Below are positions 1-64,000 of a DNA stretch of 64,000 nt, in pieces. The number at the start of each line of letters is the position of its first letter. Within the stretch, counting starts at the first letter, position 1. The position numbers were made by a program, and so were the translations under genes. Origin of the DNA: a virus (taxonomy: Duplodnaviria > Heunggongvirae > Uroviricota > Caudoviricetes); the IMG/VR virus record IMGVR_UViG_3300028887_000087, one strand, 5' to 3'. The notes under the pieces are model-generated. The model did not search any database. It had not been told where the DNA came from and worked only from the letters and a program-made list of their open reading frames with translations.

Positions 1-84
1 TTACTATGACTTTACCAACCCTCCCAATGAAGATACTTGCCAAAATTACTTTAGATTGAAAAAGCTAACACCTAGGAAGCACGA

Positions 85-567
85 ATGAGTACAGTAGCAA
101 TTATCGCAATGAAGCTTACAATTGATATTCACAGACAATACCGACAGCGAACAAAGAGTGGGACTGATGAGGTATTTGATGTTGATTTCTTTGCAGGCGA
201 CATAGTTGCTTCAAAAGTATATTACGATGGTTATCCTAAACTTGAAGATGTGTTGCAAGATGACCCAGGGATTCTTAACCATCTTTATAACACTATATTA
301 TCTTGGGAAGCATTTCCACTTCTTGGAAATCGAAGAGATATTAGAGGAGACGAATTTGTTGGCAACCCAGTTCCTTATACATTCAAAGAACGATTGGACT
401 TTGACGTTTGGTGTAAAGAAAATTGGGATGCTGAATACTTATATTGGATTGATGGACCAAAAACATTAAGATATTGTGAGCTTCATCATTGGAACCCAGA
501 GAATCACCAGATTGGGAAAATTGATTATGATTATCCTAATGGGCCGTGGATAAGATTTGCAAAATGA
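85..567 (+). CDS. hypothetical protein (160 aa)
   Basis: ORF with AGGAAG RBS 8 nt upstream; no recognisable motif. Confidence 0.5.
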   Translation: MSTVAIIAMKLTIDIHRQYRQRTKSGTDEVFDVDFFAGDIVASKVYYDGYPKLEDVLQDDPGILNHLYNTILSWEAFPLLGNRRDIRGDEFVGNPVPYTFKERLDFDVWCKENWDAEYLYWIDGPKTLRYCELHHWNPENHQIGKIDYDYPNGPWIRFAK

Positions 568-908
568 CCGAAAAAGAGTTTGTTCAGAGAGTATTTTTAG
601 ATGTTCCTCTTGATAAAATTGGCTGCTGCGGTAACGGTTATTATTATGAGCTTACTCGTGATTGCACAGATTGGGGACTTTGGTGGTATGTGTCTGTACT
701 TTATGATGGTCCTCGAAAAGTTTTGAAATGTGTTTTAAATGCAGGTAAGCTTGATAAGTGGCTCGAGACAGGAGATAGTTATATTAGACGAGATGCTTTC
801 AGTATTATAGTCGACAACACTTTCACAATGCTAACGAATGACATAAGACAATATAATGATCCTGAAGAGTGGGTTATAAAAATTGAAGAGGAGCCTTGGA
901 AAATATGA
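564..908 (+). CDS. hypothetical protein, tandem paralog family member 1 (conserved FL-DV / tWW / DPE-WVIKIEE motifs)
   Basis: ATG at 564 overlaps upstream stop; shares motifs with next 3 ORFs. Confidence 0.5.
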   Translation: MTEKEFVQRVFLDVPLDKIGCCGNGYYYELTRDCTDWGLWWYVSVLYDGPRKVLKCVLNAGKLDKWLETGDSYIRRDAFSIIVDNTFTMLTNDIRQYNDPEEWVIKIEEEPWKI

Positions 909-1258
909 ATGCAAAAGATTTGATATGTACTGCATTTTTAACTGATGTAAATCCTAGTGAACTTATTGACCTTCACAGGCTGTCGGCTCCAAAAGGACTT
1001 ATTTATAAAGTTGTACCTGAAGATATAGAGGGCAATGCAACTTGGTGGCATTTTGACTTTTACTTTGATACACTTGGTCCTGTTTTGAAATGTTGGCTCT
1101 ATGAAGGCAATTATCAGGGTTGGACAGAAAATATATCAAGACCACATTGTAAAGAAAAATTGTTCATCCACGTTCACAACTTCTTTGAAGATGATGATAT
1201 TTATAAAGAAAAAGATCCTTCTCAATGGGTTATAAAAGTTGAGGAACTAAAATGGTGA
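905..1258 (+). CDS. hypothetical protein, tandem paralog family member 2
   Basis: ATGA overlap with upstream gene; paralog motifs (ATWWHF, DPSQWVIKVEE). Confidence 0.5.
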   Translation: MNAKDLICTAFLTDVNPSELIDLHRLSAPKGLIYKVVPEDIEGNATWWHFDFYFDTLGPVLKCWLYEGNYQGWTENISRPHCKEKLFIHVHNFFEDDDIYKEKDPSQWVIKVEELKW

Positions 1259-1605
1259 CAATACAAGAACTTATTTGTAGATACTTTTTAGAAGGCGTTG
1301 CTCCTCAAGATGTACATTCTATAGGTTCAGATTTCTTTTTTATGTTGCGTCCTGACTTTCATAACAAATGTGATATGTGGTGGTTTTTTGACGTCAGCAC
1401 TAGCGGCAAAGATTTAGAAATTTCTTGCAATCTATTTGAAGGTGACTTTATACGATGGAAGAAGTACCCAGCAGATTGGGACTACAGCGATACTTCCGCA
1501 ATTGATAAAGTAAATATTTTTATACGAAATATGTATAGCGTAGGACGAAAGGTTCAAAACCCAGAAGAAGATTGGAAAGTTGAATATGTTTATTACGAGA
1601 TGTGA
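1252..1605 (+). CDS. hypothetical protein, tandem paralog family member 3
   Basis: ATG overlaps upstream stop; paralog motifs (DMWWFF, NPEEDWKVEY). Confidence 0.5.
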   Translation: MVTIQELICRYFLEGVAPQDVHSIGSDFFFMLRPDFHNKCDMWWFFDVSTSGKDLEISCNLFEGDFIRWKKYPADWDYSDTSAIDKVNIFIRNMYSVGRKVQNPEEDWKVEYVYYEM

Positions 1606-1607
1606 CT

Positions 1608-1937
1608 ATGAGAATAAGAGACATTATTGCTAAAGCATTCTTACAAGTTGAAACAGATTATATTCACCCCGTAGAAGACGGCTTTTATTACGAAGTTCAT
1701 ACTGACATTCTTCGTGATACAAAAACTTGGTGGTATATCAATCCCAAGCTCGAGCTTAATCATAACCTAACTTTAATTTGTACTTTACTTGAGTCCCCGA
1801 TGAAAAGTTTTGACTTATGGTTAGAAGATGAAGGCCGACATATTGAAAATGATACAAAAATACTTGATAACATATTTGTGAATATATCAAATTATGATGA
1901 AGATCCTGAAAAGTGGGTTGTAGGTATACAAGATTAA
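1608..1937 (+). CDS. hypothetical protein, tandem paralog family member 4 (alt. GTG start 1602)
   Basis: Coupled to upstream stop; paralog motifs (KTWWYI, DPEKWVVGI). Confidence 0.5.
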   Translation: MRIRDIIAKAFLQVETDYIHPVEDGFYYEVHTDILRDTKTWWYINPKLELNHNLTLICTLLESPMKSFDLWLEDEGRHIENDTKILDNIFVNISNYDEDPEKWVVGIQD

Positions 1938-1972
1938 ACTTTACCTAAAGTCTTTTTATATTATATTGTAAT
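1934..1972 (+). promoter_or_regulatory. class-1 phage promoter-like bipartite motif (AAACTTT-N12-TTTATATTATATTGTAA)
   Basis: ttaaacttt...tctttttatattatattgtaat immediately upstream of ATG 1973; motif recurs ~10x. Confidence 0.5.
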
Positions 1973-2308
1973 ATGGCAGTTATAACAATAAATGAAGCGA
2001 TGAAACGACCGACTCAAGTTCGTACATCGGACATTTCAAAAATCTCTGCAGAAGTTAATAATGCAAAAGATGTTCACGAAGTATGTGTTGCACTTGCAAG
2101 ATATGTTCGTGATAACCCAGATGAATACGCAAGAGAGCTTCTTGTTCGTGTTCGATATTGTAAAACTTTAGAAGCTGCACAATCTATGTTTTATACTTTC
2201 CTCTTATCTGTTGAAGGACAAGGCGTTCTTAGAGAATACGAAACAAAATATGTAAGACATAAAGGCTCAGCAATTGGCGGAATGGAATGTCATTCGCCTA
2301 GGAGTTGA
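1973..2308 (+). CDS. hypothetical protein (111 aa)
   Basis: ORF directly after class-1 motif. Confidence 0.55.
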   Translation: MAVITINEAMKRPTQVRTSDISKISAEVNNAKDVHEVCVALARYVRDNPDEYARELLVRVRYCKTLEAAQSMFYTFLLSVEGQGVLREYETKYVRHKGSAIGGMECHSPRS

Positions 2309-2310
2309 TT

Positions 2311-2766
2311 ATGTTTTTCAAAAAGCGTAAAAGAAACCTTGACTTATATATTCAAAAGCCTGAAACACCCAAAAGAAAAAGATATAAATATGTTGAGCCT
2401 TATTATGTTGTCAAATGTAATAACGGCTATCTTGCACTTGAAGTAAAACGCTATTACAATAAAGCAAAATATTTCCGCGCCTATTGTGAAGAAGTTCAAA
2501 TCAAACATAGAAAGAACGCTGCAGGTGAATGGGAAAGTTATGCTTATTGCAACAACTATTGGGTTGTAAAAAGAAAAAGCAAAGAGTCTGCTGAAAAGCA
2601 GGTTGAAAAAGCATTGAATAATTTTGGTAAGACAAGAATTCCTGATAGGTTTTTAGGCGCAAAGCTTGTGCTTATTGATGTACCTTGGAATGAGTATATC
2701 AAAAAAGAATATAAAGAAGCAGTGGAGGCAGACCAAATTGAAAGAAGAAGGATGTATAATTATTGA
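2311..2766 (+). CDS. hypothetical basic (K/R-rich) protein
   Basis: ATG 2311 with TAGGAG RBS; TTG alt start 2305. Confidence 0.5.
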   Translation: MFFKKRKRNLDLYIQKPETPKRKRYKYVEPYYVVKCNNGYLALEVKRYYNKAKYFRAYCEEVQIKHRKNAAGEWESYAYCNNYWVVKRKSKESAEKQVEKALNNFGKTRIPDRFLGAKLVLIDVPWNEYIKKEYKEAVEADQIERRRMYNY

Positions 2767-3724
2767 TGGAAAAGAATTCAAAAAGTCAGTGTATAAGTAT
2801 TATACACTCGAACAGTATGAAGCAATTAAAGACACATTGAAACATACTTATGTCGAAGATATTAAAAGAGACGTTGAAGGAAAGTTCCGTGTAAGTAATT
2901 GTGATTGCTATTGGGATGCTCCTGCTGAAGTTATTGGTAAAGCTGTTTTCGATTGGTATGCTCCGCTTCCAAGAAATGTTCGTGAAGCAATTGATGCTCT
3001 TGAAAAAGAACCTTGTGAAGAGAACGCTGCTATGTTCCTTGCTGCATTGAAAATTGCTTTAAGAAGCCCAGACAACAATTTATCTGAATACGAGTACCCA
3101 GCTCTTATGATACGCGGACACGAAAACTCTTGGGGCACGGACAGCGCTTGGGCAAAGATTGAACTTTGGAAAAAAGATGATAAGATAGGATTTGCACCAG
3201 TAGCAAAACACGGCCCAGGCAGTTATCACGACACCCACGATCTTCTTATGTATACAGACGAAGAAACAAGAAGTAATTGTTTTGAAATTATCAAACTTGC
3301 ATTACGAAATTCAATGGACCGCGTAAATAGCTGGGAAGTTATGTGCGGCAACTCAGAACATACGTTCTCACACGGCAGTTATGCGCCATCTGAAAAGTCT
3401 TACAAAAGTTTTTGCAAAACTTTTATGAAGATTGACCCAATTGAAATGTTGAATACTTATGAGTTTTATTATAATAAAACTCAGAAAGGTTATAACCCTT
3501 GGCGCAATTGTCATACCTGTAAAGAAGAGACCAAGCATAAAAAGATTCAGGCAAAATCGAAAAAAGAAGCCTATGAAATATTCAAAGAATGGGTTAAAGA
3601 AGAAAATGAACATTACAGCAATATGTGGTTCCCAGGGACTGAAGGAAATCCACACCTAAAAGCATTACCTATGTCAGATGGTCGTTTAACTTTCAAACCT
3701 AAGAAAGGTGAAGTATATTGTTAG
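2678..3724 (+). CDS. hypothetical protein (~349 aa); start uncertain, overlaps upstream gene by ~80-100 nt in +1 frame
   Basis: Long ORF; in-frame starts TTG 2666/ATG 2678/ATG 2690; no RBS evident. Confidence 0.45.
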   Translation: MYLGMSISKKNIKKQWRQTKLKEEGCIIIDGKEFKKSVYKYYTLEQYEAIKDTLKHTYVEDIKRDVEGKFRVSNCDCYWDAPAEVIGKAVFDWYAPLPRNVREAIDALEKEPCEENAAMFLAALKIALRSPDNNLSEYEYPALMIRGHENSWGTDSAWAKIELWKKDDKIGFAPVAKHGPGSYHDTHDLLMYTDEETRSNCFEIIKLALRNSMDRVNSWEVMCGNSEHTFSHGSYAPSEKSYKSFCKTFMKIDPIEMLNTYEFYYNKTQKGYNPWRNCHTCKEETKHKKIQAKSKKEAYEIFKEWVKEENEHYSNMWFPGTEGNPHLKALPMSDGRLTFKPKKGEVYC

Positions 3725-3735
3725 GGGGTTTGAAA

Positions 3736-4071
3736 ATGATTAGTCAAGAATGCCGTGATGCAATAAAGGAAGCCTCAAAATTGTTGGAACCCTTTACAAA
3801 TTATAAGTTTATCGAAAAAGCGTTAACTGATATGAATAGTCCGATTTGGAGAGAAGATCGTAAGATAGCTTATAAAGCTTATGAGGCAAAAAGATTAAAG
3901 GCAGAAGAAGAACTTCTAACCGCACTTAAAGAAGGTAAAACCCTACAGTATTGTTATAGTAGGAATAGAGATAAGAATCCTCCTATATGGGATGACCTCC
4001 CAAAAGAAAAAGCTTATAATTTTATTGAACACGGTCAATGGGAATATATGAGAATAAAGGGTGACAGTTAA
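3736..4071 (+). CDS. hypothetical protein (111 aa)
   Basis: ATG 3736 after AGGGGG RBS. Confidence 0.5.
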   Translation: MISQECRDAIKEASKLLEPFTNYKFIEKALTDMNSPIWREDRKIAYKAYEAKRLKAEEELLTALKEGKTLQYCYSRNRDKNPPIWDDLPKEKAYNFIEHGQWEYMRIKGDS

Positions 4072-4074
4072 TAT
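4067..4074 (+). promoter_or_regulatory. class-2 TTAATAT -10-like box, 6 nt before ATG 4081 (leaderless candidate)
   Basis: gttaatat then aaaatt then ATG; no SD. Confidence 0.4.
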
Positions 4075-4080
4075 AAAATT

Positions 4081-4428
4081 ATGAAGTTATCAGATGTTTT
4101 AAGAAGAGATGCCAAAAAGATTGAATTCGTCTTAAAGGCTGTTTATAATGAAGGTTATAATGAAGGCCTTAAAGATGGCAGCAATCACGAATGGCATTAT
4201 GTATCGGAAAAAGATTATCCTCGCCCAGGTGAATTAGTTTTCTGTCACGGCACATTGACAACAACTTATGGCGGCAAGGCTATTTGTGAAAAGACTTTCA
4301 TTGGATATTACAAAGATGGCGGCTATGGTTGGTTTATCAAAAATGCAGTTGATGGAGAGCCTGACCAAAGTTGGCCTGTCGAAGAATGGAAATATCTTGA
4401 TAAGCCAGTAAAAAAGGTGGATGCGTAA
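4081..4428 (+). CDS. hypothetical protein (115 aa)
   Basis: ORF; no SD, TAATAT box upstream. Confidence 0.5.
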   Translation: MKLSDVLRRDAKKIEFVLKAVYNEGYNEGLKDGSNHEWHYVSEKDYPRPGELVFCHGTLTTTYGGKAICEKTFIGYYKDGGYGWFIKNAVDGEPDQSWPVEEWKYLDKPVKKVDA

Positions 4429-4616
4429 TGGGTGCATTAAATTGGAGACACATAACACTTTGTATTTATGATAGCGAAGGAACTCTTGTTGCTAAACTTT
4501 TTACAACACTGGGTTTACAGTACGAAGATAATATTGATAAGATTGCACAGGAAGCAAGAAACAACGGTTATACTGCAATCACATCAGTAAGAGATATGCT
4601 TCCTATGGGGTTATAA
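4428..4616 (+). CDS. hypothetical protein (62 aa)
   Basis: TAATG-coupled small ORF. Confidence 0.4.
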   Translation: MGALNWRHITLCIYDSEGTLVAKLFTTLGLQYEDNIDKIAQEARNNGYTAITSVRDMLPMGL

Positions 4617-5086
4617 TGTTGGATAGAATTGACCAAAATATTTTTCTTAAAAAGTTTCTTCTTGACTTTGTAAAGAAACACGGAGATGTCACTTGGTCGG
4701 GCAGAAGATATATTATCAACTCTGATGAGTCAGCATCACTTCTTGTTGATAAATTGATTGATGCGATGAAAGAAAATCCACAGTTCTTTACTTTTGTTGT
4801 TGAAGGCACAGGACCTATAGGTGAAGGTGAAATAAAGATACCTATAAAGAACGCTGCAAGTATTCTTCCAATGCTTTCTTACTTCAGAAATAAGAGACGT
4901 GAAATTGAGATGGAACAATTCTTTACACCTCAGGAATTAAAAGATTTAATCGGACTTCTTCAAACAAAATACAATGAACTTGACGAAAAAGAAAAAGAGG
5001 AAGAAGAAAGAAAGCGTCTTATATATCTTGAAAAGAAAGAGCGCGAAGAATACGAAAGACTTAAGAAAAAGTTTGGAGGTCAGTAA
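4616..5086 (+). CDS. hypothetical protein with K/E-rich C-terminal helix
   Basis: ATG overlaps upstream stop; charged coiled-coil-like tail. Confidence 0.5.
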   Translation: MLDRIDQNIFLKKFLLDFVKKHGDVTWSGRRYIINSDESASLLVDKLIDAMKENPQFFTFVVEGTGPIGEGEIKIPIKNAASILPMLSYFRNKRREIEMEQFFTPQELKDLIGLLQTKYNELDEKEKEEEERKRLIYLEKKEREEYERLKKKFGGQ

Positions 5087-5457
5087 TGAGAGACTATACA
5101 GAAGTAGCAAATAAATATGCAAAAGATACAGGAAGAACTGAGCCTGATTGGTTGAGAAAACAAGTAGTTCAAGATTTTACTGCAGGTGCCAATTTTGCAG
5201 ATAAAGCAAATGAAATGACTGGTTTGAAGGAGCAGACTTTTGCAATCGTATCTTCAAGAAACAATAAATTACTTTTCTGGGGCGGTTCAACAAAGCCCAA
5301 GTTTGACAGCTTTACTTCTGTAAAACTTTACAAAACTGAAACTCTTGCAAACAAAACGCTCGAAGACCGAAAAAGACGAATGGTTGACCCACTTTGGCGA
5401 ACAGCCTATGTTATGGAACTTAAAGTCGAATTCGGCAAAATTTGCACATCTAATTAA
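5086..5457 (+). CDS. hypothetical protein (123 aa)
   Basis: ATGA-type coupling with upstream gene. Confidence 0.5.
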   Translation: MRDYTEVANKYAKDTGRTEPDWLRKQVVQDFTAGANFADKANEMTGLKEQTFAIVSSRNNKLLFWGGSTKPKFDSFTSVKLYKTETLANKTLEDRKRRMVDPLWRTAYVMELKVEFGKICTSN

Positions 5458-5492
5458 ACTTTCTCTCCGTCCTCTTTATATTATTATTGTAA
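5452..5492 (+). promoter_or_regulatory. class-1 phage promoter-like bipartite motif
   Basis: attaaacttt...cctctttatattattattgtaa followed by AAAGGAGGA RBS and ATG 5509. Confidence 0.55.
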
Positions 5493-5508
5493 ATTAAAGG
5501 AGGACTTT

Positions 5509-5832
5509 ATGGCAACTGAAAACATTGATATTATTCTTGACAAACTTCAGTCTCGTCTTGACGTTTTGAAGGCAAATAAGAAAAATTTACAGTATTTTGA
5601 AGATCACGGCGACGGCGGTTTTTGGCGTGATCTTACTGAAGAAAAGGCAGCACAGTTTGCAAACGATGACTGGGACCTTTGCGACTTTCAGGTAGGCGAA
5701 TTGTTCTTCCTTGTTGCAACTCCTGATGGAATTAAGATTGTTTCAGAAACTGAAAAGGCTTTGCTTCCTCAGTTCAATGTTTTGTATCAGGGTTCAAAGC
5801 AGGCTTGCAAAAACTTTATAAAGGTGGACTAA
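5509..5832 (+). CDS. hypothetical acidic protein (107 aa)
   Basis: Strong RBS; class-1 motif upstream. Confidence 0.6.
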   Translation: MATENIDIILDKLQSRLDVLKANKKNLQYFEDHGDGGFWRDLTEEKAAQFANDDWDLCDFQVGELFFLVATPDGIKIVSETEKALLPQFNVLYQGSKQACKNFIKVD

Positions 5833-5833
5833 A

Positions 5834-6070
5834 ATGGCAAAAAATCCAAACTTACCAAAAGCACCTGACCACGACATTCGTTGGGGTTGTTTACAACCTG
5901 CCTGTGAAGTTAAGTTCAGAGATTGGATAATCAGCCTCATCGAAGAAGCAATTAAAGACCCTACAAAAAGAGTTGATATTGCCTACACAATTTACGATGA
6001 GGTTCTTGACCTCGGTTATGATTATGGCAGAGATTCAGCTGCGGAAGATCGAGCTTGGGAAGAAGGTTAA
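5834..6070 (+). CDS. hypothetical protein (78 aa)
   Basis: Tightly coupled ORF. Confidence 0.45.
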   Translation: MAKNPNLPKAPDHDIRWGCLQPACEVKFRDWIISLIEEAIKDPTKRVDIAYTIYDEVLDLGYDYGRDSAAEDRAWEEG

Positions 6071-6073
6071 TAT
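6066..6073 (+). promoter_or_regulatory. class-2 TTAATAT box, 8 nt before ATG 6082 (leaderless candidate)
   Basis: ggttaatataaatcaatATG; no SD. Confidence 0.4.
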
Positions 6074-6081
6074 AAATCAAT

Positions 6082-7290
6082 ATGAATAGCAGAATTTATT
6101 TGAGAGACGACTTTGTTGATATTGAAGTGTGCAACACAAAATATTTCAACACTTGTCGTTTTATCGAAGAAAGAGACGAAGATTTCAAAAAAGGAAAAGG
6201 CCATAAAGTTGTTGTGCAAATCTGCAGAGTAGGCGGCCGCGGAAGTCTTCTTCATATCAACGTTTGGTATTGGCGCGGACTTGCAAGAGAAGACGAGAAT
6301 TGCGGCGTTGTAATTGCAAGTTTGGAATTGTGTCTTGAGAAAAATCAAAGACAGGATATAAAAATAAAGTTGCCTAAGACAGGTGATTGGACTCCTGTTT
6401 ATTATTTTATTGCTGCTCGTAGCAATTGTAAAGTTGAAAGATTCAAAGAAGATAAATCTGAAAATATTGAAAAAGTAAGATGTACCTCAATTTGCAGCAA
6501 CGAGCCTATTGCTCTTGAATGGGAACAGTTCCCAAGTCCTGCAGAAGCAAAGAAACAGTTCAATTATATCAAAAGACATAATCTTGTATCAAAATTTTAC
6601 TGGGACCCAGAGTTCCACGAATATGACTGCTATTGCAAAGCTTGTGAAACAAATAATGTAAGAGTTGGACAAACAGTTCACAAGTGGCGTTCTTGGGTAT
6701 CAAATCCTGATATTGGTTATGTAAGACCTGTAGGCTTTAAGTGTGATAGGAATGACGGCGTTTTCAAATACAGTTCTTTTGGAGAAGCAGGAAAACTTTA
6801 TGAGCCTATTGAGGGTTCAGAGTACGACCGCTTGGTATTTTACAACTTAGGTGAATATCGGGAAGAGTGTACAAGAGTCGGCGGCAAACACGAAAAGTTT
6901 GATGCTATCTGGGAAGTTCGACTTCATCAGCAAGATATAGCTGACAATGGCAACATCAAAGGCGGTGCTTGGCGTCATATTGAAACAGGTGAAATAATTA
7001 CAAATGCAGACGATATGAACAATGCTTGTTTGGAAAAAGTTAACGAAAGTAAGCCAACTTTTGAAAAAGTTGTGACACTTGGTTATCATCGAACAAATCC
7101 AAAGAACGCTGTAAGATGTCCTGTATGTGATGACTTGTATCGTATTATGTGTCGTTCAGGTTATAATCCTCGCCCATTTCTTTTAAGGGAGAGAGAAAAA
7201 TCTAGTTACCGAATTCACGATGTGCTCACAAGAATCAAAGTTTGGTTTGCAGATAGAAAATACTTTAAGGAGCATCCTGATGATTGCTAA
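6082..7290 (+). CDS. hypothetical Cys-rich protein (402 aa)
   Basis: Long ORF, >20 Cys incl. CxxC pairs. Confidence 0.55.
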   Translation: MNSRIYLRDDFVDIEVCNTKYFNTCRFIEERDEDFKKGKGHKVVVQICRVGGRGSLLHINVWYWRGLAREDENCGVVIASLELCLEKNQRQDIKIKLPKTGDWTPVYYFIAARSNCKVERFKEDKSENIEKVRCTSICSNEPIALEWEQFPSPAEAKKQFNYIKRHNLVSKFYWDPEFHEYDCYCKACETNNVRVGQTVHKWRSWVSNPDIGYVRPVGFKCDRNDGVFKYSSFGEAGKLYEPIEGSEYDRLVFYNLGEYREECTRVGGKHEKFDAIWEVRLHQQDIADNGNIKGGAWRHIETGEIITNADDMNNACLEKVNESKPTFEKVVTLGYHRTNPKNAVRCPVCDDLYRIMCRSGYNPRPFLLREREKSSYRIHDVLTRIKVWFADRKYFKEHPDDC

Positions 7291-7591
7291 GTTTTTTATT
7301 CTTTGTTTAATTTTATGGCCTGTGTCATACTTTTTATTCATATTCTTTACTTGGATTGATTGCGGGCTTTTTATCGAGCCTTATGGAGAATTCAGTTCAA
7401 TCGGGAAAGTGATGAAGGAATTCTTTTGGAATGAACAGACTGACAAGTACGACTTTTGGTCTGGGTTCCCTTATATTGGAATGGCTCCTTTAGTTTGTGT
7501 ATTGGCTGCAGTTATAACAATCGTTCTTGCAATAATAACGCCTTGCAAAATACTTATTAAAAAGTTTGAGGATAAGCTTAATGAAGATTGA
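7280..7591 (+). CDS. hypothetical membrane protein (~103 aa, 2-3 TM)
   Basis: ATG 7280 after AAGGAG RBS; hydrophobic segments. Confidence 0.45.
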   Translation: MIAKFFILCLILWPVSYFLFIFFTWIDCGLFIEPYGEFSSIGKVMKEFFWNEQTDKYDFWSGFPYIGMAPLVCVLAAVITIVLAIITPCKILIKKFEDKLNED

Positions 7592-7853
7592 AAATGATTG
7601 GTGGGTGAACGGCAATTCAATCCTTAAAAGCAAAATGCAGTGGGTTGTTGAAATATCACCTGACGGTACAGGCGGTTGGAGTATTCGTTTCGGCAAAGGT
7701 GAAAAAGGAGACGGTTCTCCTTGGCTCCCTGGGTTTGCAAGAATAACAATCGAACAGTGTATGGAAATATACGACAAGTACAAAGATATAAAATTCTTTG
7801 AAGACTTGGCTAAACAAATTGAAATTGACCAAAAAGAAGAACCTTTATATTAG
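7581..7853 (+). CDS. hypothetical protein (~90 aa)
   Basis: ATG 7581 after GAGGA RBS. Confidence 0.45.
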   Translation: MKIENDWWVNGNSILKSKMQWVVEISPDGTGGWSIRFGKGEKGDGSPWLPGFARITIEQCMEIYDKYKDIKFFEDLAKQIEIDQKEEPLY

Positions 7854-7862
7854 GAGTTTTAT

Positions 7863-8462
7863 ATGATGGACCCTTTAAGCACAGCTTTAATGTTTGCATT
7901 TTTTACAATGTTTCTTTATTGGATTGCTCTTGGTGGACCTATCCCAAGATTTAGAGTTGTTAGGAAAAAGATTGACCTTTCAAAACTTTCTGATAAAGAA
8001 TTGCGTGCAACTGTTCCGTATGAAAAGTACTTCATTGTAAACACAACAATGGCTTGTGAAAGAATGCAAAAAGAGTTTAAGTCTTTGGTTGGTTTTTTCA
8101 AAGATGAATATAAAAATCTTGACTTAAGGTCACAATTTTTTCTTACTGCAATAATTAAAGCAGAAGACCTTGAAATTGATGCTCTTTTTGAAAAATGTAA
8201 GCACTATAATGAAAACTTAAAAGAAGTTGAAAAGTATTTGAAGGACCACACTTACAATCAAACAGTGATTGATCTTTTTCGTCCTAAGAGAAGTTATTAC
8301 CTTATAAAAGTTTTGCAGGCAACTCGCGATGCGATGAAGAATAAAGAACAAGTACCTCTTCCTGCACCCGTACTTGATAAAATAGGAGATGATCTTAATG
8401 AATGGTTTACAAAAGTTGAAGAAGCACCTAAAGATACTGCAGCAGTTAGCAAGAGCAAATAA
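7863..8462 (+). CDS. hypothetical protein with N-terminal TM helix (199 aa)
   Basis: GGAG RBS; hydrophobic N-terminus. Confidence 0.5.
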   Translation: MMDPLSTALMFAFFTMFLYWIALGGPIPRFRVVRKKIDLSKLSDKELRATVPYEKYFIVNTTMACERMQKEFKSLVGFFKDEYKNLDLRSQFFLTAIIKAEDLEIDALFEKCKHYNENLKEVEKYLKDHTYNQTVIDLFRPKRSYYLIKVLQATRDAMKNKEQVPLPAPVLDKIGDDLNEWFTKVEEAPKDTAAVSKSK

Positions 8463-8700
8463 CTGCGGCTTTTATTGCCCAAACTGTTCAATTGAAAGAC
8501 ACAATGCAACTGCAGGCGCAAATGCAGTTGAAGACGAATTGTATCATAAAACAAAATACTTTATCAGATGTAAGCGTTGCAATTTGACAACTCCTGCTTA
8601 TGAAACTGTAAAAGATGCAGCTGAGTCTTGGGAAAATGTTTGTGCATCTGTTGAAGATAAAATGTTAATATCAATTTATGAGCACAAAAAAGACAACTAA
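8398..8700 (+). CDS. putative zinc-ribbon protein (CPNCS...CKRCN)
   Basis: Two CxxC pairs; start uncertain (8389/8398), overlaps upstream gene. Confidence 0.4.
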   Translation: MNGLQKLKKHLKILQQLARANNCGFYCPNCSIERHNATAGANAVEDELYHKTKYFIRCKRCNLTTPAYETVKDAAESWENVCASVEDKMLISIYEHKKDN

Positions 8701-8911
8701 AGCTGCACCTAAATCAGAGAAAACAAAAACTGCTCCAAAGCCTAAAGGATGTCGACTTTGCAGATACAGAGTTGCGCCTCCTAAACAAAATGGTGAAAGG
8801 GTTCCTTGTTGTTGTTTTGGTTATCCAATCAACGATGAAAAGAAGCCTACGGAATGCGGTGAATTATTTGCAGAAACTGATTATTACATCAAGCACCCAG
8901 AGGAGCCTTAA
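8678..8911 (+). CDS. Lys-rich small protein with Cys cluster (CRLCRY...PCCCFGYP...ECG)
   Basis: ORF; basic N-terminus + Cys-rich C-terminus. Confidence 0.45.
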   Translation: MSTKKTTKAAPKSEKTKTAPKPKGCRLCRYRVAPPKQNGERVPCCCFGYPINDEKKPTECGELFAETDYYIKHPEEP

Positions 8912-8958
8912 AGCTCAATTTTTTATTTTTAAACTAGATTATTGGAGGATTTAATTTA

Positions 8959-10233
8959 ATGTCGAAAAATATCAGATGGCTTGCATATCAGCCTCTTATC
9001 GGCGGAATGGACATCGGAGCTGAAAAGGCTTTTGGCTGCCCACCTACTGCAGTTCTTGACTACGATGGAATTGCAAATTCGGAGTTGTATCTCAACTATA
9101 TGAATGAGGTAAAAGGCAACAAGCTTAAACATTTTTATTTGAATGGCGGAGCCTATTCTCTTGCTGAAGATTTCAAACCGGAAGTTGATGCAGAAGGAAA
9201 CGAAAAGGTTGTTTGGAATTGGGATATGCCTGAGTTTAAGGACCTTGATGTTGTTGTAGGTGTTCCTATTTGTGCAGGACTTTCTTCAGCAAATACTCAG
9301 TCAGGCAGCAACTCAAAGATGGGTCGTGGTTCTGATGCTATGCAGAACAACAATATGTTGGGTATGCTTTCGAATGTTTTGAAATATTTGAAGCCTAAAG
9401 TTTACATTTTTGAAAATGCTTACAAACTTGCAACACCTCTTGGAGCAGGTATCAAAGAAAAGCTTACAAAGATGGCAAACGAGGCAGGTTATGGTGTCAA
9501 CCTTGTAAAAGTAAATACTTTGCATCACGGTCTCCCACAGAACAGAACTCGTACATTTATGATTTGTGTAAAGGACAGCAACGCTCCTTATCTTGAATAT
9601 GATGGTCCTGCTCCTATTCCTGCAATTATGGACATCATTGGTGACTTGCCAAAACAGCAGGGTGCTTGTCAGGTTCGTTCAGCTGATGACGGCTGGATAA
9701 AATGGTTGAAGAGCAAATGGGGTGATAAATATCGCGAAGAGTGGGCAAAGCACAACGCTGCTGCTGACTTCTGTGCTGACGAATGTGGTGAACTTGCAAA
9801 TGTAAAGGACTTCTTCGAAAGACAGAAAGATAAAGACGATATTGATTACTTCATTTCAAAGAAAGCCCAGGGAAAAGGTTGGATGTCAGGTGCTCCACTT
9901 TATTTTGGTACACACAAACTTCCTTCTTTGTACGGTCGTTCAATGGGTCGTATTTGGCACCCAGTTGAAGAGCGTGGTTATTCAATCCGTGAATGTATGA
10001 GATTGATGGCTTTGCCTGATGATTTCCCAGAAGTACCTAAACAGAAGATGGGTATGATTGGTCAGAATGTTCCTGTATGTACAGCACAGTATTACTGTAA
10101 TGAAGTTAAGAAGTTCCTTGAAGGAAAACTTAACATTGCAGAAACACAGAATGTTGACCAAGACTTCTGCTCTGAGGCAAAAACAAAGCCGAAGAAATCA
10201 ATCCCAAGCGGGTTCAACAAGTTTATGAAATAA
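8959..10233 (+). CDS. DNA (cytosine-5)-methyltransferase-like protein with atypical motif IV
   Basis: Motif I LIGGMDIGAEKAFG; ENV-like IFENAYKL; motif VIII LPQNRTRTFMI; motif X GQNVPV; PCQ replaced by VPICAGLS. Confidence 0.6.
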   Translation: MSKNIRWLAYQPLIGGMDIGAEKAFGCPPTAVLDYDGIANSELYLNYMNEVKGNKLKHFYLNGGAYSLAEDFKPEVDAEGNEKVVWNWDMPEFKDLDVVVGVPICAGLSSANTQSGSNSKMGRGSDAMQNNNMLGMLSNVLKYLKPKVYIFENAYKLATPLGAGIKEKLTKMANEAGYGVNLVKVNTLHHGLPQNRTRTFMICVKDSNAPYLEYDGPAPIPAIMDIIGDLPKQQGACQVRSADDGWIKWLKSKWGDKYREEWAKHNAAADFCADECGELANVKDFFERQKDKDDIDYFISKKAQGKGWMSGAPLYFGTHKLPSLYGRSMGRIWHPVEERGYSIRECMRLMALPDDFPEVPKQKMGMIGQNVPVCTAQYYCNEVKKFLEGKLNIAETQNVDQDFCSEAKTKPKKSIPSGFNKFMK

Positions 10234-10238
10234 AATAA

Positions 10239-10268
10239 GGCGGGCTTCGGTCCGCCGTTAATATTTTA
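10239..10268 (+). terminator. Rho-independent terminator-like hairpin (GGCGGGC-TTCG-GTCCGCC)
   Basis: 7-bp GC stem, TTCG tetraloop, T-rich tail interrupted by TTAATAT box. Confidence 0.45.
10257..10264 (+). promoter_or_regulatory. class-2 TTAATAT box (with SD-containing leader to ATG 10283)
   Basis: gttaatattttaaatggaggttcactATG. Confidence 0.35.
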
Positions 10269-10282
10269 AATGGAGGTTCACT

Positions 10283-10549
10283 ATGGATTTGACAAAACTT
10301 AATCTTAAAGGTTTTCATTATAACCCAGACATTGAAAGCAAAATAAAGTGTTGGTCTTATGACCGCGATGGAGATGAAGATTGTTGGATTGAAATAAGTG
10401 AAGACTCTTTCGACAACGAACGTCTTATCGTTACTTTTACAGAAAGATGCTCTCCTGTTGCAATCACAACTTTTCTCGTTCCTGAAATTGATTATCTCGA
10501 GGAATGGCTTAATAAAACAATCGAAACAAAGGCAGTGTTCTCTTACTAA
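10283..10549 (+). CDS. hypothetical acidic protein (88 aa)
   Basis: GGAGG RBS. Confidence 0.5.
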   Translation: MDLTKLNLKGFHYNPDIESKIKCWSYDRDGDEDCWIEISEDSFDNERLIVTFTERCSPVAITTFLVPEIDYLEEWLNKTIETKAVFSY

Positions 10550-10571
10550 TTGATTTAAGAAGGACACCTCA

Positions 10572-10754
10572 ATGCTTGAAAAAGAAGACTATGAAAATGA
10601 CAAACCTATAGAAGTTGCTTATGATGAATTTTCAAAAAAGTATAAGGAACTTTTTGATGTTGCAAACGCTGCAGTTATAAGGTTTGTATTTTCAGAAGGT
10701 TGGAAAGCACACAAGAATTATATTGATGTGTGTTATGGGGATGACGGCAAATAA
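10572..10754 (+). CDS. hypothetical protein (60 aa)
   Basis: ORF. Confidence 0.4.
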   Translation: MLEKEDYENDKPIEVAYDEFSKKYKELFDVANAAVIRFVFSEGWKAHKNYIDVCYGDDGK

Positions 10755-10978
10755 TGTATTTCGCAGTAATAGAAAAGAAAACAAGAACTCGTTTTTATTT
10801 TGCAGGATATGATACCTCGAAGAGAGGCTTGTGTCGTTGGTCTCAATCAAAACTTCAAGCAGTAAATCTGTCAGATGTTAATATAATTGAAAAATTGAGA
10901 AGATTCTTAGTACTTAATTCAATCTTCGACACAAACATCTACCGATTTGAGGCTATTGATGAGCAGCACATATATTAA
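10754..10978 (+). CDS. hypothetical protein (74 aa)
   Basis: TAATG coupling. Confidence 0.4.
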   Translation: MYFAVIEKKTRTRFYFAGYDTSKRGLCRWSQSKLQAVNLSDVNIIEKLRRFLVLNSIFDTNIYRFEAIDEQHIY

Positions 10979-11642
10979 AGATTTATACAAAAAGAACTTC
11001 GTTCCTGAAAATGAAATCCAAAAAAGAATTGAAAATACAGCAGAGTTTTGTTGCTACCTAACACAGAATCCTGATAAGCTTGAGCCTATTTATGATTGGA
11101 TGCTCAACTTATATTTCAATGGTCTTGACGCAAACTCTGAAGTTGTAATGTTTGATGAGGATGTTAAAAGATTTGCAAAATGTGGGTATAAAGTTATTCC
11201 TATTGTGTTTCACGAAGCAATTGGTTCAATCGCAGAAAACAGTCCTTTAGGATTTGTATTAGATGTGTGGGACCAAAACTCACCTGAGTGTCTTGATTTA
11301 AGAGAACAAGAGTACGTTACTGATTTGCTTAAAAAAATAAAATTCAAATGTGATGAATACGCTTTTGTCGATATGAATTGGGACTACTTTTTTGCACAAT
11401 GTTGGAGAACAGTAATTCACGAAGCTTTTGAATTTTATTATGGCACAACATATCAGAGAGCAGTTGATAACATTATCAATCAAAAGATAAATAAAATTAT
11501 GAAAGAAGAAGGCCTTGAATTGACATACATAAAAGAACTTGACCCAAAACAAAAAATGAGTTGTATTGGTTTTGATATGTCAAATGTATGGCCAAAAATT
11601 CCTGCCAAAGATCTTATTATCAGAATGGAAGATTTAAAGTAA
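10959..11642 (+). CDS. hypothetical protein (~227 aa)
   Basis: ATG 10959 (TTG alt 10947). Confidence 0.5.
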   Translation: MSSTYIKDLYKKNFVPENEIQKRIENTAEFCCYLTQNPDKLEPIYDWMLNLYFNGLDANSEVVMFDEDVKRFAKCGYKVIPIVFHEAIGSIAENSPLGFVLDVWDQNSPECLDLREQEYVTDLLKKIKFKCDEYAFVDMNWDYFFAQCWRTVIHEAFEFYYGTTYQRAVDNIINQKINKIMKEEGLELTYIKELDPKQKMSCIGFDMSNVWPKIPAKDLIIRMEDLK

Positions 11643-11678
11643 TCTTCTTGCCGTTTAGTTTAAAAAACTAATTTTATT

Positions 11679-13175
11679 ATGGCAGAAGAGTTTCTTAAAA
11701 AAGTATATGACCGCTACTTGGGTTCTGATTATGAATTCGGTGATTCTGACTTAAACCCAAAAAGAGAAATTTCAAAAACTAATCTTGAAGAGTTGGAGCT
11801 TGAAGAAGATGCAATTATGGAAAAAATTGCAAATCGTCTTCGTGAGCTTCACGCAATGGCGACATCTCTGCCAAAGTACAAAGTTCCTGAAAAGATTGAT
11901 AACGATGACTTCAAGACAGAGTCTTCAGGTGCAGGTTTAGGACCTGACCCAAACCCAGAAGTAAATGCAAACGAACTCGCAATGAAATTGAGTTTGGGTG
12001 GTGACCCAACTGATACTCACTTATTGCTCCCAGGCGGTGGACTTGATTCTCAGGTTGACTTCTTGGTAGGCGAACTTGAAAACATTCTTATAAACGTTCT
12101 TGCAGTTTCTCCTCCTGAGCCTGGGCCTGGGCCATTCCCTGGGGGTGGTGGTGACTTAACACAATTATACAACCCTGGGTGTGATGACTTCGATGACGAT
12201 GGCAATGAAGAGTTTGAAGACCAAAGTAATCTTCTCGACGATTTGAAAAAAGGTATCAACGCATCTCTTAATTCCGATGGAAACGGAGATGACGACAGTG
12301 GCAACGAAGATGATGACGGTGGCAGTGGCGGTGGAGAAGCAAAAAAGAAAAGTGCTGCTGAAGCTGCTGACGATTCTGCAGGTGAAAATAACGCAAATAG
12401 AGACGCTGCCGCTGCTGAAAGAGAAAAAGAAGTTGTTGAATGTATTGCAAAAGAACTTCCTATTCTTTCGGCTATTCTTGCAATCTTAAAAGTTGTAAAT
12501 GTTCTTAAGAAAGTTCTTCTCTTAATTCTCACAATTGTTGTTCCTATTGTAAAGATGATTACTTTTGCTGCTCAGTGTTGGATTAACCCTCCTGCTGCAG
12601 GACAAGTTATTCAAATGGTAGCAGAAAAAATTGCAGCTTTACTTATTTCAGCAATCGGTGAAATTTTGCAAATGCTTTGGAATATGTTGGAACTTGATTG
12701 TAAGACAGAACAAGTACAGTCAGTACTTGACCAAATAAATGAAGTTCTTTCAGGTATTTCAAGTTCAATCAGTTCAACAAAGTCTGCTGCTATCAGTTTT
12801 GCAAATCAAGGTAAAGCTTTGGCAAATGAACTTGCTGATGCGTTTAGTAAAGACAAGTTTGAGCAAGGTGCTGAAAACTGGAAAAATGCAGTTAAGTCTT
12901 GGGCTGAAGAAGATTCTTGGAATCAGGGTAAAGAAGCATTCAATCAACAACTTTTTGGTGGAGAAGGCTTCTCAGGCGCAGGACTTGAAAATCTTATGTC
13001 GAAAGCTCTCCCACAAGATATTAAGAGTAAACTTAATAATGTTATCAACAGTACTAAACAAGTGGTTGATAATACAAAGAACGCAGTTAAAGAAGTTGAT
13101 ACTGAAGATAAGACAGGTGTTCAGCAGAAACTTAACGACCTTGCTTCATTCTTAGGTCCTTTCAGCGTAAAATAA
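11679..13175 (+). CDS. acidic low-complexity (D/G/P-rich) protein with central hydrophobic TM helices; possible internal virion/ejection protein
   Basis: PEPGPGPFPGGGGD, DGNGDDDSGNEDDDGGSGGG then ILSAILAILKVVNVLKKVLLLILTIVVPIV. Confidence 0.55.
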   Translation: MAEEFLKKVYDRYLGSDYEFGDSDLNPKREISKTNLEELELEEDAIMEKIANRLRELHAMATSLPKYKVPEKIDNDDFKTESSGAGLGPDPNPEVNANELAMKLSLGGDPTDTHLLLPGGGLDSQVDFLVGELENILINVLAVSPPEPGPGPFPGGGGDLTQLYNPGCDDFDDDGNEEFEDQSNLLDDLKKGINASLNSDGNGDDDSGNEDDDGGSGGGEAKKKSAAEAADDSAGENNANRDAAAAEREKEVVECIAKELPILSAILAILKVVNVLKKVLLLILTIVVPIVKMITFAAQCWINPPAAGQVIQMVAEKIAALLISAIGEILQMLWNMLELDCKTEQVQSVLDQINEVLSGISSSISSTKSAAISFANQGKALANELADAFSKDKFEQGAENWKNAVKSWAEEDSWNQGKEAFNQQLFGGEGFSGAGLENLMSKALPQDIKSKLNNVINSTKQVVDNTKNAVKEVDTEDKTGVQQKLNDLASFLGPFSVK

Positions 13176-13201
13176 AATATGAGACTAAATTATAGAGGTC
13201 A

Positions 13202-16200
13202 TTGATGAATTTAGATAACTTTTTTGACGGTACCGCAACAGATTGGACATCCCTTACAGGTGCTATTAAACAGAAGAAGTCTGTAAACGAAAGCTTCTTC
13301 AAAAAGATGTACGATGCTGCTGGGAAGACACCTCGATACAACACAGTAAAAGATGCTTATGGAAATTATGTAAATGTTCCTATCTCTGATACAAATGGCA
13401 CAGGCGCAGTTGCAAACGGTAAAAACGAATGGACTTTATCTGAGTTTTTGAATTTGCAAAAAGCTGGCGAAGATAGTGCTGAACTTGCATCTTACCTTGA
13501 CCTCAAAGGTTGGACATTAAGATCACTTGGCGATGACGCAGGTGAAAAGCTCAACAATCAAATAAATACTCAAGCTGCTTTACAAGTTATTCAAAACTTT
13601 TATGATATGTACATATCTCCTGTAGGTGAAACTGATGCAAAGTATCGTCTTGGTGATGTCACAGGTAAAGCAAAGCCGGGGACTGTAAATAATCAGACTG
13701 ATGAGTTCGGCCGTTTAAGAACTCGTGCGCTTTTCAATTCAAAAGTTGATTATAAAGAATGGGAAGGAACTTCTCTTAAAGATAAGACAGAATATTATTC
13801 TGTTATTTGGTTCCCACCTTATTCTCCATTAAATATTAAGCCTACTTCTTGGAAAGGCATCAGTACAAAAAAGTATGATAAAGCCACAGGTCTTGAAGTT
13901 GATAACAACGGCTATCTTCTTGATGCAACAGGTCAGCGTATTAAGTACAGAGGCGAAGACGGTAAATTGTATTACAGAAAGTCACAAGGTGAAACTTCTT
14001 CTGTAAGTACAATGACAATGAAAGATTACCTTGCACAAGCAAAAGATAAAAGACAAAAAGAACTTGATGAAAAGAATCAAGAGTTGCGTGATGACGGAAA
14101 AGAGGTAACTGTTACAGAAGCTGAAGACACTCGCCTTGCAATCAAAAACGAAACAGACAAGTATTACGATACTTATGATATGGAAAGTGGTCTTGCTGCT
14201 CGTTCTTCATTTACATATCGTGCGCCTGGGTTTAAGGCAATCAATGACAATATCAATATGTTGCAGTGGGTTCTTGAAGGTATGTCAGGTATCGTTTCAA
14301 CATATCTTACAGAGTGGGACCTTTCAATATATCTTCAGGAAGGTTTAGTGACTAATACTGAAAGCACTTTGCCTAACATTATTATGTTGACACACCGCTT
14401 GGATAAGGACAATCCTAATCAATACGGATGGAAAGATTCAGAAGGAAATCCTGATGACCGTGCTGCATCTTGGGGTGTTATCAACTGTGCCATTTCAAAA
14501 ATATACGGTGACAATCATAAGTCTTGGATAATCAACGCCTATCCTTATGCACAATGGCATACACTTTATCCCGACCCAACTGCAATGTCAGGTTGGCTTG
14601 ATAAGATTACTGCTGCTGATGGTACAACTGCTTATGTACCAAACTATTATAGAATTGCAAAGGCAGGCTTACGCAATTACTTGGAAGGAAAAGATAATCA
14701 CGGAAGAGTAAGAGGCGATTCAGTTCAGAACAGATTGATGTTCCAAGATTTTGAAGGTGCTGCTCTTTCAGGTTATAAAGAATGGAATTACGGCAACAAA
14801 ATTTGGAAAGCATTGTACACGTCTGCTGACGATGGCTTCTCTGATGTTGATATTCTTTTCTTGCAGACTGCAATCGGTCTTTATCACAAAAGAGATTTAA
14901 TTGAAGATGTTCAGATAATCAATTACCAAGTAGGTGGAAACGGTGAGCCTTATGATGGCTATGATATGATTGTCGGTGGTAACGATGCTTCAGGTAATGG
15001 TCAGAACACAGGTTATTCTTTCAATGACCCAGAAGAAGGTTCGGGTGGTAATAAGTACTGCCCAGGCTCAGTTTTCAAAGGTGCGTTGACATTCTTAAAT
15101 ATGTTCAATAAGAGAGACTCGTCAAAAGAGTCAGCACTTTCAAGAGCAGGCGCAAACGGTGACGGAAGCGTAAGTGAAAACAAAAATGTATATGGTACCA
15201 TTCAGGATTCTCTTGGTGCAACAAAAGCTGCGAGCTCAAACAATGCTATTGATGAAGGTGCTGAACACGCATACTTGTTAGGTACTGATAAAGGTCTTAC
15301 AGATAATTCAAACGGTGTTGGTGTACCTCAGTATAACCCAACACTTTATGGTGGACCTCACTCTTATTACCGTTCACCAAAATCATATCAATCTTACTAT
15401 CAGGAAAACAATATCTTCTTAAGAAATGTTCCTCGTATTGATAAGTGTCCTGACAGCTTTGACCACGATGCAGATAATGGTATTACTTGGCCATCACTTC
15501 CAAACTGGCAGGATAACTATTATTACAAAGGAAACGAAAAATGGTGTTCAAATGTTTCAGCTGTTGTAAACGGTGAAAGACAAGCTTATGAGCAATCTTG
15601 GTCTGCAGGTCTTGCAAGACTTAAAAAAGGACATCATAGTACAGGTGAAGTTCCTGCATATCTTCGTGTAAAAGTTTACAGTGATGTTGAGTTCTATGCA
15701 CAGCTTCAGTGGCACTGGGGTTGGAATTATTGGCACTGGGGTTGGTGGGAATGGAGATGGACTCGTCCAACACATTTCTCAAACGGTGAGCCTTATCATT
15801 ACGAAGGTTATGGTTGGTGGCAATGGTTCCACAAAGACCTCGGCTTGACTTCAAGTTGGTGGTGGTACGGTTGTTGGAATCACGGTTGGTACGATTACTA
15901 TTGGAATAGATATTATAATTACTCTTGGTATTACCGTTGGGAATGGACAGGCAACTGGTGGGGTTGGCGTTTGTCTGTTGCTTATTATGCGCCTTGTCAA
16001 AGAGCTTGGCATTATGAATGGAAATTTACAACATTCAAAAGATATGTACTCCATTCAGAGCCAAATGCGCCTTGGAGAATTGTTCAAACAAGACATTACG
16101 AATCTTATTTGCCAAACAACTCAAGCAGCGTATTTAAGAACGCTTGGAATAATTCTTATAGGGCATTATTCGGCTATTCAAGAGATTATGCGTACCTCTT

Positions 16201-19114
16201 TGCAACACAACCTAATGAGGATTACGAATTATTTGTAGACGGACCTCAAGGCGGCAATTATTCTAATTGGAGCATCCTCAATGAAGCAACAGGACAGGTG
16301 TTGAATGTTTACCAAACTAACGCTGAACACAATATTATGACAAGTATTGTTGACTGGTGGGGCGGTATGATTGGTGCGCACAACAAAGCATTCTTCTTGA
16401 CAAGAGATGGTGCGGGTCGTCCTGATTGTTTGTTCCGTGCGGAAATATTCCACAATCAAAAGCCAGTTTATTACTTCTGTTTACACTCAAGAACATATTC
16501 TTCAAATAAACGAAAGTATTGGTGGGAAAGACACTGTGGTTGGAAAACTTATATGTCTGTTAAGTTGTACTCAACTGACAGATTCTGGGCGGGACTTTCA
16601 AAGCCAACATTTACAAACTATGGTTCAGTAAATAACGGTGAAGAATCTATCGGTGTATCTTCTCCTCCTATTGATGGAAACGTAACTGCAGAAACTGCAA
16701 ACAACTCAATTCTTTCTGTAATGGGCGTAGGCTACACAGGTACAAATTGTTGCGAAACAAGAAAGACACCTTACGACCTTATCACAGGAATTACAGGAAG
16801 AGAAATTCCGTTATTTGATACAACAATCGTAGCAGACGGTATCGTCGGTGCTGACCGTATGATTGCATCTTATAACGGTATCTCAGGTGTAGGTATTATC
16901 GGTGACATCCCAGGCCTTGACTTTGAGGCAGATGACGGCGCGGAAATATATTCAAATAAATGTTGTTCTAAACAAAAAGCAGCTGATATGAACGGCGGCT
17001 CTTGGATGGATGTTGCTTTCAAAAATATAAGATTCCCAATGTGGCAGATTTCAGGTTGGATAAACAAAGGTGAAGTCACAATCAACGGAAACACTTATCG
17101 TCCTGAAGGAAACGGTTTTGCAATTTATAGTGAAATAACACCTCCTGATTGGTGGCACGCAATGATTCTCAATATGGGGTTGAGAAACACATTCTATCGT
17201 GGCGATGCAAACGGTCCTTTAAGAGTTAACTTCAAGGTTCTTCAGTACGGTATTGATGTTGAAGGAAAGAGCTTTGCTGATGCACTTACTTATATTGAGT
17301 CAAGAGGCTGTACAGTACAATCTGCTGCAGGTTCATTCAAGATTAAAGCAAGTGACATCAGAACTTATACAACAGTTAAACGTTTAGTCACATTAAGCAA
17401 AGATGGCGTTGAGTACGTTGAAAATCACGACATCGTAGACACAGTTTACTTAAAGAATGCTTGGTCTGCATTGAAGTATTATTTTACTTCTTTCGACATC
17501 GCACCAAGATTCTTGTATAATATTCTTGCAACACAAGAAGGTTATCTCAACTTTGCAAAAGACTTTATCTGCGGTAAAGATGAACACGGTCAGTACATTG
17601 TTTCATTTGACTTTATTCGTAAAATGATTGAAGGTACTGCAAAATCTCCTGGGCTTATTTCACCAAGAACTTATTATCTTGCTGACCCAAGAAAGAATTA
17701 TATTGCGGACCCTAATGGTGATGTAATTATCAATGAGAAAACAGGTTCTCAAAGTTCTCTTAATAGCAACGGTACTCTTCCTGCAGGTTGTATTAAAGCT
17801 TCTTGGTGTGAAGATATTTATGGCTATAATCCTTGGATTAAGACAGCTCGTGAATGGTTCTGCAACAGCCCTTCAGAAAATCAAAGATTGCACGATGACT
17901 TAGGTTTAGTACTTGACCAAAGAAAGAATACAATTCTTAAAGTACAACGTTTGCTTGAGCCTTATCTTTATATGGATATGGGTTCATATTCATACAACAG
18001 TATGAACACAGCTTGGAAGTCAGTAAATGAATTTATTGATTTGAAAACAAATGAAGAGCCTGAAAGATTCTTACTTGCTTACCTCAACGTATTGTATGAA
18101 GCAAGAAGATACTTTATCAATAAGAGATGTAATAAACAGGACGGTACTTTATGGATGTGTCGTCACCTTGAGAAGATGCTTCCTCAGGTTATCGGTTCCG
18201 CTGTTGCATCTGCAGGTACTGTTGATATGACAGCATTCCAAGGTAAGTCTTCAAAGATTGATGTTTCATTCTATGAAATACAAAATACACTTGCTATGAA
18301 AGCTGATGTTCTTAAGAAGCAGGCACAAGGTTCAAATGCAGAACTTGAGCCTGATAGAATTAAGACAGTTTATGTCAAGGTTAAATATGTTTCTTATGAA
18401 AGATACTTGGCTTGTCAAGCAAAACTCAAAGACGGTACATTAAAGCGCACTGACGAAAGAGTTGTTCCTGTTCAGCCTATTGCTTTCGTTAAGAAAAGAG
18501 ACGGTTCTTTCAAGAATAAAGCAAACGGTGATAAACTTGCTGCTGATGAAACTTGGAATGAAAACGGCTGGGCAATTAGAAAAGGTAAGATTAAGTACGC
18601 AGTTAAACCTGAAGACGGTGTTTATAAATTGTATTCAGTTGAAAAGCACCGTGATGAAGATAACGCTGCAAAGAAACTTCAAAATCCAAACGGTCCATAT
18701 ATCACATACGACTATGATGATGCAAAATGGAATATTGATTGGAGTAAGATGGCTGAAGATAATCAAATCCTTTTCAATTATTATGGCGGCGTTGATACTT
18801 CTGCTCTCAAGGATTTGACTGCAAGTGGTGAGACTGACCCACAGGCACTTCTTTGTGGTGCAAAGCAAGCAGCAGACTATTGGATCATTCCAGTTCAAAG
18901 TGCTTTGCCTAGAGCAATCGGTTATCGTTCTCAACTTACACTTGAAATGATAACAGATGGAAGTATTGGTATGGAAGGCGTATCAACAAAAGACAACCCA
19001 GTTGCTTTGGTTGGTGCTTCTGCTTATGCTATGTGGCCAATCGTTGAAGATCAAACAGACGTTATGCCAAATAACGGTGACTTTGCTAAAATTATGAGCG
19101 GTTTAGGAGCATAA
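13202..19114 (+). CDS. giant protein (1970 aa) with Trp-rich aromatic segment; probable virion structural protein
   Basis: Uninterrupted 5.9 kb ORF, AGAGG RBS; WHWGWNYWHWGWWEWRW... segment; no RNAP DxDGD motif. Confidence 0.7.
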   Translation: MMNLDNFFDGTATDWTSLTGAIKQKKSVNESFFKKMYDAAGKTPRYNTVKDAYGNYVNVPISDTNGTGAVANGKNEWTLSEFLNLQKAGEDSAELASYLDLKGWTLRSLGDDAGEKLNNQINTQAALQVIQNFYDMYISPVGETDAKYRLGDVTGKAKPGTVNNQTDEFGRLRTRALFNSKVDYKEWEGTSLKDKTEYYSVIWFPPYSPLNIKPTSWKGISTKKYDKATGLEVDNNGYLLDATGQRIKYRGEDGKLYYRKSQGETSSVSTMTMKDYLAQAKDKRQKELDEKNQELRDDGKEVTVTEAEDTRLAIKNETDKYYDTYDMESGLAARSSFTYRAPGFKAINDNINMLQWVLEGMSGIVSTYLTEWDLSIYLQEGLVTNTESTLPNIIMLTHRLDKDNPNQYGWKDSEGNPDDRAASWGVINCAISKIYGDNHKSWIINAYPYAQWHTLYPDPTAMSGWLDKITAADGTTAYVPNYYRIAKAGLRNYLEGKDNHGRVRGDSVQNRLMFQDFEGAALSGYKEWNYGNKIWKALYTSADDGFSDVDILFLQTAIGLYHKRDLIEDVQIINYQVGGNGEPYDGYDMIVGGNDASGNGQNTGYSFNDPEEGSGGNKYCPGSVFKGALTFLNMFNKRDSSKESALSRAGANGDGSVSENKNVYGTIQDSLGATKAASSNNAIDEGAEHAYLLGTDKGLTDNSNGVGVPQYNPTLYGGPHSYYRSPKSYQSYYQENNIFLRNVPRIDKCPDSFDHDADNGITWPSLPNWQDNYYYKGNEKWCSNVSAVVNGERQAYEQSWSAGLARLKKGHHSTGEVPAYLRVKVYSDVEFYAQLQWHWGWNYWHWGWWEWRWTRPTHFSNGEPYHYEGYGWWQWFHKDLGLTSSWWWYGCWNHGWYDYYWNRYYNYSWYYRWEWTGNWWGWRLSVAYYAPCQRAWHYEWKFTTFKRYVLHSEPNAPWRIVQTRHYESYLPNNSSSVFKNAWNNSYRALFGYSRDYAYLFATQPNEDYELFVDGPQGGNYSNWSILNEATGQVLNVYQTNAEHNIMTSIVDWWGGMIGAHNKAFFLTRDGAGRPDCLFRAEIFHNQKPVYYFCLHSRTYSSNKRKYWWERHCGWKTYMSVKLYSTDRFWAGLSKPTFTNYGSVNNGEESIGVSSPPIDGNVTAETANNSILSVMGVGYTGTNCCETRKTPYDLITGITGREIPLFDTTIVADGIVGADRMIASYNGISGVGIIGDIPGLDFEADDGAEIYSNKCCSKQKAADMNGGSWMDVAFKNIRFPMWQISGWINKGEVTINGNTYRPEGNGFAIYSEITPPDWWHAMILNMGLRNTFYRGDANGPLRVNFKVLQYGIDVEGKSFADALTYIESRGCTVQSAAGSFKIKASDIRTYTTVKRLVTLSKDGVEYVENHDIVDTVYLKNAWSALKYYFTSFDIAPRFLYNILATQEGYLNFAKDFICGKDEHGQYIVSFDFIRKMIEGTAKSPGLISPRTYYLADPRKNYIADPNGDVIINEKTGSQSSLNSNGTLPAGCIKASWCEDIYGYNPWIKTAREWFCNSPSENQRLHDDLGLVLDQRKNTILKVQRLLEPYLYMDMGSYSYNSMNTAWKSVNEFIDLKTNEEPERFLLAYLNVLYEARRYFINKRCNKQDGTLWMCRHLEKMLPQVIGSAVASAGTVDMTAFQGKSSKIDVSFYEIQNTLAMKADVLKKQAQGSNAELEPDRIKTVYVKVKYVSYERYLACQAKLKDGTLKRTDERVVPVQPIAFVKKRDGSFKNKANGDKLAADETWNENGWAIRKGKIKYAVKPEDGVYKLYSVEKHRDEDNAAKKLQNPNGPYITYDYDDAKWNIDWSKMAEDNQILFNYYGGVDTSALKDLTASGETDPQALLCGAKQAADYWIIPVQSALPRAIGYRSQLTLEMITDGSIGMEGVSTKDNPVALVGASAYAMWPIVEDQTDVMPNNGDFAKIMSGLGA

Positions 19115-19142
19115 ACTAAATAATATAAATGTCGGAGGTTTT

Positions 19143-19580
19143 ATGACAGTTAATTCAAGATTGCCTTATTACAAGGATGAGGCAAAGAAGATTTCAAACG
19201 ATGAATACGTTTCATCAAAAATTGTCAATTTAGCCCAGAGAGCTTTCTCTGATGGCGTTGTTTCAATAATTCAATCAAACGCAAAGAAGAGTGGGAGCAA
19301 GTCTGAAGCGATTGAAAATTTAAATCAAAACATTTCAGACTTCTACGTTGAAAAGAATTATGATACTTTGTATGAATACTTCTTATCTCTTATAGACAAC
19401 ATTACAAGAGACGGCAAACTAATTTTGAGTTATCAGGATGTTGCCAAAGAAGATTTCAAAAGTATCATAAAAGCCATTTATGATATGGGTTTAATAGCGG
19501 GTACACAAATTGCTCAGGACCCAAAGCAACTTTCAATCTTCTTTGAAAATAGGGAGAAAATTGAAAGTGGAACTTACTAA
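19143..19580 (+). CDS. hypothetical protein (145 aa)
   Basis: GGAGG RBS. Confidence 0.5.
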   Translation: MTVNSRLPYYKDEAKKISNDEYVSSKIVNLAQRAFSDGVVSIIQSNAKKSGSKSEAIENLNQNISDFYVEKNYDTLYEYFLSLIDNITRDGKLILSYQDVAKEDFKSIIKAIYDMGLIAGTQIAQDPKQLSIFFENREKIESGTY

Positions 19581-19845
19581 GGATTACTCTTTTACAAAAT
19601 ACTTTTATCAAGTATACGCTGAAAGAGTTGGCGTACCATTGAATGAGGACTCAAGAGCTTACATCTTAAGTGTTTTGAAAACAACAGAACCTCATACAAA
19701 GTATGACAACAAAGGACGGCATTCCGAGTATTTTACTTTAAGAGTTGAAGATAAATTGATTACGATTGTTTGTGATGCTGATACACATAAGATTATTACT
19801 TGTGTTATCGAGACACATCATCGTAAGGAGTTTGAAAACTTATGA
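19561..19845 (+). CDS. hypothetical protein (~94 aa; TTG 19561 or GTG 19567 start)
   Basis: ORF overlapping upstream stop; AGGGAG upstream. Confidence 0.4.
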   Translation: MKVELTKDYSFTKYFYQVYAERVGVPLNEDSRAYILSVLKTTEPHTKYDNKGRHSEYFTLRVEDKLITIVCDADTHKIITCVIETHHRKEFENL

Positions 19846-20084
19846 AATTAGTTTTTAAGGACGTTAAAGGCGACGAAGAAAGAATGCTTTTTATTATCAT
19901 CGTTGATGACGATGGTTTTGAAGTTGCAAAATATCCTATATATTTGACAAAAGAAGCTTCAGAAAAGTTGCCTGTCCTTCAGGAAACATTTACAAAAATC
20001 AAAGACATTTTCGAACTTGTTTATAATTCAGGAAAAAAGAAGGAAGACCTTGAATTTGTACTCGAAAGTGTTAATATAAATTAA
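19842..20084 (+). CDS. hypothetical protein (80 aa)
   Basis: ATGA coupling; AAGGAG RBS. Confidence 0.45.
   Translation: MKLVFKDVKGDEERMLFIIIVDDDGFEVAKYPIYLTKEASEKLPVLQETFTKIKDIFELVYNSGKKKEDLEFVLESVNIN
20070..20077 (+). promoter_or_regulatory. class-2 TTAATAT box adjacent to class-1 motif
   Basis: gttaatataaattaaacttg. Confidence 0.3.
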
Positions 20085-20115
20085 ACTTGTCGGAATTTCC
20101 TTTTATATTATTATT
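20081..20115 (+). promoter_or_regulatory. class-1 phage promoter-like bipartite motif
   Basis: ttaaacttg-N12-ttttatattattattgg. Confidence 0.45.
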
Positions 20116-20155
20116 GGGTAAATGGGAGGAAATCAGAAGACACGGAGGCAGCAAA

Positions 20156-20386
20156 ATGACGGGTACTTGGTTCAAAAGAACAAATGTCAAAGACGTCCTT
20201 AATGCTGTTGAGGACATCCTAACAAAAGAGTTCGTTTACGAAGTCAAGATTGAAAAACTTGGTAGCGGAGACGAAGTTATTTACAAACTTAAAGCGTATG
20301 TTTGTGAGGATGATGTTCGAAAGCTCAATGAGTTCCTTTACGAAAAGGGTTGGGCTAACGACCTAGAAACTTTATCTAAAAGATGA
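20156..20386 (+). CDS. hypothetical protein (~76 aa; TTG alt 20087)
   Basis: ATG 20156 after GGAGG RBS. Confidence 0.45.
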   Translation: MTGTWFKRTNVKDVLNAVEDILTKEFVYEVKIEKLGSGDEVIYKLKAYVCEDDVRKLNEFLYEKGWANDLETLSKR

Positions 20387-21126
20387 ACACAAAAACAATA
20401 AAAATTGAAAAAGAAAAAGACATTAAGAAATGTCGCAAAATCGATGACGTCCTTTATGTAGCAGAAATGATGAGCTACGATGGGAATATTATGCCTAAGA
20501 GTTTTGAAGGTTCGATTGGCTTATCTTGTGTGATATGTGGCGAACAAACAAAAATCATTGGTGAAAGAGCTTTTGCGAATTGCAAAAATTTAATTCGTTT
20601 TGATGGGTTTCCTGAAATTATTGCAAAGGAAGCTTTTTCTTTTTGTTCACGATTAAAGAACTTCAATTTTTCAAATGTTGCAAACTTATCAGAAAGTTCA
20701 TTTGCTTATTCAGGCCTTGAAACAATCGACATCCCAAGTAATATCAAAAACATCCCAAGTAATTGTTTCGCAGGCTGTCTTAATCTGAAATCAATCAACT
20801 TAAATGAAGTTGAACAAATTGAAGATGAAGCTTTTCAAACTTCAAGCTTAAGATATATCAAAATACAAAATCCGTTGGAACAGATTGGCAAAAAAGCTTT
20901 TGAAGGCAGTATGGTTTTGACTGACATTTTTGTTGAAAGAATCTTGCCGCCAAAAATCTTTTCTTCAACTTTCTACGGTTGTCCTATCCGCAATATTTAT
21001 TTTTATTCTGATGTTCAAGTTGACTTCTTTATAAGAGATAAGAATTGGTCTAAGTATCAAGATTACTTCAAAGTCATTTCGCCTAAAGATGCCAAAGTAC
21101 TTATCAATAACTTAAGGAGCCTTTAA
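20383..21126 (+). CDS. BspA-type leucine-rich repeat (LRR_5-like) protein
   Basis: Repeats FANCKNL / FSFCSRL / FAGCLNL / AFEGS every ~22-25 aa. Confidence 0.6.
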   Translation: MNTKTIKIEKEKDIKKCRKIDDVLYVAEMMSYDGNIMPKSFEGSIGLSCVICGEQTKIIGERAFANCKNLIRFDGFPEIIAKEAFSFCSRLKNFNFSNVANLSESSFAYSGLETIDIPSNIKNIPSNCFAGCLNLKSINLNEVEQIEDEAFQTSSLRYIKIQNPLEQIGKKAFEGSMVLTDIFVERILPPKIFSSTFYGCPIRNIYFYSDVQVDFFIRDKNWSKYQDYFKVISPKDAKVLINNLRSL

Positions 21127-21208
21127 TGATACACATCGACAACTATAAGTTATTTAAATTTATAAAAATAATATTCCCAATCAAAATCGTTTGCACTGTT
21201 CTTCTGTT

Positions 21209-21216
21209 GTTAATAT
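21209..21216 (+). promoter_or_regulatory. class-2 TGTTAATAT extended -10-like box, 8 nt before ATG 21225 (leaderless candidate)
   Basis: tgttgttaatattttaaaatATG; no SD. Confidence 0.4.
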
Positions 21217-21224
21217 TTTAAAAT

Positions 21225-22856
21225 ATGATAGACTACAAAAAATATTTCCCGTATGATAATATTCGTCCTGAGCAGGAAAGAGTGTTGTCTGAAATTGTAA
21301 AGAACTGGGATAACAAGAAGTATTTTATTTTGCAATGCGATGTTGGTACAGGTAAGTCGGGTATTGCAAAAACAGCCGCAAATTGGTGTGAGAACTCTTT
21401 TATCATTACAGAAACAAAACAACTTCAGCAGCAGTATGTTGATGACTTTGCTCACGAAAGAAATATGGTTTCTATCAAAGGTAAAGCAAATTACCCTTGT
21501 GATAGAAATGGTCGCCTCAACTGTGAAAATGGTCCTTGTACATTAAGAAAAGCAAGTGCAGAGCCGCCTAAGTGTATGTTCACTTGTAAGTATTATTCTC
21601 TTCGAAAGAAAGCTCTTGCATCTCAAATTGTACTTACATCTTATGCATATATTTTCCGCGCCTTCGATTGCAGTAATTTATGGAAGCCAAGAAAGTTGAT
21701 GGTTTTTGATGAGTGCCATCTTATCGAAGACCAACTTATCAATTTTGCTTCTTTTACAATTGACCCAGAACATCTTGATAAAATGTACGGCTTGTTTGAC
21801 AATCTTCCCGATAGAGATATGCACATTCAGCGTTTCACTGAAGATGGTTGGACAGAAAGTAATAAAGCAAGATTTGCTGTGACTTACGCTGCAGTTGTAA
21901 ACAAAAGAAATGAATTATTTGATATGATGAAAGAGGAACTTGGAGAAGACAACCCTGAGGACCTTGACGAAGATACTCTTGACATCTTATCAAAAACACA
22001 TAAGCTTTATTACGATATTGATAAACTTTACAAAAAGATGGAAGTATTCAACTTTCAGAAGAAAGATGATTGGATTGTTGCTTGCGATACTGAAGGACAT
22101 TTGACATTCACTCCATTAAATGTAAATTCTTTGTTCCATAAGTTCTGTAATAACTGGGCTGAAAAGTTTATCTTTATGTCTGCAACAATTCTTGACACTG
22201 ATGGCTTTATAAAAGAATTAGGTATTGACCCTAATCAGTGTCTTGTCGTAAAAGTTGAATCTTCTTTTGACCCAAGTAAGTCTCCTATTTATTTTATGCC
22301 TTGCGGAAGTATGAGTTATCAAAACATTGAAGAGTCTCTTCCTAAAGCTTGTCAGGCAATCGACTTTATTATGCAAAAGAAGCCAAACGATAAAGGCATT
22401 ATTCATACAGGCAATTATAAAGTTGCTGATAAAATATGGAATAGCATTCTCATACATAAACACAATCACGACCGCTTCTTAATAAAAGCAAGTGAAGATG
22501 TGACAAATCAAAACTTGTTGAAGATACACGAAAGATCACAGAACACTGTTCTCCTTTCGCCTTCAATGACAACGGGTGTTGATTTGAAAGATGACTTATC
22601 AAGATTCCAAATTGTTGTCAAAATGCCATTCTCTTCACTTGGTGACCCAAGAACAAAAAAGAAGTCTGAAATCAATTCTGATTGGTATACCTGTCAGATG
22701 TTGAAGAATTTGGTTCAAGCTTGTGGACGTTCAACTCGTTCAGCGGAAGACCATTCTGCAACTTTCATACTTGACTCTTCATTCCGTTATTGGGTAACGA
22801 AATATGAAAAGTGGCTTCCTAAGCAATTCTTACAAAGGATAAAAGGGTTCGACTAA
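21225..22856 (+). CDS. XPD/DinG/Rad3-family Fe-S ATP-dependent DNA helicase
   Basis: Walker A DVGTGKSG; 4-Cys cluster CDRNGRLNCENGPC...C; DECH box VFDECH; motif VI QACGRSTRS. Confidence 0.8.
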   Translation: MIDYKKYFPYDNIRPEQERVLSEIVKNWDNKKYFILQCDVGTGKSGIAKTAANWCENSFIITETKQLQQQYVDDFAHERNMVSIKGKANYPCDRNGRLNCENGPCTLRKASAEPPKCMFTCKYYSLRKKALASQIVLTSYAYIFRAFDCSNLWKPRKLMVFDECHLIEDQLINFASFTIDPEHLDKMYGLFDNLPDRDMHIQRFTEDGWTESNKARFAVTYAAVVNKRNELFDMMKEELGEDNPEDLDEDTLDILSKTHKLYYDIDKLYKKMEVFNFQKKDDWIVACDTEGHLTFTPLNVNSLFHKFCNNWAEKFIFMSATILDTDGFIKELGIDPNQCLVVKVESSFDPSKSPIYFMPCGSMSYQNIEESLPKACQAIDFIMQKKPNDKGIIHTGNYKVADKIWNSILIHKHNHDRFLIKASEDVTNQNLLKIHERSQNTVLLSPSMTTGVDLKDDLSRFQIVVKMPFSSLGDPRTKKKSEINSDWYTCQMLKNLVQACGRSTRSAEDHSATFILDSSFRYWVTKYEKWLPKQFLQRIKGFD

Positions 22857-22867
22857 ACTAAATTTAT

Positions 22868-23815
22868 ATGTTTAAGTTTAGTGACAACTCTTACATTGAA
22901 GGTCAGCTCGACCTATGTCAAACATTAAACAATAAATATGCCTCAATGGACGATTGTTTCTTCGAGCCTCAAGGCTATGATCTTGAGCGCTATGAAGAAA
23001 ATAGCGCTTTAGGAATTAAAAGAATTGTATTTGAGGCAGGAAAGAATTACGATTATCATAGTGACCGCGACACTGTACTTGCATATTGGAGAGCACGCGG
23101 TCGCCCTAAAGGCAACAATGCCGTACTTCACAAGTTTGAATATACAAACAAAACAAACCAAACCGCACAAGTTTTCGTTACTTATTATGACCACTTTCAA
23201 AATAATGAATTAAGCTATTACGATTGGAACGGAAACTATTGTCCTTATTTTTTTACAAGTTATTCAAGCGGCAGCAGTAGCAGTAGCGGTTCTTATGAGT
23301 ACGACTTCAGTGGTGATGGTGATATTGACGCAAGAATTCATTGCAAAAGAAATTATCGGTACGTAGAAGTAGCTTATTCTTGGACAACAGGTTGGTGGTT
23401 CTGGGAAGAGACACACTGGGGCACAAGAATGGAATGGAGATGGGAAGATGATTACACAACAGACTGCTCTGATAATAACCGTATAACATTTAAGTATTGT
23501 GATTTACCTCCTGGGCAAAATGTTGAAATTTATTTGAGTGGTGAAGATGGCAATTCGATACCTGACCCAGAATGTTATTTGAAAGTTGAAGTTATTTTTG
23601 ATGGCGATCTTCCTGAGGCCTCAGAAAAACCTGCTAATGAGCCAGCTACTGACCCATTCACAAAAGAAAGCTTAAATGGTTGTATAAATAATCTTAATCT
23701 TAAATGGGTTGAAGATAAGACATCTGACTCAAGTATCAATAATATGAACTTTGGTTGGGTTGATGATAAAGTTGATAATGAAGCAACAATTATGAATATG
23801 CATTGGAGAATTTAA
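22868..23815 (+). CDS. hypothetical protein with Trp-rich motif (WTTGWWFWEETHWGTRMEWRWEDD), likely structural
   Basis: ORF; Trp-rich motif resembling giant protein segment. Confidence 0.5.
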   Translation: MFKFSDNSYIEGQLDLCQTLNNKYASMDDCFFEPQGYDLERYEENSALGIKRIVFEAGKNYDYHSDRDTVLAYWRARGRPKGNNAVLHKFEYTNKTNQTAQVFVTYYDHFQNNELSYYDWNGNYCPYFFTSYSSGSSSSSGSYEYDFSGDGDIDARIHCKRNYRYVEVAYSWTTGWWFWEETHWGTRMEWRWEDDYTTDCSDNNRITFKYCDLPPGQNVEIYLSGEDGNSIPDPECYLKVEVIFDGDLPEASEKPANEPATDPFTKESLNGCINNLNLKWVEDKTSDSSINNMNFGWVDDKVDNEATIMNMHWRI

Positions 23816-26619
23816 TGGCTGAGTGTACTATTGTTTATCACGGAAGAGGCATATATAAATTAAACTCAGGTACTATCGTTAGCTTGTATGGCGGTGAGGC
23901 TACTTATAGCTTTAATGTAAGTGACAGCGTTAACATCAGCGATATAGGTACTTATATCAGAAGACTTTCTCCTCTTGATATATTTTACGATGCAGACCCT
24001 TCAATGCCTATGCCTATTTGGGTTAAAGATAACAGTGTTTCAAAAAGTAAATTAAGAAGCTATAATGGGCCTCTTGACTTATACATTGACCATTGTGAAG
24101 ATGGATTTTATAAAGGCGATAATAAAATTCGTTATGTGACAGTAAAGTCAGGTGAAAATGAAAATGCTGTTGAAATGTTTGCAAATTGTAGCAACTTAAA
24201 AGGTGCAAGAATTGAAACAGTAAATGTCTCAGACGCTTCTTCAATGTTTGCAAACTGCGAATCTTTAGAGGACATATCGGGTTTTCAAAGACTTGTAAAT
24301 ACAACAGCTGATTATATTTTCAGTAAAGATAAAAAACTTGCAAAGACTTTAGGTAAGAAAGGCGTTAAAGATACAATCGACGTTTTAGGACACGGACCTG
24401 AATGGTACGACGGCTTAAACAGAACATACTTCTGGGATTGCCCTTATAATGGAACTTTACCTGAATGGCTTGCAAATCAAGCACAAAGCGGCGCTGATTA
24501 TGATTGGCAAAAAAGTCAAGATAATTTCAATCCAAACATTCTTATCTTAAAAGCTATCAATAGTGTACCGTTGAAGAATAGGCTTGATACGCTTAATGAA
24601 ACAAGCACACCTAACCCAGATATAAAATCAGAAATTGACTTTATTGATGACTCAGAAGATAACTTACTTAATCTCCATTTTGATAACACCAATTATAGTG
24701 TGTCTTTTGATACTGAACTGCCTATCAACGGAACTGACCCTTCAAACTGGGTTCGTCAGGACCCTCATATAAGTATGACTGATAATTATGAGGACAAAGT
24801 AAAAGGCATTCAAAATCTTTTATACAACCTTAAAGATATATGGGACTATGGCGCTTTTGAAAATACAAAAGATCCAACACTTGAACTCAATACATCAGTT
24901 GTTCTTAATATGGAACATAATGGTCCAAAGCTTAATGATGTAATATCTCCTATATGGGACCCTGATGATAATTTCAGATTACATCTTAAAGAACTTGATA
25001 TTTCAAATACTATTAAAGAAACTAAAACAATTCAAGAGCATTACTGGGATGGACCTCATACATATAATGATAAAAGAATAAACAATAATAATTGGATTAA
25101 CGCCAATTTATTTATACCTGAAGGCGCTGAAAATACAGAAAGATGGTACAACTGGGTTATAATTGATACTATCACACATCTTGAAGGCAATTATGAAGAA
25201 CTTCGGGGATGGTGGATTGCAACAAAACGGATTCAGACAAAACACGAACCTGTATATGAATATCGTATTACGAATACGCAATATAACACAGGGTCTTACT
25301 TTTGGGTAAAAGATATTGATGAATGGAAAGAAGTCCCATATTTTGTAAGAAGAACTTATAATAATCAAGGACAAGAAATAGGCAACCCACAGCAGTATGA
25401 ATGGCCTTATCAAAAAGTTACTTGGACTCCTACAGGCGCGCCCAACAATAGCGCTTGGTATATCAGAGGAAGTGAAAGAACAGTCAACTATCGTAATTAT
25501 GTTGAAGCTTGGCCTCGCCCATATTATATTGACAAAACGCGTCCTCTTAATATTCAAGTACCTAAGAAAGTTAGATTACAAGACTCTGATTGTCCTGCTC
25601 AAGACATAAGCGGCATTTTCAAAGATGTACCTTATATTAAGACAATTGATTTCTCTATCAATAAAATAACAAAAGCTGATGAACTCTTTATGAATTGTAA
25701 AAATATTGAGTCAGCAATCGGTTCAATAGCAAATCAAGGACGTATTAAAGTTGAAAGTGCAAAACATATTTTTGATGGTGCTTTTATTACAGACCCACAT
25801 ATAGACTTTGTTGTTGATACACTTGATGCTGAAAGTGCTTTTGAAAACTCAGGTGTTGTTGACCCAACATTCTTTACAAGCTGGTCTTCAGTATTGAACG
25901 GTAATAAATTATTTAAGAACTCAAAAGTTGGAAGTCTTAGAAATGCAGTATTCCCAGAAGGAATACAAACAATTGCAGAAGCTTTTGCTGATTGTGAAAA
26001 CCTTGTTGATGTTGAAGGTAATTGGCTGCAGCCTAACTCAAGTATGCATTACCAAAACTATACATATCACTTGGACACAAACTCTTGGACAAAAGACTGG
26101 GTAAATCCTACAAGTAAAGATGGGTACTTCTATTTCCCAGATAGTGTTCAAGATATTCACAGTCTTTTCAAAGATAGCGGACTTCAATCAGTAAAAGAAT
26201 TAGCTTTGTTGCGTTTTGGTAATAACGATAATGTATTTGATGGCTGTCATAATCTTACTGAAATTGAAAATCTTTACTTAAATGAAAATCCTAATTATGG
26301 CAACATCTTCTATGATACACCTAATCAAAATAAAGATTGGAGAATTTGGTTCCCAACAAACATTAAAAGTTCTTACGCAAATGCAGCCGATATTGGTCTC
26401 GACCCTTATAAAGTCCCTAATCTTTATTGTGATGATGGCTTTATTGTTGTTGATAATGAATCACCCGATTCACAGGTTTATAGACGAGTTGCTTATGAGG
26501 CTGTTCTTAATCCTGAAAGAAAGTTTAAGTTTAATTACTTTTCTCATATACATCCTCATACAATTGACAACAATCGTTTCTATCACGAGATACACGATGT
26601 GGACGTTTGGTATAAATAA
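23815..26619 (+). CDS. large putative structural protein (934 aa) containing BspA-type LRR repeats
   Basis: GGAGAA RBS, TAATG coupling; FANCSNL / FANCESL / FMNCKNI / FADCENL repeats. Confidence 0.55.
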   Translation: MAECTIVYHGRGIYKLNSGTIVSLYGGEATYSFNVSDSVNISDIGTYIRRLSPLDIFYDADPSMPMPIWVKDNSVSKSKLRSYNGPLDLYIDHCEDGFYKGDNKIRYVTVKSGENENAVEMFANCSNLKGARIETVNVSDASSMFANCESLEDISGFQRLVNTTADYIFSKDKKLAKTLGKKGVKDTIDVLGHGPEWYDGLNRTYFWDCPYNGTLPEWLANQAQSGADYDWQKSQDNFNPNILILKAINSVPLKNRLDTLNETSTPNPDIKSEIDFIDDSEDNLLNLHFDNTNYSVSFDTELPINGTDPSNWVRQDPHISMTDNYEDKVKGIQNLLYNLKDIWDYGAFENTKDPTLELNTSVVLNMEHNGPKLNDVISPIWDPDDNFRLHLKELDISNTIKETKTIQEHYWDGPHTYNDKRINNNNWINANLFIPEGAENTERWYNWVIIDTITHLEGNYEELRGWWIATKRIQTKHEPVYEYRITNTQYNTGSYFWVKDIDEWKEVPYFVRRTYNNQGQEIGNPQQYEWPYQKVTWTPTGAPNNSAWYIRGSERTVNYRNYVEAWPRPYYIDKTRPLNIQVPKKVRLQDSDCPAQDISGIFKDVPYIKTIDFSINKITKADELFMNCKNIESAIGSIANQGRIKVESAKHIFDGAFITDPHIDFVVDTLDAESAFENSGVVDPTFFTSWSSVLNGNKLFKNSKVGSLRNAVFPEGIQTIAEAFADCENLVDVEGNWLQPNSSMHYQNYTYHLDTNSWTKDWVNPTSKDGYFYFPDSVQDIHSLFKDSGLQSVKELALLRFGNNDNVFDGCHNLTEIENLYLNENPNYGNIFYDTPNQNKDWRIWFPTNIKSSYANAADIGLDPYKVPNLYCDDGFIVVDNESPDSQVYRRVAYEAVLNPERKFKFNYFSHIHPHTIDNNRFYHEIHDVDVWYK

Positions 26620-26681
26620 ATACTAACTAATTATTATAACTTCGTGGGAGCAATATATGCTTCATTATATGGGAGAACAGA

Positions 26682-28754
26682 ATGAGTGAAAGATTTATTG
26701 AGGTAAACGGCCATAAGCTTTATCACATTCGTGAAAGTGCTTTGCGTTTATCAAACAATGATTACAAGCTTCTTAATGAAAATGAAATCCCAACAGAGTT
26801 AAAAGAATCGAGAGCATATAAAGCAAATGTAGGCAAACGCTTTACAGAGTCTGAAACTACAGGTGCTTTGAAAGCTGCTATCAAACTTCGTGAAGGTACA
26901 ACAAATCTTCAGGAAAGAGCAGTTTTCGATAATGTTATCAAGAAACTCCGTGAGGAAGGCATTTCTTCAGAAAGAAAGCTTTGGAAATTTCCAGTATCAA
27001 GATTCGGTAATGTAAACGGCAACGGTCGTATTTATACTGAACAGTTGTGGCGTAATGTTATCAACAATCAAAGAGATACTTGGCAAGGTGGTTGTGGTCT
27101 TGCAGATCACCCAATGGACGACGCTGACCCAGGACAGTTCAAGACATCAGCTATTGTTTGGCTTGATATGATTATTGATACTGCCAACAAACTTATCTGG
27201 GCTATCGGTACATTCGTTGGCGAATATGGTCGTCTTGCTCAGGAAATCATTGAAGCAGGTGGACGTGTAGGTTTCAGTTCATCAGGATTTGGCGAAACAC
27301 TTTCTGATGGTAAAACTGTTGACCCAGATACATATATCATTGAAAGAGTGGCAGACATCGTAACAAATCCGTCACAGTCAGTTTTCGGTGACATTTCTTC
27401 AGAGCAGTCATATAACCCTGGGAATGTTGAATATTCAAAGCAAACTAGGGAGTCTGTTGAAGTCTCACCTAAATCAAAGATTATAGAAGGAAAGGAAAAA
27501 CATATGAAAGTAGATGCAGTAAATATGGACGAAGGCAAGACAGCTGCTCCTGAGACAAAACTCGAGGAAGGCAAAGTTGCTAATGTAGGACCTGCTACAC
27601 TCTCAAAGCTTGAAAGAAAAGTAATTGAGAAGCAGGTTGAGTCGATGTTGAATGAAGCTGACAACTCAGCTAACCCAATGGAAAAGCTCACAGAAGTAAA
27701 CGAGCTTCTCAAACTTGTTAAAGAGTCTAACGACGAAGAACTTATCAACAAAGTTCAGGAAAAACTTGAAAAGACTCACGCCGAACTTACAGCACTTGTT
27801 GAGTCAGCTGCTGCTGCAACAAAAGAGTTTGGTGACCTCAACGAAATGGTTGAAAACACAAAGAAGAATCTTCAGATTGGTGTTCTTCTTAACGAACAGG
27901 TTGCTGATTATAAGGAACTCTGCGAAGGCTTGACAACTCGCAACCGCGAACTTGCAAAGCAGAATGCAATCCTTGAGTCTAAACTTGCACTCAAAGAAAA
28001 CCACATTGCAAAAACTGAAGAAACAGTTAAAAATGAAAAGATGGCTGAGGAAAAGACTGTTGCTGATTTGAAAGCAAAACTTGAAGAATCAGAGTCAAAA
28101 CTTGCTGAAGCTGAAATGAAAGTTGCTTCTCTTACAAAAGGCAACAAAAAGATGGAATCTGATAACGGCGTATTGAGAACTCGTCTCAACCACGTTATGA
28201 GCAACCTCAAGATTGCTAACGAAAATATTGAAAAGCTCACAAAAGAAAACACAACACTTCTCGAAAGCAAGAACACATATCGTCAGAAGGTTATCCGCTT
28301 ACAGACAACTATCAAAGAAAACGAAGCAACACTTGCTGCTGAAAGACAGAAGTTTGAAGAGTATAAACAGATGAACAAGCCAAAGCTTGACTTTGAGCCT
28401 GCACAGGTTGAAGCTGTTTCAAAATATCTCAACATCCGCGAGAGCAAAGGCCTTGCAGTTGAAAATTATTGGAATGACCTCGTATCACAGTACGGCGAAG
28501 CAGTTAAGCCATTCGAGCGCCAGATTCGTGGTGCAAAAACATACCGCGAAGCATTCGATGCATTTATGAAATATTTGCCAAGAATTGACGAATCTGCAGG
28601 ACAGGCTGAAGCAGCTGCTTGGGATGAAGGTGTTGGTACATACCGCGAGAGACAGCAGAATCTCGAAGATGCAGGTATGGAAAAGATGACTGAGGACATC
28701 GATGAAATCAACGCAATCGAGCTCGAAAATATGAGAAAAATGGGATTGATGTAA
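26682..28754 (+). CDS. 690-aa protein: N-terminal globular domain + long E/K/A-rich coiled coil; possible prohead protease/scaffold-like
   Basis: GGGAG RBS; ~300 aa heptad-like EKLxxE repeats; function inferred only from architecture. Confidence 0.55.
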   Translation: MSERFIEVNGHKLYHIRESALRLSNNDYKLLNENEIPTELKESRAYKANVGKRFTESETTGALKAAIKLREGTTNLQERAVFDNVIKKLREEGISSERKLWKFPVSRFGNVNGNGRIYTEQLWRNVINNQRDTWQGGCGLADHPMDDADPGQFKTSAIVWLDMIIDTANKLIWAIGTFVGEYGRLAQEIIEAGGRVGFSSSGFGETLSDGKTVDPDTYIIERVADIVTNPSQSVFGDISSEQSYNPGNVEYSKQTRESVEVSPKSKIIEGKEKHMKVDAVNMDEGKTAAPETKLEEGKVANVGPATLSKLERKVIEKQVESMLNEADNSANPMEKLTEVNELLKLVKESNDEELINKVQEKLEKTHAELTALVESAAAATKEFGDLNEMVENTKKNLQIGVLLNEQVADYKELCEGLTTRNRELAKQNAILESKLALKENHIAKTEETVKNEKMAEEKTVADLKAKLEESESKLAEAEMKVASLTKGNKKMESDNGVLRTRLNHVMSNLKIANENIEKLTKENTTLLESKNTYRQKVIRLQTTIKENEATLAAERQKFEEYKQMNKPKLDFEPAQVEAVSKYLNIRESKGLAVENYWNDLVSQYGEAVKPFERQIRGAKTYREAFDAFMKYLPRIDESAGQAEAAAWDEGVGTYRERQQNLEDAGMEKMTEDIDEINAIELENMRKMGLM

Positions 28755-28774
28755 TCAAACCTTAAATAACCGAA

Positions 28775-28810
28775 AGGACAAATTCGCAAGGATTTGTCCT
28801 TTTTTATTTT
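28775..28810 (+). terminator. Rho-independent terminator (AGGACAAAT-loop-ATTTGTCCT + T5)
   Basis: Perfect 9-bp stem, 8-nt loop, TTTTT tail. Confidence 0.75.
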
Positions 28811-28868
28811 AAATAAATTTACCTTCATATTCTTTTTTTATTCCCTCCATTATAGTTCAAAAATTATA

Positions 28869-28885
28869 TTGACACTTTCTGTCAA
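28869..28885 (+). promoter_or_regulatory. inverted repeat TTGACA-N5-TGTCAA (possible -35/operator)
   Basis: ttgacactttctgtcaa between terminator and class-1 motif. Confidence 0.3.
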
Positions 28886-28897
28886 AATGTCAGGATA

Positions 28898-28940
28898 AAT
28901 TAAACTTTACAGTCGACTTCTTTATATTATATTTGACGTA
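28898..28940 (+). promoter_or_regulatory. class-1 phage promoter-like bipartite motif
   Basis: aattaaacttt-N12-tttatattatatttgacgtaAGGAGGatgttATG. Confidence 0.55.
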
Positions 28941-28951
28941 AGGAGGATGTT

Positions 28952-29266
28952 ATGATTTACGTTGCAGAAGTTAAAACAGCAGCAGGTGTTTATTTCAGAT
29001 TTTACGAAACAACAAAATTGACGAAAAGAACAGAAACAGTTCAGGCAGTCGGTGTAAAGCCTTATAGTAAAATTTCCTCAACAGAGTTTGAAGTTCAGCC
29101 CGATTTGAATAATCACTACGGACCTGAGTTCCGTGTTCAGAAAAACGGTGCAGGACTTTATATTGAAGGCAACGGCAAAAAAGGTCTTCAGAGAACTTAT
29201 CTGACTGAAGGCTACAACGCAAACAAAAAATATATAAATATTTTCGACAAATCTAAACTTCAGTAA
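28952..29266 (+). CDS. hypothetical protein (104 aa)
   Basis: AGGAGG RBS, class-1 motif upstream. Confidence 0.55.
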   Translation: MIYVAEVKTAAGVYFRFYETTKLTKRTETVQAVGVKPYSKISSTEFEVQPDLNNHYGPEFRVQKNGAGLYIEGNGKKGLQRTYLTEGYNANKKYINIFDKSKLQ

Positions 29267-29292
29267 GTTGATCTTTATATTATTATTGTCAG
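29253..29292 (+). promoter_or_regulatory. class-1 phage promoter-like bipartite motif
   Basis: ctaaacttc-N12-tttatattattattgtcag then AAAGGAGGA. Confidence 0.5.
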
Positions 29293-29312
29293 TTCAATTA
29301 AAGGAGGACGTT

Positions 29313-29783
29313 ATGACAAAAGCTGAAAGAGAAGAGAAGTTTGCAGGCCGCGTTCACAAGGAAGCAATTCGTTTGTTTGTTTTTTCAAAGGACTGCCCTT
29401 CTTATCTTAACCCATACAATTATGTTCGCAACGCTCTTATGGATAAGTTTGTAGTTGCTGCAAACGATATTCTTGCAAAGAACGAAAAGAACAATTTCGT
29501 TTCAGGCTTTACAGCTTCAGTTGTTCAGCAGATTGAAACAAAGGGTTATGTTTCAAACAATCAGCTTGCTCAGATACAGCGTATCCTTTCTGAAAACGGT
29601 TTCTTGACTGAGGCTGATCTGTCAGCTCTCGAAAATGACGGTGAAAAAGAAAAGGCAGCTCGTTTTGAATATCTTGAGTCACATTACGAGGAACTTTGTT
29701 CAAAGTTTGAACTTCAGGCAACTGAAAACGTTAAGGCTGCAAACCGTGCTTACGCTGCAGGTTTCCATTACAGGAGATGGTAG
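29313..29783 (+). CDS. hypothetical protein (~156 aa)
   Basis: ATG 29313 after AAAGGAGGA RBS (TTG alt 29268). Confidence 0.55.
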   Translation: MTKAEREEKFAGRVHKEAIRLFVFSKDCPSYLNPYNYVRNALMDKFVVAANDILAKNEKNNFVSGFTASVVQQIETKGYVSNNQLAQIQRILSENGFLTEADLSALENDGEKEKAARFEYLESHYEELCSKFELQATENVKAANRAYAAGFHYRRW

Positions 29784-29785
29784 GA

Positions 29786-30349
29786 ATGGAACAGAAGTTT
29801 TTCAAAAACACAAACTTTTATAACGGCTGCGGACCTAAGGGAATTGCAATAAAGTTTTCTCTCCAAAGCTTGAATGTTGCTCGTGCTTTCATAAAAGGTT
29901 GCGGCGGTGTTATTGACAGCGAAAAGTCAAGAGCAGATGCTTATAAGCACGCTCAGTGGCTTATTGACCAAGGCAACTATACATATTATATTGACAACGA
30001 AAACGGTACACCTTTTGAAGACCTTCCTAAAAAAGAACAGGAAAAGATTCACGCGCCTCAGTGGGGTGATAAAGGTAAATGGACTAAATGGACTCCTGAA
30101 CGTATTCTTGAAAGAGACGGTTGGTATGAAGGCGAAGTTTATTGGTTTTCAATTCAAAAAGACAATACTTATACTTATCAACTTATCTTAAAGGAAGGCG
30201 ATTGGATTTTCCGCGAACTTCTTACTTCTGACCCAGTAAAGTTCAGAAAGGCAGAAGATATTGATGGAAATCCTGCAATCCCTTATATGAGTGATTGGGA
30301 AGAAGTTTCAGAAGAAGACTTCGATAAGATAGAAGTAAATGTAGGTTAA
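29786..30349 (+). CDS. hypothetical protein (~187 aa)
   Basis: ATG 29786, CAGGAG RBS. Confidence 0.5.
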   Translation: MEQKFFKNTNFYNGCGPKGIAIKFSLQSLNVARAFIKGCGGVIDSEKSRADAYKHAQWLIDQGNYTYYIDNENGTPFEDLPKKEQEKIHAPQWGDKGKWTKWTPERILERDGWYEGEVYWFSIQKDNTYTYQLILKEGDWIFRELLTSDPVKFRKAEDIDGNPAIPYMSDWEEVSEEDFDKIEVNVG

Positions 30350-30352
30350 TAT
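30345..30352 (+). promoter_or_regulatory. class-2 TTAATAT box 6 nt before ATG 30359 (leaderless candidate)
   Basis: ggttaatatttgtttATG; no SD. Confidence 0.4.
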
Positions 30353-30358
30353 TTGTTT

Positions 30359-31174
30359 ATGGACAAAAAGATACGATTGGCGAAAAAACATTATATTCAC
30401 ACATCAGAACCTGCAAAGTATATTTTTGATTATACGCAGCAGAAGTTCAAATATGTATCTCACTCTTACTTCAATTCAATTCTTGAAGATTACAAAAATA
30501 AGTTGTACAGTTTACGGGAAGACTATGTTGCTGCAAAATGCGAAGCACATCATAAGCAGATTGAAATCGAAGATGCGAAAAAGCATTTGTCATATTCTTA
30601 TATGGAGTACAAAAGTAATCGTAATGAAACAACTTTGGAAAAACTCCGACTTGCAACAAACTCTTATCACATTATAAGAGACGCTTGGAAAGCTCAGGCA
30701 ACTGAAGTTATTCAAATAAGAAATCATATAAAAGAAGTTGAAAGAAAACTTAATTCAATTTGTGAAGTCGTTCCTGCAGATATTTTGACTAAATGTCTTA
30801 CAAAAGAATGGAAGACAAAGAGCGCAGGCCTTCTTTCTGATAAGAGAATTGAACAAAGATGGAATTATATTATTTCATTAGTTAAAGAAGCAAGACACAA
30901 TTCTTATAGTTATCATAATGGCTTTGTAAGAATTATGGGTGATGCTTTTAAGACCAGAAAGATACCTATGATTGCAGAGACTGCTGACCACAATTTTATC
31001 TTTTATTATATTGACAAGCAGTCACACGAAATGATGCCTGTAAATATCAAAACTTTTAAATCTTTAGGAAAAGCCGTAAACGGTATGTTAATATCATTAA
31101 CACAGGAAGAAGGCTTTTCAGCAGAAGACATTGGAAAGAATTTCAGTTTCAAAGCTGAGATAAAATATTTTTAA
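30359..31174 (+). CDS. hypothetical protein (~271 aa)
   Basis: ORF, no SD. Confidence 0.5.
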   Translation: MDKKIRLAKKHYIHTSEPAKYIFDYTQQKFKYVSHSYFNSILEDYKNKLYSLREDYVAAKCEAHHKQIEIEDAKKHLSYSYMEYKSNRNETTLEKLRLATNSYHIIRDAWKAQATEVIQIRNHIKEVERKLNSICEVVPADILTKCLTKEWKTKSAGLLSDKRIEQRWNYIISLVKEARHNSYSYHNGFVRIMGDAFKTRKIPMIAETADHNFIFYYIDKQSHEMMPVNIKTFKSLGKAVNGMLISLTQEEGFSAEDIGKNFSFKAEIKYF

Positions 31175-31195
31175 ATTATTTTTTGGAGGTTGCAA

Positions 31196-32830
31196 ATGAT
31201 GATGGTATTTGCGATTGCGGGAGGAGCAACACTGTTCGTTCTCCTTTTGATTATGTTCTTTGTTGGTTATTTCAAAGCTCCAACAAACAAGTGTTATGTT
31301 ATTTCAGGTTTGAGAAAGACAGCCCGTAAAGTTATCGGTAAGTCCGGTTTCCGTATTCCGTTCCTTGAACGTAAAGATGAACTTACACTCGATTTGATTT
31401 CAGTCGATGTAAAGACACAGGAAGCTGTTCCTACTGCTGAATGTATCAATATTTCAGTTGATGCTGTTGCAAATATTAAGATTGGTACTTCTGAAGAAGC
31501 CTTGGCAAAAGCTGCACAGCACTTCTTAAATAAAGATGCTCGTGACATCAATGCAACTGCCCGTGAGGTTCTTGAAGGAAACTTGCGTGAAATTGTTGGT
31601 ACAATGTCTTTGAAGGCTATGATGAATGACCGTAAAACTTTTGCGGAAGCCGTTCAGCAGAATGCCGTTCCTGACTTGGACCGTATGGGTCTCGAGATTG
31701 TATCTTTCAATGTTCAGAACTTCAGTGACGAGCAGGGTGTAATCAACAACCTCGGTATTGACAATATCGCAACAATTCAGAAGAATGCTTCTATTGCAAA
31801 GGCAAATGCTAACAAGGAAGTTGCTGTTGCAGAAGCAAAAGCTCGTGAGGAAGCAAACGATGCAAAGGTTGCAGCAGATACAGCAATTGCTGAAAAGAAC
31901 AACGCTCTTGAAGTTCGTAAAGCTGAACTCGAAGCTGCCCGCTTGAAGGAAGTTGCAAAGTCTGAAGCTGCAGGTGCTATCGAAAAGGAAACACAGCGTA
32001 AGACAATCGAAATCACAAAGCAGAATGCCGAAATCGCCCGTCTTGAAAAAGAGACTGAGTTGAAGGAACAGGAAATCGCAATCAAGGAAAAGGCTCTTGA
32101 TGCTGAAATCAAAAAGCAGGCTGATGCTGAAAAGTATGCTGCACAGACAAAGGCTGATGCTGAACTTTATGAAAGAACAAAGGCTGCTGAGGCTGAAAAG
32201 ATTGAACGCGAACGCAATGCGGAAGCAAATCTTATTGCTCTTCAGAAGAAAGCTGAAGCTGAAAAGTACGAACAGGAAAAATCTGCTGAAGCTTTGATTG
32301 CAAAAGCTGATGCTGAAAAGAAAGCAAAGGTTGCAGAAGCCGAAGGTCAGAAAGCTCTTGCTGAAGCAATTCAGGCAAAGGGTGAAGCTGAAGCTGCCGC
32401 TGTAAAGGCAAAGCTCCTTGCTGAAGCAGACGGTATCAAACAGAAGGCCCTTGCTGAGGCTGAAGGTTTGAAGGAAAAAGCTGAAGCTATGAAGCAGTAC
32501 GGTGATGCTGCTAAGATGCAGATGGAACTTGATACTTTGAAAGTTCTCTTTACACAGTTGCCTGAGATGGCAAGAGCTGCAGCAGAACCTTGGAGCAAAG
32601 TTGGAAATGTCACAATCTATGGTGGCGGAAAAGACGGTTCAAGTGGTGAAATGCTTACAGGCAACATCACAAAGACAATCACACAGGTTGCAAGCGGCTT
32701 GAAAGACAGCCTCGGTATCGACCTTGGAAGTGTAGTATCATCAATGCTAGCAGGTAAACTTGCAGGCAAAGAACTCGGCGCTGCTCTCGATGCTGCAACA
32801 AAGTCAACAAAGAATCCAAAAAGTGAATAA
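31196..32830 (+). CDS. flotillin-like SPFH/band-7 family membrane protein
   Basis: N-terminal TM helix, SPFH-like domain (PFLERKDELTLDLISVDV...), ~250 aa EA/K-rich flotillin-type coiled-coil repeats; GGAGG RBS. Confidence 0.75.
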   Translation: MMMVFAIAGGATLFVLLLIMFFVGYFKAPTNKCYVISGLRKTARKVIGKSGFRIPFLERKDELTLDLISVDVKTQEAVPTAECINISVDAVANIKIGTSEEALAKAAQHFLNKDARDINATAREVLEGNLREIVGTMSLKAMMNDRKTFAEAVQQNAVPDLDRMGLEIVSFNVQNFSDEQGVINNLGIDNIATIQKNASIAKANANKEVAVAEAKAREEANDAKVAADTAIAEKNNALEVRKAELEAARLKEVAKSEAAGAIEKETQRKTIEITKQNAEIARLEKETELKEQEIAIKEKALDAEIKKQADAEKYAAQTKADAELYERTKAAEAEKIERERNAEANLIALQKKAEAEKYEQEKSAEALIAKADAEKKAKVAEAEGQKALAEAIQAKGEAEAAAVKAKLLAEADGIKQKALAEAEGLKEKAEAMKQYGDAAKMQMELDTLKVLFTQLPEMARAAAEPWSKVGNVTIYGGGKDGSSGEMLTGNITKTITQVASGLKDSLGIDLGSVVSSMLAGKLAGKELGAALDAATKSTKNPKSE

Positions 32831-32855
32831 CAAAATAAATAGTTAAAAAAGTTTT

Positions 32856-32879
32856 GGCGGGTTTCGGCCCGCCTTTTTT
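32856..32879 (+). terminator. Rho-independent terminator (GGCGGG-TTTCGG-CCCGCC + T6), A6 upstream
   Basis: GC stem-loop followed by TTTTTT. Confidence 0.8.
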
Positions 32880-32887
32880 GTTAATAT
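32880..32887 (+). promoter_or_regulatory. class-2 TGTTAATAT box directly after terminator
   Basis: ttttttgttaatataaaataaagaggtttttATG. Confidence 0.35.
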
Positions 32888-32904
32888 AAAATAAAGAGGT
32901 TTTT

Positions 32905-33144
32905 ATGGCAAACGATGGAACAGCAAAGGGAAGAGTTCAGCAAGAACTTGAAGAACTCCGAACAAGAAATCAAAAACTTGGTTGCCTTCTCGGCAAAATA
33001 AAATCAGATAACTGGGTTGCACATCAGAAGCTTTTGAATTCATTATCAAATGAACAGAAAAAGTTGTTGAAAAAGCAGTATGCCGTTCAGAAAGAATATA
33101 TTCGTATTCTTGAGAAAAGATTGAAAATTTGGGTGGAGGAATAA
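32905..33144 (+). CDS. hypothetical protein (79 aa)
   Basis: AAGAGG RBS. Confidence 0.5.
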   Translation: MANDGTAKGRVQQELEELRTRNQKLGCLLGKIKSDNWVAHQKLLNSLSNEQKKLLKKQYAVQKEYIRILEKRLKIWVEE

Positions 33145-33145
33145 G

Positions 33146-33436
33146 ATGGGAGTTTCTTTCGATTGCACAAAAGAAGAACATATTTTCAGAAAGAAGCCTG
33201 TGACTATTGCAGCGATTGGTTGGAATGGTAAAAACTTTGATGCAGTGAAAAAGTTTGCAGGCGATAATGTTTACCTTGAGAACGGTGAATTGATTATCAA
33301 AACTTTGGAAGACGGGGTTGACGGAAAAGTAAAGCACGCAGCAACTGTTGGTGATTTTGTTATTCGTGGTGTTAAAGGTGAATACTACTTCTGCAAACCT
33401 GACATCTTCGAAGCAACTTATGAGGTTGTTGAGTAA
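33146..33436 (+). CDS. hypothetical protein (96 aa)
   Basis: GGAGGA RBS. Confidence 0.5.
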   Translation: MGVSFDCTKEEHIFRKKPVTIAAIGWNGKNFDAVKKFAGDNVYLENGELIIKTLEDGVDGKVKHAATVGDFVIRGVKGEYYFCKPDIFEATYEVVE

Positions 33437-34146
33437 TGCCAGTTGAAGTTAAAGAATGTACAACAAAAACTCCGCTTCAAATGATTGGCGAGTTTGCAGG
33501 TATTTGCTGGGGTGCAAATATCAATGATGCTGAAAAGAATATTGCTCGGGCAATTGATTGTATCGTCTCAGGACACGAAAGAACTGAAGAGTTTCCTGAT
33601 GTTTATCTTGTTCTTAGCGACCATTCAGCAAAATGTATTCGTGAACTTTATACACATATAGGTGGAGCACCTACAAGATTGCAGGCTTCAACTCGTTATA
33701 TTGATTACGAAAAGAAAGGTGTTGAAGTTGTGACACCGCCTTCAATTGGAAAAAATCAAGAAGCTTTGGCTGTATGGAATTCAACTGTTGATACAATCAG
33801 AAACGCAATGAAAGCTTTGAAGGATTATGGAATTCCAAATGAAGACTTGACAAACTTGCTTCCACTTGCGTATAAAACAAAAATGGTTTGGAAGGTTAAT
33901 CTTCGAACACTTGTTCATTTTATGAATATGCGTTTGTGTTCAAGAGCGTATTGGGAAATCCGTGCCCTTTCATTAGAAATCAAAAATGCTTTGGAAAACT
34001 ATTCAGAGGAATGGGCAATTATCTCTGCACATCTTTTTAGACCAAAGTGTGAGGTTTCAGGTTTCTGTACTGAAACAAAATGCTGCGGAAGAGCACCTCA
34101 AAAACAGATGGAATTCAAATATGAGAAAGCTGACAAGAGCCGATAA
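33436..34146 (+). CDS. thyX: flavin-dependent thymidylate synthase ThyX-family protein with divergent RHR motif
   Basis: SGHERTEEF; ...QASTRY; C-terminal VNLRTLVHFMNMRLCSRAYWEIR matches ThyX xNxRxLxHFxxLRxxxxAQWEIR; RHR replaced by REL..TH. Confidence 0.7.
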   Translation: MPVEVKECTTKTPLQMIGEFAGICWGANINDAEKNIARAIDCIVSGHERTEEFPDVYLVLSDHSAKCIRELYTHIGGAPTRLQASTRYIDYEKKGVEVVTPPSIGKNQEALAVWNSTVDTIRNAMKALKDYGIPNEDLTNLLPLAYKTKMVWKVNLRTLVHFMNMRLCSRAYWEIRALSLEIKNALENYSEEWAIISAHLFRPKCEVSGFCTETKCCGRAPQKQMEFKYEKADKSR

Positions 34147-34642
34147 AAAAGTTTTGATTGCAAATCAAAGACGTATTGAAAAAGAGGCAAGATCAGAAAG
34201 AGCTTCAATCTTTAAGTTATGGTTTTGGTTTCACAAAATAAATAAAGCTGCAAAAAAGTATGACATCAACTTTATTGCAATCAAAAGTGATGACCTACAC
34301 GGTTATTCGTATAAATATAAAAAGCCTAATGAAAACGGAGAATTAGAAGTTAAAGACTATCAGCCGTTATGTCGACTTTCTCCTGGGATATGGCAATTTC
34401 CTGAAAAGCATTATAAAGCTTTAAGGGAGAGAATTGATAATGTAAGGGAACATCCTCATATCGTGGTTTTCTTAACTATCCCTTATGTTGATGTAAATCA
34501 ATTAAAACTTGTTGGCTTTGAAAATAATGACGGAAGTGAACTTCCTCGACTTATTTACACAGCTGATAAGCCGAAATATACAAAACTTAACCCATCTTGT
34601 TATAATGATTGGGTAGTATTTACTAAAGAGGTTGTTTTATGA
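34121..34642 (+). CDS. hypothetical protein (~173 aa)
   Basis: ATG 34121 overlapping thyX end. Confidence 0.45.
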   Translation: MRKLTRADKKVLIANQRRIEKEARSERASIFKLWFWFHKINKAAKKYDINFIAIKSDDLHGYSYKYKKPNENGELEVKDYQPLCRLSPGIWQFPEKHYKALRERIDNVREHPHIVVFLTIPYVDVNQLKLVGFENNDGSELPRLIYTADKPKYTKLNPSCYNDWVVFTKEVVL

Positions 34643-35091
34643 ATGTAAGCTATGTTAAAGGTGATATCTTTACTCAGATTGGTTATGAGTTTGTCTTTGC
34701 ACTCGACTCAACTTTCAAATGTGATGTTGGCATTTGCAAACAGTTTGATGACAAATACGGAATTGAGTCAACTTTGAAAGCAATTCCTGTTGAAGCATCA
34801 AAGTGGCGCGGCAATGGTTATTGTATATCTTTTGAAAAGGGCGGAGAAAAGTTTCACGCCTTGGTTGTAAAAGCTTTACCTCAGCAAATCCCAGAGTACG
34901 TTAATATTGCTAAGGCGCTTGCAACTCTTGCTTCTGAAATTAGAGAAAGCGGTTCTGTTATTACAAGAAAGTTGGCTTTTCCACATATTTGCTGCGGCAG
35001 CTACGACAAAAGAGATTGGGACAAAATTGAAGACATTATAAAAGATGCTTTCAAGGATGTTGATGTAGAACTTTTATTTATCGAAAATTAA
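34639..35091 (+). CDS. macro-domain (ADP-ribose binding/processing) protein
   Basis: VKGDIFTQ...EFVFALDSTF...GICKQFDDKYG and KLAFPHICCGSYD match macro GDIT/AIVNAAN/IAFPAISTG pattern. Confidence 0.6.
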   Translation: MNVSYVKGDIFTQIGYEFVFALDSTFKCDVGICKQFDDKYGIESTLKAIPVEASKWRGNGYCISFEKGGEKFHALVVKALPQQIPEYVNIAKALATLASEIRESGSVITRKLAFPHICCGSYDKRDWDKIEDIIKDAFKDVDVELLFIEN

Positions 35092-35127
35092 ACTTTCCAA
35101 AAGTCCTCTTTATATTATATTTGTAAG
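35087..35127 (+). promoter_or_regulatory. class-1 phage promoter-like bipartite motif
   Basis: attaaacttt-N12-tttatattatatttgtaag then AAGGAGGA. Confidence 0.55.
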
Positions 35128-35146
35128 TCAAAATAAGGAGGACTTT

Positions 35147-35518
35147 ATGGTATTTACTTCAGAAGCACAGCTTATCAATCATATGAAACAGGCTTTAGTT
35201 CGTCACAACGACGAAGATCCTGTTCTTGAGGCAAAATACCGCGCCTATCGTGGAGCCGCTCTGGTTCGTATCTTTGAAAATCAAACACGCGACGAACAGG
35301 TTTCTGAGTCGACAAACCGCTTCAACGGTATCGGCTTTACAGGAAGTGACGCAAAGTTCCTTACTTCTCTTGCAAAGCAGTATCAGAGAAAAGGTTTTAT
35401 TTCCGACAAGCAGGACATTTACCTTCGCCGCAAGATTGTAAAATATGCAGGACAGCTTGTTCGCGGTTCAATCGCTGAAGGCAAAATCAAAAAAGAAAAC
35501 GGCAAGTACGTTTGGTAG
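35147..35518 (+). CDS. hypothetical protein (123 aa)
   Basis: AAGGAGGA RBS. Confidence 0.55.
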   Translation: MVFTSEAQLINHMKQALVRHNDEDPVLEAKYRAYRGAALVRIFENQTRDEQVSESTNRFNGIGFTGSDAKFLTSLAKQYQRKGFISDKQDIYLRRKIVKYAGQLVRGSIAEGKIKKENGKYVW

Positions 35519-35527
35519 GAGAACACA

Positions 35528-36034
35528 GTGACAGAAGCACAAATCTTCGCCGAGATTGAAAAAATCGGCGGAGTAAGAAAAGTATACAAATCGACAAGGG
35601 AGCTTCAGAAGCTTTACGGCGGCACGAAAAAGTTTAGTGTTTTAGCTGAAGCTTTGAAGTATTGCGGAAATCCTTGTCATATTTATGGTGTCTCTTGGCA
35701 AGAAGCACAGAAGAAAGGATATAAACAATATGTTCTTAAAGATGGGCTTATTGATTTCTTTGCAAGTAGTTGGTACTCTGCAAGCCACGCAACTTTTTAT
35801 GCGCCGCCGCTCGTTGAGGTACTTGATGAAGTTGTAGAGTTTTTGAAAACTTTAGGACCTAATTACGAAGATTATATTGGATGGACTTCTTGGGACAATG
35901 GCAAGACTGCGTACTCACACAATCGCGACAAATTGCCAAAAGAAGACTGGTTCAAAAAGAAAAGATATTGTCTTGAAGGTGTACTTAATGTTCTTAAGTC
36001 ACACGATCTTGTTATTGAAAAGGAACTTGATTAA
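35528..36034 (+). CDS. hypothetical protein (168 aa, GTG start)
   Basis: AGGAG RBS before GTG 35528. Confidence 0.5.
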   Translation: MTEAQIFAEIEKIGGVRKVYKSTRELQKLYGGTKKFSVLAEALKYCGNPCHIYGVSWQEAQKKGYKQYVLKDGLIDFFASSWYSASHATFYAPPLVEVLDEVVEFLKTLGPNYEDYIGWTSWDNGKTAYSHNRDKLPKEDWFKKKRYCLEGVLNVLKSHDLVIEKELD

Positions 36035-36162
36035 TGGCTCCACTTGAAATGTTATGTGAACGCTGTGGTTGGAATTACGATGTTGTATGTACAGCTGCTG
36101 TTATCACTGTGGTAGTTTTAAGCTTACTCTTTGAATATCTAATTAACAAAAGGAAAAAATAA
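36034..36162 (+). CDS. possible small hydrophobic peptide (42 aa)
   Basis: TAATG coupling; MAPLEMLCERCGWNYDVVCTAAVITVVVLSLLFEYLINKRKK. Confidence 0.3.
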   Translation: MAPLEMLCERCGWNYDVVCTAAVITVVVLSLLFEYLINKRKK

Positions 36163-36163
36163 A

Positions 36164-37888
36164 ATGGGTGCAACAACTTTCTCTGCGATAAACAAAGTTT
36201 GTATGGTTGTGTATCGCAAAAATAAAATAGAAATTCCTGACTCAAAAGAGATTACTCAGCTTATGGAGTATTTTCATATTGAAAAGGAAGAAGCAATACT
36301 CTTTGCTTATTTTACTTATCGAAAGATTGAAGAAAGTTGTGCTTATTTTACGCTTGAAGACTTAAACCGCGACGTTGATGTTTCAATGACAGAAACACTT
36401 TCTTATATTCCTACAATCGAAAACTTGCTTAAGAAAGGTTTGTTCTGCTTAAGAGACAAAATAAAGTTTGACCCAAATGTTCAGAAAGTTGACAGATGGA
36501 CAGCTTTCACAGTTGATGAAGAACTTATTGACTTGATTACTTATAATAAGCCAATTGAAGATTATAAGCCAACTTATTCAACTAAAGTTTACAATGCGGT
36601 TGACTTCATTTCATCAATTTACAATCTCCCAAAAAGAATGTTGCGTTCAAAATACAGTATGTCTCACCACGTTGCGCCTTATATGAAAGACCCTTGGGTT
36701 AAAAAGCTTGTAAACGATTTGGTTGATATGGGTGACGGAAGAGGCAAGAAATGTGAGGATGCTGATAATAGCGATATTATCATAGTCGACCCAATGGGAT
36801 CTTGGACAAACTTCCTTCACTTTTGTATGCTTGCTCGTGAGTTGTGGACAGAAAAGACAGCATCAGTAAAAGGTGTGTTCTCTGATTACGATGTTTCAAC
36901 AAACGATATTATTTATGAACTTAATCAGATAAAGACAGGAAAGTCTGTTCTTATTCAGAAAGAATATTTTGAATTGGACAAGACTGATATTGCCGATAAT
37001 ATTGAAGTAATATGGGGACCTAGAGTTCTCAAGGCTTTTGAAGGCTACGAAGACTTATTGCTTCAGGAAAGCTCAGGCAAAGAATTGCAGAAAATTGAGT
37101 TTAAGGACATTAAGCCAAAAAACTTATATTATAACGAATCTAATGAAAAAGACATCGAACGTCTTGAAAGTATTATGAAGGAAGAAAATTACCTTCAGTT
37201 GAGAAAGCGTCTTGACGAAAAGGGATTGCCAAAAGGCCTCACAGTACTTTTATACGGAGCACCTGGGACAGGTAAAACTGAAACAGTTATGCAGCTTGCA
37301 AAAAAGACAGGACGCGATGTGTATCATTTGAATATTGAACAAATAAAAAGTTGTTGGGTGGGTGAATCTGAAAAGAACATCAAGGCTATCTTCAAATCTT
37401 ATTACGCATCAAAAGCAAAGATTAAGCCTATACTTCTTTTCAATGAAGCTGATGCCATTATTTCAAAAAGAACATCAGTAGACGGCTCAAATGCAGCAGT
37501 GACAAAGATGGAGAACGCAATTCAAAACTTGCTTCTTGAGGAACTCGAAAAGTTTGACGGTATTTTTATTGCAACGACTAACCGCGCCACTGACATTGAC
37601 TCTGCATTCGACCGAAGACTCCTTTTCAAATTGAAGTTCGAAAATCCGAACGTACCTGTGAAGGTAAAAATTTGGAAGGACCGTTTGGACTGGCTTGACG
37701 ACAATGATGCAAACAAATTAGCAGAACGTTATGACTTATCAGGTGGACAAATTGACAACATTTATCGCAAGTCAGAAATCGACTATCTACTCTACGGCAA
37801 AAAGCCGAGTGTAGATGAATTGCTTGATTTCTGTAAGAAAGAAAAGTTAGGAAATGAAGGCAGTTCTAAAATAGGATTTTGCAACTAA
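36164..37888 (+). CDS. AAA+ family ATPase (SpoVK/CbbX-like AAA domain at C-terminus)
   Basis: Walker A GAPGTGKTE, Walker B LLFNEAD, sensor IFIATTNR, arginine finger FDRRL. Confidence 0.8.
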   Translation: MGATTFSAINKVCMVVYRKNKIEIPDSKEITQLMEYFHIEKEEAILFAYFTYRKIEESCAYFTLEDLNRDVDVSMTETLSYIPTIENLLKKGLFCLRDKIKFDPNVQKVDRWTAFTVDEELIDLITYNKPIEDYKPTYSTKVYNAVDFISSIYNLPKRMLRSKYSMSHHVAPYMKDPWVKKLVNDLVDMGDGRGKKCEDADNSDIIIVDPMGSWTNFLHFCMLARELWTEKTASVKGVFSDYDVSTNDIIYELNQIKTGKSVLIQKEYFELDKTDIADNIEVIWGPRVLKAFEGYEDLLLQESSGKELQKIEFKDIKPKNLYYNESNEKDIERLESIMKEENYLQLRKRLDEKGLPKGLTVLLYGAPGTGKTETVMQLAKKTGRDVYHLNIEQIKSCWVGESEKNIKAIFKSYYASKAKIKPILLFNEADAIISKRTSVDGSNAAVTKMENAIQNLLLEELEKFDGIFIATTNRATDIDSAFDRRLLFKLKFENPNVPVKVKIWKDRLDWLDDNDANKLAERYDLSGGQIDNIYRKSEIDYLLYGKKPSVDELLDFCKKEKLGNEGSSKIGFCN

Positions 37889-37893
37889 CTAAA

Positions 37894-38898
37894 ATGACAG
37901 AGAGGTTAAACAAGTACCTAGCATTTTCCACTTGCGGGGCAGGTATGTTGGCAAACACAATTGGGCTCATCTCAAGGCTGAATTATTTTGACGGCGGTCT
38001 TCTTTATTTTGTAAACATCGCATCTACAGCTTTTTCACTTTTTTGTATTATTGCCTTGGGAGCAATCTTTTTTAGGAGAAAAGAGTATACAAAGTACATA
38101 AGCGCAATCGTTATAATTACCGCAGCAGTAAATTTTCCGATAACTTTTTTGACAAATCAAAGTAATATATTTATGTTCTATCTTCCTATGATGGGAACAG
38201 CAATAGGTTTGCTTTCAATTGAAAATTGGAAAAAGTCAGTTGTTTGGGGTTCGATTGTTTTAGCAGAAGATACAGCAATGATTTTCTTGAAACATTACCT
38301 TGGTTTGTATAATGATTGGTGGGCATCACATTGGATAAATTGTTTCGGAGCAATTATTTCAACTTTCTTATTCTCTGCAATTGTTGTATCACTTACACTT
38401 AAAGCTTTCAGAGATACAAACAAAAGATTGAGTAAAGAAGCTGAACACGACCAACTTACAACAGTTTACAACAGATACAAAATGGACCAAGATATTAAGT
38501 CAAAACTTTATAAGTATGCTGCTATGATTGATATTGACTGGTTCAAAAAAGTTAACGATACTTATGGACACAAAGCAGGTGATAGAGCTTTGCAGCAATT
38601 AAGTCAATCGTTATTAAGATATGTGACAGATGACTTCCGTGTATATCGTTACGGTGGAGAAGAGTTTTTGATACTTTGCCGCAGCGATGAAAAAGATTTT
38701 CTTGAAAGACTTGATATGATTTGGGAAGACCTTGAACTTACATTCTGTTTAAGACAAGGCGAAAAATTGAGTGTTTCAATAGGCGCAGCTTTTTCAGACA
38801 AATCTCATAGGCTTATCAACTTAGCAGACGAAAATCTTTATAAAGCAAAAAATAACGGTCGTCATCAAGTTTGGTACAACAATAATAAACTTTACTAA
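37894..38898 (+). CDS. membrane-anchored GGDEF-domain diguanylate cyclase
   Basis: ~6 N-terminal TM helices; FKKVNDTYGHKAGDRAL; YRYGGEEF; LYKAKNNGRHQV. Confidence 0.8.
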   Translation: MTERLNKYLAFSTCGAGMLANTIGLISRLNYFDGGLLYFVNIASTAFSLFCIIALGAIFFRRKEYTKYISAIVIITAAVNFPITFLTNQSNIFMFYLPMMGTAIGLLSIENWKKSVVWGSIVLAEDTAMIFLKHYLGLYNDWWASHWINCFGAIISTFLFSAIVVSLTLKAFRDTNKRLSKEAEHDQLTTVYNRYKMDQDIKSKLYKYAAMIDIDWFKKVNDTYGHKAGDRALQQLSQSLLRYVTDDFRVYRYGGEEFLILCRSDEKDFLERLDMIWEDLELTFCLRQGEKLSVSIGAAFSDKSHRLINLADENLYKAKNNGRHQVWYNNNKLY

Positions 38899-38923
38899 AA
38901 TCCTCTTTATATTATTGTTGTAA
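38885..38923 (+). promoter_or_regulatory. class-1 phage promoter-like bipartite motif
   Basis: aataaacttt-N12-tttatattattgttgtaAGGAGGattatctATG. Confidence 0.5.
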
Positions 38924-38935
38924 GGAGGATTATCT

Positions 38936-40417
38936 ATGACAATTAAAGATCAGTTCAAAGCAAAAGTCCTCGAGCCTATTGATGAAGCAGGCTTCAAAGC
39001 TTACTTTGTAGGCGGTTGTGTTCGTGACTTTTTGATGGGCGTTGAGCCTCACGATTACGATATTTGCACAACTGCAACCCCTGAAGAATTGCACAAAATC
39101 TTTGATAAGTTTTCAAATGTTTCAGCAAACAGTGAGCCATTCGGTGTTACGATGCCGCTGATTGAAATTGATGGAAAGCTTGAAGAAGTTGAAATTGCAA
39201 CTCTCCGCAAGGATATTACAAAAGGACGACATCCAAAAATCGAGTTTACTCGTGACATCAAAGAAGATGCAGAACGCAGAGATTTTACTGTGAATGCCCT
39301 TTACGAAGATATTGACGGTTTTATTTTTGATATGGTTGGCGGCGCTCAGGACATCAAAAACAGAACATTACGTTTTGTTGGAAATGCTCAGGACCGCATC
39401 GATGAAGACCCATTAAGAATATTCCGTTTTGTTCGTTTCCTTGCTTCAAAAGGTTTCAAGTCAGCTTACACAAAAAGAGAAGTTCTTGATTGGAATTTTT
39501 CTTTTACTGAAGTATCTGCTGAAAGACAGCTGAAAGAGTTAGAGAAAACTTTTGCAGGTAAGTTTTTATTCCCAGATACTTGGGAGTTTGTTTTAGCAGC
39601 AAGAGTTTTAACTCCGTTAGGATTAACTTCGATTATGGTTGACCTGCGAAATATTGTTCAGTCTTGGATGTGGCACGCTGAGGGTTCAACTTGGACAAAA
39701 GACGGAAAGGATTTCAAAGGCGACGAGATAACAGATTTTGACGGTTTTGTTCCTGCAACCCACGGAACTGCTTGGGACCATACACTGTTAGTTATGAAAA
39801 GAATGGCAGAGTTATCAAAAGACTTAGACGAGCACACTCGTTTCGTAATGATGATGGCTGCTTTCTTACACGACATCGGTAAGGCTCATTCAAAGCTGGG
39901 CTTAAAAACAAATACTTTCAAAATTGGAAGCAAAGAGTTTACTGAGACAATTCCTAAGGTTTCTGACCACGATGTTGTTGGCGCTCCTATTGCATACGAT
40001 ATTTGCAAAAGTATCGGTATGACAAACGATGACAGTGAGACAGTTCGCGAGCTGGTTGGCTTACATATGCGAGCTCATCAGTTAGGTGATATGAAATCAA
40101 AGAAGGCAATCTGGGAGATTACTTCAAACCCTATTTTCGATAAACTGGTTATGTTAGCAAAGGCTGATGAGTCAGCTTGTGTTAAGACAGTTGACGATGC
40201 TTGGGTTGGTATTGAGAAATCTTTAGAGAAGCCTATCATTCAGTCAGTTATCGGTAAGCCAATGCCTAAGCCAATTATTACAGGTCAGTTCCTGATTGAC
40301 AAAGGCAGAACTCCTGGGCCAAAGTTTAAGCATATCTTAGATGTTGCATTAAAGATGCAGATTGACAAGGATATGACTGATGCTGAGGCAATTTACAAAA
40401 TTGTGAAAGGATGCTAA
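38936..40417 (+). CDS. cca: CCA-adding enzyme / poly(A)-polymerase-family tRNA nucleotidyltransferase with HD domain
   Basis: GGCVRDFLMG...DYDICT head motif; RRDFTVNAL; HD motif AFLHDIGK. Confidence 0.8.
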   Translation: MTIKDQFKAKVLEPIDEAGFKAYFVGGCVRDFLMGVEPHDYDICTTATPEELHKIFDKFSNVSANSEPFGVTMPLIEIDGKLEEVEIATLRKDITKGRHPKIEFTRDIKEDAERRDFTVNALYEDIDGFIFDMVGGAQDIKNRTLRFVGNAQDRIDEDPLRIFRFVRFLASKGFKSAYTKREVLDWNFSFTEVSAERQLKELEKTFAGKFLFPDTWEFVLAARVLTPLGLTSIMVDLRNIVQSWMWHAEGSTWTKDGKDFKGDEITDFDGFVPATHGTAWDHTLLVMKRMAELSKDLDEHTRFVMMMAAFLHDIGKAHSKLGLKTNTFKIGSKEFTETIPKVSDHDVVGAPIAYDICKSIGMTNDDSETVRELVGLHMRAHQLGDMKSKKAIWEITSNPIFDKLVMLAKADESACVKTVDDAWVGIEKSLEKPIIQSVIGKPMPKPIITGQFLIDKGRTPGPKFKHILDVALKMQIDKDMTDAEAIYKIVKGC

Positions 40418-40421
40418 TCCT

Positions 40422-40453
40422 CTGTCTCCTGCTTCGGTGGGAGACAGCTTTTA
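40422..40453 (+). terminator. Rho-independent terminator (CTGTCTCC-loop-GGAGACAG + TTTT)
   Basis: 8-bp stem with TTCGG-containing loop, T-rich tail. Confidence 0.65.
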
Positions 40454-40456
40454 TAT

Positions 40457-40819
40457 ATGAATATCAGAATACTTGGAACACAAATTTTAGAATCTCTTGG
40501 GTTTAAATATGAAAAAGAGTTTGTAAACTTTACCCAACATCGAACAGGCCACGGTATGATATTTTGGGAAAAAGATCATCGGTGGGTTTTTAGTGTAAGT
40601 GACTTTGGGGCTTTACAGGGTCCTAAGAATAATATTCAAAGGTTTTATTGCTGTTGTAAGTTAGACAGCGGTGAAGATGAAATGGGCTTTATAGGACATT
40701 ATGAAATCGCATATAACAGAACGCTTAATTGGAATTGTAAATTGCTTTCTATGTATGAGATTGATGTTGATGTTGCAAAGCATATGATATTAGCAGCAAA
40801 TGATGCAGCAAAGGGGTAG
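40457..40819 (+). CDS. hypothetical protein (120 aa)
   Basis: ORF. Confidence 0.45.
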   Translation: MNIRILGTQILESLGFKYEKEFVNFTQHRTGHGMIFWEKDHRWVFSVSDFGALQGPKNNIQRFYCCCKLDSGEDEMGFIGHYEIAYNRTLNWNCKLLSMYEIDVDVAKHMILAANDAAKG

Positions 40820-40820
40820 T

Positions 40821-41195
40821 ATGTATATAAATACACGCAATGCAATAATAGGTGATATAGCAGTTCCTGCACTTGATGAACTCGGTTTCGGAGAAACAAC
40901 TCCTGAGATTATTTCAACAAGCGGACACGAGGAAGGGTATGGCGCTCAGATTGTTTTAAGACTGCACACAGGAACTCCTAATGTATCTTGGCTTTGTTAT
41001 ATTGAAACAGACTTTTTAAATTTAGCTTTTCAACCTACAAAGTTGACAATGTATTGCGTTCTTACTGAACAACACGGTATGACATTTAAGGTGCTCGATA
41101 AAGCTGCTTACACAGTTTATGCAAAAGATATGAAGTTTGAAAAAGCTGAGGAGCAGAATCCTGAAATTGCAGCAAAGCTGTTTACGTTAAAGTGA
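40821..41195 (+). CDS. hypothetical protein (~124 aa)
   Basis: ATG 40821 after AAGGGG. Confidence 0.45.
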   Translation: MYINTRNAIIGDIAVPALDELGFGETTPEIISTSGHEEGYGAQIVLRLHTGTPNVSWLCYIETDFLNLAFQPTKLTMYCVLTEQHGMTFKVLDKAAYTVYAKDMKFEKAEEQNPEIAAKLFTLK

Positions 41196-41503
41196 TGTGG
41201 AATAGAAAAGACGCAAAGATGTACTTAACACAAGTTCTCGGTGCAATCGAATGGGATAACCTTGAGGTTGACAAAAAGAACTTTGATTACAGTGCATATT
41301 CATATTATATAACTGCTCGCTTATTGACTGACCAACCCAATATGTATTGGCTTTGTCAGGTGACAACTGTTCAAGCTGCAGGGGAAGTAATTGAAATAAA
41401 TGCGGACTTAACATTGAAGATTGATAGGAAGATAAAAGATAAAGTGTCTTATACAATTTATATTGATAAAGAAGGCGGCGTTGATAGGATAGTACAAAGA
41501 TGA
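41195..41503 (+). CDS. hypothetical protein (~102 aa)
   Basis: coupled ORF. Confidence 0.45.
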   Translation: MWNRKDAKMYLTQVLGAIEWDNLEVDKKNFDYSAYSYYITARLLTDQPNMYWLCQVTTVQAAGEVIEINADLTLKIDRKIKDKVSYTIYIDKEGGVDRIVQR

Positions 41504-41904
41504 TGCATTTAGATGATAAAGAATGGCAAACATTTGCAAAAAAGGCAATAGCGTATGTTGGCTTTCCTTTTGATAATTATACAATACCTCTACACAACAT
41601 CCCTATATTCAGCGACCCAGAAAACGAACAAAAGTTTTGCTGTCTTGTAGTTGATATAGATCATAAATGGTCATTTCATTTTACAAAAAGTTTAAGGTGG
41701 AACTATTCTCTCCCAAGTAATAAGGCTTTAATAGTATTCAAAGGCGTTTTGAAAGAAAAACTTCCTGATGGCAAATGGAAGCCTATTGACTCCTTTAAGT
41801 ATGAATTTATATTTGATGGTAATGACATAACTTTTGTAAGAGAGATACCGACAGATATACATAAAATACAAGAAAGATATTTAATACAAATGGGTAAACT
41901 ATGA
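41500..41904 (+). CDS. hypothetical protein (134 aa)
   Basis: ATGA coupling. Confidence 0.45.
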   Translation: MMHLDDKEWQTFAKKAIAYVGFPFDNYTIPLHNIPIFSDPENEQKFCCLVVDIDHKWSFHFTKSLRWNYSLPSNKALIVFKGVLKEKLPDGKWKPIDSFKYEFIFDGNDITFVREIPTDIHKIQERYLIQMGKL

Positions 41905-42356
41905 CATCAGAAGAATTGCATAATGCTTGGGTTGAACAAGCAAAAAGACGAAAGGAACAAGCTCTCGAAGACGCAAAAAGAGAACAGCTACGACAACAAA
42001 TTAAGATCAAAGCTTTCAATAATCATATCGCGCCAGCACTTACAAAATTTGGTCTTACGATAAATGTAGGTTCAATGACTTGGGAACGTTCATCTCCTTT
42101 TGGAGATTATACAGCGCTTGATGGCAAGTTTATTATGAAGATTGACAACAACCTTAAATGGGTGTTCAAAGTAAATGCTTTACGACCTGAAGCTGTTCGT
42201 TTACATACTTACGATGTTGCTGCTGTATTATATGACAATCATAAATTAAGTGATTGCTTTGAACTTCGTATATCAGAAGATGTTATGTTGAATACTTGCG
42301 AAGTTATAAGAATGAAGGAGTTTAAGAAAAATGACCACACCGCCAAGCCACTCTGA
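41901..42356 (+). CDS. hypothetical protein (151 aa)
   Basis: ATGA coupling. Confidence 0.45.
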   Translation: MTSEELHNAWVEQAKRRKEQALEDAKREQLRQQIKIKAFNNHIAPALTKFGLTINVGSMTWERSSPFGDYTALDGKFIMKIDNNLKWVFKVNALRPEAVRLHTYDVAAVLYDNHKLSDCFELRISEDVMLNTCEVIRMKEFKKNDHTAKPL

Positions 42357-42723
42357 AGATTTGATTTTTGTAAATTATATTCTCCCAGTGATAAAGCTTT
42401 ACGGCTTTGATATACGGCCTCATCAAGTACGCATTTTCAAAGATGGTTGGACAATCAATATCGGAAGAGATCAGAATTGGGTCGCAACACTTGTTGACCC
42501 TAAGAGCCCTGCACAGCACATCCTTATGATGACCTTATATGATGGTGATTTTGCAACTGATGCTTTTTTAGTAAGATATGAACTTGGAGAAGATGATAAG
42601 GTTAAAGTTCTTGATGAAGACAATAATATTGATGTTTCAACTTTCCCTACTTATGATGGGTTAGTTGACCCAGACTTAGGTATATCTTTAGAGGATAAGG
42701 CAGTTTTTAGAAAGAATGACTGA
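42331..42723 (+). CDS. hypothetical protein (130 aa)
   Basis: overlapping ORF. Confidence 0.4.
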   Translation: MTTPPSHSEDLIFVNYILPVIKLYGFDIRPHQVRIFKDGWTINIGRDQNWVATLVDPKSPAQHILMMTLYDGDFATDAFLVRYELGEDDKVKVLDEDNNIDVSTFPTYDGLVDPDLGISLEDKAVFRKND

Positions 42724-43051
42724 AGGCGGACTTTTATTATCAGCAGTATCAAAATTTATGGGAATAGAGTTGCACGCAGGAAGTAAACTTGATATTTGGG
42801 GCAGCGAGAAGTTTAATGATGGCCGTACTGTTATTAAATTCCTATGTGATGATGAATACGAATGGACAATTGTTGCACTCAAGTTTGCAGAAGTTGATAT
42901 TTATTATAATGTATACGGACAACTTCATAGGATAATTCATTCTCCCGACCCGTATGCAGAAAATTGGTATAAGTCAACAAACCGTTTGGACGACTTTAGC
43001 TTTACGGTTTACCCGAAAAATGACTATAAAAGTTATGAAATTGGTGCATAA
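42716..43051 (+). CDS. hypothetical protein (111 aa)
   Basis: coupled ORF. Confidence 0.45.
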   Translation: MTEGGLLLSAVSKFMGIELHAGSKLDIWGSEKFNDGRTVIKFLCDDEYEWTIVALKFAEVDIYYNVYGQLHRIIHSPDPYAENWYKSTNRLDDFSFTVYPKNDYKSYEIGA

Positions 43052-43052
43052 A

Positions 43053-43094
43053 ATTAAACTTTTTGCTTGACTTCTTTATATTATATTTGTAAAA
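43053..43094 (+). promoter_or_regulatory. class-1 phage promoter-like bipartite motif
   Basis: attaaacttt-N12-tttatattatatttgtaaaa then AAAGGAGGA. Confidence 0.55.
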
Positions 43095-43112
43095 ATCCTA
43101 AAGGAGGACGAA

Positions 43113-43583
43113 ATGGATAAACTTGAAGCTATCAAAAAGGAATATGGCCCAGCAGTTGAACTTGATGAGTCATTCAACCCACCACGTTTTACAGTTGACG
43201 GAGAAGTTTTTTCAATCCGCGACGATGACGAACTCGAAGCTGATGCAAAAGAAAATGCAAAGGAAATCTTCGAAGAGTCAACTGACGAAGCCAATTCTGA
43301 ATGGGTAAAAAAGTGGGGCGGAATTTCTGAGTTCTACGATGAAGTTTGGGTAAACGATTTCCGTATCGAAGACAGCGAAACTTTCGGAGACCTCTCTGAT
43401 GAAGAGATTCTTGACAAGCTCGAAAATGAATACTGTTATTTTGAAGACGGCTATCCTCGTGCTGCACTTGACTTTGACAAAATGGCAGACTTTGTTTATG
43501 ACTATGACGGTGCTGTAGGTCTTTCAAGATACGACGGCAATATTAAATACGTTTACGGTTTCCACGTAATCAGGGAGGAATAG
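43113..43583 (+). CDS. hypothetical acidic protein (156 aa)
   Basis: AAAGGAGGA RBS. Confidence 0.55.
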   Translation: MDKLEAIKKEYGPAVELDESFNPPRFTVDGEVFSIRDDDELEADAKENAKEIFEESTDEANSEWVKKWGGISEFYDEVWVNDFRIEDSETFGDLSDEEILDKLENEYCYFEDGYPRAALDFDKMADFVYDYDGAVGLSRYDGNIKYVYGFHVIREE

Positions 43584-43586
43584 AAA

Positions 43587-43865
43587 ATGGATTTCAACGA
43601 TCTTAAGTTCAACCCTGAGTTCAAAGCTGAATATGTTCTTACTTTGAATAACGGAATTGGTCACAAACGCAATCTTGCCTGCTACTGTGAAAAGCATCGC
43701 TGCTTCGTAACACAGAAACAGATTGCAAGCGGCAATCGCCACTGCACAAGCCCTTCAAAAGATGGAACACTTCCTCACTGTTCATATTGTGTATTCATCA
43801 CAGAGGAAAACTTTGAAGAGTTGAAAGCAAAGTCAGCTTTGGAAGAAAAGTTGAAGGAATATTAA
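43587..43865 (+). CDS. Cys/His-rich small protein (putative Zn-binding)
   Basis: GGAGG RBS; CYCEKHRC...HCTSP...HCSYC. Confidence 0.5.
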   Translation: MDFNDLKFNPEFKAEYVLTLNNGIGHKRNLACYCEKHRCFVTQKQIASGNRHCTSPSKDGTLPHCSYCVFITEENFEELKAKSALEEKLKEY

Positions 43866-43866
43866 A

Positions 43867-44211
43867 ATGGCAACATTTTTTGCTCCTGAAAAATACTTTA
43901 TGACAATTGCAATGGATGTGATGAACTTCAACGGAAAGCTCCTTGCAGACGAGTTGCTTAATAACAGGTTTGCTTGGGGCAACAACGGAGAAGATTATTG
44001 CAGCGTGCATTTTGTAATGCAGCAAGATAAGAATGCCAATCTGTGGTGGGAGTTAATTTGTAAAAACGCTTACGAAAATAGTTGGAAGTTTGTTGCAAAT
44101 CTTTACGATGGAGTAAAATTGCTTGATAAGATTGTTTATTATTTCAATGTTGTAAACGGCGATGTTGATAAAAAAACGATAGAAGAAGTCAATCCTTTAC
44201 GGGGAGAATAA
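43867..44211 (+). CDS. hypothetical protein (114 aa)
   Basis: AAGGAA RBS. Confidence 0.5.
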   Translation: MATFFAPEKYFMTIAMDVMNFNGKLLADELLNNRFAWGNNGEDYCSVHFVMQQDKNANLWWELICKNAYENSWKFVANLYDGVKLLDKIVYYFNVVNGDVDKKTIEEVNPLRGE

Positions 44212-44585
44212 TGCGTACACCATTTTCTGACTTTGAAAGATATTGTGTTGACATTTGTAAAAGCATAGGCTTCGACCCTTTAGAGGTAGCGAACGCAATT
44301 GAAAAGGTTAAATCTAAGCCTGAGTTAACTGACCGCTATTCTACAGGCACATATAAAGTAAGTGCAGGAGACGGCTACTTTTGGTTTATTGATTGTTCAA
44401 GACTTTCAACTTTTTTGGGTAGCCCAAATGCTGCACCTGCTAGAATCGTAGTAGATTGTCAGCTTTTTAGAGGAACTGACGGACCTGACGGAGAAGCATT
44501 ACTTGTTGACAGAGCACATTACGATTGCAAAAGAAGTGGTTCAAGCGAGCCGTTCACTATTACTGAAACAAAATGCGACAGTTAA
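44211..44585 (+). CDS. hypothetical protein (124 aa)
   Basis: GGAGAA RBS. Confidence 0.5.
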   Translation: MRTPFSDFERYCVDICKSIGFDPLEVANAIEKVKSKPELTDRYSTGTYKVSAGDGYFWFIDCSRLSTFLGSPNAAPARIVVDCQLFRGTDGPDGEALLVDRAHYDCKRSGSSEPFTITETKCDS

Positions 44586-44588
44586 TAT
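44581..44588 (+). promoter_or_regulatory. class-2 TTAATAT box (SD-containing leader to ATG 44610)
   Basis: gttaatattattaaaaaaggagcttttatATG. Confidence 0.35.
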
Positions 44589-44609
44589 TATTAAAAAAGG
44601 AGCTTTTAT

Positions 44610-45194
44610 ATGAAAGAGTTTTTTGTTAGTGACTTACATATAGGACACGAAAACTGTTTAAGATTTGACAACCGTCCTTTTAAGGACCTTGCAGAACAGA
44701 ATGAAAAAATGGTTGAAATTTGGAACAAAAGAGTAAAGCCTGAAGACCACGTTTGGATGCTTGGTGATATTCTTTGGTTTGCAAATAAAGAAAATGAAGA
44801 TGTACTTAAATCTCTCAACGGCAAAAAGTATCTCGTCACAGGCAATCACGATGGACGAATGCTTAAAGTCGGACATATCAAAAATCTTTTTGAAGAAATC
44901 CACGAAGGCTATCATAAGCTTCACGACAGCAAAGGTCGTACACTTATTCTTTCACATTACCCAATTATTCAGTTTGACGGCGTAATGCGTGGAAACATCC
45001 ATCTTTACGGACACATCCACGTTAACCCAAAAGATAACGCTTTTATTGAAAAGTGGAAGAAAGAATACGAAAAAGAAATGACAGGACAGGCTGGCAATTC
45101 ATTCAAAGTGAATATGTATAATGTAGGTTTTGCTGTTCCTTATATGGAATGGGGGCCAAAAACATTAGATGAAATATTGGAGGCAAACAAATGA
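44610..45194 (+). CDS. calcineurin-like metallophosphoesterase
   Basis: SDLHIGH, WMLGDI, VTGNHD, SHYP, GHIH motifs. Confidence 0.75.
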   Translation: MKEFFVSDLHIGHENCLRFDNRPFKDLAEQNEKMVEIWNKRVKPEDHVWMLGDILWFANKENEDVLKSLNGKKYLVTGNHDGRMLKVGHIKNLFEEIHEGYHKLHDSKGRTLILSHYPIIQFDGVMRGNIHLYGHIHVNPKDNAFIEKWKKEYEKEMTGQAGNSFKVNMYNVGFAVPYMEWGPKTLDEILEANK

Positions 45195-45700
45195 AACACT
45201 TTATCGTAATTGATATGCAGAATGATTTCTGCACAGGCGCTTTGAAAAACGATGCCGCTGTTGCAATTATACCACGCATTAAAGCGGAATTGCAGGCAGC
45301 AAAGGCAGACAGCGCAAACATCATCTTTACTCGTGATACACACTTTGACGGTTATCTTGAAACAGGTGAAGGTAAGCATCTCCCAGTAAAGCACTGTCTT
45401 CAGAATACAGAAGGCTGGGAAATTGTTCCTGAACTTAAAGAAGAGATTGATGACAAAACTACAGTCATTGACAAGCTTCACTTTGGCTACGACAACTGGG
45501 GCAATTACATCAAGCCTAACGATGAAATTACAATCGTAGGAACTTGTACTGACATCTGTGTTGTAAGCAACGCCCTTGCTCTCAAAATGATTGAAGGTGT
45601 TGAAGTAAAAGTAATTGCTGATTGCTGCGCAGGCCTTACTCCTGAAAGCAACGAAGCTGCATTGACAACAATGAAAATGTGTCAGTGCGAAATTGTATAA
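45191..45700 (+). CDS. pncA: nicotinamidase / isochorismatase-family cysteine hydrolase (PncA-like)
   Basis: VIDMQNDFCTGA, FTRDTHFDG, KHC, IVGTCTDICV, VIADCCAG match PncA catalytic D/K/C and metal-site motifs. Confidence 0.8.
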   Translation: MKHFIVIDMQNDFCTGALKNDAAVAIIPRIKAELQAAKADSANIIFTRDTHFDGYLETGEGKHLPVKHCLQNTEGWEIVPELKEEIDDKTTVIDKLHFGYDNWGNYIKPNDEITIVGTCTDICVVSNALALKMIEGVEVKVIADCCAGLTPESNEAALTTMKMCQCEIV

Positions 45701-45712
45701 GAGGTACACATT

Positions 45713-45925
45713 ATGAGCATCACAACTTATGACGACGATTTTATCAACAGAAAAGTTGAACAATATCAGAAGACCCGTTATAAAAGTGATGCTCACGGTG
45801 TTTACGATAACGAAGAAGATATTCGAGCAGAAGAAGAATACGACAACGGTTTTGAACAAGGAAGAGATGAAGGCTTCTTTGATGGTTATCTTCAGTGCTT
45901 AAAAGACTTAGGAATAAGAAAATGA
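45713..45925 (+). CDS. hypothetical acidic protein (70 aa)
   Basis: AGAGG RBS. Confidence 0.45.
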   Translation: MSITTYDDDFINRKVEQYQKTRYKSDAHGVYDNEEDIRAEEEYDNGFEQGRDEGFFDGYLQCLKDLGIRK

Positions 45926-46362
45926 GCGGCGGACATTTTTATAACAACAATCTTTCAATGAATCTTGAGCAACTCGAAAACGAATTGAGATGGCAAGGTG
46001 GAGCTTTCGATGAGAAAACTCAAAAAGCTCTTCGTGAATGCCTTAAAACAATTCGCAAAGCACAGGTTTGTTTGCATCGAGTTGATTATTTGTTCTCAGG
46101 AGACGACGGAGAAGATAACTTTATAGAACGCCTTGAAGAAGACCTTAAAGAGGTTGAAGAAAAACCTATTCCTGAGTTTGGAAAGCCTTGTTGTGAAAAC
46201 TGCAAATACAACGGAAAAGTTCAAGTACGTTATAAACAGTCTTATTACTACCGTGAAGGTGAACATAGTGATTATGTTGAAACGGGTTGTGAAAAGACTG
46301 AAGAAGATTGGCCTAACGGTGAACACTGTTATGGGTTCAAACACGTGGAGGATTGGGATTGA
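45922..46362 (+). CDS. hypothetical Cys-containing protein (~146 aa)
   Basis: ATG 45922. Confidence 0.45.
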   Translation: MSGGHFYNNNLSMNLEQLENELRWQGGAFDEKTQKALRECLKTIRKAQVCLHRVDYLFSGDDGEDNFIERLEEDLKEVEEKPIPEFGKPCCENCKYNGKVQVRYKQSYYYREGEHSDYVETGCEKTEEDWPNGEHCYGFKHVEDWD

Positions 46363-46461
46363 AAAACTTCATAAAGTTTATCAAGGTATCTCTTATATTG
46401 ATTTACCTTAAAATTACAAATGCAATTGACAGATGGAAGAGAAACAGACAGGAGAAGAAAA

Positions 46462-47265
46462 ATGACTAGTTTTGATACTTTTACAAATGAAGAAAGAATG
46501 AAGGACATTCACGATAAGATTATCGTTTGGATTAAGAACTTTTTTAATGACAAGAAAGGTCCTGCAGTAATTGGTATCAGCGGCGGAAAAGATTCAACAA
46601 TCTGTGCTGCTCTTCTTACTGAAGCACTTGGCAAAGACCGTGTAATTGGTGTAATGATGCCAAACGGTGAGCAGAAGGACATCTCTGACTCAAAGAAAGT
46701 TATCAGCACTCTTGGTATTCGTGAAATTGAAATCAACATCAATGGAATGTACAAAGACATCACATCAAGAATTGGTGATTGGTACGAAGGTGATGAAATA
46801 CCAAGTCTTTTCACAACAAACACTCCTGCCCGTCTTCGTATGGTGACTCTTTACGGAATTGCTGCAGTTTACGGCGGACTTGTTTGCAACACTTGTAATA
46901 AGTCTGAAGATTATGTTGGCTACAGTACAAAATACGGCGACGCTGCAGGTGACTTCTCACTTCTCAATCGTTTGACAAAAACTGAAGTTGTTGCACTTGG
47001 CGATTATATGAAATTGCCAAATGAACTTGTACACAAAATACCTTCAGATGGTATGTGCGGCAAGAGTGATGAAGACAATATGGGCTTTACCTATGAAGCA
47101 CTTGATACATTTATCTTGACAGGACTTCCTCCAAAGTCTGAGGAAGTTTTCAGAAAGATTGTCACAATGCATCACAATCCTAACACAAAATACAAACTTA
47201 TTGATATGCCTTCTGCTCTTGAAGAATTCATCCCTGATGCTTTCGACAGAGTAGCAGAATGTTAA
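46462..47265 (+). CDS. nadE: NH3-dependent NAD+ synthetase (PP-loop ATP pyrophosphatase)
   Basis: PP-loop VIGISGGKDST; ATG 46462 after AGGAG RBS. Confidence 0.8.
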   Translation: MTSFDTFTNEERMKDIHDKIIVWIKNFFNDKKGPAVIGISGGKDSTICAALLTEALGKDRVIGVMMPNGEQKDISDSKKVISTLGIREIEININGMYKDITSRIGDWYEGDEIPSLFTTNTPARLRMVTLYGIAAVYGGLVCNTCNKSEDYVGYSTKYGDAAGDFSLLNRLTKTEVVALGDYMKLPNELVHKIPSDGMCGKSDEDNMGFTYEALDTFILTGLPPKSEEVFRKIVTMHHNPNTKYKLIDMPSALEEFIPDAFDRVAEC

Positions 47266-47268
47266 TAT
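47261..47268 (+). promoter_or_regulatory. class-2 TGTTAATAT box 6 nt before ATG 47275 (leaderless candidate)
   Basis: aatgttaatattattttATG; no SD. Confidence 0.4.
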
Positions 47269-47274
47269 TATTTT

Positions 47275-48282
47275 ATGTTGGATTTCAGATTACTGCAAGA
47301 TGTTTTACCTAAAGCTTTTGCAAATATGGGACCCGTGATTGAAATCAATTGCGAGCAACCTACACAAAGTTTTGATTGCTTCAGCGGTCATTTTGAACGA
47401 CCGTTTGGGCAAATGCAGTACCACATAAAGTTTCTTTGTGGTTATATTGAAATGGGTGAAAACGAGCTTTGGGACAAAATAAGTCCTTATATTGAAGAAG
47501 AAAGCGATGACGAGGAAGTTGTCGAAGAAAATACGGAGGTTAATATGGACGTAAATGGAATGTTTGGAAAGTTCCTTAAGCCAATCAAGCCTGGGATGGT
47601 AAGAATTGGCCTTAATGGTGAACTTGCTGTAAAAAGTGGCTCAGGCTATAAAACTTACAACGCTAAAACAAAACAGCTTGTAAATGTTCAGGATTTCTGT
47701 TTCGATATTGGGCAGGATTTGTTTATTTGTGTTCCAACTGCAAAAGTAAAAGTTGGCGACATCATTGTTCTTGATGACCCAGACGCTCCTCAGGGAGTTG
47801 CACCTAAGTGTGTTACTGCTCTCGAAGACGGCAAGACAATCAAGGTTATGGACTACAGAACAAATGAAATTCAAACAATCGTGCCTGAGCGTCATTTCTT
47901 CCTTGGAAAGATGTTCTTCTACAACAAAATCCATTCTCTTATCCCAATCGGAGACCTTGCAGGTTCAAAAGGAACTGACAAGTTCGGTAAGCTTCTTGGA
48001 AAGATGGCTTTGATGAATGCATTTACTGGTAAAGGTTTCAACTTTGGTGGCGGCAGCGGAGACAGTGAAGGTAATGGCGGACTTAACGGTTTGGCTATGA
48101 TGGCTCTTTTCGGCGGCGGACTTTTTGGCGGCGGCGGAGACGATGATTTGTTCGACTTCTCAGGTATGTTCGACCTTGAAATCCCAGACGTTGATGTAAA
48201 CGGCGATGAAACACCTGAAGCAAAGAAAGCTCGCCTCAAGGCAGAACTTGCTGCTCTTGAAGCTGAAGAAGAGAAAAAATAA
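47275..48282 (+). CDS. hypothetical protein with Gly-rich/acidic C-terminus
   Basis: GGGSGDSEGNGG...GGGLFGGGGDDDLFDF tail. Confidence 0.5.
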   Translation: MLDFRLLQDVLPKAFANMGPVIEINCEQPTQSFDCFSGHFERPFGQMQYHIKFLCGYIEMGENELWDKISPYIEEESDDEEVVEENTEVNMDVNGMFGKFLKPIKPGMVRIGLNGELAVKSGSGYKTYNAKTKQLVNVQDFCFDIGQDLFICVPTAKVKVGDIIVLDDPDAPQGVAPKCVTALEDGKTIKVMDYRTNEIQTIVPERHFFLGKMFFYNKIHSLIPIGDLAGSKGTDKFGKLLGKMALMNAFTGKGFNFGGGSGDSEGNGGLNGLAMMALFGGGLFGGGGDDDLFDFSGMFDLEIPDVDVNGDETPEAKKARLKAELAALEAEEEKK

Positions 48283-48303
48283 AATAACATAAACGCCTTC
48301 ACT

Positions 48304-48322
48304 ATAACATCACTGATGTTAT
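48304..48322 (+). repeat. 19-nt perfect palindrome ATAACATCA-C-TGATGTTAT
   Basis: seen directly; intergenic, followed by TTTTG. Confidence 0.4.
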
Positions 48323-48353
48323 TTTGAAGGTTTAAATGTTATGGAGGTACAAT

Positions 48354-49268
48354 ATGGGTGGCGGATGCTACAGTGAAAGTTCTTTCAGCAGCTATGCAAA
48401 ATCAGTTGGCGCTGTAATGGATAATTGTGAAGTTGATGGCGTAAGAACACTTCGTCTCAACAATATGAAATATTCCCAGACATCTTTACATAGCGAACTT
48501 GACCCTAAGAGTCGTGTTCGTGAATGTTGTAATACAGAGGAACATCCTAATACAATGCCTGTTATCCTTGCTCTTGATGTGACAGGTTCAATGGGTTCAG
48601 CTTGTGATGAATGCGCTGCTTCTGTTGCAAACTTGATGAAGGATCTTTATGAAAAGTTTGAAGATGTTGAAGTTTGTGTAATGGGTGTAGGTGACCTTGA
48701 ATGTGATAGCTCGCCTCTTCAGGTTTCTCAGTTTGAGTCTGATGTTCGTGTTGCAAAACAGATGCAGGAAATTTATCTTGAAAAGGGTGGTGGCGGAAAT
48801 AGTTATGAATCATATACAGCTCCTTGGTATTTTGGTCTTTACCATACAAGATTGGATTGTTTCGACAAGCAGGGAAGAAAAGGCGTTATTATTACAATGG
48901 GTGATGAGCCGCTCAATCCTGCATTAAACAGAAGAGATGTTGAGCACTTCTTGGGCGTTGGATTGGAAGAGCAGACTGAAGTAAAAACAGACAAACTTTA
49001 CAAGGCAGCTTCAAAGAAGTTTGACATCTATCACATTTCTGTCGAAGACGACAGAACAAACTATAACAGCGACAGAACTTCTTACGAAGATCAGGTTGAT
49101 AAGTCATTCAAAGATGTTATCGGAGATGACCATTACCTTGTATCTTCAGTAAACGGACTTCAGAAGAACATCGTTAAATGTATTGAAAAATCATACAAGA
49201 AACGCGAAAGACTTACTGAAGAAGCCCCTGCAAAATCAAAGAAAGATAAATCTGAGGTTGAGTGGTAA
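48354..49268 (+). CDS. von Willebrand factor A (vWA)-like protein
   Basis: MIDAS-like LDVTGSMG; GGAGG RBS before ATG 48354. Confidence 0.5.
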   Translation: MGGGCYSESSFSSYAKSVGAVMDNCEVDGVRTLRLNNMKYSQTSLHSELDPKSRVRECCNTEEHPNTMPVILALDVTGSMGSACDECAASVANLMKDLYEKFEDVEVCVMGVGDLECDSSPLQVSQFESDVRVAKQMQEIYLEKGGGGNSYESYTAPWYFGLYHTRLDCFDKQGRKGVIITMGDEPLNPALNRRDVEHFLGVGLEEQTEVKTDKLYKAASKKFDIYHISVEDDRTNYNSDRTSYEDQVDKSFKDVIGDDHYLVSSVNGLQKNIVKCIEKSYKKRERLTEEAPAKSKKDKSEVEW

Positions 49269-49696
49269 TGATTAAAGGAATTCTTTATAAGCATAAACCT
49301 AATTACGTCCGCGCCTTCTATGTTGACAAAGAAGAGGCAAAAAGAAACGAAGATTATGTTTGCAAACTTATACAAGAGTTCCTTGGTCCCGCTTGGAATG
49401 TTTATACAGTAATTACTTCAGGCGGAAGAATGTGGCATATTTATCGAGATAACTGGGAAGGCCCAGGAAGCCGCAACTATTATGAAGACTTTTACAAAAG
49501 TTGGTTGTTGGTGAAAGAAGAATCAGATGCAGAAAGTGCAGATGATGTTTGCTTTACAGATTACCCATCTTTTTACAAACTTTATGAAGATGCTAAAGAA
49601 GATGAAATCGAGTATGTTGATTTGCCACAGCTTGATGATGAAAGTCCAAAAGAAATCTTTTATACACGAGACGGCGTCAAGGAGCTTGAATGGTAA
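49262..49696 (+). CDS. hypothetical protein (144 aa)
   Basis: coupled ORF. Confidence 0.45.
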   Translation: MVMIKGILYKHKPNYVRAFYVDKEEAKRNEDYVCKLIQEFLGPAWNVYTVITSGGRMWHIYRDNWEGPGSRNYYEDFYKSWLLVKEESDAESADDVCFTDYPSFYKLYEDAKEDEIEYVDLPQLDDESPKEIFYTRDGVKELEW

Positions 49697-49992
49697 AGAA
49701 GTATCTTAAAAAGCCTATAATGGTTGAAGCACTTGAATTTGATGGCAGCAATCTTGATGAAGTTAAAAGTTTTATCGAAGAAAGAAAGCGTAAGGCTGAT
49801 AAGTTGACAATTGTAGAATCTGATCTTGCAACATACGAGTATGAATTGATTTTACCAAACGGTCAGGGCATTGGCTTTAAGAAAGGTGACTTTCTTGTTC
49901 AAGGTGTTGATGGTTCAATTTACCCAGTACATAAAAACACTTTTTGGAAAGTTTACGAAACTCTTGATGACGATAATTATATAAGTTGGTAG
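49690..49992 (+). CDS. hypothetical protein (100 aa)
   Basis: coupled ORF. Confidence 0.45.
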   Translation: MVKKYLKKPIMVEALEFDGSNLDEVKSFIEERKRKADKLTIVESDLATYEYELILPNGQGIGFKKGDFLVQGVDGSIYPVHKNTFWKVYETLDDDNYISW

Positions 49993-49995
49993 AAA

Positions 49996-51078
49996 ATGAG
50001 TATTGATGTTGTAATTGGCGCAAATTATGGAGATGAAGGCAAAGGCCTCACAGTTGCTCGTATTGCAAAGCAGTATGACCCAAGACAAACTTTTGTTATT
50101 ATGGGTAATGGCGGTGCGCAAAGAGGACACTCTGTAATACACGATGGAAAACAACATATCTTCAAACATTTCAATTCTGCAACTCCATTAGGTGTTCGAA
50201 CATTCTTCAGCCCAGACTTTATTCTTGACCCTATTCAGTTCAATGTTGAAAAAGAGGAACTTAAAAAAGTTTACGGTATTGAGCCTATAGCAATTCGTTC
50301 TGCATCTTGTAAGTGGGTGACACCTTGGGACATAATGGCAAATCAAATGTTGCAAAAAGAAAATTGGACAGGCTCTTGCGGTATGGGTATCTGGGAAACT
50401 GTACTTCGTTATCGTAACGGCGTGTATATGGACTTTGATAGTTTTGCTGCTCGTCCACACGATGAACAAGTTGAGTTTCTCAAAAAGATTCGCGACTATT
50501 ACGAAGGTGTAAGAAAGATCAAAGTCAACCCAAAATACCGAACACCTTGGTATTCTGATATTCTTATTGAGCATTTCATAAGAGACTTTATGTCAATGTT
50601 TGAATGTTGCAAAGTTAGCCCATCATTCTTAAACTTGGCTTCAAAACTCCAGTCACAACATTTTATTATCGAAAATGGACAAGGACTTCTTTTAGGCGAT
50701 AAAGGATTTGATGATAAGGAAGCAACACCTTCAAATACAGGACTCCCATCATACATCGACTTGAAAGATGCAAATGTTCATTTCGTAACACGACCTTATA
50801 TTACTCGTCACGGCTCTGATACTTTTGTTGGCCACAAACTTGATTGTGACCTTAATAAGTCAACTGAAATCAATCAGTACAACGAATGGCAGCACGACTT
50901 CTTTTACGATTACCTTGACTTGGCTGATTTGAAAAAGAGATGCGATGAAGAAGTCGCAATGCATCATATCAAAAGATATACAGTCGAAGTCACTCATTGT
51001 GATGAACTTGACCGTGAAGTTGAGTTCAAAAATATTTTTCACGGAAATTGTAATTTTTACGATTCAAATAAACTTTAA
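49996..51078 (+). CDS. adenylosuccinate synthetase (PurA)-family protein, divergent (PurZ-like candidate)
   Basis: P-loop GANYGDEGKG; NGGAQRGHS (cf. GGHNAGHT); GSCGMGIWETVLRY (cf. GTTGRGIGPAY); ENGQGLLLGD (cf. EGAQGTLLD); KLD motif. Confidence 0.7.
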   Translation: MSIDVVIGANYGDEGKGLTVARIAKQYDPRQTFVIMGNGGAQRGHSVIHDGKQHIFKHFNSATPLGVRTFFSPDFILDPIQFNVEKEELKKVYGIEPIAIRSASCKWVTPWDIMANQMLQKENWTGSCGMGIWETVLRYRNGVYMDFDSFAARPHDEQVEFLKKIRDYYEGVRKIKVNPKYRTPWYSDILIEHFIRDFMSMFECCKVSPSFLNLASKLQSQHFIIENGQGLLLGDKGFDDKEATPSNTGLPSYIDLKDANVHFVTRPYITRHGSDTFVGHKLDCDLNKSTEINQYNEWQHDFFYDYLDLADLKKRCDEEVAMHHIKRYTVEVTHCDELDREVEFKNIFHGNCNFYDSNKL

Positions 51079-51104
51079 TCAAAACCCTTTTATATTATAA
51101 ACAA
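51067..51104 (+). promoter_or_regulatory. class-1 phage promoter-like bipartite motif
   Basis: aataaacttt-N12-tttatattataaacaaATG. Confidence 0.45.
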
Positions 51105-51701
51105 ATGGAATATATAGACTATAACGTAAGAGACGCCTTTAAAACAAAGGCAACTGAAAACGGCAGAAGCACTGATTACATCAATTTATATATGCTCATA
51201 TATGAATTCAGCGATGACCGCCACGGCTACGATTGGGACAAAAGAGAAAAGTACTTTAACGACCTTCAGGATTTCGTAAAACATTTTGAAGGCGAAGGTA
51301 TTGTAGGCAGTCAAAGTGATTTAAGGGATTGGGACTTTGAAAGTCAGCAACCTTTTTATCAAAAAGGTGATATTGAGTGCGTCAGCATAATGGCTCCCGA
51401 AGATGACTTCTTTGTAAGAAACCTTCTTGATGCATTAAATCCTCTCGATTATGCAATTGAATACAGAAAAATGGCTCCTCGCAAAATTACAAAATTGCCA
51501 AAAGACGCATACGGAACTGAAGTCGAGATTGGCGATATTGTTGTTTGGGAAGGCGCTGCACACAGAGTTAAAAGTATCATTTCCGAAATAACGATAAACA
51601 AGAAAAGAATGTTTACCCGTGATTGTGTTGTTGTAAGAACAAATAACCCAAACAAGAAACTTGGCTGGGTTGAATATATTGATAACGGCAGAAAAGAATA
51701 A
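51105..51701 (+). CDS. hypothetical protein (198 aa)
   Basis: ORF after class-1 motif. Confidence 0.5.
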   Translation: MEYIDYNVRDAFKTKATENGRSTDYINLYMLIYEFSDDRHGYDWDKREKYFNDLQDFVKHFEGEGIVGSQSDLRDWDFESQQPFYQKGDIECVSIMAPEDDFFVRNLLDALNPLDYAIEYRKMAPRKITKLPKDAYGTEVEIGDIVVWEGAAHRVKSIISEITINKKRMFTRDCVVVRTNNPNKKLGWVEYIDNGRKE

Positions 51702-51717
51702 TTGGAGGTTCACTTAT

Positions 51718-53025
51718 ATGTGGTTAATCAATGGTAAATTGACTGATGATGAAAATGTCGTAATGGTGGCTTTTGACTTGAAATACCCGCCTATGGTAAA
51801 ATCACCGCTTGATACTGACCAGTACAAAAAGTCTATGAAACAGACTTATCTGCATCAGTTTAGCGATGCCCACGCAACTTGGGATTTCAAAGCCCGCAAT
51901 GTTGGTGATGGAACAAAACACGAAAAGTATACGGAAGAAGACCGTATTGAAATTAAGAAACAGATTATGGCTTACTGTGCTCTTGTTTACACAGAAGCAG
52001 AACTTGCCTTCCTTGGTGACCCAGTAAAACGTCCTTGGATTCATAACAACTTCATTGAAGTTGAACGCGATTGGCGTCCTCATCTTGAAGACTTTGAAGT
52101 TCTTGAAGATGAAAAGACAGGCCTTGCAATTCACACAAAAGGCGTTCAGTGGAAAATTTCTGATTACGAAATTCCTGTTCTTGAAATTGCTGCAGAAACA
52201 TATTACCGCAATCACTACGATTACGAACAGCTTGTAAAAGACTTCAAGGAAAAAACACTTGAAAAGATTGATTATATCAAGCGCGGCATTTTCCGCCCAG
52301 GTGCTTTCTCTGAGTTTGGTGCTCGTCGTCGTGTAAGTTTTGAACTTCAGGATTGGTTGGTAAAGACTCTTGTTGAAGCTGCAAAGGACCCAGACTTTGC
52401 AAAAAATGCAAAGTTTGTCGGAACTTCAAATATGTTCCTTGCTATGAAGTATGGAATTATGTCAGTAGGTACAATGGCTCACGAGTTTATTATGACTGTG
52501 GGACAGGGTTATCTCAAACACAATCCTGCATTCAGCAATTGGTACGCTCTTGATGCTTGGGTAAAAGAATACGGTACAATGAACGGTATCGCTCTTACAG
52601 ATACAATCGGAACTGATGTGTTCCTCCGCGACTTCAAGAAAACATTTGCAACAGTGTTCAGCGGCGTTCGTCACGACAGTGGTGACCCATACGCTTGGGG
52701 TGATAAAATCATTGCACATTACAAGAGCTTGGGTATTGACCCTATGACAAAAACTTTGATGTTCAGTGATGGTTTGAACTTGAAGAAAGCAACAGAACTT
52801 AACGAATACTTCAAAGGTAAAGCTCAGGTTGCGTTCGGTATCGGAACAGACTGGAGCGGTCCTCAGGGAATTGATGCTTTGAACATCGTATGTAAGGTTG
52901 CAATTGTAAACGGCCTTGATGTTGCAAAACTCAGTGATGCTGAAGGCAAGAATATGTGCCGCAATCCTGCAGCAATCGAACATCTTAAGAATGAGATTGC
53001 TTGGAGAATGGCAACTGACAAATAA
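51718..53025 (+). CDS. nicotinate (or nicotinamide) phosphoribosyltransferase, NAPRT/NAMPT family (PncB-like)
   Basis: FGARRRVS, GTSNMFLA, VGTMAHEF, VRHDSGDP, VAFGIGT family motifs; GGAGG RBS before ATG 51718. Confidence 0.7.
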   Translation: MWLINGKLTDDENVVMVAFDLKYPPMVKSPLDTDQYKKSMKQTYLHQFSDAHATWDFKARNVGDGTKHEKYTEEDRIEIKKQIMAYCALVYTEAELAFLGDPVKRPWIHNNFIEVERDWRPHLEDFEVLEDEKTGLAIHTKGVQWKISDYEIPVLEIAAETYYRNHYDYEQLVKDFKEKTLEKIDYIKRGIFRPGAFSEFGARRRVSFELQDWLVKTLVEAAKDPDFAKNAKFVGTSNMFLAMKYGIMSVGTMAHEFIMTVGQGYLKHNPAFSNWYALDAWVKEYGTMNGIALTDTIGTDVFLRDFKKTFATVFSGVRHDSGDPYAWGDKIIAHYKSLGIDPMTKTLMFSDGLNLKKATELNEYFKGKAQVAFGIGTDWSGPQGIDALNIVCKVAIVNGLDVAKLSDAEGKNMCRNPAAIEHLKNEIAWRMATDK

Positions 53026-53050
53026 AATAATTGGGAGCTTCGGCTCCCAA
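53024..53050 (+). terminator. GC hairpin TTGGGAGC-TTCG-GCTCCCAA overlapping next gene's RBS (attenuator/terminator-like)
   Basis: 8-bp stem, TTCG loop, followed by GGAGTTTTT. Confidence 0.35.
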
Positions 53051-53061
53051 GGAGTTTTTAA

Positions 53062-53748
53062 ATGTTTAAGAAAGAAAAGAAATATGTTGCACTTATCAGA
53101 GAAGCAACAAGTTTTGGTCCTGAAGGCCTCAACAACGAAGAAAGAATTGTAAGAGAATGGGAAATGGACGACTATGATGATGCAATCAATTATGTAAACA
53201 TAAACGGCTTTGGAGTTCAGAATTATCACAATATGTCAGTCCCATATTACCGCCTTGATGTTATTACTGAAAGAGTTGAAAAGGGCAGGGTAAAGAGAGA
53301 ATACGACCATCGTATTCGTAACTTTTCACTCAGAGAAGATACAATCGAAAAGTACAAACTTGCAAGAGTTGATGAGTGGTGTCAGAATAACAATGCTTGG
53401 ATTGCTTACAGAATGCTTTGGGACTTGAAACAGGAAGTTCCTGCTATTGAATGTCGTATGCCTAACGATACTCACTATTACACTGATTTTGAAAAACTCA
53501 AAGCTATGTACGAAGCTGTAAAGAAAGAGCAGCAGCCTTTTGCAATCAAAGGAACTGATTGGCCTTATTGGTTTAAGGTTGCAGGACAGCTTATTCCATC
53601 AACAACATCAAATTGGTTTAAGCATCTTCTTATCAAATACAACTATGTTGCAGAAGCTTCTCTTGAGCCTTACACAGGTGAAGACAAGTATGAAGAACAT
53701 ACAACCAAAAACGCAAGCGGTGTTTCCGTTTGTAGGAGTATAAGCTAA
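53062..53748 (+). CDS. hypothetical protein (228 aa)
   Basis: GGAG RBS. Confidence 0.5.
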   Translation: MFKKEKKYVALIREATSFGPEGLNNEERIVREWEMDDYDDAINYVNINGFGVQNYHNMSVPYYRLDVITERVEKGRVKREYDHRIRNFSLREDTIEKYKLARVDEWCQNNNAWIAYRMLWDLKQEVPAIECRMPNDTHYYTDFEKLKAMYEAVKKEQQPFAIKGTDWPYWFKVAGQLIPSTTSNWFKHLLIKYNYVAEASLEPYTGEDKYEEHTTKNASGVSVCRSIS

Positions 53749-54047
53749 TGCCAGCTGACAATAAACTTGAACATAAAACCGGCGAATATTATGCTTCTTT
53801 GGCAGAAAAAGACAGAGCTGAATTTCATAAACGCATTGAAAACTCTGACCTGCCAAAGGACAAAAAGATTGAATACATCGCCGTTTTTGATAAGGGTTTT
53901 GACTTAGGCTTTGCTTGTGCCAAACAGTATTGTGATAAGGATTTGCAAAACTTGACTGCAGAACTGACTTCAATGACAAAAGAAGAGTTTGACAGTTATG
54001 TAAAACTTCACAAACTTTTGACAGAAACTGAACTTTTACATCCTTAA
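53748..54047 (+). CDS. hypothetical protein (99 aa)
   Basis: TAATG coupling. Confidence 0.45.
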   Translation: MPADNKLEHKTGEYYASLAEKDRAEFHKRIENSDLPKDKKIEYIAVFDKGFDLGFACAKQYCDKDLQNLTAELTSMTKEEFDSYVKLHKLLTETELLHP

Positions 54048-54065
54048 CTTTATATTATTTTTGTA
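54030..54065 (+). promoter_or_regulatory. class-1 phage promoter-like motif (variant)
   Basis: gaactttt-N12-tttatattatttttgtATG. Confidence 0.4.
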
Positions 54066-54265
54066 TGGAAGAATATACAACAGATACAATCTACAATTTT
54101 AAGCTTACCACTTCAAAAGATAACTTAAGAAAGTTTGTTGAAGGCGGCTTGTTTACCTTCAAAACTGGCGGAAAGGAATATACCCGCAGAGTTTATTGGA
54201 GCAACAAGCAGGGCTTACATATCAACTTCCGCGGTTATGCGGTTGCTTACGAAGATTTCAATTAA
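54065..54265 (+). CDS. hypothetical protein (66 aa)
   Basis: ORF. Confidence 0.45.
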   Translation: MEEYTTDTIYNFKLTTSKDNLRKFVEGGLFTFKTGGKEYTRRVYWSNKQGLHINFRGYAVAYEDFN

Positions 54266-54276
54266 GGAGTTTATAA

Positions 54277-54681
54277 ATGAATGAACTTTTGAATGCTCTT
54301 ATCGCATCACTTGCACAGGAGCCTAAACAGGAATCTGCAGAATTCGGACCTCGCAGAAAGGTTAGCCCAGATGTAATGGAAGACCTTGCAAAAGCAATCA
54401 AAGATAAGCGTGAACTCGCAAATCAGTACTTTCAGGCAGCTCTTGCTTTCAAACAGGAAGCTGATAAACTTGAAGCTGCTCAGAAGGCTCAGAAGCTTCA
54501 CTTCGAAGAAGACCTTCGTCCAATTCCTGCAGTAAAATACAACAACAAAGTTGAGCGTTTTGCCCGTGAACAGGATGCAAACAACTATGCTGCATATCTT
54601 ATTGAAAATGGTGCAAAGCCTGAGGATATTGAGACTTTCAATATTGACATCAATATGAACCCAAGATTCTGGAGAGCTTAA
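54277..54681 (+). CDS. hypothetical protein (134 aa)
   Basis: AAGGAG RBS. Confidence 0.5.
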   Translation: MNELLNALIASLAQEPKQESAEFGPRRKVSPDVMEDLAKAIKDKRELANQYFQAALAFKQEADKLEAAQKAQKLHFEEDLRPIPAVKYNNKVERFAREQDANNYAAYLIENGAKPEDIETFNIDINMNPRFWRA

Positions 54682-54828
54682 ATGGAAAAGGCTGTTAACT
54701 GGCTTATTGAAGACGGTGCTTTTACGTGGTTTGATGGCAGCGGATTTGCTTTCATCGTATGTTGTGTTGCAATCGGCTTTTGTGTAGCCTGTGCAGTATC
54801 AAAGAAAGTACGAAGTAAGTTCTTTTAA
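54682..54828 (+). CDS. possible small membrane peptide (48 aa)
   Basis: TAAATG coupling; hydrophobic core FAFIVCCVAIGFCVACAV. Confidence 0.3.
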   Translation: MEKAVNWLIEDGAFTWFDGSGFAFIVCCVAIGFCVACAVSKKVRSKFF

Positions 54829-54836
54829 GAGGTAAT

Positions 54837-55472
54837 ATGAAAAAGATTAAAGAAGAAGAGTTGCTTAAGACTCCCGTATTCACAGTTGTCAAAAAGACTT
54901 TTGACGGCACAAAGTTCAACCCAGTAGGACTTAATTGCCACGATTGGGTTATGGTAATTATAACCGATAAACCTTGTTGGGAAGCTGATGCAAAAGCAGT
55001 TCTTATCAAACAGACTCGCTGGGGTCTTGAAGATAAAACAATTGAATTCCCTTGCGGCACAGTTGATGACGAAGACTTTTTCGCTGCTGCACTTGTAAAA
55101 AACGAAGAAGAGTTTGAAGAACTTTGGAAAAGAATAAGCGATGACGAAAAGCGGGACATCCTTGCAGACGGAAGAATGAAAGCTGCAGCCCGTGAGTTGA
55201 AAGAAGAAACAGGAATGGACGTTGTTGATATTGACTTGAAACATCTTATCACTTTCAACCCAAATCCTGCCTACTTCAACAACACAATGTCAATTTATCG
55301 CTGCGTCGTACCAAACCTTGATGAATTGATTGCAAAGAAAGGCGAACAGAATCTTGACGAAAACGAAGATTGTGAAGTAATTTACGACCGCCTTTTGGAC
55401 CATACTTCTGAAATATCAGAACACGCGATGGGTATTGCGGCACTTTTTGCTGCAGGTTATCATCTTGACTAA
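54837..55472 (+). CDS. Nudix hydrolase (ADP-ribose/NADH pyrophosphatase-like)
   Basis: Nudix box core RELKEETGM (REUxEExGU); AAGAGG RBS. Confidence 0.65.
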   Translation: MKKIKEEELLKTPVFTVVKKTFDGTKFNPVGLNCHDWVMVIITDKPCWEADAKAVLIKQTRWGLEDKTIEFPCGTVDDEDFFAAALVKNEEEFEELWKRISDDEKRDILADGRMKAAARELKEETGMDVVDIDLKHLITFNPNPAYFNNTMSIYRCVVPNLDELIAKKGEQNLDENEDCEVIYDRLLDHTSEISEHAMGIAALFAAGYHLD

Positions 55473-55483
55473 GGAGAAACAAA

Positions 55484-56062
55484 ATGGCAAGAATTGGTAT
55501 TTTTGGTGGCACATTTGACCCGTTCACTCCTGGGCACGCCGCAGTTTCTACAAAAGCTTTCGAACAGCTTAATCTTGATAAGTTGATTATCGTACCTACG
55601 ACAGTCAACTACTACCGTTCCGATAAGCGCTATCTTTTCACTTACGATGAAAAGCTCAAAATTATTCGGGACTTTATGACTGGGTTCAAATACCCAACCG
55701 AAATCGACACAATCGAGCAGGACAAAGATGGCTCTTGGAGAACAATTGATTTGGTTCAGTATTTCCGTCAGAAGTTCCCAAAAGATAAGTTGATTTTGAT
55801 TATTGGTGAAGACTCTTACAACGAGTTCAGAACTTGGACACGCTGGAGAGAAATCCTTGAATATGTTGAACTTGCAGTTGCAAATCGTTGTCAGAAATCA
55901 AACGAATGGAAGCCACAGGAAGAAGTACCTGCTCTCCCAATCAATATGGGAGACCGCTTCGAAGATTGTTCTGCAACAGTTGTAAGAAACAAACTTATTG
56001 AAGAAGTAATGGACTTGTACTTATCTGATAAAGATTGGTACGCTAATCTTGGAGGGCTTTAA
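55484..56062 (+). CDS. nadD: nicotinate/nicotinamide mononucleotide adenylyltransferase (NadD-like)
   Basis: GIFGGTFDPFTPGH (HxGH NT motif), ISAT-like C-terminal motif; AAGGAG RBS. Confidence 0.8.
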   Translation: MARIGIFGGTFDPFTPGHAAVSTKAFEQLNLDKLIIVPTTVNYYRSDKRYLFTYDEKLKIIRDFMTGFKYPTEIDTIEQDKDGSWRTIDLVQYFRQKFPKDKLILIIGEDSYNEFRTWTRWREILEYVELAVANRCQKSNEWKPQEEVPALPINMGDRFEDCSATVVRNKLIEEVMDLYLSDKDWYANLGGL

Positions 56063-56271
56063 TGAAAACTTGGATGCGTTATGTAAACTTCGGTATTTCC
56101 GTTTTGATTGCTATTGGCGGTTTTCTTTATATTATTGACGGAATAAAAGACGGAGATATGGGAAGGCTTGCAGCAGGATGGGTTATGTTGGTCTATTCAA
56201 AACTTTGTAAGATGGACGATGACCTTTACGAAGTCAAAGATGATATTAAACAATTAAAAATAAAGAAGTAA
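56062..56271 (+). CDS. small membrane protein (69 aa)
   Basis: ATGA coupling; one TM helix. Confidence 0.4.
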   Translation: MKTWMRYVNFGISVLIAIGGFLYIIDGIKDGDMGRLAAGWVMLVYSKLCKMDDDLYEVKDDIKQLKIKK

Positions 56272-56280
56272 AAATTGCAA

Positions 56281-56307
56281 GTCGGTCGAAAGGCCGACTA
56301 ATTTTTT
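56281..56307 (+). terminator. Rho-independent terminator (GTCGGTC-GAAAG-GCCGAC + T6)
   Basis: GC stem-loop then ATTTTTT. Confidence 0.7.
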
Positions 56308-56718
56308 ATGGCAAATCAATATTTGAAATTAGACCCAATAGATGACGACCCTCTTCAAGTACACGGCGGAGAAGGCGGACAAGTAAAGCCTAAACAAAAA
56401 TGGCCTGTGACTACTACGACTTTAGCAGGATTGAACAATAAAAGCTTAGCAAAAGAATTGTGGGATGCTTTAGGTAGCGATAAAAAAGCAGCAGGTGTAA
56501 ATGACTCAAACTTCGCTTCCGCTGTAAATATGGTTATGGGTCTTTCAACAAAAGTTTCTATCGGCGATAAGACTTATTGGTTTATCAAAAAGAAAGAAGC
56601 CACCGCTTTTGAAGAAAAACTTGGCGATGATTGCGAAGATTCATCAAAAGCTGATGGCGAATACAATTCAAACAACTTCGTTAAAAAAGTTTCTGATATT
56701 TTCAACGAAATAAAATAA
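56308..56718 (+). CDS. hypothetical protein (136 aa)
   Basis: ORF starting immediately after terminator T-tract. Confidence 0.5.
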   Translation: MANQYLKLDPIDDDPLQVHGGEGGQVKPKQKWPVTTTTLAGLNNKSLAKELWDALGSDKKAAGVNDSNFASAVNMVMGLSTKVSIGDKTYWFIKKKEATAFEEKLGDDCEDSSKADGEYNSNNFVKKVSDIFNEIK

Positions 56719-57036
56719 TTACTTTCCTTCTACATCTTCTTCTTTAGCTTCTGTGTTAGCAATTGAAGGCTTATCATTCTTTTTTGTTTCAAAACCTTGC
56801 AATGCTTTATTTCCACCAATTATACCTGTTATCACTCCAAGCAATAAAGCTACTGAAGCGTAAAACTCATTAGGAATAGGTTTGCCTAAAAAGTGGCCAA
56901 CTATACCTGAGATAATTGTGATAACAACAATATAAAGGTCTGCTTTTACAACTGAAGCGAAAGCCCATCTTGTACTTGAAATTGTTGTGTCGTCGTCTGC
57001 GATTTCGCGTATTGAAATTAAGTCCCTTTTCTTCAT
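56719..57036 (-). CDS. small two-TM membrane protein (only minus-strand gene)
   Basis: rc RBS AGGAG 5 nt before ATG; two hydrophobic helices, charged termini. Confidence 0.55.
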   Translation of the reverse strand: MKKRDLISIREIADDDTTISSTRWAFASVVKADLYIVVITIISGIVGHFLGKPIPNEFYASVALLLGVITGIIGGNKALQGFETKKNDKPSIANTEAKEEDVEGK

Positions 57037-57134
57037 AATAAACTCCTAAAATAATTAGTCATAATTAGTAGGAAATTTTTTCATCAGCCCGCACTATAGC
57101 TTTTTTAAACTCATAAACTAATTATTAAAATTAT

Positions 57135-57149
57135 CCGAAGAGTCTTCGG
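57135..57149 (+). promoter_or_regulatory. perfect 7-bp hairpin CCGAAGA-G-TCTTCGG in 5' leader of 957-aa gene
   Basis: seen directly, 3 nt upstream of AAAGGAG RBS. Confidence 0.4.
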
Positions 57150-57165
57150 GTAAAGGAGATATTCA

Positions 57166-60039
57166 ATGGGTTCAAAAAATTCTTGGCGCTTGCAGTTCAT
57201 TGATATTGATAGTTCATTCACAATCAATACTGAAGCAAGCACAATCAAGGGCTATATGGTTGTAAGAGCTCCTAAGGGTGAAAAGAATCCTTATTATTTT
57301 GAAAAAGGTAATATGGAAGCTATTTACGCTATGGTTGGTGTTCCTACATCAAATTGGCCTGACCTTTATGAGGCAGAAGCTTTCAACCAAGAGTACGGTT
57401 TGTACATCTCTGCTCCTGCAGGTTCTTCAGCTTCATATCCTTCATACTTCGGCGGTTCTTACATCACAAGTAAAGGTCTTATCGACTTCTACAATGTCAC
57501 AGGTAAGGACGTAGTTGACTATACACAAATGGTTCAGGTTGGCTTTGAAAACGCTCAAGGCTACAGAGATTCAAATGTAAACATTATCGTTAACCCAGAA
57601 GGCGTTGGCGGTGAATCAGGTTATCCTACAGGTGCACTTCCTGACGGAACAAAAGACAACCTCGCAGTTTACATCACAGGTATTACTGCAAAAGTTTGGG
57701 CAAATGTTCAGGAAATTGGTCTCAACTATTGGGGAGACGAAAAGTCAGGATTTGAGGAAGGTGTTTACTACTACTCTGTAAACAAAACTGACCACAAACT
57801 TTATGTTGAAAACGCAGACGGAGACGTCGTAACAGACTTCTATTGTGGTGTTTGGTGGAAGGCAGAAGATGGTACATATTCTGTAATGATTGGTGGTAAT
57901 TCTTGGGTTATCAACAACTCATCATTCAAGACAGGACAGGCAACTGCTCTCAATACTCTTGCAGAACTTGGTATCACAGCAACTTCTACAAACGATTACA
58001 ACAATTCAGACGCTCCACTTTTGACTTTGACAGACCTCTTGCCAAATGTTGAATTGGCTTGTGCAATGCAGTCTTCAAAATACTCTTGGAATAATGTTGT
58101 TGCTTACCTCGAAGATGGCAACTCATTCGGTGCTGCAGGTGCTGCAGTTGACCCTAACTTCCTTGGTGTTGAAATTATCGTAGATAGCGAACAGGGCAAG
58201 ACAATGTATGAGACAACTTCTACATACGTTTCTCCAAAGAACCGCTATCAGGGTATTACTTGGTTGCTCAACGTAAAGGCTGATACATACGGATATATCG
58301 TTCAGAAGTCTCCTGCTGAGGTGACAACTGAAGTTACTATTACAGGCATCGGTTATGATAAATGGAAGTACGATTTCGCGGCTCCTCTTATCATTGGTGA
58401 CCTTAAGAAAATTGACCGTTCAGTTCTTGACAATTTGAACTACAACAATGACGACAACTTGTTCTTGAACATTGAAGGTTCTTACTCAAGCAACGCTCTT
58501 ATCGTTCCAGAAAAAGCTGCTGCTGCAAAGAAAATCAAGTTGTATTCTTACAACCCAGATTTGGATAAGACAAAGTATCCTACAGCTGCTAAGGCTTCTG
58601 CAAATGTTGGTGAGTCTTACTTGACACAGTCAATCTTGATTTACGGTGTAAAGGTTTTGAACAACAACGCTGAAACAGCAACTCAGCTTGATGACAACAC
58701 AACAACACTTCAGATTGACCACGAAATCGTTTACGTTGTATCTCCTTCAAACTTCCAGTTTGAAGCAGAGGATGATAAGAATTATCCATTGGTTAAGGAC
58801 ATCAACTTCAACACAATGACATTCAACGTAAAAGAGGAAGTTTACCCAGGTGAAATGATGAGCGGTGGTGAGTTCACTGGTTCGTTCGATGAAAAGGGTA
58901 AAGACGGATTTGGTGCAAACATTTATTGGCCAAACGTACTCAACGATGACGATATGTCATTCATTGAAATCCATCCTGACAAGACTTTTGACGAAGATCT
59001 TGACTCACACGGTATTTATACAAAGAAACGTATCGTTGATGACAAATTGACATACGATGCAGAAGGAAACATTGTTCCTGTGACATACAAACTCAAGCTC
59101 AAAGGTCAGCGTTATGCTACTTATGCAGTTGAGAAAAACCTTGCTGAAGGAACAGTTGGTGGTTCTTGGCGCGATGAGTTTATGATGATTGTTAAGCAGG
59201 GTTGGACTGAAGCATTCGATGCTCAGTACGACGACGTATATGTATTTATGGATCCTACAGGACAGGAATTCGTACATACACAGCACGCTTCACTTGTTGA
59301 AACACACAAGCTTGCAATGGCAATTTCACCTAAGCTTATTACTCAGGGTGAGTTCGCAAATCCTTCAAAACTCACTGTTACTGGTCGTTCTAAACAAACT
59401 GCTCAGTATGCAGGTGAATTCCAGTTCTACGATGCTTACACAGGTAAGTCATTCTGGATGATGCCTATTGGTGATGTTGGTTTGATGTACTGCCGTATCA
59501 TCGAAAAGAAGATGGGTGGTTGGGCTCCTGCTTGGTACAATTACAACAATATGGGTGGTCAGTTGCCTCGTGCAATTCTCAAAGCTCGTTGGAACTTCTC
59601 TGACTCAGCAACAAAGATTATGGATGAAAAGGGTATCAACCCAATCGTTTATAACGCTGATGATGGTTTGATGTGTGTATCATCAAAGACAACTCAGGAC
59701 CCTAACAACGTCACAGACTGGTCTGAAGTAGGTCACGTACTTGCATTCTTGCTCTGTAAGCGTGAAATCCGCGACAACGTAATGCGTCAGCAGATTAAGA
59801 AACCTATTGATGATTACTGGATGGGTGTTCGTCAGGAACAGGTTGAGGCAATCCTCGCAAAGAGAACTGTTGGTTCAAACAAGATTTGGGCAAAAGCAGT
59901 TTGCGATATTGCAGGTGTAAACAACGATACAACAAAAGCTATGAAGAAGTTCTACATTTACGTTAAAGTAAAGGTAAACGTATTCTCAGAATATGTTGTA
60001 CTCGTATTCGAGAACGTTGGGCAGACAACTAACATATAA
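57166..60039 (+). CDS. 957-aa protein, probable major virion structural (capsid-like) protein
   Basis: Own leader with hairpin + strong RBS, strong terminator downstream; composition typical of highly expressed structural protein; no motif match. Confidence 0.55.
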   Translation: MGSKNSWRLQFIDIDSSFTINTEASTIKGYMVVRAPKGEKNPYYFEKGNMEAIYAMVGVPTSNWPDLYEAEAFNQEYGLYISAPAGSSASYPSYFGGSYITSKGLIDFYNVTGKDVVDYTQMVQVGFENAQGYRDSNVNIIVNPEGVGGESGYPTGALPDGTKDNLAVYITGITAKVWANVQEIGLNYWGDEKSGFEEGVYYYSVNKTDHKLYVENADGDVVTDFYCGVWWKAEDGTYSVMIGGNSWVINNSSFKTGQATALNTLAELGITATSTNDYNNSDAPLLTLTDLLPNVELACAMQSSKYSWNNVVAYLEDGNSFGAAGAAVDPNFLGVEIIVDSEQGKTMYETTSTYVSPKNRYQGITWLLNVKADTYGYIVQKSPAEVTTEVTITGIGYDKWKYDFAAPLIIGDLKKIDRSVLDNLNYNNDDNLFLNIEGSYSSNALIVPEKAAAAKKIKLYSYNPDLDKTKYPTAAKASANVGESYLTQSILIYGVKVLNNNAETATQLDDNTTTLQIDHEIVYVVSPSNFQFEAEDDKNYPLVKDINFNTMTFNVKEEVYPGEMMSGGEFTGSFDEKGKDGFGANIYWPNVLNDDDMSFIEIHPDKTFDEDLDSHGIYTKKRIVDDKLTYDAEGNIVPVTYKLKLKGQRYATYAVEKNLAEGTVGGSWRDEFMMIVKQGWTEAFDAQYDDVYVFMDPTGQEFVHTQHASLVETHKLAMAISPKLITQGEFANPSKLTVTGRSKQTAQYAGEFQFYDAYTGKSFWMMPIGDVGLMYCRIIEKKMGGWAPAWYNYNNMGGQLPRAILKARWNFSDSATKIMDEKGINPIVYNADDGLMCVSSKTTQDPNNVTDWSEVGHVLAFLLCKREIRDNVMRQQIKKPIDDYWMGVRQEQVEAILAKRTVGSNKIWAKAVCDIAGVNNDTTKAMKKFYIYVKVKVNVFSEYVVLVFENVGQTTNI

Positions 60040-60060
60040 GTTGATTTGATATAAATGCAA

Positions 60061-60084
60061 AGGTGGACGCAAGTCCACCTTTTT
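60061..60084 (+). terminator. Rho-independent terminator (AGGTGGAC-GCAA-GTCCACCT + T4)
   Basis: perfect 8-bp stem, GCAA loop, TTTT. Confidence 0.8.
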
Positions 60085-60108
60085 ATTACTTAGGTAAACT
60101 AAATATAT

Positions 60109-60522
60109 ATGAAAGAAGAATTATTTGAAAGTATCTTAAAAGAGGCTGACGGTTTTACAATCGGAAACACAACTGTTTTACCAACGCCTGAGCCTTCTTC
60201 ATCACAGGCTAAATTATCATACACAAGACCTAACGTTGATGCAAAGCACGGCTATTATGCAATCATCAAATATATTGTAGAACACCCATTCTGCAAGAGA
60301 CGTGAAATTTTAGATAATCTTTGGCACGAGTATGTTTCTCGTGGTCAGTGGAGTTCAGTATTCAAAGCTTTGCATTACGATGGTTTCTTCCGTATTACAA
60401 ATAAGTGGGAATACATCCCAACAGGAAAGGCTGTTGACTTTATTGCAAAACACGAAGGAAGAGAGATTATAAATCCTTCTGAAGAAGAGATTGAAGATCA
60501 CGAAGCAGACGAGGAAGAATAA
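60109..60522 (+). CDS. hypothetical protein (137 aa)
   Basis: ORF. Confidence 0.45.
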   Translation: MKEELFESILKEADGFTIGNTTVLPTPEPSSSQAKLSYTRPNVDAKHGYYAIIKYIVEHPFCKRREILDNLWHEYVSRGQWSSVFKALHYDGFFRITNKWEYIPTGKAVDFIAKHEGREIINPSEEEIEDHEADEEE

Positions 60523-61769
60523 TGGGAAAGATAGCGGTTCTTGCTTGGGGAAGAATGAATCCTCCAACAATTGGACATCTTAAGTTAGTTGACACTGTAA
60601 AAGATTTGGCAATTGACAATAACGGTGAGCCTTTTGTTTACTTATCTCATTCTGTCGATAAAAAAGGTGAAAACAAAAATCCTCTCCCATACGAATTGAA
60701 AATCAAATATGCACAAAAAGCTTTCGGTGATTGTGTAAAAGCATCAGACGCAAAAACTGTTATCTTTGCTCTTCACGAGATATACGAACAAGGCTTTACT
60801 GATTTGATTTATGTTGGCGGAGAAGATCGTATTGGCGGTGATGGCGACATTACTGAAATGATTGAAAAGTATAATGGATTTGAAGCAAAGAACCCTGCGA
60901 TGTATTACAAGTTTGACACAATCAGATTTGAAAGCGCAGGTGCTCGTGACGACAATTCTGAAGATTTGACAACAAAGGCTTCTGCATCTTATGTACGCAA
61001 ACTTGTTCTTGAAGGCGACCACGAAATGTTTTTGAAAATGGTTCCTCTTGAGAATGATGATGCTGAAGATATGTGGGAAGACTTGAGAAGTATTATGGTA
61101 AGCAAAGAAGCAATGTTTGAAAGTCTTCTTAACCCTAAACTTCAGGAAAGTGTTGACCCAGTAGTTGCAGTTTCTGCAACAGCTTATATTGGCTTAATGG
61201 CAGCTGCACTTGTTGGTTTCGGTCGTTCAGTTTATCAATACCTTAGAGAGCCTATTGATGAAGCTGAAAAAAGTGGAGATGTTGAAGTTGTTAAAACAGA
61301 CTCTTTACTTACAAAGGCAAAAGCGTATCTTAAAGATCTTAAGGACAACTTTTTGAATAATGATGAGTTCAAATTGACCGAAGAGGAAATTGCTCAGCTT
61401 GATAAAATTATCGGTGAAGTTGTTGAAAGTAAATATGTAAATGGCAAAGTTTCTCTTGGTACACTTACTTGGGGTGTACTTGCAAGATTGAAAAGAGAAT
61501 GCCCAGAAGTATTCAATAAGATGAATGATAAGGCTCGTAACAGAATAAGTTTTGAACATCAAGATGATTTCTTCGATTATGTTTACGATAAAACAGATCG
61601 TGCACATAGTGAGAAGTTCCCAAAGTATCATCCATTGTCAGATTCACCAAATGCTAAACGAGCATATTACAATAAACAGTTTAAAGATGAATATGGTATC
61701 AAAAGCTTAGCAGCTCAACACCATAACAGAGATATAGGTCGTAACATAAAAGGGGATATAAATGCTTAA
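60522..61769 (+). CDS. nucleotidyltransferase-superfamily protein (HxGH-type, NadM/cytidylyltransferase-like N-domain) + unknown C-terminal domain
   Basis: VLAWGRMNPPTIGHLKLV (cf. GRFQPFHKGH), SASYVRKL (cf. ISSTxIR); ATGA coupling. Confidence 0.45.
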   Translation: MGKIAVLAWGRMNPPTIGHLKLVDTVKDLAIDNNGEPFVYLSHSVDKKGENKNPLPYELKIKYAQKAFGDCVKASDAKTVIFALHEIYEQGFTDLIYVGGEDRIGGDGDITEMIEKYNGFEAKNPAMYYKFDTIRFESAGARDDNSEDLTTKASASYVRKLVLEGDHEMFLKMVPLENDDAEDMWEDLRSIMVSKEAMFESLLNPKLQESVDPVVAVSATAYIGLMAAALVGFGRSVYQYLREPIDEAEKSGDVEVVKTDSLLTKAKAYLKDLKDNFLNNDEFKLTEEEIAQLDKIIGEVVESKYVNGKVSLGTLTWGVLARLKRECPEVFNKMNDKARNRISFEHQDDFFDYVYDKTDRAHSEKFPKYHPLSDSPNAKRAYYNKQFKDEYGIKSLAAQHHNRDIGRNIKGDINA

Positions 61770-62073
61770 GAATTATTTCAATGATGATAAATTGTTTGAG
61801 TCAGTTTACAACGAAGGCAAATGCGGTGCTCCTAGCGGACACTGTGGCGCAGACAAATTGACTTGCGGTGGCGGTGGTGGCTGCGGATTCAAGGAATCAG
61901 TAATGAAAGAATCAAATGATTATTCTTCTGACTCATACGCAATTGGTGGCTGCGGTGCACTCGGATATGTTAACTATTGTAAAGTAGGTAGGTTTGTTGT
62001 TGTAAAAAGCCGCTTACACGGAGAAGTTATTGGTGAACTTCTTGGTTATGTTCCTAAGGACATTGATGACTAG
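61762..62073 (+). CDS. Cys/Gly-rich small protein, tandem duplicate A
   Basis: MLKNYFNDDKLFESVY...CGGGGGCGFKES...LLGYVPKDIDD. Confidence 0.45.
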   Translation: MLKNYFNDDKLFESVYNEGKCGAPSGHCGADKLTCGGGGGCGFKESVMKESNDYSSDSYAIGGCGALGYVNYCKVGRFVVVKSRLHGEVIGELLGYVPKDIDD

Positions 62074-62082
62074 GAGATAAGA

Positions 62083-62436
62083 ATGCTTAAGAATTATTTT
62101 AATGACGACAAACTTTTTGAGTCAGTATACAAAATGAATGAAGATTGTGGTGGTAATAGCGGTTGCGGAAGATCAGAAGAAAACAACAGCAGCTGCGGTG
62201 GTTCAGGTTGTGGATTCAGGGAATCAATAAAGCTTCACGAATGCGGAAGTAGTGGCTATAGTTATTCAGGTTCATCTTGCGGCGGTTCAGGATATTCTTC
62301 TTCAGGCTGTGGTGGCTGGTCTAGTCATTCTTCTTCACACTCTTGTGAAATTGGAAGAAGAGTTAGGATTATTATAGATGGTAGTTGTGGTGGATTAACT
62401 GAAGTTGGGCGCCTTTTAGGATATGCTGACGACTAA
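62083..62436 (+). CDS. Cys/Gly/Ser-rich small protein, tandem duplicate B
   Basis: Same N-terminus (MLKNYFNDDKLFESVY), CGGSGCGFRES, LLGYADD. Confidence 0.45.
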   Translation: MLKNYFNDDKLFESVYKMNEDCGGNSGCGRSEENNSSCGGSGCGFRESIKLHECGSSGYSYSGSSCGGSGYSSSGCGGWSSHSSSHSCEIGRRVRIIIDGSCGGLTEVGRLLGYADD

Positions 62437-62456
62437 TAATTAAAGTTGACTTTTTC

Positions 62457-62484
62457 AGGACAGGTTTACGCCTGTCCTTTTTTT
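62457..62484 (+). terminator. Rho-independent terminator (AGGACAGG-TTTACG-CCTGTCCT + T7)
   Basis: perfect 8-bp stem then TTTTTTT. Confidence 0.8.
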
Positions 62485-62492
62485 GTTAATAT
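62485..62492 (+). promoter_or_regulatory. class-2 TGTTAATAT box 6 nt before ATG 62499 (leaderless candidate)
   Basis: tttgttaatatacctatATG; no SD. Confidence 0.4.
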
Positions 62493-62498
62493 ACCTAT

Positions 62499-62684
62499 AT
62501 GGAATTAACAAAGTTTGTGAATCAGCTTCAGGACATTGCTCATCAAGGTTATGCTATGTGTGACCTCGAAGTCCATATCGTGACACCTGACTCGGAAGCT
62601 GATGTTATTATCGAAAATCCAACAATAAGACCTCAAATTATCAACAATGAAAAAGTCAGATTAGTTCTTTCAAACGAAGACTAA
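62499..62684 (+). CDS. hypothetical protein (61 aa)
   Basis: ORF. Confidence 0.4.
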   Translation: MELTKFVNQLQDIAHQGYAMCDLEVHIVTPDSEADVIIENPTIRPQIINNEKVRLVLSNED

Positions 62685-62693
62685 TTATGGCAA

Positions 62694-62948
62694 ATGGTTG
62701 AAGCTGATTTTGGTCGTGTTATCACGAAGAAAGAAACAACTGTTGGTACTGCTTACATATTTGATTTAATACCTTCTATGTGGGCAGTTATTGTATTTGA
62801 TGCAAATAGTCAAATCATTCTTTCAAGAAATTTCCCTTACAATGAATTGACTGAAAAAGAAATGTTTGCTACTTGCAAAACTTTTTATAAAAAAGTTAAA
62901 GATGTTCTTTTGAAGAAGGATGTTGATGCCTTAGAAGAAATGCTTTAA
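62694..62948 (+). CDS. hypothetical protein (84 aa)
   Basis: ORF. Confidence 0.4.
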   Translation: MVEADFGRVITKKETTVGTAYIFDLIPSMWAVIVFDANSQIILSRNFPYNELTEKEMFATCKTFYKKVKDVLLKKDVDALEEML

Positions 62949-62961
62949 CGTGGAGGATTAT

Positions 62962-64000
62962 TTGAGTATATCTCTTACATCTTATGGTGCTGCTGGCGAA
63001 GTCACTGGCTCAAAACACTTATTGTCTATCAACGATGAAAAATATTTAATTGATTGCGGCGCTTGGCAAGGCAATCAGGAAGCTAATCAAAGAAACAAAG
63101 AATTCACATTACCTGATACTGATAAATTATCGGGAGTCTTTTTAACACACGCTCACTTTGACCATTCAGGTCTTTTACCAAAATTGGTTAAGGACGGGTA
63201 CAAAGGTAAAATCTATTCAACACCTGCAACTCGTGACCTTGCTTCAATTATTTTACTTGACTCAGCAAAGATTCAAAAATATGAAAAGCCTGCTCCTGCT
63301 TACAATGAACAGGATGTTGTAAATACAATGGACTATTTCCGTTGTCATTATTACCATAAGAAGAAGTATGTAAATGACAACCTTACATTTACTTTTTATG
63401 ATGCAGGACATATCTTAGGCTCTTCAATGATTGATATTGAGATTCCTAAAAAGAAGTCATTGTTGAGAAAACTTCTTAAGAAAGAAAACAAAAAGATGCA
63501 CATTCTTTTTACGGGTGACTTAGGCCGTAAATCAAATCCGATTACAAATGAGCCTGAGACTTGTATGCCCGCGCCTGACTACATCGTAATGGAAAGTACC
63601 TACGGCAACCGTACACATCAGTCATCTGAAGTTTGTTATACACAGCTTGAAGAGATTATCAATAAAACAATCGAAAGAGGCGGAAAGGTTATCATTCCAT
63701 CTTTTGCAATTGAAAGAGCTCAGGAAATTATTTACAACATCAAACTTTTGATGAGAGATAAGAAAATTCCAAAAGTTCCTGTTTATGTTGACTCTCCTAT
63801 GGCAACTGCAGCAACAGGTGTTTTCAATATTCACCCTGAGTGTTTTAATAAAAAGATTGTTGAGCAGTTTGTAAGTCAAGGTAAAAATCCATTCAGTGTT
63901 CGATCTTTGCACTGTATTACTGACTTCAAGGACTCACAAAGAATTGCAAAAACTGATAAGCCTTGTATTGTAATTGCTGCAAACGGTATGTGTGAAGCAG
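62962..64000 (+). CDS. metallo-beta-lactamase-fold nuclease (RNase J / beta-CASP-like), TTG start, 3'-partial
   Basis: GGAGG RBS 5 nt before TTG 62962; EVTGS start, HAHFDHSG (HxHxDH), FTGDLGR, ESTYG motifs; ORF runs off window end. Confidence 0.65.
   Translation, partial: MSISLTSYGAAGEVTGSKHLLSINDEKYLIDCGAWQGNQEANQRNKEFTLPDTDKLSGVFLTHAHFDHSGLLPKLVKDGYKGKIYSTPATRDLASIILLDSAKIQKYEKPAPAYNEQDVVNTMDYFRCHYYHKKKYVNDNLTFTFYDAGHILGSSMIDIEIPKKKSLLRKLLKKENKKMHILFTGDLGRKSNPITNEPETCMPAPDYIVMESTYGNRTHQSSEVCYTQLEEIINKTIERGGKVIIPSFAIERAQEIIYNIKLLMRDKKIPKVPVYVDSPMATAATGVFNIHPECFNKKIVEQFVSQGKNPFSVRSLHCITDFKDSQRIAKTDKPCIVIAANGMCEA

Follow-up and report, generated by a model that had tools for sequence, protein, structure and literature searches.

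The gene block described here is probably a phage-borne deamidating (Preiss-Handler type) pathway of NAD+ salvage with a nicotinamidase added at its front, a reading of the sequences that we place at a probability of about 70%. Family membership of the enzymes, their intact catalytic residues and a clustering conserved across diverged phages were established. The window, i.e. the whole 64-kb stretch of DNA that was analyzed, comes from a phage of roughly 300 kb from gut or rumen. The open reading frames named in an earlier, sequence-only reading were all recovered, on the plus strand and at these positions:

34639..35091, + strand: TARG1/OARD1-like macro domain, 150 aa (PDB 4J5R, E 2.2e-7)
44610..45194, + strand: calcineurin-type metallophosphoesterase, 194 aa (Pfam Metallophos_2, 31.3 bits, cut-off 27)
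45191..45700, + strand: PncA-type nicotinamidase, 169 aa (Pfam Isochorismatase, 98.7 bits)
46462..47265, + strand: single-domain, NH3-dependent NAD+ synthetase NadE, 267 aa (NAD_synthase, 164.5 bits)
51718..53025, + strand: PncB-type nicotinate phosphoribosyltransferase, 435 aa (Pfam NAPRTase and NAPRTase_N)
54837..55472, + strand: Nudix hydrolase of the ADP-ribose/ADP-sugar pyrophosphatase type, 211 aa (NUDIX, 27.9 bits, cut-off 21.1)
55484..56062, + strand: NadD-type nicotinate-mononucleotide adenylyltransferase, 192 aa (CTP_transf_like, 70.4 bits)

Proposed pathway

In the predicted route, PncA would hydrolyze nicotinamide to nicotinate and NH3; PncB would convert nicotinate and PRPP to NaMN, driven by ATP via a phospho-histidine; the NadD-type enzyme would adenylylate NaMN with ATP to NaAD; and the single-domain NadE would amidate NaAD with ATP and free NH3, yielding NAD+. 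The NH3 released in the first step would balance the NH3 used in the last. The search of the window turned up no PRPP synthetase, so that PRPP would have to come from the host. This route and the enzyme assignments, already proposed in the sequence-only reading, held under profile, structure-sequence and fold searches. All four enzymes have profile and PDB-sequence matches with intact catalytic motifs, which favors the salvage reading, and the same pathway-level reading of gut jumbo phages is given in Li et al. 2024.

Phage origin of the window

The predicted genes of the window are densely packed and lie nearly all on one strand; the majority have no Pfam match, and many match PHROG families. 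IMG/VR includes several relatives and a contig with 99% identity; each of the near-identical and related contigs is a single piece, with lengths of 259-313 kb. These observations argue strongly against bacterial or plasmid DNA as the source, in which case the block would be an ordinary cellular salvage operon. Such an origin would fit the outcome of profile searches, which recognized no capsid, terminase or portal family among the genes of the 64-kb window, and the deposition of relatives inside bacterial MAGs; it is nevertheless highly improbable.

Nicotinamidase and the coupled phosphoesterase

The closest solved relatives of PncA by sequence are the nicotinamidases of P. horikoshii (1ILW, E 5.8e-17) and M. 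tuberculosis (3PL1). In an alignment of 22 sequences, the catalytic triad D8, K95, C123 and the metal ligands D49, H51, H68 (Asp-His-His) are invariant in close relatives, and the triad remains invariant even in PncA-like proteins that are more distant. Among the Foldseek PDB matches of the AF2 model (pLDDT 83.9), the best six are nicotinamidases, which, together with the Asp-His-His site, speaks for the salvage reading. The protein scores only 40 bits against the NCBIfam nicotinamidase equivalog, far below the cut-off of 174, and this counts against the reading. The biuret amidohydrolase profile is close behind at 35 bits, and TrtA and BiuH, other amidohydrolases of the isochorismatase family, score nearly as well as nicotinamidases in the fold search.

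The phosphoesterase upstream, which matches phrog_547 ‘phosphoesterase’ (E 1.6e-37), retains the invariant motifs D8xH10, GD53, GNH80, H116 and GH135xH137 of a 32-sequence family alignment. The overlap of its stop codon with the pncA start, an ATGA that the sequence-only reading had pointed out, was read in the sequence at 45191-45194. The gene also lies directly 5' of PncA in loci L002 and L011, and directly 3' of a PncA-type gene on the bacterial chromosome L076. It is a possible accessory of the block.

Were the isochorismatase-family protein not a nicotinamidase, and were it and the phosphoesterase to do something else, the phage route would consist of the three steps from nicotinate only. 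The low nicotinamidase profile score with the biuret amidohydrolase profile close to it, and the nearly equal fold scores of TrtA and BiuH, point that way, as does the occurrence of the phosphoesterase-isochorismatase pair apart from any NAD+ gene (L075, L076). However, nicotinamidases supply the two best PDB sequence matches and the six best fold matches, the window protein and its bacterial homologue in L076 both keep the Asp-His-His ligands typical of nicotinamidases, and the gene adjoins PncB in most phage cassettes. We consider this alternative improbable and retain the assignment as a nicotinamidase.

Phosphoribosyltransferase

The sequence-only reading had left open whether the phosphoribosyltransferase was a NAPRT or a NAMPT, a question settled in favor of NAPRT by profiles and PDB matches. 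PncB exceeds two NCBIfam cut-offs (TIGR01514, 342.4 bits against 269.55; NF003704, 386.8 bits against 379), and all six of its PDB matches are NAPRTs, the best being 1YIR (E 2e-71) with a conserved ‘GTMAHE’; this best solved relative is PncB2 of P. aeruginosa. The PHROG NAMPT family reaches only 47 bits, and a NAMPT identity was rejected on the NAPRT profiles and the six PDB matches. The protein is 43-53% identical to the nearest bacterial-looking PncB.

NadD, NadE and the order of the last two steps

The best 17 PDB matches of the adenylyltransferase are all NadD/NaMN adenylyltransferases (1KAM, E 2.5e-15), with phosphopantetheine adenylyltransferases only among the weaker ones, and the motifs ‘GGTFDPFTPGH’ and ‘SATVVR’ are present. 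Its score against TIGR00482 (105.3 bits) lies just below the cut-off of 112.45, a marginal shortfall that also counts against the salvage reading. NadE scores 162.3 bits against TIGR00552 (cut-off 63.65) and matches 2E18 (E 1.6e-33) and, over its full length, 3FIU (E 2.6e-30). Its SGGxDS loop, ‘GISGGKDS’, aligns to ‘GISGGVDS’, and comparison with PDB sequences revealed no glutaminase domain. An alternative start at 46420 would give a protein of 281 aa.

We infer the order of these two steps from the enzyme families. In the order used by Francisella, NadE would instead act as an NMN synthetase (NaMN to NMN), and the adenylyltransferase would then convert NMN to NAD+. The second-best solved relative of NadE, 3FIU, is the Francisella NMN synthetase; NadEs 54-55% identical to the window protein in the phage clusters L005 and L006 are accompanied only by NadR-type adenylyltransferases, and NadM-type enzymes are used in other cassettes. 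In Francisella, replacement of NadD by NadM accompanies the use of NadE as an NMN synthetase (De Ingeniis et al. 2012). Conversely, the window enzyme is of the NadD type, a family that normally prefers NaMN, and NadE is closest, among solved structures, to 2E18, a conventional NAD+ synthetase from an archaeon. Clusters with NadM do not force the Francisella order, as this enzyme can be bifunctional; we regard that order as unlikely here. The order through NaAD is thus kept in the proposed pathway.

Nudix hydrolase and macro domain

The Nudix protein has a weak match to NudE among NCBIfam profiles and carries an insert of roughly 30 residues (31 alignment columns) within its Nudix box. R119, E120, E123 and E124 are invariant in the family alignment, and family members without the insert show the canonical box GX5EX7REUXEEXGU. 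For the AF2 model (pLDDT 94.7), the best 50 Foldseek PDB matches are all ADP-ribose/ADP-sugar pyrophosphatases, including NUDT5, NudF, Mt-ADPRase and NudE. Judged by this modeled fold, the protein is most likely an ADP-ribose pyrophosphatase, which would cleave ADP-ribose to AMP and ribose-5-phosphate.

The macro-domain ORF gave no Pfam match at thresholds as lax as E 0.1; the assignment made in the sequence-only reading holds nonetheless, because residues 3-145 align over the full length to the human OARD1/TARG1 macrodomain (4J5R). The gene lies 10 kb upstream and is not contiguous with the NAD+ block. Macro-like ORFs were found at 19 of 80 phage PncB loci and at 2 of 80 control loci. The protein is a possible accessory that may act on ADP-ribose derivatives.

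With an ADP-ribose pyrophosphatase fold and a nearby macro domain of the TARG1/Poa1p class, the ADP-ribose half of cleaved NAD+ is probably processed as well, without NARP1-style re-ligation. The earlier proposal that the block recycles nicotinamide rather than ADP-ribose stands for the nicotinamide route, but its exclusion of ADP-ribose was too strong. The host can convert AMP and ribose-5-phosphate back to ATP and PRPP, both co-substrates consumed by the pathway, and both products of NAD+ glycohydrolysis would thereby be recycled.

Gene arrangement and conservation

In the window, the NAD+ genes are dispersed across 11.5 kb and separated by about 15 unrelated ORFs, and terminator-like hairpins fall inside the block; both features weigh against the salvage reading. 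The region contains 18 hairpin sites, compared with 9.5 +/- 3.3 in shuffles. Two of them, both consensus matches only, are:

53031..53050, + strand: terminator-like GC-rich hairpin, 6 nt past the pncB stop (8-bp stem, 5 GC pairs)
56280..56299, + strand: terminator-like hairpin downstream of the small ORF following nadD (8-bp stem, 5 GC pairs, T-rich tail)

In relatives of 259 kb and 292 kb, the phosphoesterase, PncA, NadE, PncB, NadD and Nudix genes are contiguous within about 6 kb. A third lineage (L003, PncB 55% identical) has PncB, Nudix, NadE, NadD and PncA together in a different order. PncA, an adenylyltransferase and NadE occur within 6 kb at 48 of the 63 phage PncB loci with full flanks in IMG/VR. 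Since the genes are contiguous in relatives and co-clustered at most of these loci, their linkage is not due to chance. Other combinations include PnuC, a kinase and a NadR-type NMNAT with PncA, PncB and NadE in the related phage lineage L006, and PncA-PncB pairs side by side in Ruminococcus assemblies. The IMG/VR scan shows the four-gene cassette to be very widespread in gut phages and the commonest setting of phage PncB.

Possible purpose of the pathway

The net effect would be that the NAD+ pool of the infected cell is maintained or rebuilt, also after host NADase effectors fire; the block may thus benefit the phage by countering NADase immunity. The same biochemistry could alternatively serve as a general auxiliary metabolic module, making NAD+ for the large phage's own needs or complementing a host that lacks nicotinamide or nicotinate salvage. 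This purpose is a serious candidate, at slightly less than even odds. Li et al. 2024 describe phage and host NAD+ pathways as often complementary, and many NAD-jumbo phages as carrying NAD+-consuming enzymes such as an NAD-dependent ligase; the pncA-pncB1-nadE operon of the host is up-regulated in the course of an ordinary infection by jumbo phage PA5oct; and the wide spread of the cassette in gut phages fits as well. On the other hand, the ORFs of the window were found to include neither an NAD+-dependent ligase nor any other obvious consumer of NAD+, and the two accessories, ADP-ribose pyrophosphatase and macro domain, suggest that products of NAD+ cleavage serve as inputs. The counter-defense and metabolic purposes are mutually compatible.

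Comparison with known systems

The pathway had been called possibly undescribed, which was an overstatement: Li et al. 2024 (Microbiome 12:268, PMC11662467) describe 174 ‘NAD-jumbo phages’ in which a salvage or Preiss-Handler pathway is complete, among them Kuafu_71 with a pncB-nadD-nadE gene cluster, and suggest that the NAD+ these phages make supports their replication and may offset a depletion of NAD+. The present phage is likewise an animal-gut jumbo phage with clustered pncB, nadD and nadE. The published cluster is named as pncB, nadD and nadE only; the main text mentions phage pncA in the Discussion only, and does not describe a nicotinamidase as the opening step of that cluster, an ADP-ribose pyrophosphatase, a phosphoesterase or a macro domain.

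This block differs in its enzymes from the phage pathways that have been validated, namely NARP1, NARP2 and NARP3. NARP2 consists of a phage NAMPT and NMNAT (Osterman et al. 2024; KVP40 NadV/NatV), and the KVP40 enzymes are active in vitro, as cited by Li et al. 2024. Nicotinamide enters and NAD+ leaves in both cases; however, NARP2 takes two amidated steps via NMN, whereas the present block, without a NAMPT, would take four via nicotinate, NaMN and NaAD and spend more ATP per NAD+ made. NARP1 comprises Adps and Namat, both absent here, and NARP1-AP adds the macro-domain phosphatase Adpp. Like these, the present gene set would rebuild NAD+ and includes an accessory predicted to act on ADP-ribose derivatives, and a macro domain is shared with NARP1-AP, Poa1p-like in Adpp and TARG1-like in the window. 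In contrast, NARP1 re-uses ADP-ribose directly via ADPR-pyrophosphate, while here it would be degraded to AMP and ribose-5-phosphate. NARP3, formed by PnuC and NadR and validated as counter-defense (Yan et al. 2026), is also a phage NAD+ salvage pathway, but its input is imported nicotinamide riboside rather than nicotinamide or nicotinate, and neither PnuC nor NadR was found in the window. Bacterial pncA-pncB(-nadE) operons, such as pncA-pncB1-nadE of P. aeruginosa, share the same enzymes and chemistry; here, by contrast, the genes are located on a phage genome, together with nadD and the putative Nudix ADP-ribose pyrophosphatase.

Source phage and its relatives

Nearly every predicted gene in the window is located on the + strand, with tight packing and a GC content of ~0.37, and a tRNA scan of the window returned 0 tRNAs. 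The majority of the window ORFs lack a Pfam family, yet many of them match PHROG families. An IMG/VR contig of 61.5 kb shares 99% protein identity with the window. Relatives at a greater distance are each a single contig, 259-313 kb in length, and several of them reside in bacterial MAGs of rumen or horse-faecal origin. One relative, the 306-kb contig L016, shares the extended gene layout of the window, with 93-99% identity for most proteins. We conclude that the window is probably a portion of a ~300 kb jumbo phage from an animal gut. A megablast search of the block of NAD+ salvage genes (44610-56062) against the INPHARED phages gave no match, and hence no cultivated relative in that collection. 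The host clues conflict: relatives of the window were binned into Clostridia MAGs and Bacteroidales MAGs alike. A scan for sigma-70-type promoters found 33 sites, compared to 34 +/- 5.6 in shuffled sequences, i.e. not above chance, so that no operon structure could be derived for the block.

Reconstruction of the predicted NAD+ salvage pathway

The sequence-only reading had named four enzymes of a nicotinamide-to-NAD+ pathway and three accessory proteins, and profile, PDB and fold searches found all seven ORFs present as described:

34639-35091, upstream of the block: macro-domain protein
44610-45194, + strand: calcineurin-like phosphoesterase
45191-45700, + strand: PncA, nicotinamidase type
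46462-47265, + strand: NadE, NAD+ synthetase
51718-53025, + strand: PncB, NAPRT
54837-55472, + strand: Nudix hydrolase
55484-56062, + strand: NadD, NaMN adenylyltransferase

We infer the substrates of the four enzymes and of the Nudix protein from family membership. In the first step, PncA would convert nicotinamide to nicotinate and NH3. By profile score, this isochorismatase-family protein is the weakest link of the pathway: it has the isochorismatase fold and matches Pfam PF00857 with 98.7 bits (cut-off 27), but it reaches 40 bits, the cut-off being 174, with the nicotinamidase equivalog NF008623, a model derived from the longer (213-position) enterobacterial type. The assignment as a nicotinamidase, made earlier from the translation, was nevertheless supported by the structures and the active site. 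The closest solved relatives by sequence are the PncA proteins of P. horikoshii and M. tuberculosis, and the AF2 model (pLDDT 83.9) superimposes on solved nicotinamidases with TM scores of 0.77-0.80, the six best fold matches being nicotinamidases. The catalytic triad (D8, K95 and C123) is intact and invariant both in close relatives and in more distant PncA-like proteins; K89, proposed as the catalytic lysine by pairwise HMMER alignments, was dropped, since it is not conserved in the family and K95 is. The Asp-His-His metal site, which distinguishes nicotinamidases from other members of the family, is also present: the P. horikoshii enzyme (1ILW) has its D52, H54 and H71 at the aligned positions of D49, H51 and H68, which are invariant in 22 relatives.

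The second step, coupled to ATP, would be the formation of NaMN from nicotinate and PRPP by PncB. The phosphoribosyltransferase, for which a choice between NAPRT and NAMPT had been left, is PncB and not NAMPT. It exceeds two curated NAPRT cut-offs (TIGR01514, 342.4 bits versus 269.55; NF003704, 386.8 bits versus 379), its sole Pfam matches are the N-terminal NAPRT domain PF17767 and the catalytic barrel PF04095, with no match to NAMPT_N, and all its PDB matches are NAPRTs, the best of them being P. aeruginosa PncB2 (1YIR, E 2e-71). The GTxAHE motif of the window protein ('VGTMAHEF') aligns to 'LGTMAHEW' of 1YIR, and the histidine H255, which we take to be the phosphorylated residue of the ATP-coupled phospho-enzyme, as in Salmonella PncB, is invariant in the family alignment.

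NadD would then convert NaMN and ATP to NaAD, and NadE would produce NAD+ from NaAD, ATP and NH3. NadE is well above its cut-off (TIGR00552, 162.3 bits versus 63.65) and carries the PP-loop SGGxDS, aligned as 'ISGGKDS'; at 267-281 aa it is a single synthetase domain that matches two-domain enzymes in their synthetase part only, with no glutaminase domain. The NadD protein falls slightly under the cut-off of TIGR00482 (105.3 bits versus 112.45), and likewise under those of all other NadD models; the family is supported by its best 17 PDB matches, all of which are NadD, and by the motifs (H/T)xGH ('FTPGH', residues 14-18) and SxTxxR ('SATVVR', near the C-terminus), both aligned with the NadD structure 1KAM.

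The order of these final two steps is uncertain. In the Francisella order, NadE would act first, as an NMN synthetase, and the adenylyltransferase after it; in a PDB sequence search, 3FIU, which we take to be the Francisella NMN synthetase, matches the window NadE nearly as closely as the conventional archaeal enzyme 2E18 does, and 54-55% identical homologues of this NadE lie in clusters with NadR-type adenylyltransferases only. De Ingeniis et al. (2012) tied the loss of NadD to the NMN-synthetase activity of Francisella NadE and described NadM as able to use both NMN and NaMN. The window, however, encodes a NadD-type adenylyltransferase, whose family assignment suggests a preference for NaMN over NMN, and because of this enzyme we favour the conventional order, from NaMN through NaAD to NAD+, as the probable one.

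The Nudix protein would act as an ADPRase on ADP-ribose, yielding AMP and ribose-5-phosphate, from which the ATP and PRPP spent by the pathway can be made. The window showed no PRPP synthetase, and thus the PRPP step would fall to the host. The sequence scores of the Nudix protein are weak because an insertion of ~30 aa (31 alignment columns), variable in length within the family, interrupts the Nudix box GX5EX7REUXEEXGU; in family members that lack the insertion, the box is canonical. The catalytic helix of the window protein, 'RELKEETGM', is whole, with R119, E120, E123 and E124 invariant in the family alignment. In its AF2 model (pLDDT 94.7) the predicted fold is of the ADPRase type, including the N-terminal beta domain, and each of the 50 top-ranking PDB matches is an ADP-ribose or ADP-sugar pyrophosphatase; the family named at first reading was confirmed in this way, and the fold search narrows it to a putative ADP-ribose/ADP-sugar pyrophosphatase.

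Clustering of the NAD+ genes across phages

The clustering of the NAD+ genes in the block is meaningful. In two relatives whose PncB proteins are 81-83% identical to that of the window, one of them the 292-kb contig ERZ27286994 k141_1555038, the six genes are contiguous within ~6 kb, in the order phosphoesterase, PncA, NadE, PncB, NadD, one ORF and Nudix, followed by a homologue of the 957-aa protein of the window. The window and L016 carry a stretched version of this arrangement, with inserted blocks of unrelated ORFs that include a PurA-like gene and a gene of the phrog_2971 family; pncB, nadD and nadE span 9.6 kb in the window. In a third lineage (L003, PncB 55% identical), PncB, Nudix, NadE, NadD and PncA are found inside 7 kb in a different order. 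In a fourth lineage, the 253-kb L006, positions 5832-11961 encode a radical-SAM protein, NadR-type NMNAT, PnuC, AAA_33 kinase, PncA, a second NadR-type NMNAT, homing endonuclease, PncB and NadE, which would amount to a split NARP3-like riboside salvage and the deamidated route in one cluster. GIY-YIG homing-endonuclease genes are located between the NAD+ pathway genes in both L003 (14382-15203) and L006 (9222-10001).

An alignment-based scan found at least 322 IMG/VR contigs with relatives of PncB. Among the 63 fetched PncB loci with at least 5 kb on either side, PncA, an adenylyltransferase and NadE lie within 6 kb of PncB in 48, typically as a compact PncA-PncB-adenylyltransferase-NadE unit, although 48 is an overestimate of the independent events, since many of the loci belong to closely related human-gut phages; another 12 of the 63 have PncB, NadE and Nudix only. 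The PncB loci show several gene orders and three adenylyltransferase families (NadD, NadM and NadR), as well as a Nudix/NrtR-like-NadM fusion. While PncA, PncB and NadE are constant, the adenylyltransferase slot beside PncB is filled by non-orthologous enzymes (loci L164, L165, L170, L174, L197, L201, L187 and L166). Between L016 and the window, NadE, the PurA-like, Nudix and phrog_2971 proteins and the 957-aa protein are 93-99% identical, whereas PncB is only 79% and NadD 65% identical, a mosaicism that suggests recombinational allele replacement of individual pathway genes.

Accessory genes

The phosphoesterase retains every calcineurin-type motif in the family alignment, and its stop overlaps the start of pncA, as had been noticed from the sequence. 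It belongs to a widespread phage family (phrog_547) with at least 522 relatives in IMG/VR, and in the lineage of the window it is positioned directly 5' of PncA. In a bacterial chromosome (L076, GCA_949840885.1, 4439-5582) a PncA-type gene whose metal ligands are intact is followed directly by a homologue of the phosphoesterase, an arrangement that hints at a possible two-enzyme module; this pair adjoins infC-rpmI-rplT, with no other NAD+ genes nearby. In two phage loci (L081, 1-1546; L082, 1-3632), NARP1-like genes of the PRPS-like and NAMPT-like types are found within 4 kb of a phosphoesterase homologue. L082 also carries a 373-aa NAD_synthase protein. Overall, NAD+-type genes (PncA-type or other isochorismatase-family, NAMPT-like, NadE) occur nearby in 4 of 6 phosphoesterase neighbourhoods. 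This is suggestive of a dedicated NAD+ accessory but not proof of it, and a role in RNA end-healing is an equally good guess: among 80 IMG/VR loci of the phosphoesterase, a PncA-like gene is nearby in 12-13, tRNA-repair genes (Thg1, RlaP, CCA-adding enzyme) in ~24, which form one redundant clade, and neither in ~40.

The upstream macro-domain ORF (150 aa) was upheld by a full-length match to the TARG1/OARD1 macrodomain (E 2.2e-7), despite the absence of a Pfam match. Of 80 phage PncB loci, 19, which represent two clades only, have a macro-like ORF no more than 10 kb from PncB, compared to 2 of 80 control loci. This recurrence near phage PncB resembles Adpp, the macro-domain phosphatase of NARP1-AP that turns the aRES-made ADPR-1''-phosphate into ADPR; by this analogy, an Adpp-like role of the macro domain can be put forward as speculation.

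Other genes in the window

Inside the block, positions 49996-51078 encode a divergent adenylosuccinate-synthetase-like protein (360 aa, GDEGKG loop kept), which scores 52 bits with Pfam Adenylsucc_synt, 100 bits with phrog_1211 (annotated as PurZ type) and 19 bits with NCBIfam PurZ, and whose PDB matches cover the N-terminal part of PurA only. It was rejected as a pathway member, being missing from the compact clusters. The 310-aa phrog_2971 protein (48336-49268) has a homologue that adjoins the PurA-like gene in another contig (L033) too; its 'DVTGS' motif reads like a vWA MIDAS site. A 415-aa protein (60522-61769) matches phrog_3041 and phrog_395 ('cytidyltransferase'); it was considered as a second NMNAT but left unassigned, having only an 18.6-bit match to Pfam CTP_transf_like and none in NCBIfam or PDB.

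About 4 kb 5' of the block, a 493-aa protein (38936-40417, phrog_2244 tRNA nucleotidyltransferase) fuses a CCA-adding/poly(A)-polymerase head to an HD domain. A 574-aa AAA+ ATPase gene (36164-37888) overlaps the next gene (37879-38898), which encodes a 339-aa GGDEF-domain protein (Pfam, 105 bits), possibly a nucleotide cyclase of the phage. Both genes are kept in the 99% identical contigs L012 and L013. The phage also carries a 546-aa protein with SPFH/Band 7 and flotillin domains (31190-32830). Among 56 smaller ORFs at 1-36034, Pfam recognised a thymidylate synthase of the ThyX type, a C-5 cytosine DNA methylase and one protein with BspA-type leucine-rich repeats; motif searches for the positions of the ThyX and C5-methylase genes gave no match. 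BspA-type repeats are found in a 938-aa ORF (23803-26619), and a 1970-aa ORF (13202-19114) has zero matches.

Comparison with known phage NAD+ pathways

A bolder reading, to which we assign a probability of roughly one in three, is that the PncA-PncB-adenylyltransferase-NadE cassette is a fourth phage NAD+ reconstitution pathway and the main way in which large gut and rumen phages defeat NADase immunity. The accessories (the ADPRase in some lineages, the recurrent macro domain of the TARG1/Poa1p class and the adjacent metallophosphoesterase of the window's lineage) would turn ADPR and ADPR-1''-phosphate into re-usable AMP and ribose-5-phosphate, and the adenylyltransferase slot would be freely swapped among NadD, NadM and NadR. 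Many bacterial anti-phage systems act by NAD+ depletion, and the input of the route is nicotinamide, which NADases release. If shown to work, the route would account for how these phages cope with NADase defences, and its enzymes could serve in therapeutic phage engineering or NAD+/NMN biomanufacture.

The enzyme families of the sequence-only reading stood up to profile and PDB searches, but its suggestion of a possibly undescribed variant was wrong at the pathway level, since complete Preiss-Handler phages had already been reported (Li et al. 2024, Microbiome 12:268). According to the accessible text of that paper, 668 gut jumbo phages were assembled, 174 of them with complete salvage or Preiss-Handler pathways; a pncB-nadD-nadE cluster is described and a phage pncA mentioned, and replication support and counter-defence are both proposed for the phage NAD+ genes. 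The window resembles this cluster in having pncB, nadD and nadE together and in a genome judged from its relatives to exceed 200 kb. The same accessible text is silent on the usual place of PncA at the head of the cassette, on the accessory genes (ADPRase, macro domain, phosphoesterase) and on the free swapping of adenylyltransferase types; these are increments and not a new kind of system. The genomic observation itself is therefore not new, and its value lies in a defined gene set, with accessory genes, as candidates for tests.

Three phage NAD+ pathways have been validated experimentally: NARP1 (Adps and Namat), NARP2 (NAMPT and NMNAT) and NARP3 (PnuC and NadR). The papers on NARP1-NARP3 make no mention of PncA, PncB, NadD or NadE, and our literature search turned up no published test of the deamidated route. 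Unlike NARP1, the scanned window ORFs include neither Adps (PRPS-like) nor Namat (NAMPT-like), with no match to the Pribosyl_synth or NAMPT families; unlike in NARP2, the phosphoribosyltransferase is NAPRT and not NAMPT; and the components of NARP3, NMN_transporter (PnuC) and NadR, have no match in the window, whereas both are present in the related L006. None of the three pathways takes the deamidated route, for which the block and its relatives are candidates as a fourth.

Follow-up and report, generated by a model that had tools for sequence, protein, structure and literature searches.

The gene at 49996..51078 raises the question of what a short and divergent relative of adenylosuccinate synthetase (PurA) does in a phage. 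It could be a PurZ, the enzyme that starts the synthesis of 2-aminoadenine (Z) DNA, an ordinary PurA, or an enzyme that works on another substrate beside genes of NAD and nucleotide salvage. The window, which is the whole stretch of DNA analysed (64,000 nucleotides of the IMG/VR record IMGVR_UViG_3300028887_000087), contains this gene (gene C), the two genes that form a cassette with it (A and B) and several genes of NAD+ metabolism. In order, they are:

44610..45194, plus strand: calcineurin-like metallophosphoesterase, directly upstream of pncA (phrog_547, E=1.6e-37; Pfam Metallophos_2)
45191..45700, plus strand: PncA-like nicotinamidase of the isochorismatase family (NCBIfam nicotinamidase/pyrazinamidase, E=3.5e-10, below cut-off)
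46420..47265, plus strand: NadE, short-form NAD synthase, directly upstream of A (Pfam NAD_synthase, E=3e-48)
47275..48282, plus strand: gene A, protein without known domain, with a conserved all-beta core
48354..49268, plus strand: gene B, von Willebrand-A (vWA) protein of 304 aa with the fold and its MIDAS site, upstream partner of C
49262..49992, plus strand: two small ORFs of 144 aa and 100 aa between B and C, a phage-specific insertion
49996..51078, plus strand: gene C, predicted NTP-dependent ligase of the PurA superfamily, vWA-linked clade (PF00709, residues, tree)
51661..53025, plus strand: PncB, nicotinate phosphoribosyltransferase (Pfam NAPRTase, E=2.2e-61, and NAPRTase_N)
54837..55472, plus strand: Nudix hydrolase, loosely linked to the cassette (Pfam NUDIX, E=2.5e-6)

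The PncA-like gene clusters with the Pfam-Isochorismatase genes of related loci in addition to its HMM match, and the actual start of pncB is probably the ATG near 51718. Membership of the 44610 phosphoesterase in the module is uncertain; a homolog of the 54837 Nudix gene was identified near the cassette in another phage locus (L002). Both of these genes had been recorded in the initial annotation and are present. That annotation missed that the PncA-like, NadE and PncB genes directly flank the ORF and that those at 47275 and 48354 are its partners. The vWA protein, the remodelled aspartate loop and the link to the regulator NrtR (in bacterial relatives, with predicted operators) also lie beyond it.

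Gene C is an ORF of 360 aa with an ATG start, and its divergent PurA motifs are exactly those first described: YGDEGKG at residues 11-17, NGGAQRGHS at 38-46, GSCGMGIWETVLRY at 126-139 and ENGQGLLLGD at 226-235. E. coli PurA, with 432 aa, exceeds the protein by 72 aa, where about 70 aa had been estimated. Pfam PF00709 covers residues 5-278 with E=4.4e-14 and 52.5 bits (gathering score 27), and a profile of the gene C family reaches 95 bits with bacterial PurA chains of known structure; homology to PurA is thus well above chance, as had been proposed. The nearest solved structures are bacterial PurA, and no PurZ chain was among the PDB matches of the family profile. The NCBIfam PurA models, in contrast, give 18-41 bits against cut-offs of 368-700: TIGR00184 40.8 vs 395.55, NF002223 37.6 vs 402, NF010355 35.5 vs 445 and NF003295, the short archaeal type, 29.2 vs 368. 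The PurZ model NF038379 gives 19.2 bits against a cut-off of 300. Among the PHROG families the match is phrog_1211 (100 bits), with the PurZ-derived label '2-aminooxy adenylosuccinate synthetase', and a DNA-level search of the window region against GenBank phages gave no match. By sequence criteria, gene C is neither PurA nor PurZ and belongs to an uncharacterised branch of its own in the PurA superfamily.

A neighbour-joining (NJ) tree with Poisson distances and bootstraps, comprising PurA, PurZ and gene C family sequences, resolved three clades, each with 100/100 bootstraps, the gene C family lying outside the other two. Mean identity is 0.21 between this family and PurA, 0.17 between it and PurZ, and 0.28 between PurA and PurZ; PurZ proteins score 46-52 bits with E. 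coli PurA versus 21 bits or less with the gene C family. True PurA genes were also identified among the phage records, with 41-64% identity to E. coli PurA and in a clade separate from gene C. Gene C matches 222 phage records (among them 202 of Mycobacterium cluster C, 10 of Rhizobium and 6 of large Vibrio phages) and PurZ matches 204; the only host shared is Vibrio, with two different sets of phages. Counted as representatives of 50%-identity clusters, the family has 510 members at E<=1e-30 and 3218 at E<=1e-10; it was identified in at least 565 IMG/VR contigs. The cassette is present in phages (this window, contigs of jumbo phages, Vibrio phage pv27, the Mycobacterium phage Alice, where it is gp246-249, and a human-gut phage) and in bacteria (Bacteroidales, Lachnospiraceae, Treponema, Myxococcales and Cyanobacteria).

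In Z-genome phages, PurZ is linked in the genome to enzymes that clear dATP or dGTP (DatZ, MazZ/DUF550, DutZ/DmtZ) and often to DpoZ; of these partners, DatZ, MazZ and DpoZ were searched for. In the window, tblastn with the phiVC8 proteins (DatZ and DpoZ) gave chance-level matches only (E>=0.46), and a repeat adding DatZ and MazZ of S-2L gave none at E<=1. With phmmer, no DatZ, MazZ or DpoZ was identified at E<=0.01 in the window and in 175 family loci with flanks of 8-10 kb. The earlier statement that DatZ-like and MazZ-like genes are absent from the window therefore stands.

Residue conservation was counted over 55 family members in MAFFT alignments, with E. coli PurA numbering. The residues G12, D13, K16, H41, E221, Q224 and T239 are kept in 55/55 and R143 in 50/55; window gene C contains all the canonical catalytic and IMP-binding residues (G12, D13, K16, H41, Q224, T239 and R143'). 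In E. coli adenylosuccinate synthetase, Asp13 and Gln224 handle N1 and O6 of the purine. Asp13 separates the family from PurZ/PurZ0, where Ser was identified in 6/6 proteins; Ser at position 13 is reported in 100% of 147 phage PurZ (PMC12884076). Substitutions relative to PurA are N38Q (54/55), T129C (50/55), V273H (55/55) and K331H (53/55), and the signature residues of window gene C are Q42, C128, H272, H334 and N296-E-W-Q299.

The major change is in the loop that binds aspartate, G-[AT]-T-T-G-R-x-R-R in PurA and T-N-x-x-N-x-[FW]-Q-G-x-[LF]-[RK]-[YF]-G in the gene C family, where the correspondence residue by residue depends on the alignment, the gaps differing between two MAFFT runs. Most family members keep one Arg in this region; in window gene C the counterpart is EINQYNEWQHDFFYD, without Arg, even the last one being gone. 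The TKLD motif of PurA (K331 and D333) becomes THxD, with His in 53/55 and Asp in 39/55 (Asn in 14/55). The family proteins end about 25 residues past THxD, the C-terminal ~70 aa of PurA being absent, and the guanine motif S414-P417 (S-x-G-P) has no conserved counterpart in the family alignment. Judged from these alignments, the residues for phosphotransfer and for the nucleotide 5'-phosphate are retained and the aspartate-binding loop is swapped for a family-specific motif.

In 167/167 loci gene B directly precedes C and is read in the same direction; the gap between them has a median of 4 bp. Of the 54 clusters formed at 60% identity, 51 contain B, 38 contain A and 8 contain a J-domain/kinase gene; in some lineages a J-domain/kinase-like protein takes the place of gene A. 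Across phyla and phage groups alike, B and C stay together. The gap of 728 bp in the window is an exception shared by few, gaps of 700-1286 bp being found in only 14 loci, nearly all of them large-phage contigs, and the small-ORF insertion that fills it is a phage-specific break in an otherwise contiguous pair. For the ORF of 100 aa within it, the matches are phrog_419 and phrog_1810, two families without assigned function, and L002 carries a homolog in the equivalent position.

The true start of gene B is the ATG at 48354, with GGAGG in front. The protein has a genuine vWA fold with an invariant MIDAS metal site, many additional invariant acidic residues, and an N-terminus in which Met-Gly and an aromatic residue at position 6 are invariant in 143/143 distinct homologs, including the most divergent ones (those of Alice, pv27 and a cyanobacterium). 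Residues 1-9 are disordered in the AF2 model. In gene A an N-terminal stretch of ~95 aa confined to this phage group precedes the conserved all-beta core (~96-222); the protein also has a low-complexity linker rich in Gly and Met, an acidic stretch and a C-terminal helix that is conserved. Searches of A and B against Pfam, PHROG, PADLOC, NCBIfam and PDB sequences gave a single match, that of gene B to phrog_2971 (unknown function). A Hint-type autoprocessing domain was considered for gene A and dropped, having no significant support.

The second recurrent neighbourhood is that of NAD+ salvage. The order in the window, all on the plus strand, is pncA-like (45191), nadE (46420), A, B, C and pncB (51661). 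In bacteria the module is embedded in NAD+ salvage operons with NrtR, an ADP-ribose-responsive regulator: 47 bacterial loci have nrtR (NUDIX and NrtR_WHD) beside the cassette, and in 36 of these the distance is within 500 bp. The most complete operon is nrtR-pncA-nadE-nadD-pncB-A-B-C (L086 and L088); other orders are nrtR-pncA-A-B-C (L046), nrtR-A-B-C (L056 and L047) and pncA-A-B-C-prs-like-NAMPT (L075). Among phages, pncA, prs-like, NAMPT, nadE and NADAR genes directly precede A-B-C in L010 and L117, and NadE, PARG and Nudix genes lie near the cassette in L002. An NAD gene was identified within 8-10 kb in 23/54 clusters and in none of the other 31/54, and the Mycobacterium and Vibrio phage loci contain no NAD gene in the flanks examined.

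About 50 palindromes of the form TAGTCA-N3-TGACTA (0-1 mismatch) are located just upstream of A, B or nrtR, mostly as tandem pairs 57 bp apart, with one other site in 2.7 Mb. They are consistent with the NrtR box described in PMC2330246, whose 21-bp palindrome has GT-N7-AC at its core, and are predicted to be candidate operators. The phage window contains neither nrtR nor this box. NrtR-family regulators are reported to run non-NAD pathways as well, such as arabinose use in Bacteroides (PMC4666351), and adjacency to nrtR alone is therefore insufficient as proof of an NAD role. In addition, where an operon already has the full PncA-PncB-NadD-NadE route, there is no obvious gap for A-B-C to fill.

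The reading that best accommodates these observations, to which we give a probability of roughly 0.55, is that gene C encodes a PurA-type NTP-dependent ligase that uses a nucleophile other than aspartate and works with its vWA partner in the restoration of NAD+ and adenylates. Substrate, nucleophile and NTP are those that we infer from residue conservation and gene context. The pairing with a vWA protein and the company of NAD+ salvage genes together point to a so far undescribed step in NAD+/nucleotide homeostasis as the role of the family. Of the two options left by the initial annotation, the Z-genome system is not supported; comparative genomics favours the other, a PurA-like enzyme that acts on a different substrate in company with the neighbouring NAD/nucleotide-salvage genes.

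In the proposed mechanism C would be the catalytic subunit of a three-gene module in which A would serve as a small beta-domain adaptor and B as a vWA protein with an intact MIDAS. The substrate would be of mononucleotide type, in the simplest case a 6-oxopurine nucleotide (for example IMP); C would phosphorylate an oxo group on it with GTP or ATP, and a nitrogen nucleophile would next displace the phosphate. In place of L-aspartate, this nucleophile could be ammonia, a different neutral amine or an amine on a protein. B and A would dock onto C and would be required there as its scaffold, as its regulator or to present the substrate. The module would refill the NAD+/adenylate pool during NAD+ consumption, and in a large phage it may, with the neighbouring Preiss-Handler genes, aid replication in hosts with NAD+-depleting defences. 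The benefit to the phage is plausibly the countering of this immunity.

A bolder version, to be taken as tentative and with odds well short of even, is that A-B-C constitutes an unrecognised NAD+-linked pathway of gut bacteria, jumbo phages and more than 200 mycobacteriophages, with a new non-aspartate ligation. The new reaction could be a one-step amination of purine or pyridine nucleotides, the rebuilding of NAD+, or the attachment of a nucleotide to the glycine of B. If true, this would be a fourth and mechanistically new phage route past NAD+-depleting immunity.

Other readings were weighed against this ligase of NAD+/adenylate restoration. In the first, C would join an activated purine nucleotide to a protein amine, giving a nucleotide-tagged product for signalling or regulation; the best candidate target would be the invariant, disordered N-terminal glycine of B, bared by removal of Met. 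The invariant N-terminus of B agrees with it, as do the absolute pairing of B and C and the kinase/J-domain third genes, which hint at a process at the protein level; the two-carboxylate aspartate site, now aromatic, Gln and Asn, would suit an uncharged peptide amine. It is nevertheless unlikely, being purely inferential: a conserved N-terminus may be structural or translational, no precedent was found for protein modification by a PurA-type enzyme, and stoichiometric self-modification is a poor fit to a metabolic NAD operon.

In the second, to which a low probability is likewise assigned, C would be an amidoligase with a pyridine nucleotide or ADP-ribose as its substrate instead of a purine, and thus a new enzyme of NAD+ synthesis or reconstitution, examples being NaMN to NMN, NaAD to NAD, or an ADPR-based rebuilding of NAD+. 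The tight NAD-operon context and the phage loci with prs-like and NAMPT genes, which resemble NARP1, speak for it, and a pyridine ring could be bound by the aromatic, Gln and His residues that the family has gained. However, retention of Asp13 and Gln224 favours a 6-oxopurine-like substrate, and a second amidation enzyme would be redundant because NadE is already encoded in the same operons.

The third dispenses with metabolism. In regulatory and conflict systems, vWA genes are repeatedly combined with genes for kinases, J-domain proteins or NTPases, and from this likeness, shared by the vWA protein with its J-domain/kinase or adaptor gene, C may serve as a nucleotide-sensing switch and not as a metabolic enzyme, in a module of bacterial defence or regulation borrowed by phages. 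Variable third genes, phage-specific insertions and the many loci with no NAD gene nearby fit this reading, which we hold to be quite improbable: the catalytic residues are as invariant as the NTP-binding ones, and the cassette is joined to housekeeping NAD-salvage genes behind predicted NrtR-like operators. A search of PADLOC-DB 2.0 with A, B and C from the window and from a bacterial locus gave no match at E<=0.1.

That C is an ordinary adenylosuccinate synthetase carried as an auxiliary gene of AMP biosynthesis, the alternative kept in the initial annotation, is very improbable. PF00709 was passed, the GDEGKG P-loop, H41 and Q224 are intact and the nearest structures are bacterial PurA; against this, the equivalog scores are far below their cut-offs, the T-T-G-R-x-R-R loop is missing together with the C-terminal ~70 aa, no conserved S414-P417 counterpart is seen in the alignment, C is paired with a vWA gene, unlike canonical purA, and the real phage PurA genes fall in the other clade. 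Least probable of all, and largely refuted, is a PurZ or PurZ-like enzyme with partner genes elsewhere in the genome: the phrog_1211 match, the PurZ label of its RefSeq phage homologs and a short length that resembles PurZ and archaeal PurA are outweighed by Asp13, the PurZ model score, the separate clade (PurZ being closer to E. coli PurA), the loss of the Thr/Lys/Arg aspartate loop that PurZ retains, the absence of DatZ, MazZ and DpoZ from the window and the 175 loci, and the location of gene C on many bacterial chromosomes within NAD operons. Gene C is very probably unconnected with 2-aminoadenine DNA, and the hundreds of database entries that give genes of this family the label '2-aminooxy adenylosuccinate synthetase' therefore wrongly imply Z-genomes.

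Among the weapons of bacterial immunity, NAD+ depletion is a central one, and the phage pathways NARP1-3 were described only recently. The gene C family is very large, with thousands of clusters at 50% identity, and occurs in at least 565 viral contigs, 202 matched Mycobacterium phage records and many gut bacteria; it is tied to NAD+ salvage by operon structure and predicted NrtR operators, and no functional paper on it was found. Literature searches on PurA-like/PurZ phage genes, NAD+ reconstitution, NrtR and von Willebrand proteins gave nothing that describes the cassette. Rodionov et al. 2008 (PMC2330246) list the unexplained NrtR targets 'nrtX-nrtY', to which the cassette genes may or may not correspond. 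The reaction of C, once solved, would add new chemistry to the PurA superfamily, might account for an orphan part of the NrtR regulon and might reveal a new phage counter-defence.

Among known systems the closest is PurA itself (EC 6.3.4.4; PF00709; 1ADE and 1CG0), with which C shares the fold family, the P-loop GDEGKG, Asp13, Lys16, His41, Glu221 and Gln224, as well as Thr239 and Arg143', the contacts of the IMP 5'-phosphate. From these retained residues the two-step mechanism, phosphoryl activation followed by displacement with an amine, is likely shared. Unlike PurA, C is ~20% identical, ~70 aa shorter at the C-terminus and ten-fold under every NCBIfam PurA cut-off, with Asn38Gln, Thr129Cys, Val273His, Lys331His and a replaced TTGRxRR; it is located in NAD operons, not purine operons, with a vWA gene upstream. 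With PurZ/PurZ0 (phiVC8, S-2L and Ghobes) it has in common a short phage-borne PurA paralog and the phrog_1211 label, whereas Asp13 in place of Ser, ~17% identity, a clade of its own and the lost aspartate loop set it apart, as do its wide distribution in bacterial chromosomes and the lack of linkage to DatZ, MazZ or DpoZ in the loci searched.

In gene context the cassette resembles the NrtR salvage operons (nrtR-pncA-pncB-nadD-nadE; PMC2330246), being co-operonic with pncA, nadE, nadD and pncB. Its phage copies also resemble the setting of NARP1-3, amid salvage genes that counter NAD+-depleting defences. However, neither the Preiss-Handler pathway nor NARP1 (Adps and Namat), NARP2 (NAMPT and NMNAT) or NARP3 (PnuC and NadR-like) includes A, B or C; NARP3 was rejected as unrelated. 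Finally, in BchD-BchI, CobT-CobS and NorD-NorQ a MIDAS adaptor is paired with an ATPase, but the partner of B is a SIMIBI-class PurA-type ligase and not an AAA+ MoxR protein, and gene B differs from those adaptors in its invariant N-terminal Met-Gly and its extra invariant acidic residues.

The open reading frame proposed for C, a PurA (adenylosuccinate synthetase) homolog, lies at 49996-51078 on the + strand, opens with ATG and encodes 360 aa, 72 below E. coli PurA (432 aa), much as the initial annotation had estimated (about 70). The motifs quoted for it were all located: YGDEGKG (residues 11-17), NGGAQRGHS (38-46), GSCGMGIWETVLRY (126-139) and ENGQGLLLGD (226-235). C is a member of the PurA superfamily, as had been claimed, and passes the threshold of Pfam Adenylsucc_synt (PF00709) with 52.5 bits (gathering score 27, residues 5-278 covered); its match in PHROG is phrog_1211 (100 bits). 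The neighbours described for it (a calcineurin-type phosphoesterase, a Nudix hydrolase and NAD salvage genes) were also found. The features of the window are:

8959-10233, C5-cytosine DNA methyltransferase
21225-22856, helicase (phrog_2488)
33436-34146, ThyX
38936-40417, tRNA nucleotidyltransferase, CCA-adding type
44610-45194, calcineurin-like metallophosphoesterase, directly upstream of the pncA-like gene
45191, PncA-like, then two small ORFs
46420, NadE, then A, B, two small ORFs and C
47275-48282, A
48354-49268, B, vWA/MIDAS protein
49996-51078, + strand, C
between C and PncB, ORF of unknown function
51661, PncB, then several further ORFs
54837, Nudix

Almost all window genes are on the + strand, GC is uniform (0.34-0.41), GC skew is positive throughout and no tRNA genes were identified in the window. 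The very large ORFs at 13202-19114 (1970 aa), 23803-26619 and 57166-60039 gave no family matches, and no sequence nearly identical to the window DNA was found among GenBank phages. A protein 96% identical to C is encoded on a 306-kb contig from the bin of a Candidatus Fimenecus MAG, and one 52% identical on a 258-kb IMG/VR contig (L101). From these contigs, a gut jumbo phage is the most likely source of the window, in which no structural genes were identified. An AAA ATPase (574 aa) and a GGDEF diguanylate cyclase (339 aa, GGDEF domain at Pfam E=4e-30) follow one another at 36164-38898 with overlapping stop and start; a c-di-GMP synthase is unusual cargo for a putative jumbo phage. For the calcineurin-like metallophosphoesterase (44610-45194), a possible point of comparison is the phage phosphatases turning ADPR-1''-phosphate into ADPR, reported as counter-defence (bioRxiv 10.64898/2026.01.28.702374).

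The catalytic core of PurA is preserved in C and the second-substrate loop is remodelled. In E. coli PurA numbering, and counting over 55 members of the C family (homologs of C), G12, D13, K16, G17, H41, E221, Q224 and T239 are kept in 55/55 and R143 in 50/55. The roles of this residue set in the E. coli enzyme include NTP binding, deprotonation of IMP N1, stabilisation of the 6-phosphoryl intermediate and the hold on the IMP 5'-phosphate. Substitutions are N38 to Q (54/55), T129 to C (50/55), R131 to M or another hydrophobic residue, S240 to P, V273 to H (55/55) and K331 to H (53/55). The aspartate loop is G-[AT]-T-T-G-R-x-R-R in PurA and is still present in PurZ, the 2-aminoadenine (Z) DNA enzyme, as T-T-V-T-K-K/L-x-R-R, whereas the C family has T-N-x-x-N-x-[FWHY]-Q-G-x-[LF]-[RK]-[YF]-G and the window protein EINQYNEWQHDFFYD, without any Arg. 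Two alignments placed the gaps of this loop differently, so only a motif-level statement on it is safe. Judged from these residues, C would retain the phosphoryl-activation half and the nucleoside-monophosphate pocket of PurA and would have lost the site for both L-aspartate carboxylates.

The vWA protein B, with its MIDAS site intact, is an obligate partner of C. In an HMM search over 175 loci carrying a C homolog, B stood immediately ahead of C, in the same orientation, in 167/167 (median gap 4 bp); at 60% identity, 51 of the 54 clusters contain B and 38 contain A. The B-C gap of the window is 728 bp and holds two small phage ORFs, likewise in its relatives. The B frame opens at 48336; the ATG at 48354, six bases past GGAGG, is probably the true start rather than the first ATG, giving a protein of 304 aa. 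No Pfam domain was identified in B, which matched phrog_2971 (PHROG, function unknown). The MIDAS site, made up of D81-x-T83-x-S85 and T187-x-G-D190, shows 99-100% conservation across 143 distinct homologs. An intein was recognised by weak Hint and Intein_splicing matches in gp247 of Mycobacterium phage Alice, a B homolog (L008, 3930-5714). Its insertion just ahead of the MIDAS T-x-G-D-E motif suggests a critical function for this site.

A has no detectable domain. Its all-beta core and its C-terminal helix are conserved, and it also has a Gly/Met-rich linker and an acidic stretch. It is replaced in 8/54 clusters by a protein with J-domain and protein-kinase-like Pfam matches. The J-domain of the replacing protein is N-terminal and has an HPD motif; cases are Alice (L008, 2821-3894), L042, L079, L082, L084 and L093 (about 6000-7050). 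This replacement hints at Hsp70 recruitment or phosphorylation within the module. Carriers of the cassette are this window, jumbo-phage contigs (L002, L010, L013, L101-L180), human-gut phage MT835469, Vibrio phage pv27 and chromosomal contigs of Bacteroidales, Lachnospiraceae, Ruminococcus (including isolate AM36-2AA), Treponema, Myxococcales and Cyanobacteria; Alice carries the cassette as gp246 kinase, gp247 vWA and gp249. Clustered at 50% identity, the C family has 510 representatives with E<=1e-30 and 3218 with E<=1e-10, and it is present in at least 565 IMG/VR contigs; the B family exceeds 7100 clusters (90% identity).

The C family occurs in a NAD-operon context, with NrtR-like candidate operators in bacterial relatives. 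NAD genes and the cassette occur together again, independently, in other phage loci: L010 and L117 are ordered pncA, prs-like gene, NAMPT, nadE, NADAR, then A-B and C, and L002 has NadE, PARG and Nudix with the cassette. Bacterial orders are nrtR-pncA-nadE-nadD-pncB-A-B-C (L086 and L088, nadD called from a CTP_transf_like match), nrtR-pncA-A-B-C (L046), nrtR-A-B-C (L056 and L047), A-B-C-nrtR (L036 and L090) and pncA-A-B-C-prs-like-NAMPT (L075). The regulator NrtR (NUDIX and NrtR_WHD) was identified in 47 loci; in 36 of these it is no more than 500 bp away, and in 46 it is co-directional. In a scan of 2.7 Mb for TAGTCA-N3-TGACTA, counting sites with at most one mismatch, about 50 stood immediately ahead of A, of B in loci lacking A, or of nrtR, and a single one lay elsewhere; most form tandem pairs with a spacing of 57 bp. 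The tandem palindromes belong to about 30 Lachnospiraceae-type loci (L034-L092; e.g. L036 5574/5631, L081 3496/3553) and are candidate NrtR operators; the sequence fits the NrtR box, a 21-bp palindrome with a GT-N7-AC core, and targets of unknown function including nrtX-nrtY are on record for this regulator (PMC2330246). A NAD gene was not seen within the flanks covered in 31/54 clusters, and sugar pathways are under some NrtR-family regulators (for example arabinose use in Bacteroides, PMC4666351). The NAD-operon context and the remodelled aspartate loop point to one option of the initial annotation, a PurA-like enzyme working with the adjacent NAD genes on a different substrate.

The general reading, to which we give somewhat better than even odds, is that C is an NTP-dependent non-aspartate ligase with B and A as subunits, serving NAD+/adenylate restoration and aiding phage salvage. 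C would activate an oxo group on a mononucleotide substrate, the simplest case being a 6-oxopurine nucleotide, and join the activated substrate to some nucleophile that is not aspartate; B, together with A or the J-domain/kinase protein, would be a required subunit. The role of the module would be to restore NAD+/adenylate under NAD+ consumption; the effector of NrtR is ADP-ribose (PMC2330246). For phages, the module would strengthen salvage of the Preiss-Handler or NARP type in the face of NAD+-depleting immunity.

Protein-directed ligation by C is an alternative worth testing. The N-terminus of B is predicted to be disordered (AF2 model). M-G and, at position 6, an aromatic residue are invariant there across 143/143 phage and bacterial homologs and recur in the most divergent of them (Alice gp247, Vibrio pv27, cyanobacterial), and the new loop of C is aromatic/polar, not basic.

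A PurZ-like enzyme, the first candidate of the initial annotation, had to be abandoned: C keeps Asp13, scored 19 bits with the PurZ model NF038379 (NCBIfam cut-off 300) and lies in a clade of its own. This clade comes from an alignment of 68 sequences (55 of the C family, 6 PurA, and 7 made up of PurZ/PurZ0 and one Bacillus phage protein), whose neighbour-joining tree separates the three groups at 100/100 bootstraps each; mean identity is 0.21 for C family-PurA, 0.17 for C family-PurZ and 0.28 for PurA-PurZ. E. coli PurA scored 46-52 bits against the S-2L and phiVC8 PurZ, and any C-family member at most 21. The PDB matches of C and of a 45-sequence C-family profile (up to 95 bits) were PurA chains only, with no PurZ or PurZ0 entry among those of the profile. 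The Bacillus protein, purA of phage vB_BpsS-140, shares 24% identity with E. coli PurA, groups with PurZ/PurZ0 at 100/100 and may represent a further PurZ-type lineage. Plain PurA identity was rejected on the same separate clade and on NCBIfam PurA equivalog scores of 18-41 bits, far under cut-offs of 368-700.

By tblastn, C matched 222 phage records (202 Mycobacterium, 10 Rhizobium, 6 large Vibrio phages) and phiVC8 PurZ 204 from other host groups (Arthrobacter, small Vibrio podoviruses, Microbacterium, Acinetobacter, Gordonia). These disjoint sets agree with a survey of 481 phage PurA homologs in which PurZ made up only 147, each of them carrying Ser at position 13 (PMC12884076). The reported absence of DatZ- and MazZ-like genes from the window held: phiVC8 PurZ, DatZ and DpoZ gave only chance-level tblastn matches there (E of 0.46 or worse), a repeat adding S-2L PurZ, DatZ and MazZ gave nothing at E<=1, and phmmer (E<=0.01) identified no DatZ, MazZ or DpoZ in the 175 C-family loci. 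More than 200 genes of cluster C mycobacteriophages and large Vibrio phages (e.g. NC_028986 gp249, OR413349 CDS0145) are labelled '2-aminooxy adenylosuccinate synthetase' (PurZ); they have Asp13 and the vWA partner, without Z-pathway genes nearby, and the label is probably a mis-annotation propagated through phrog_1211.

The literature search returned no description of the cassette or the C clade, and no characterised counterpart of the three-gene system was found in the literature searched. C itself is a new variant inside the known PurA superfamily, and the phage NAD+ reconstitution pathways NARP1-3 use enzymes other than A-B-C.
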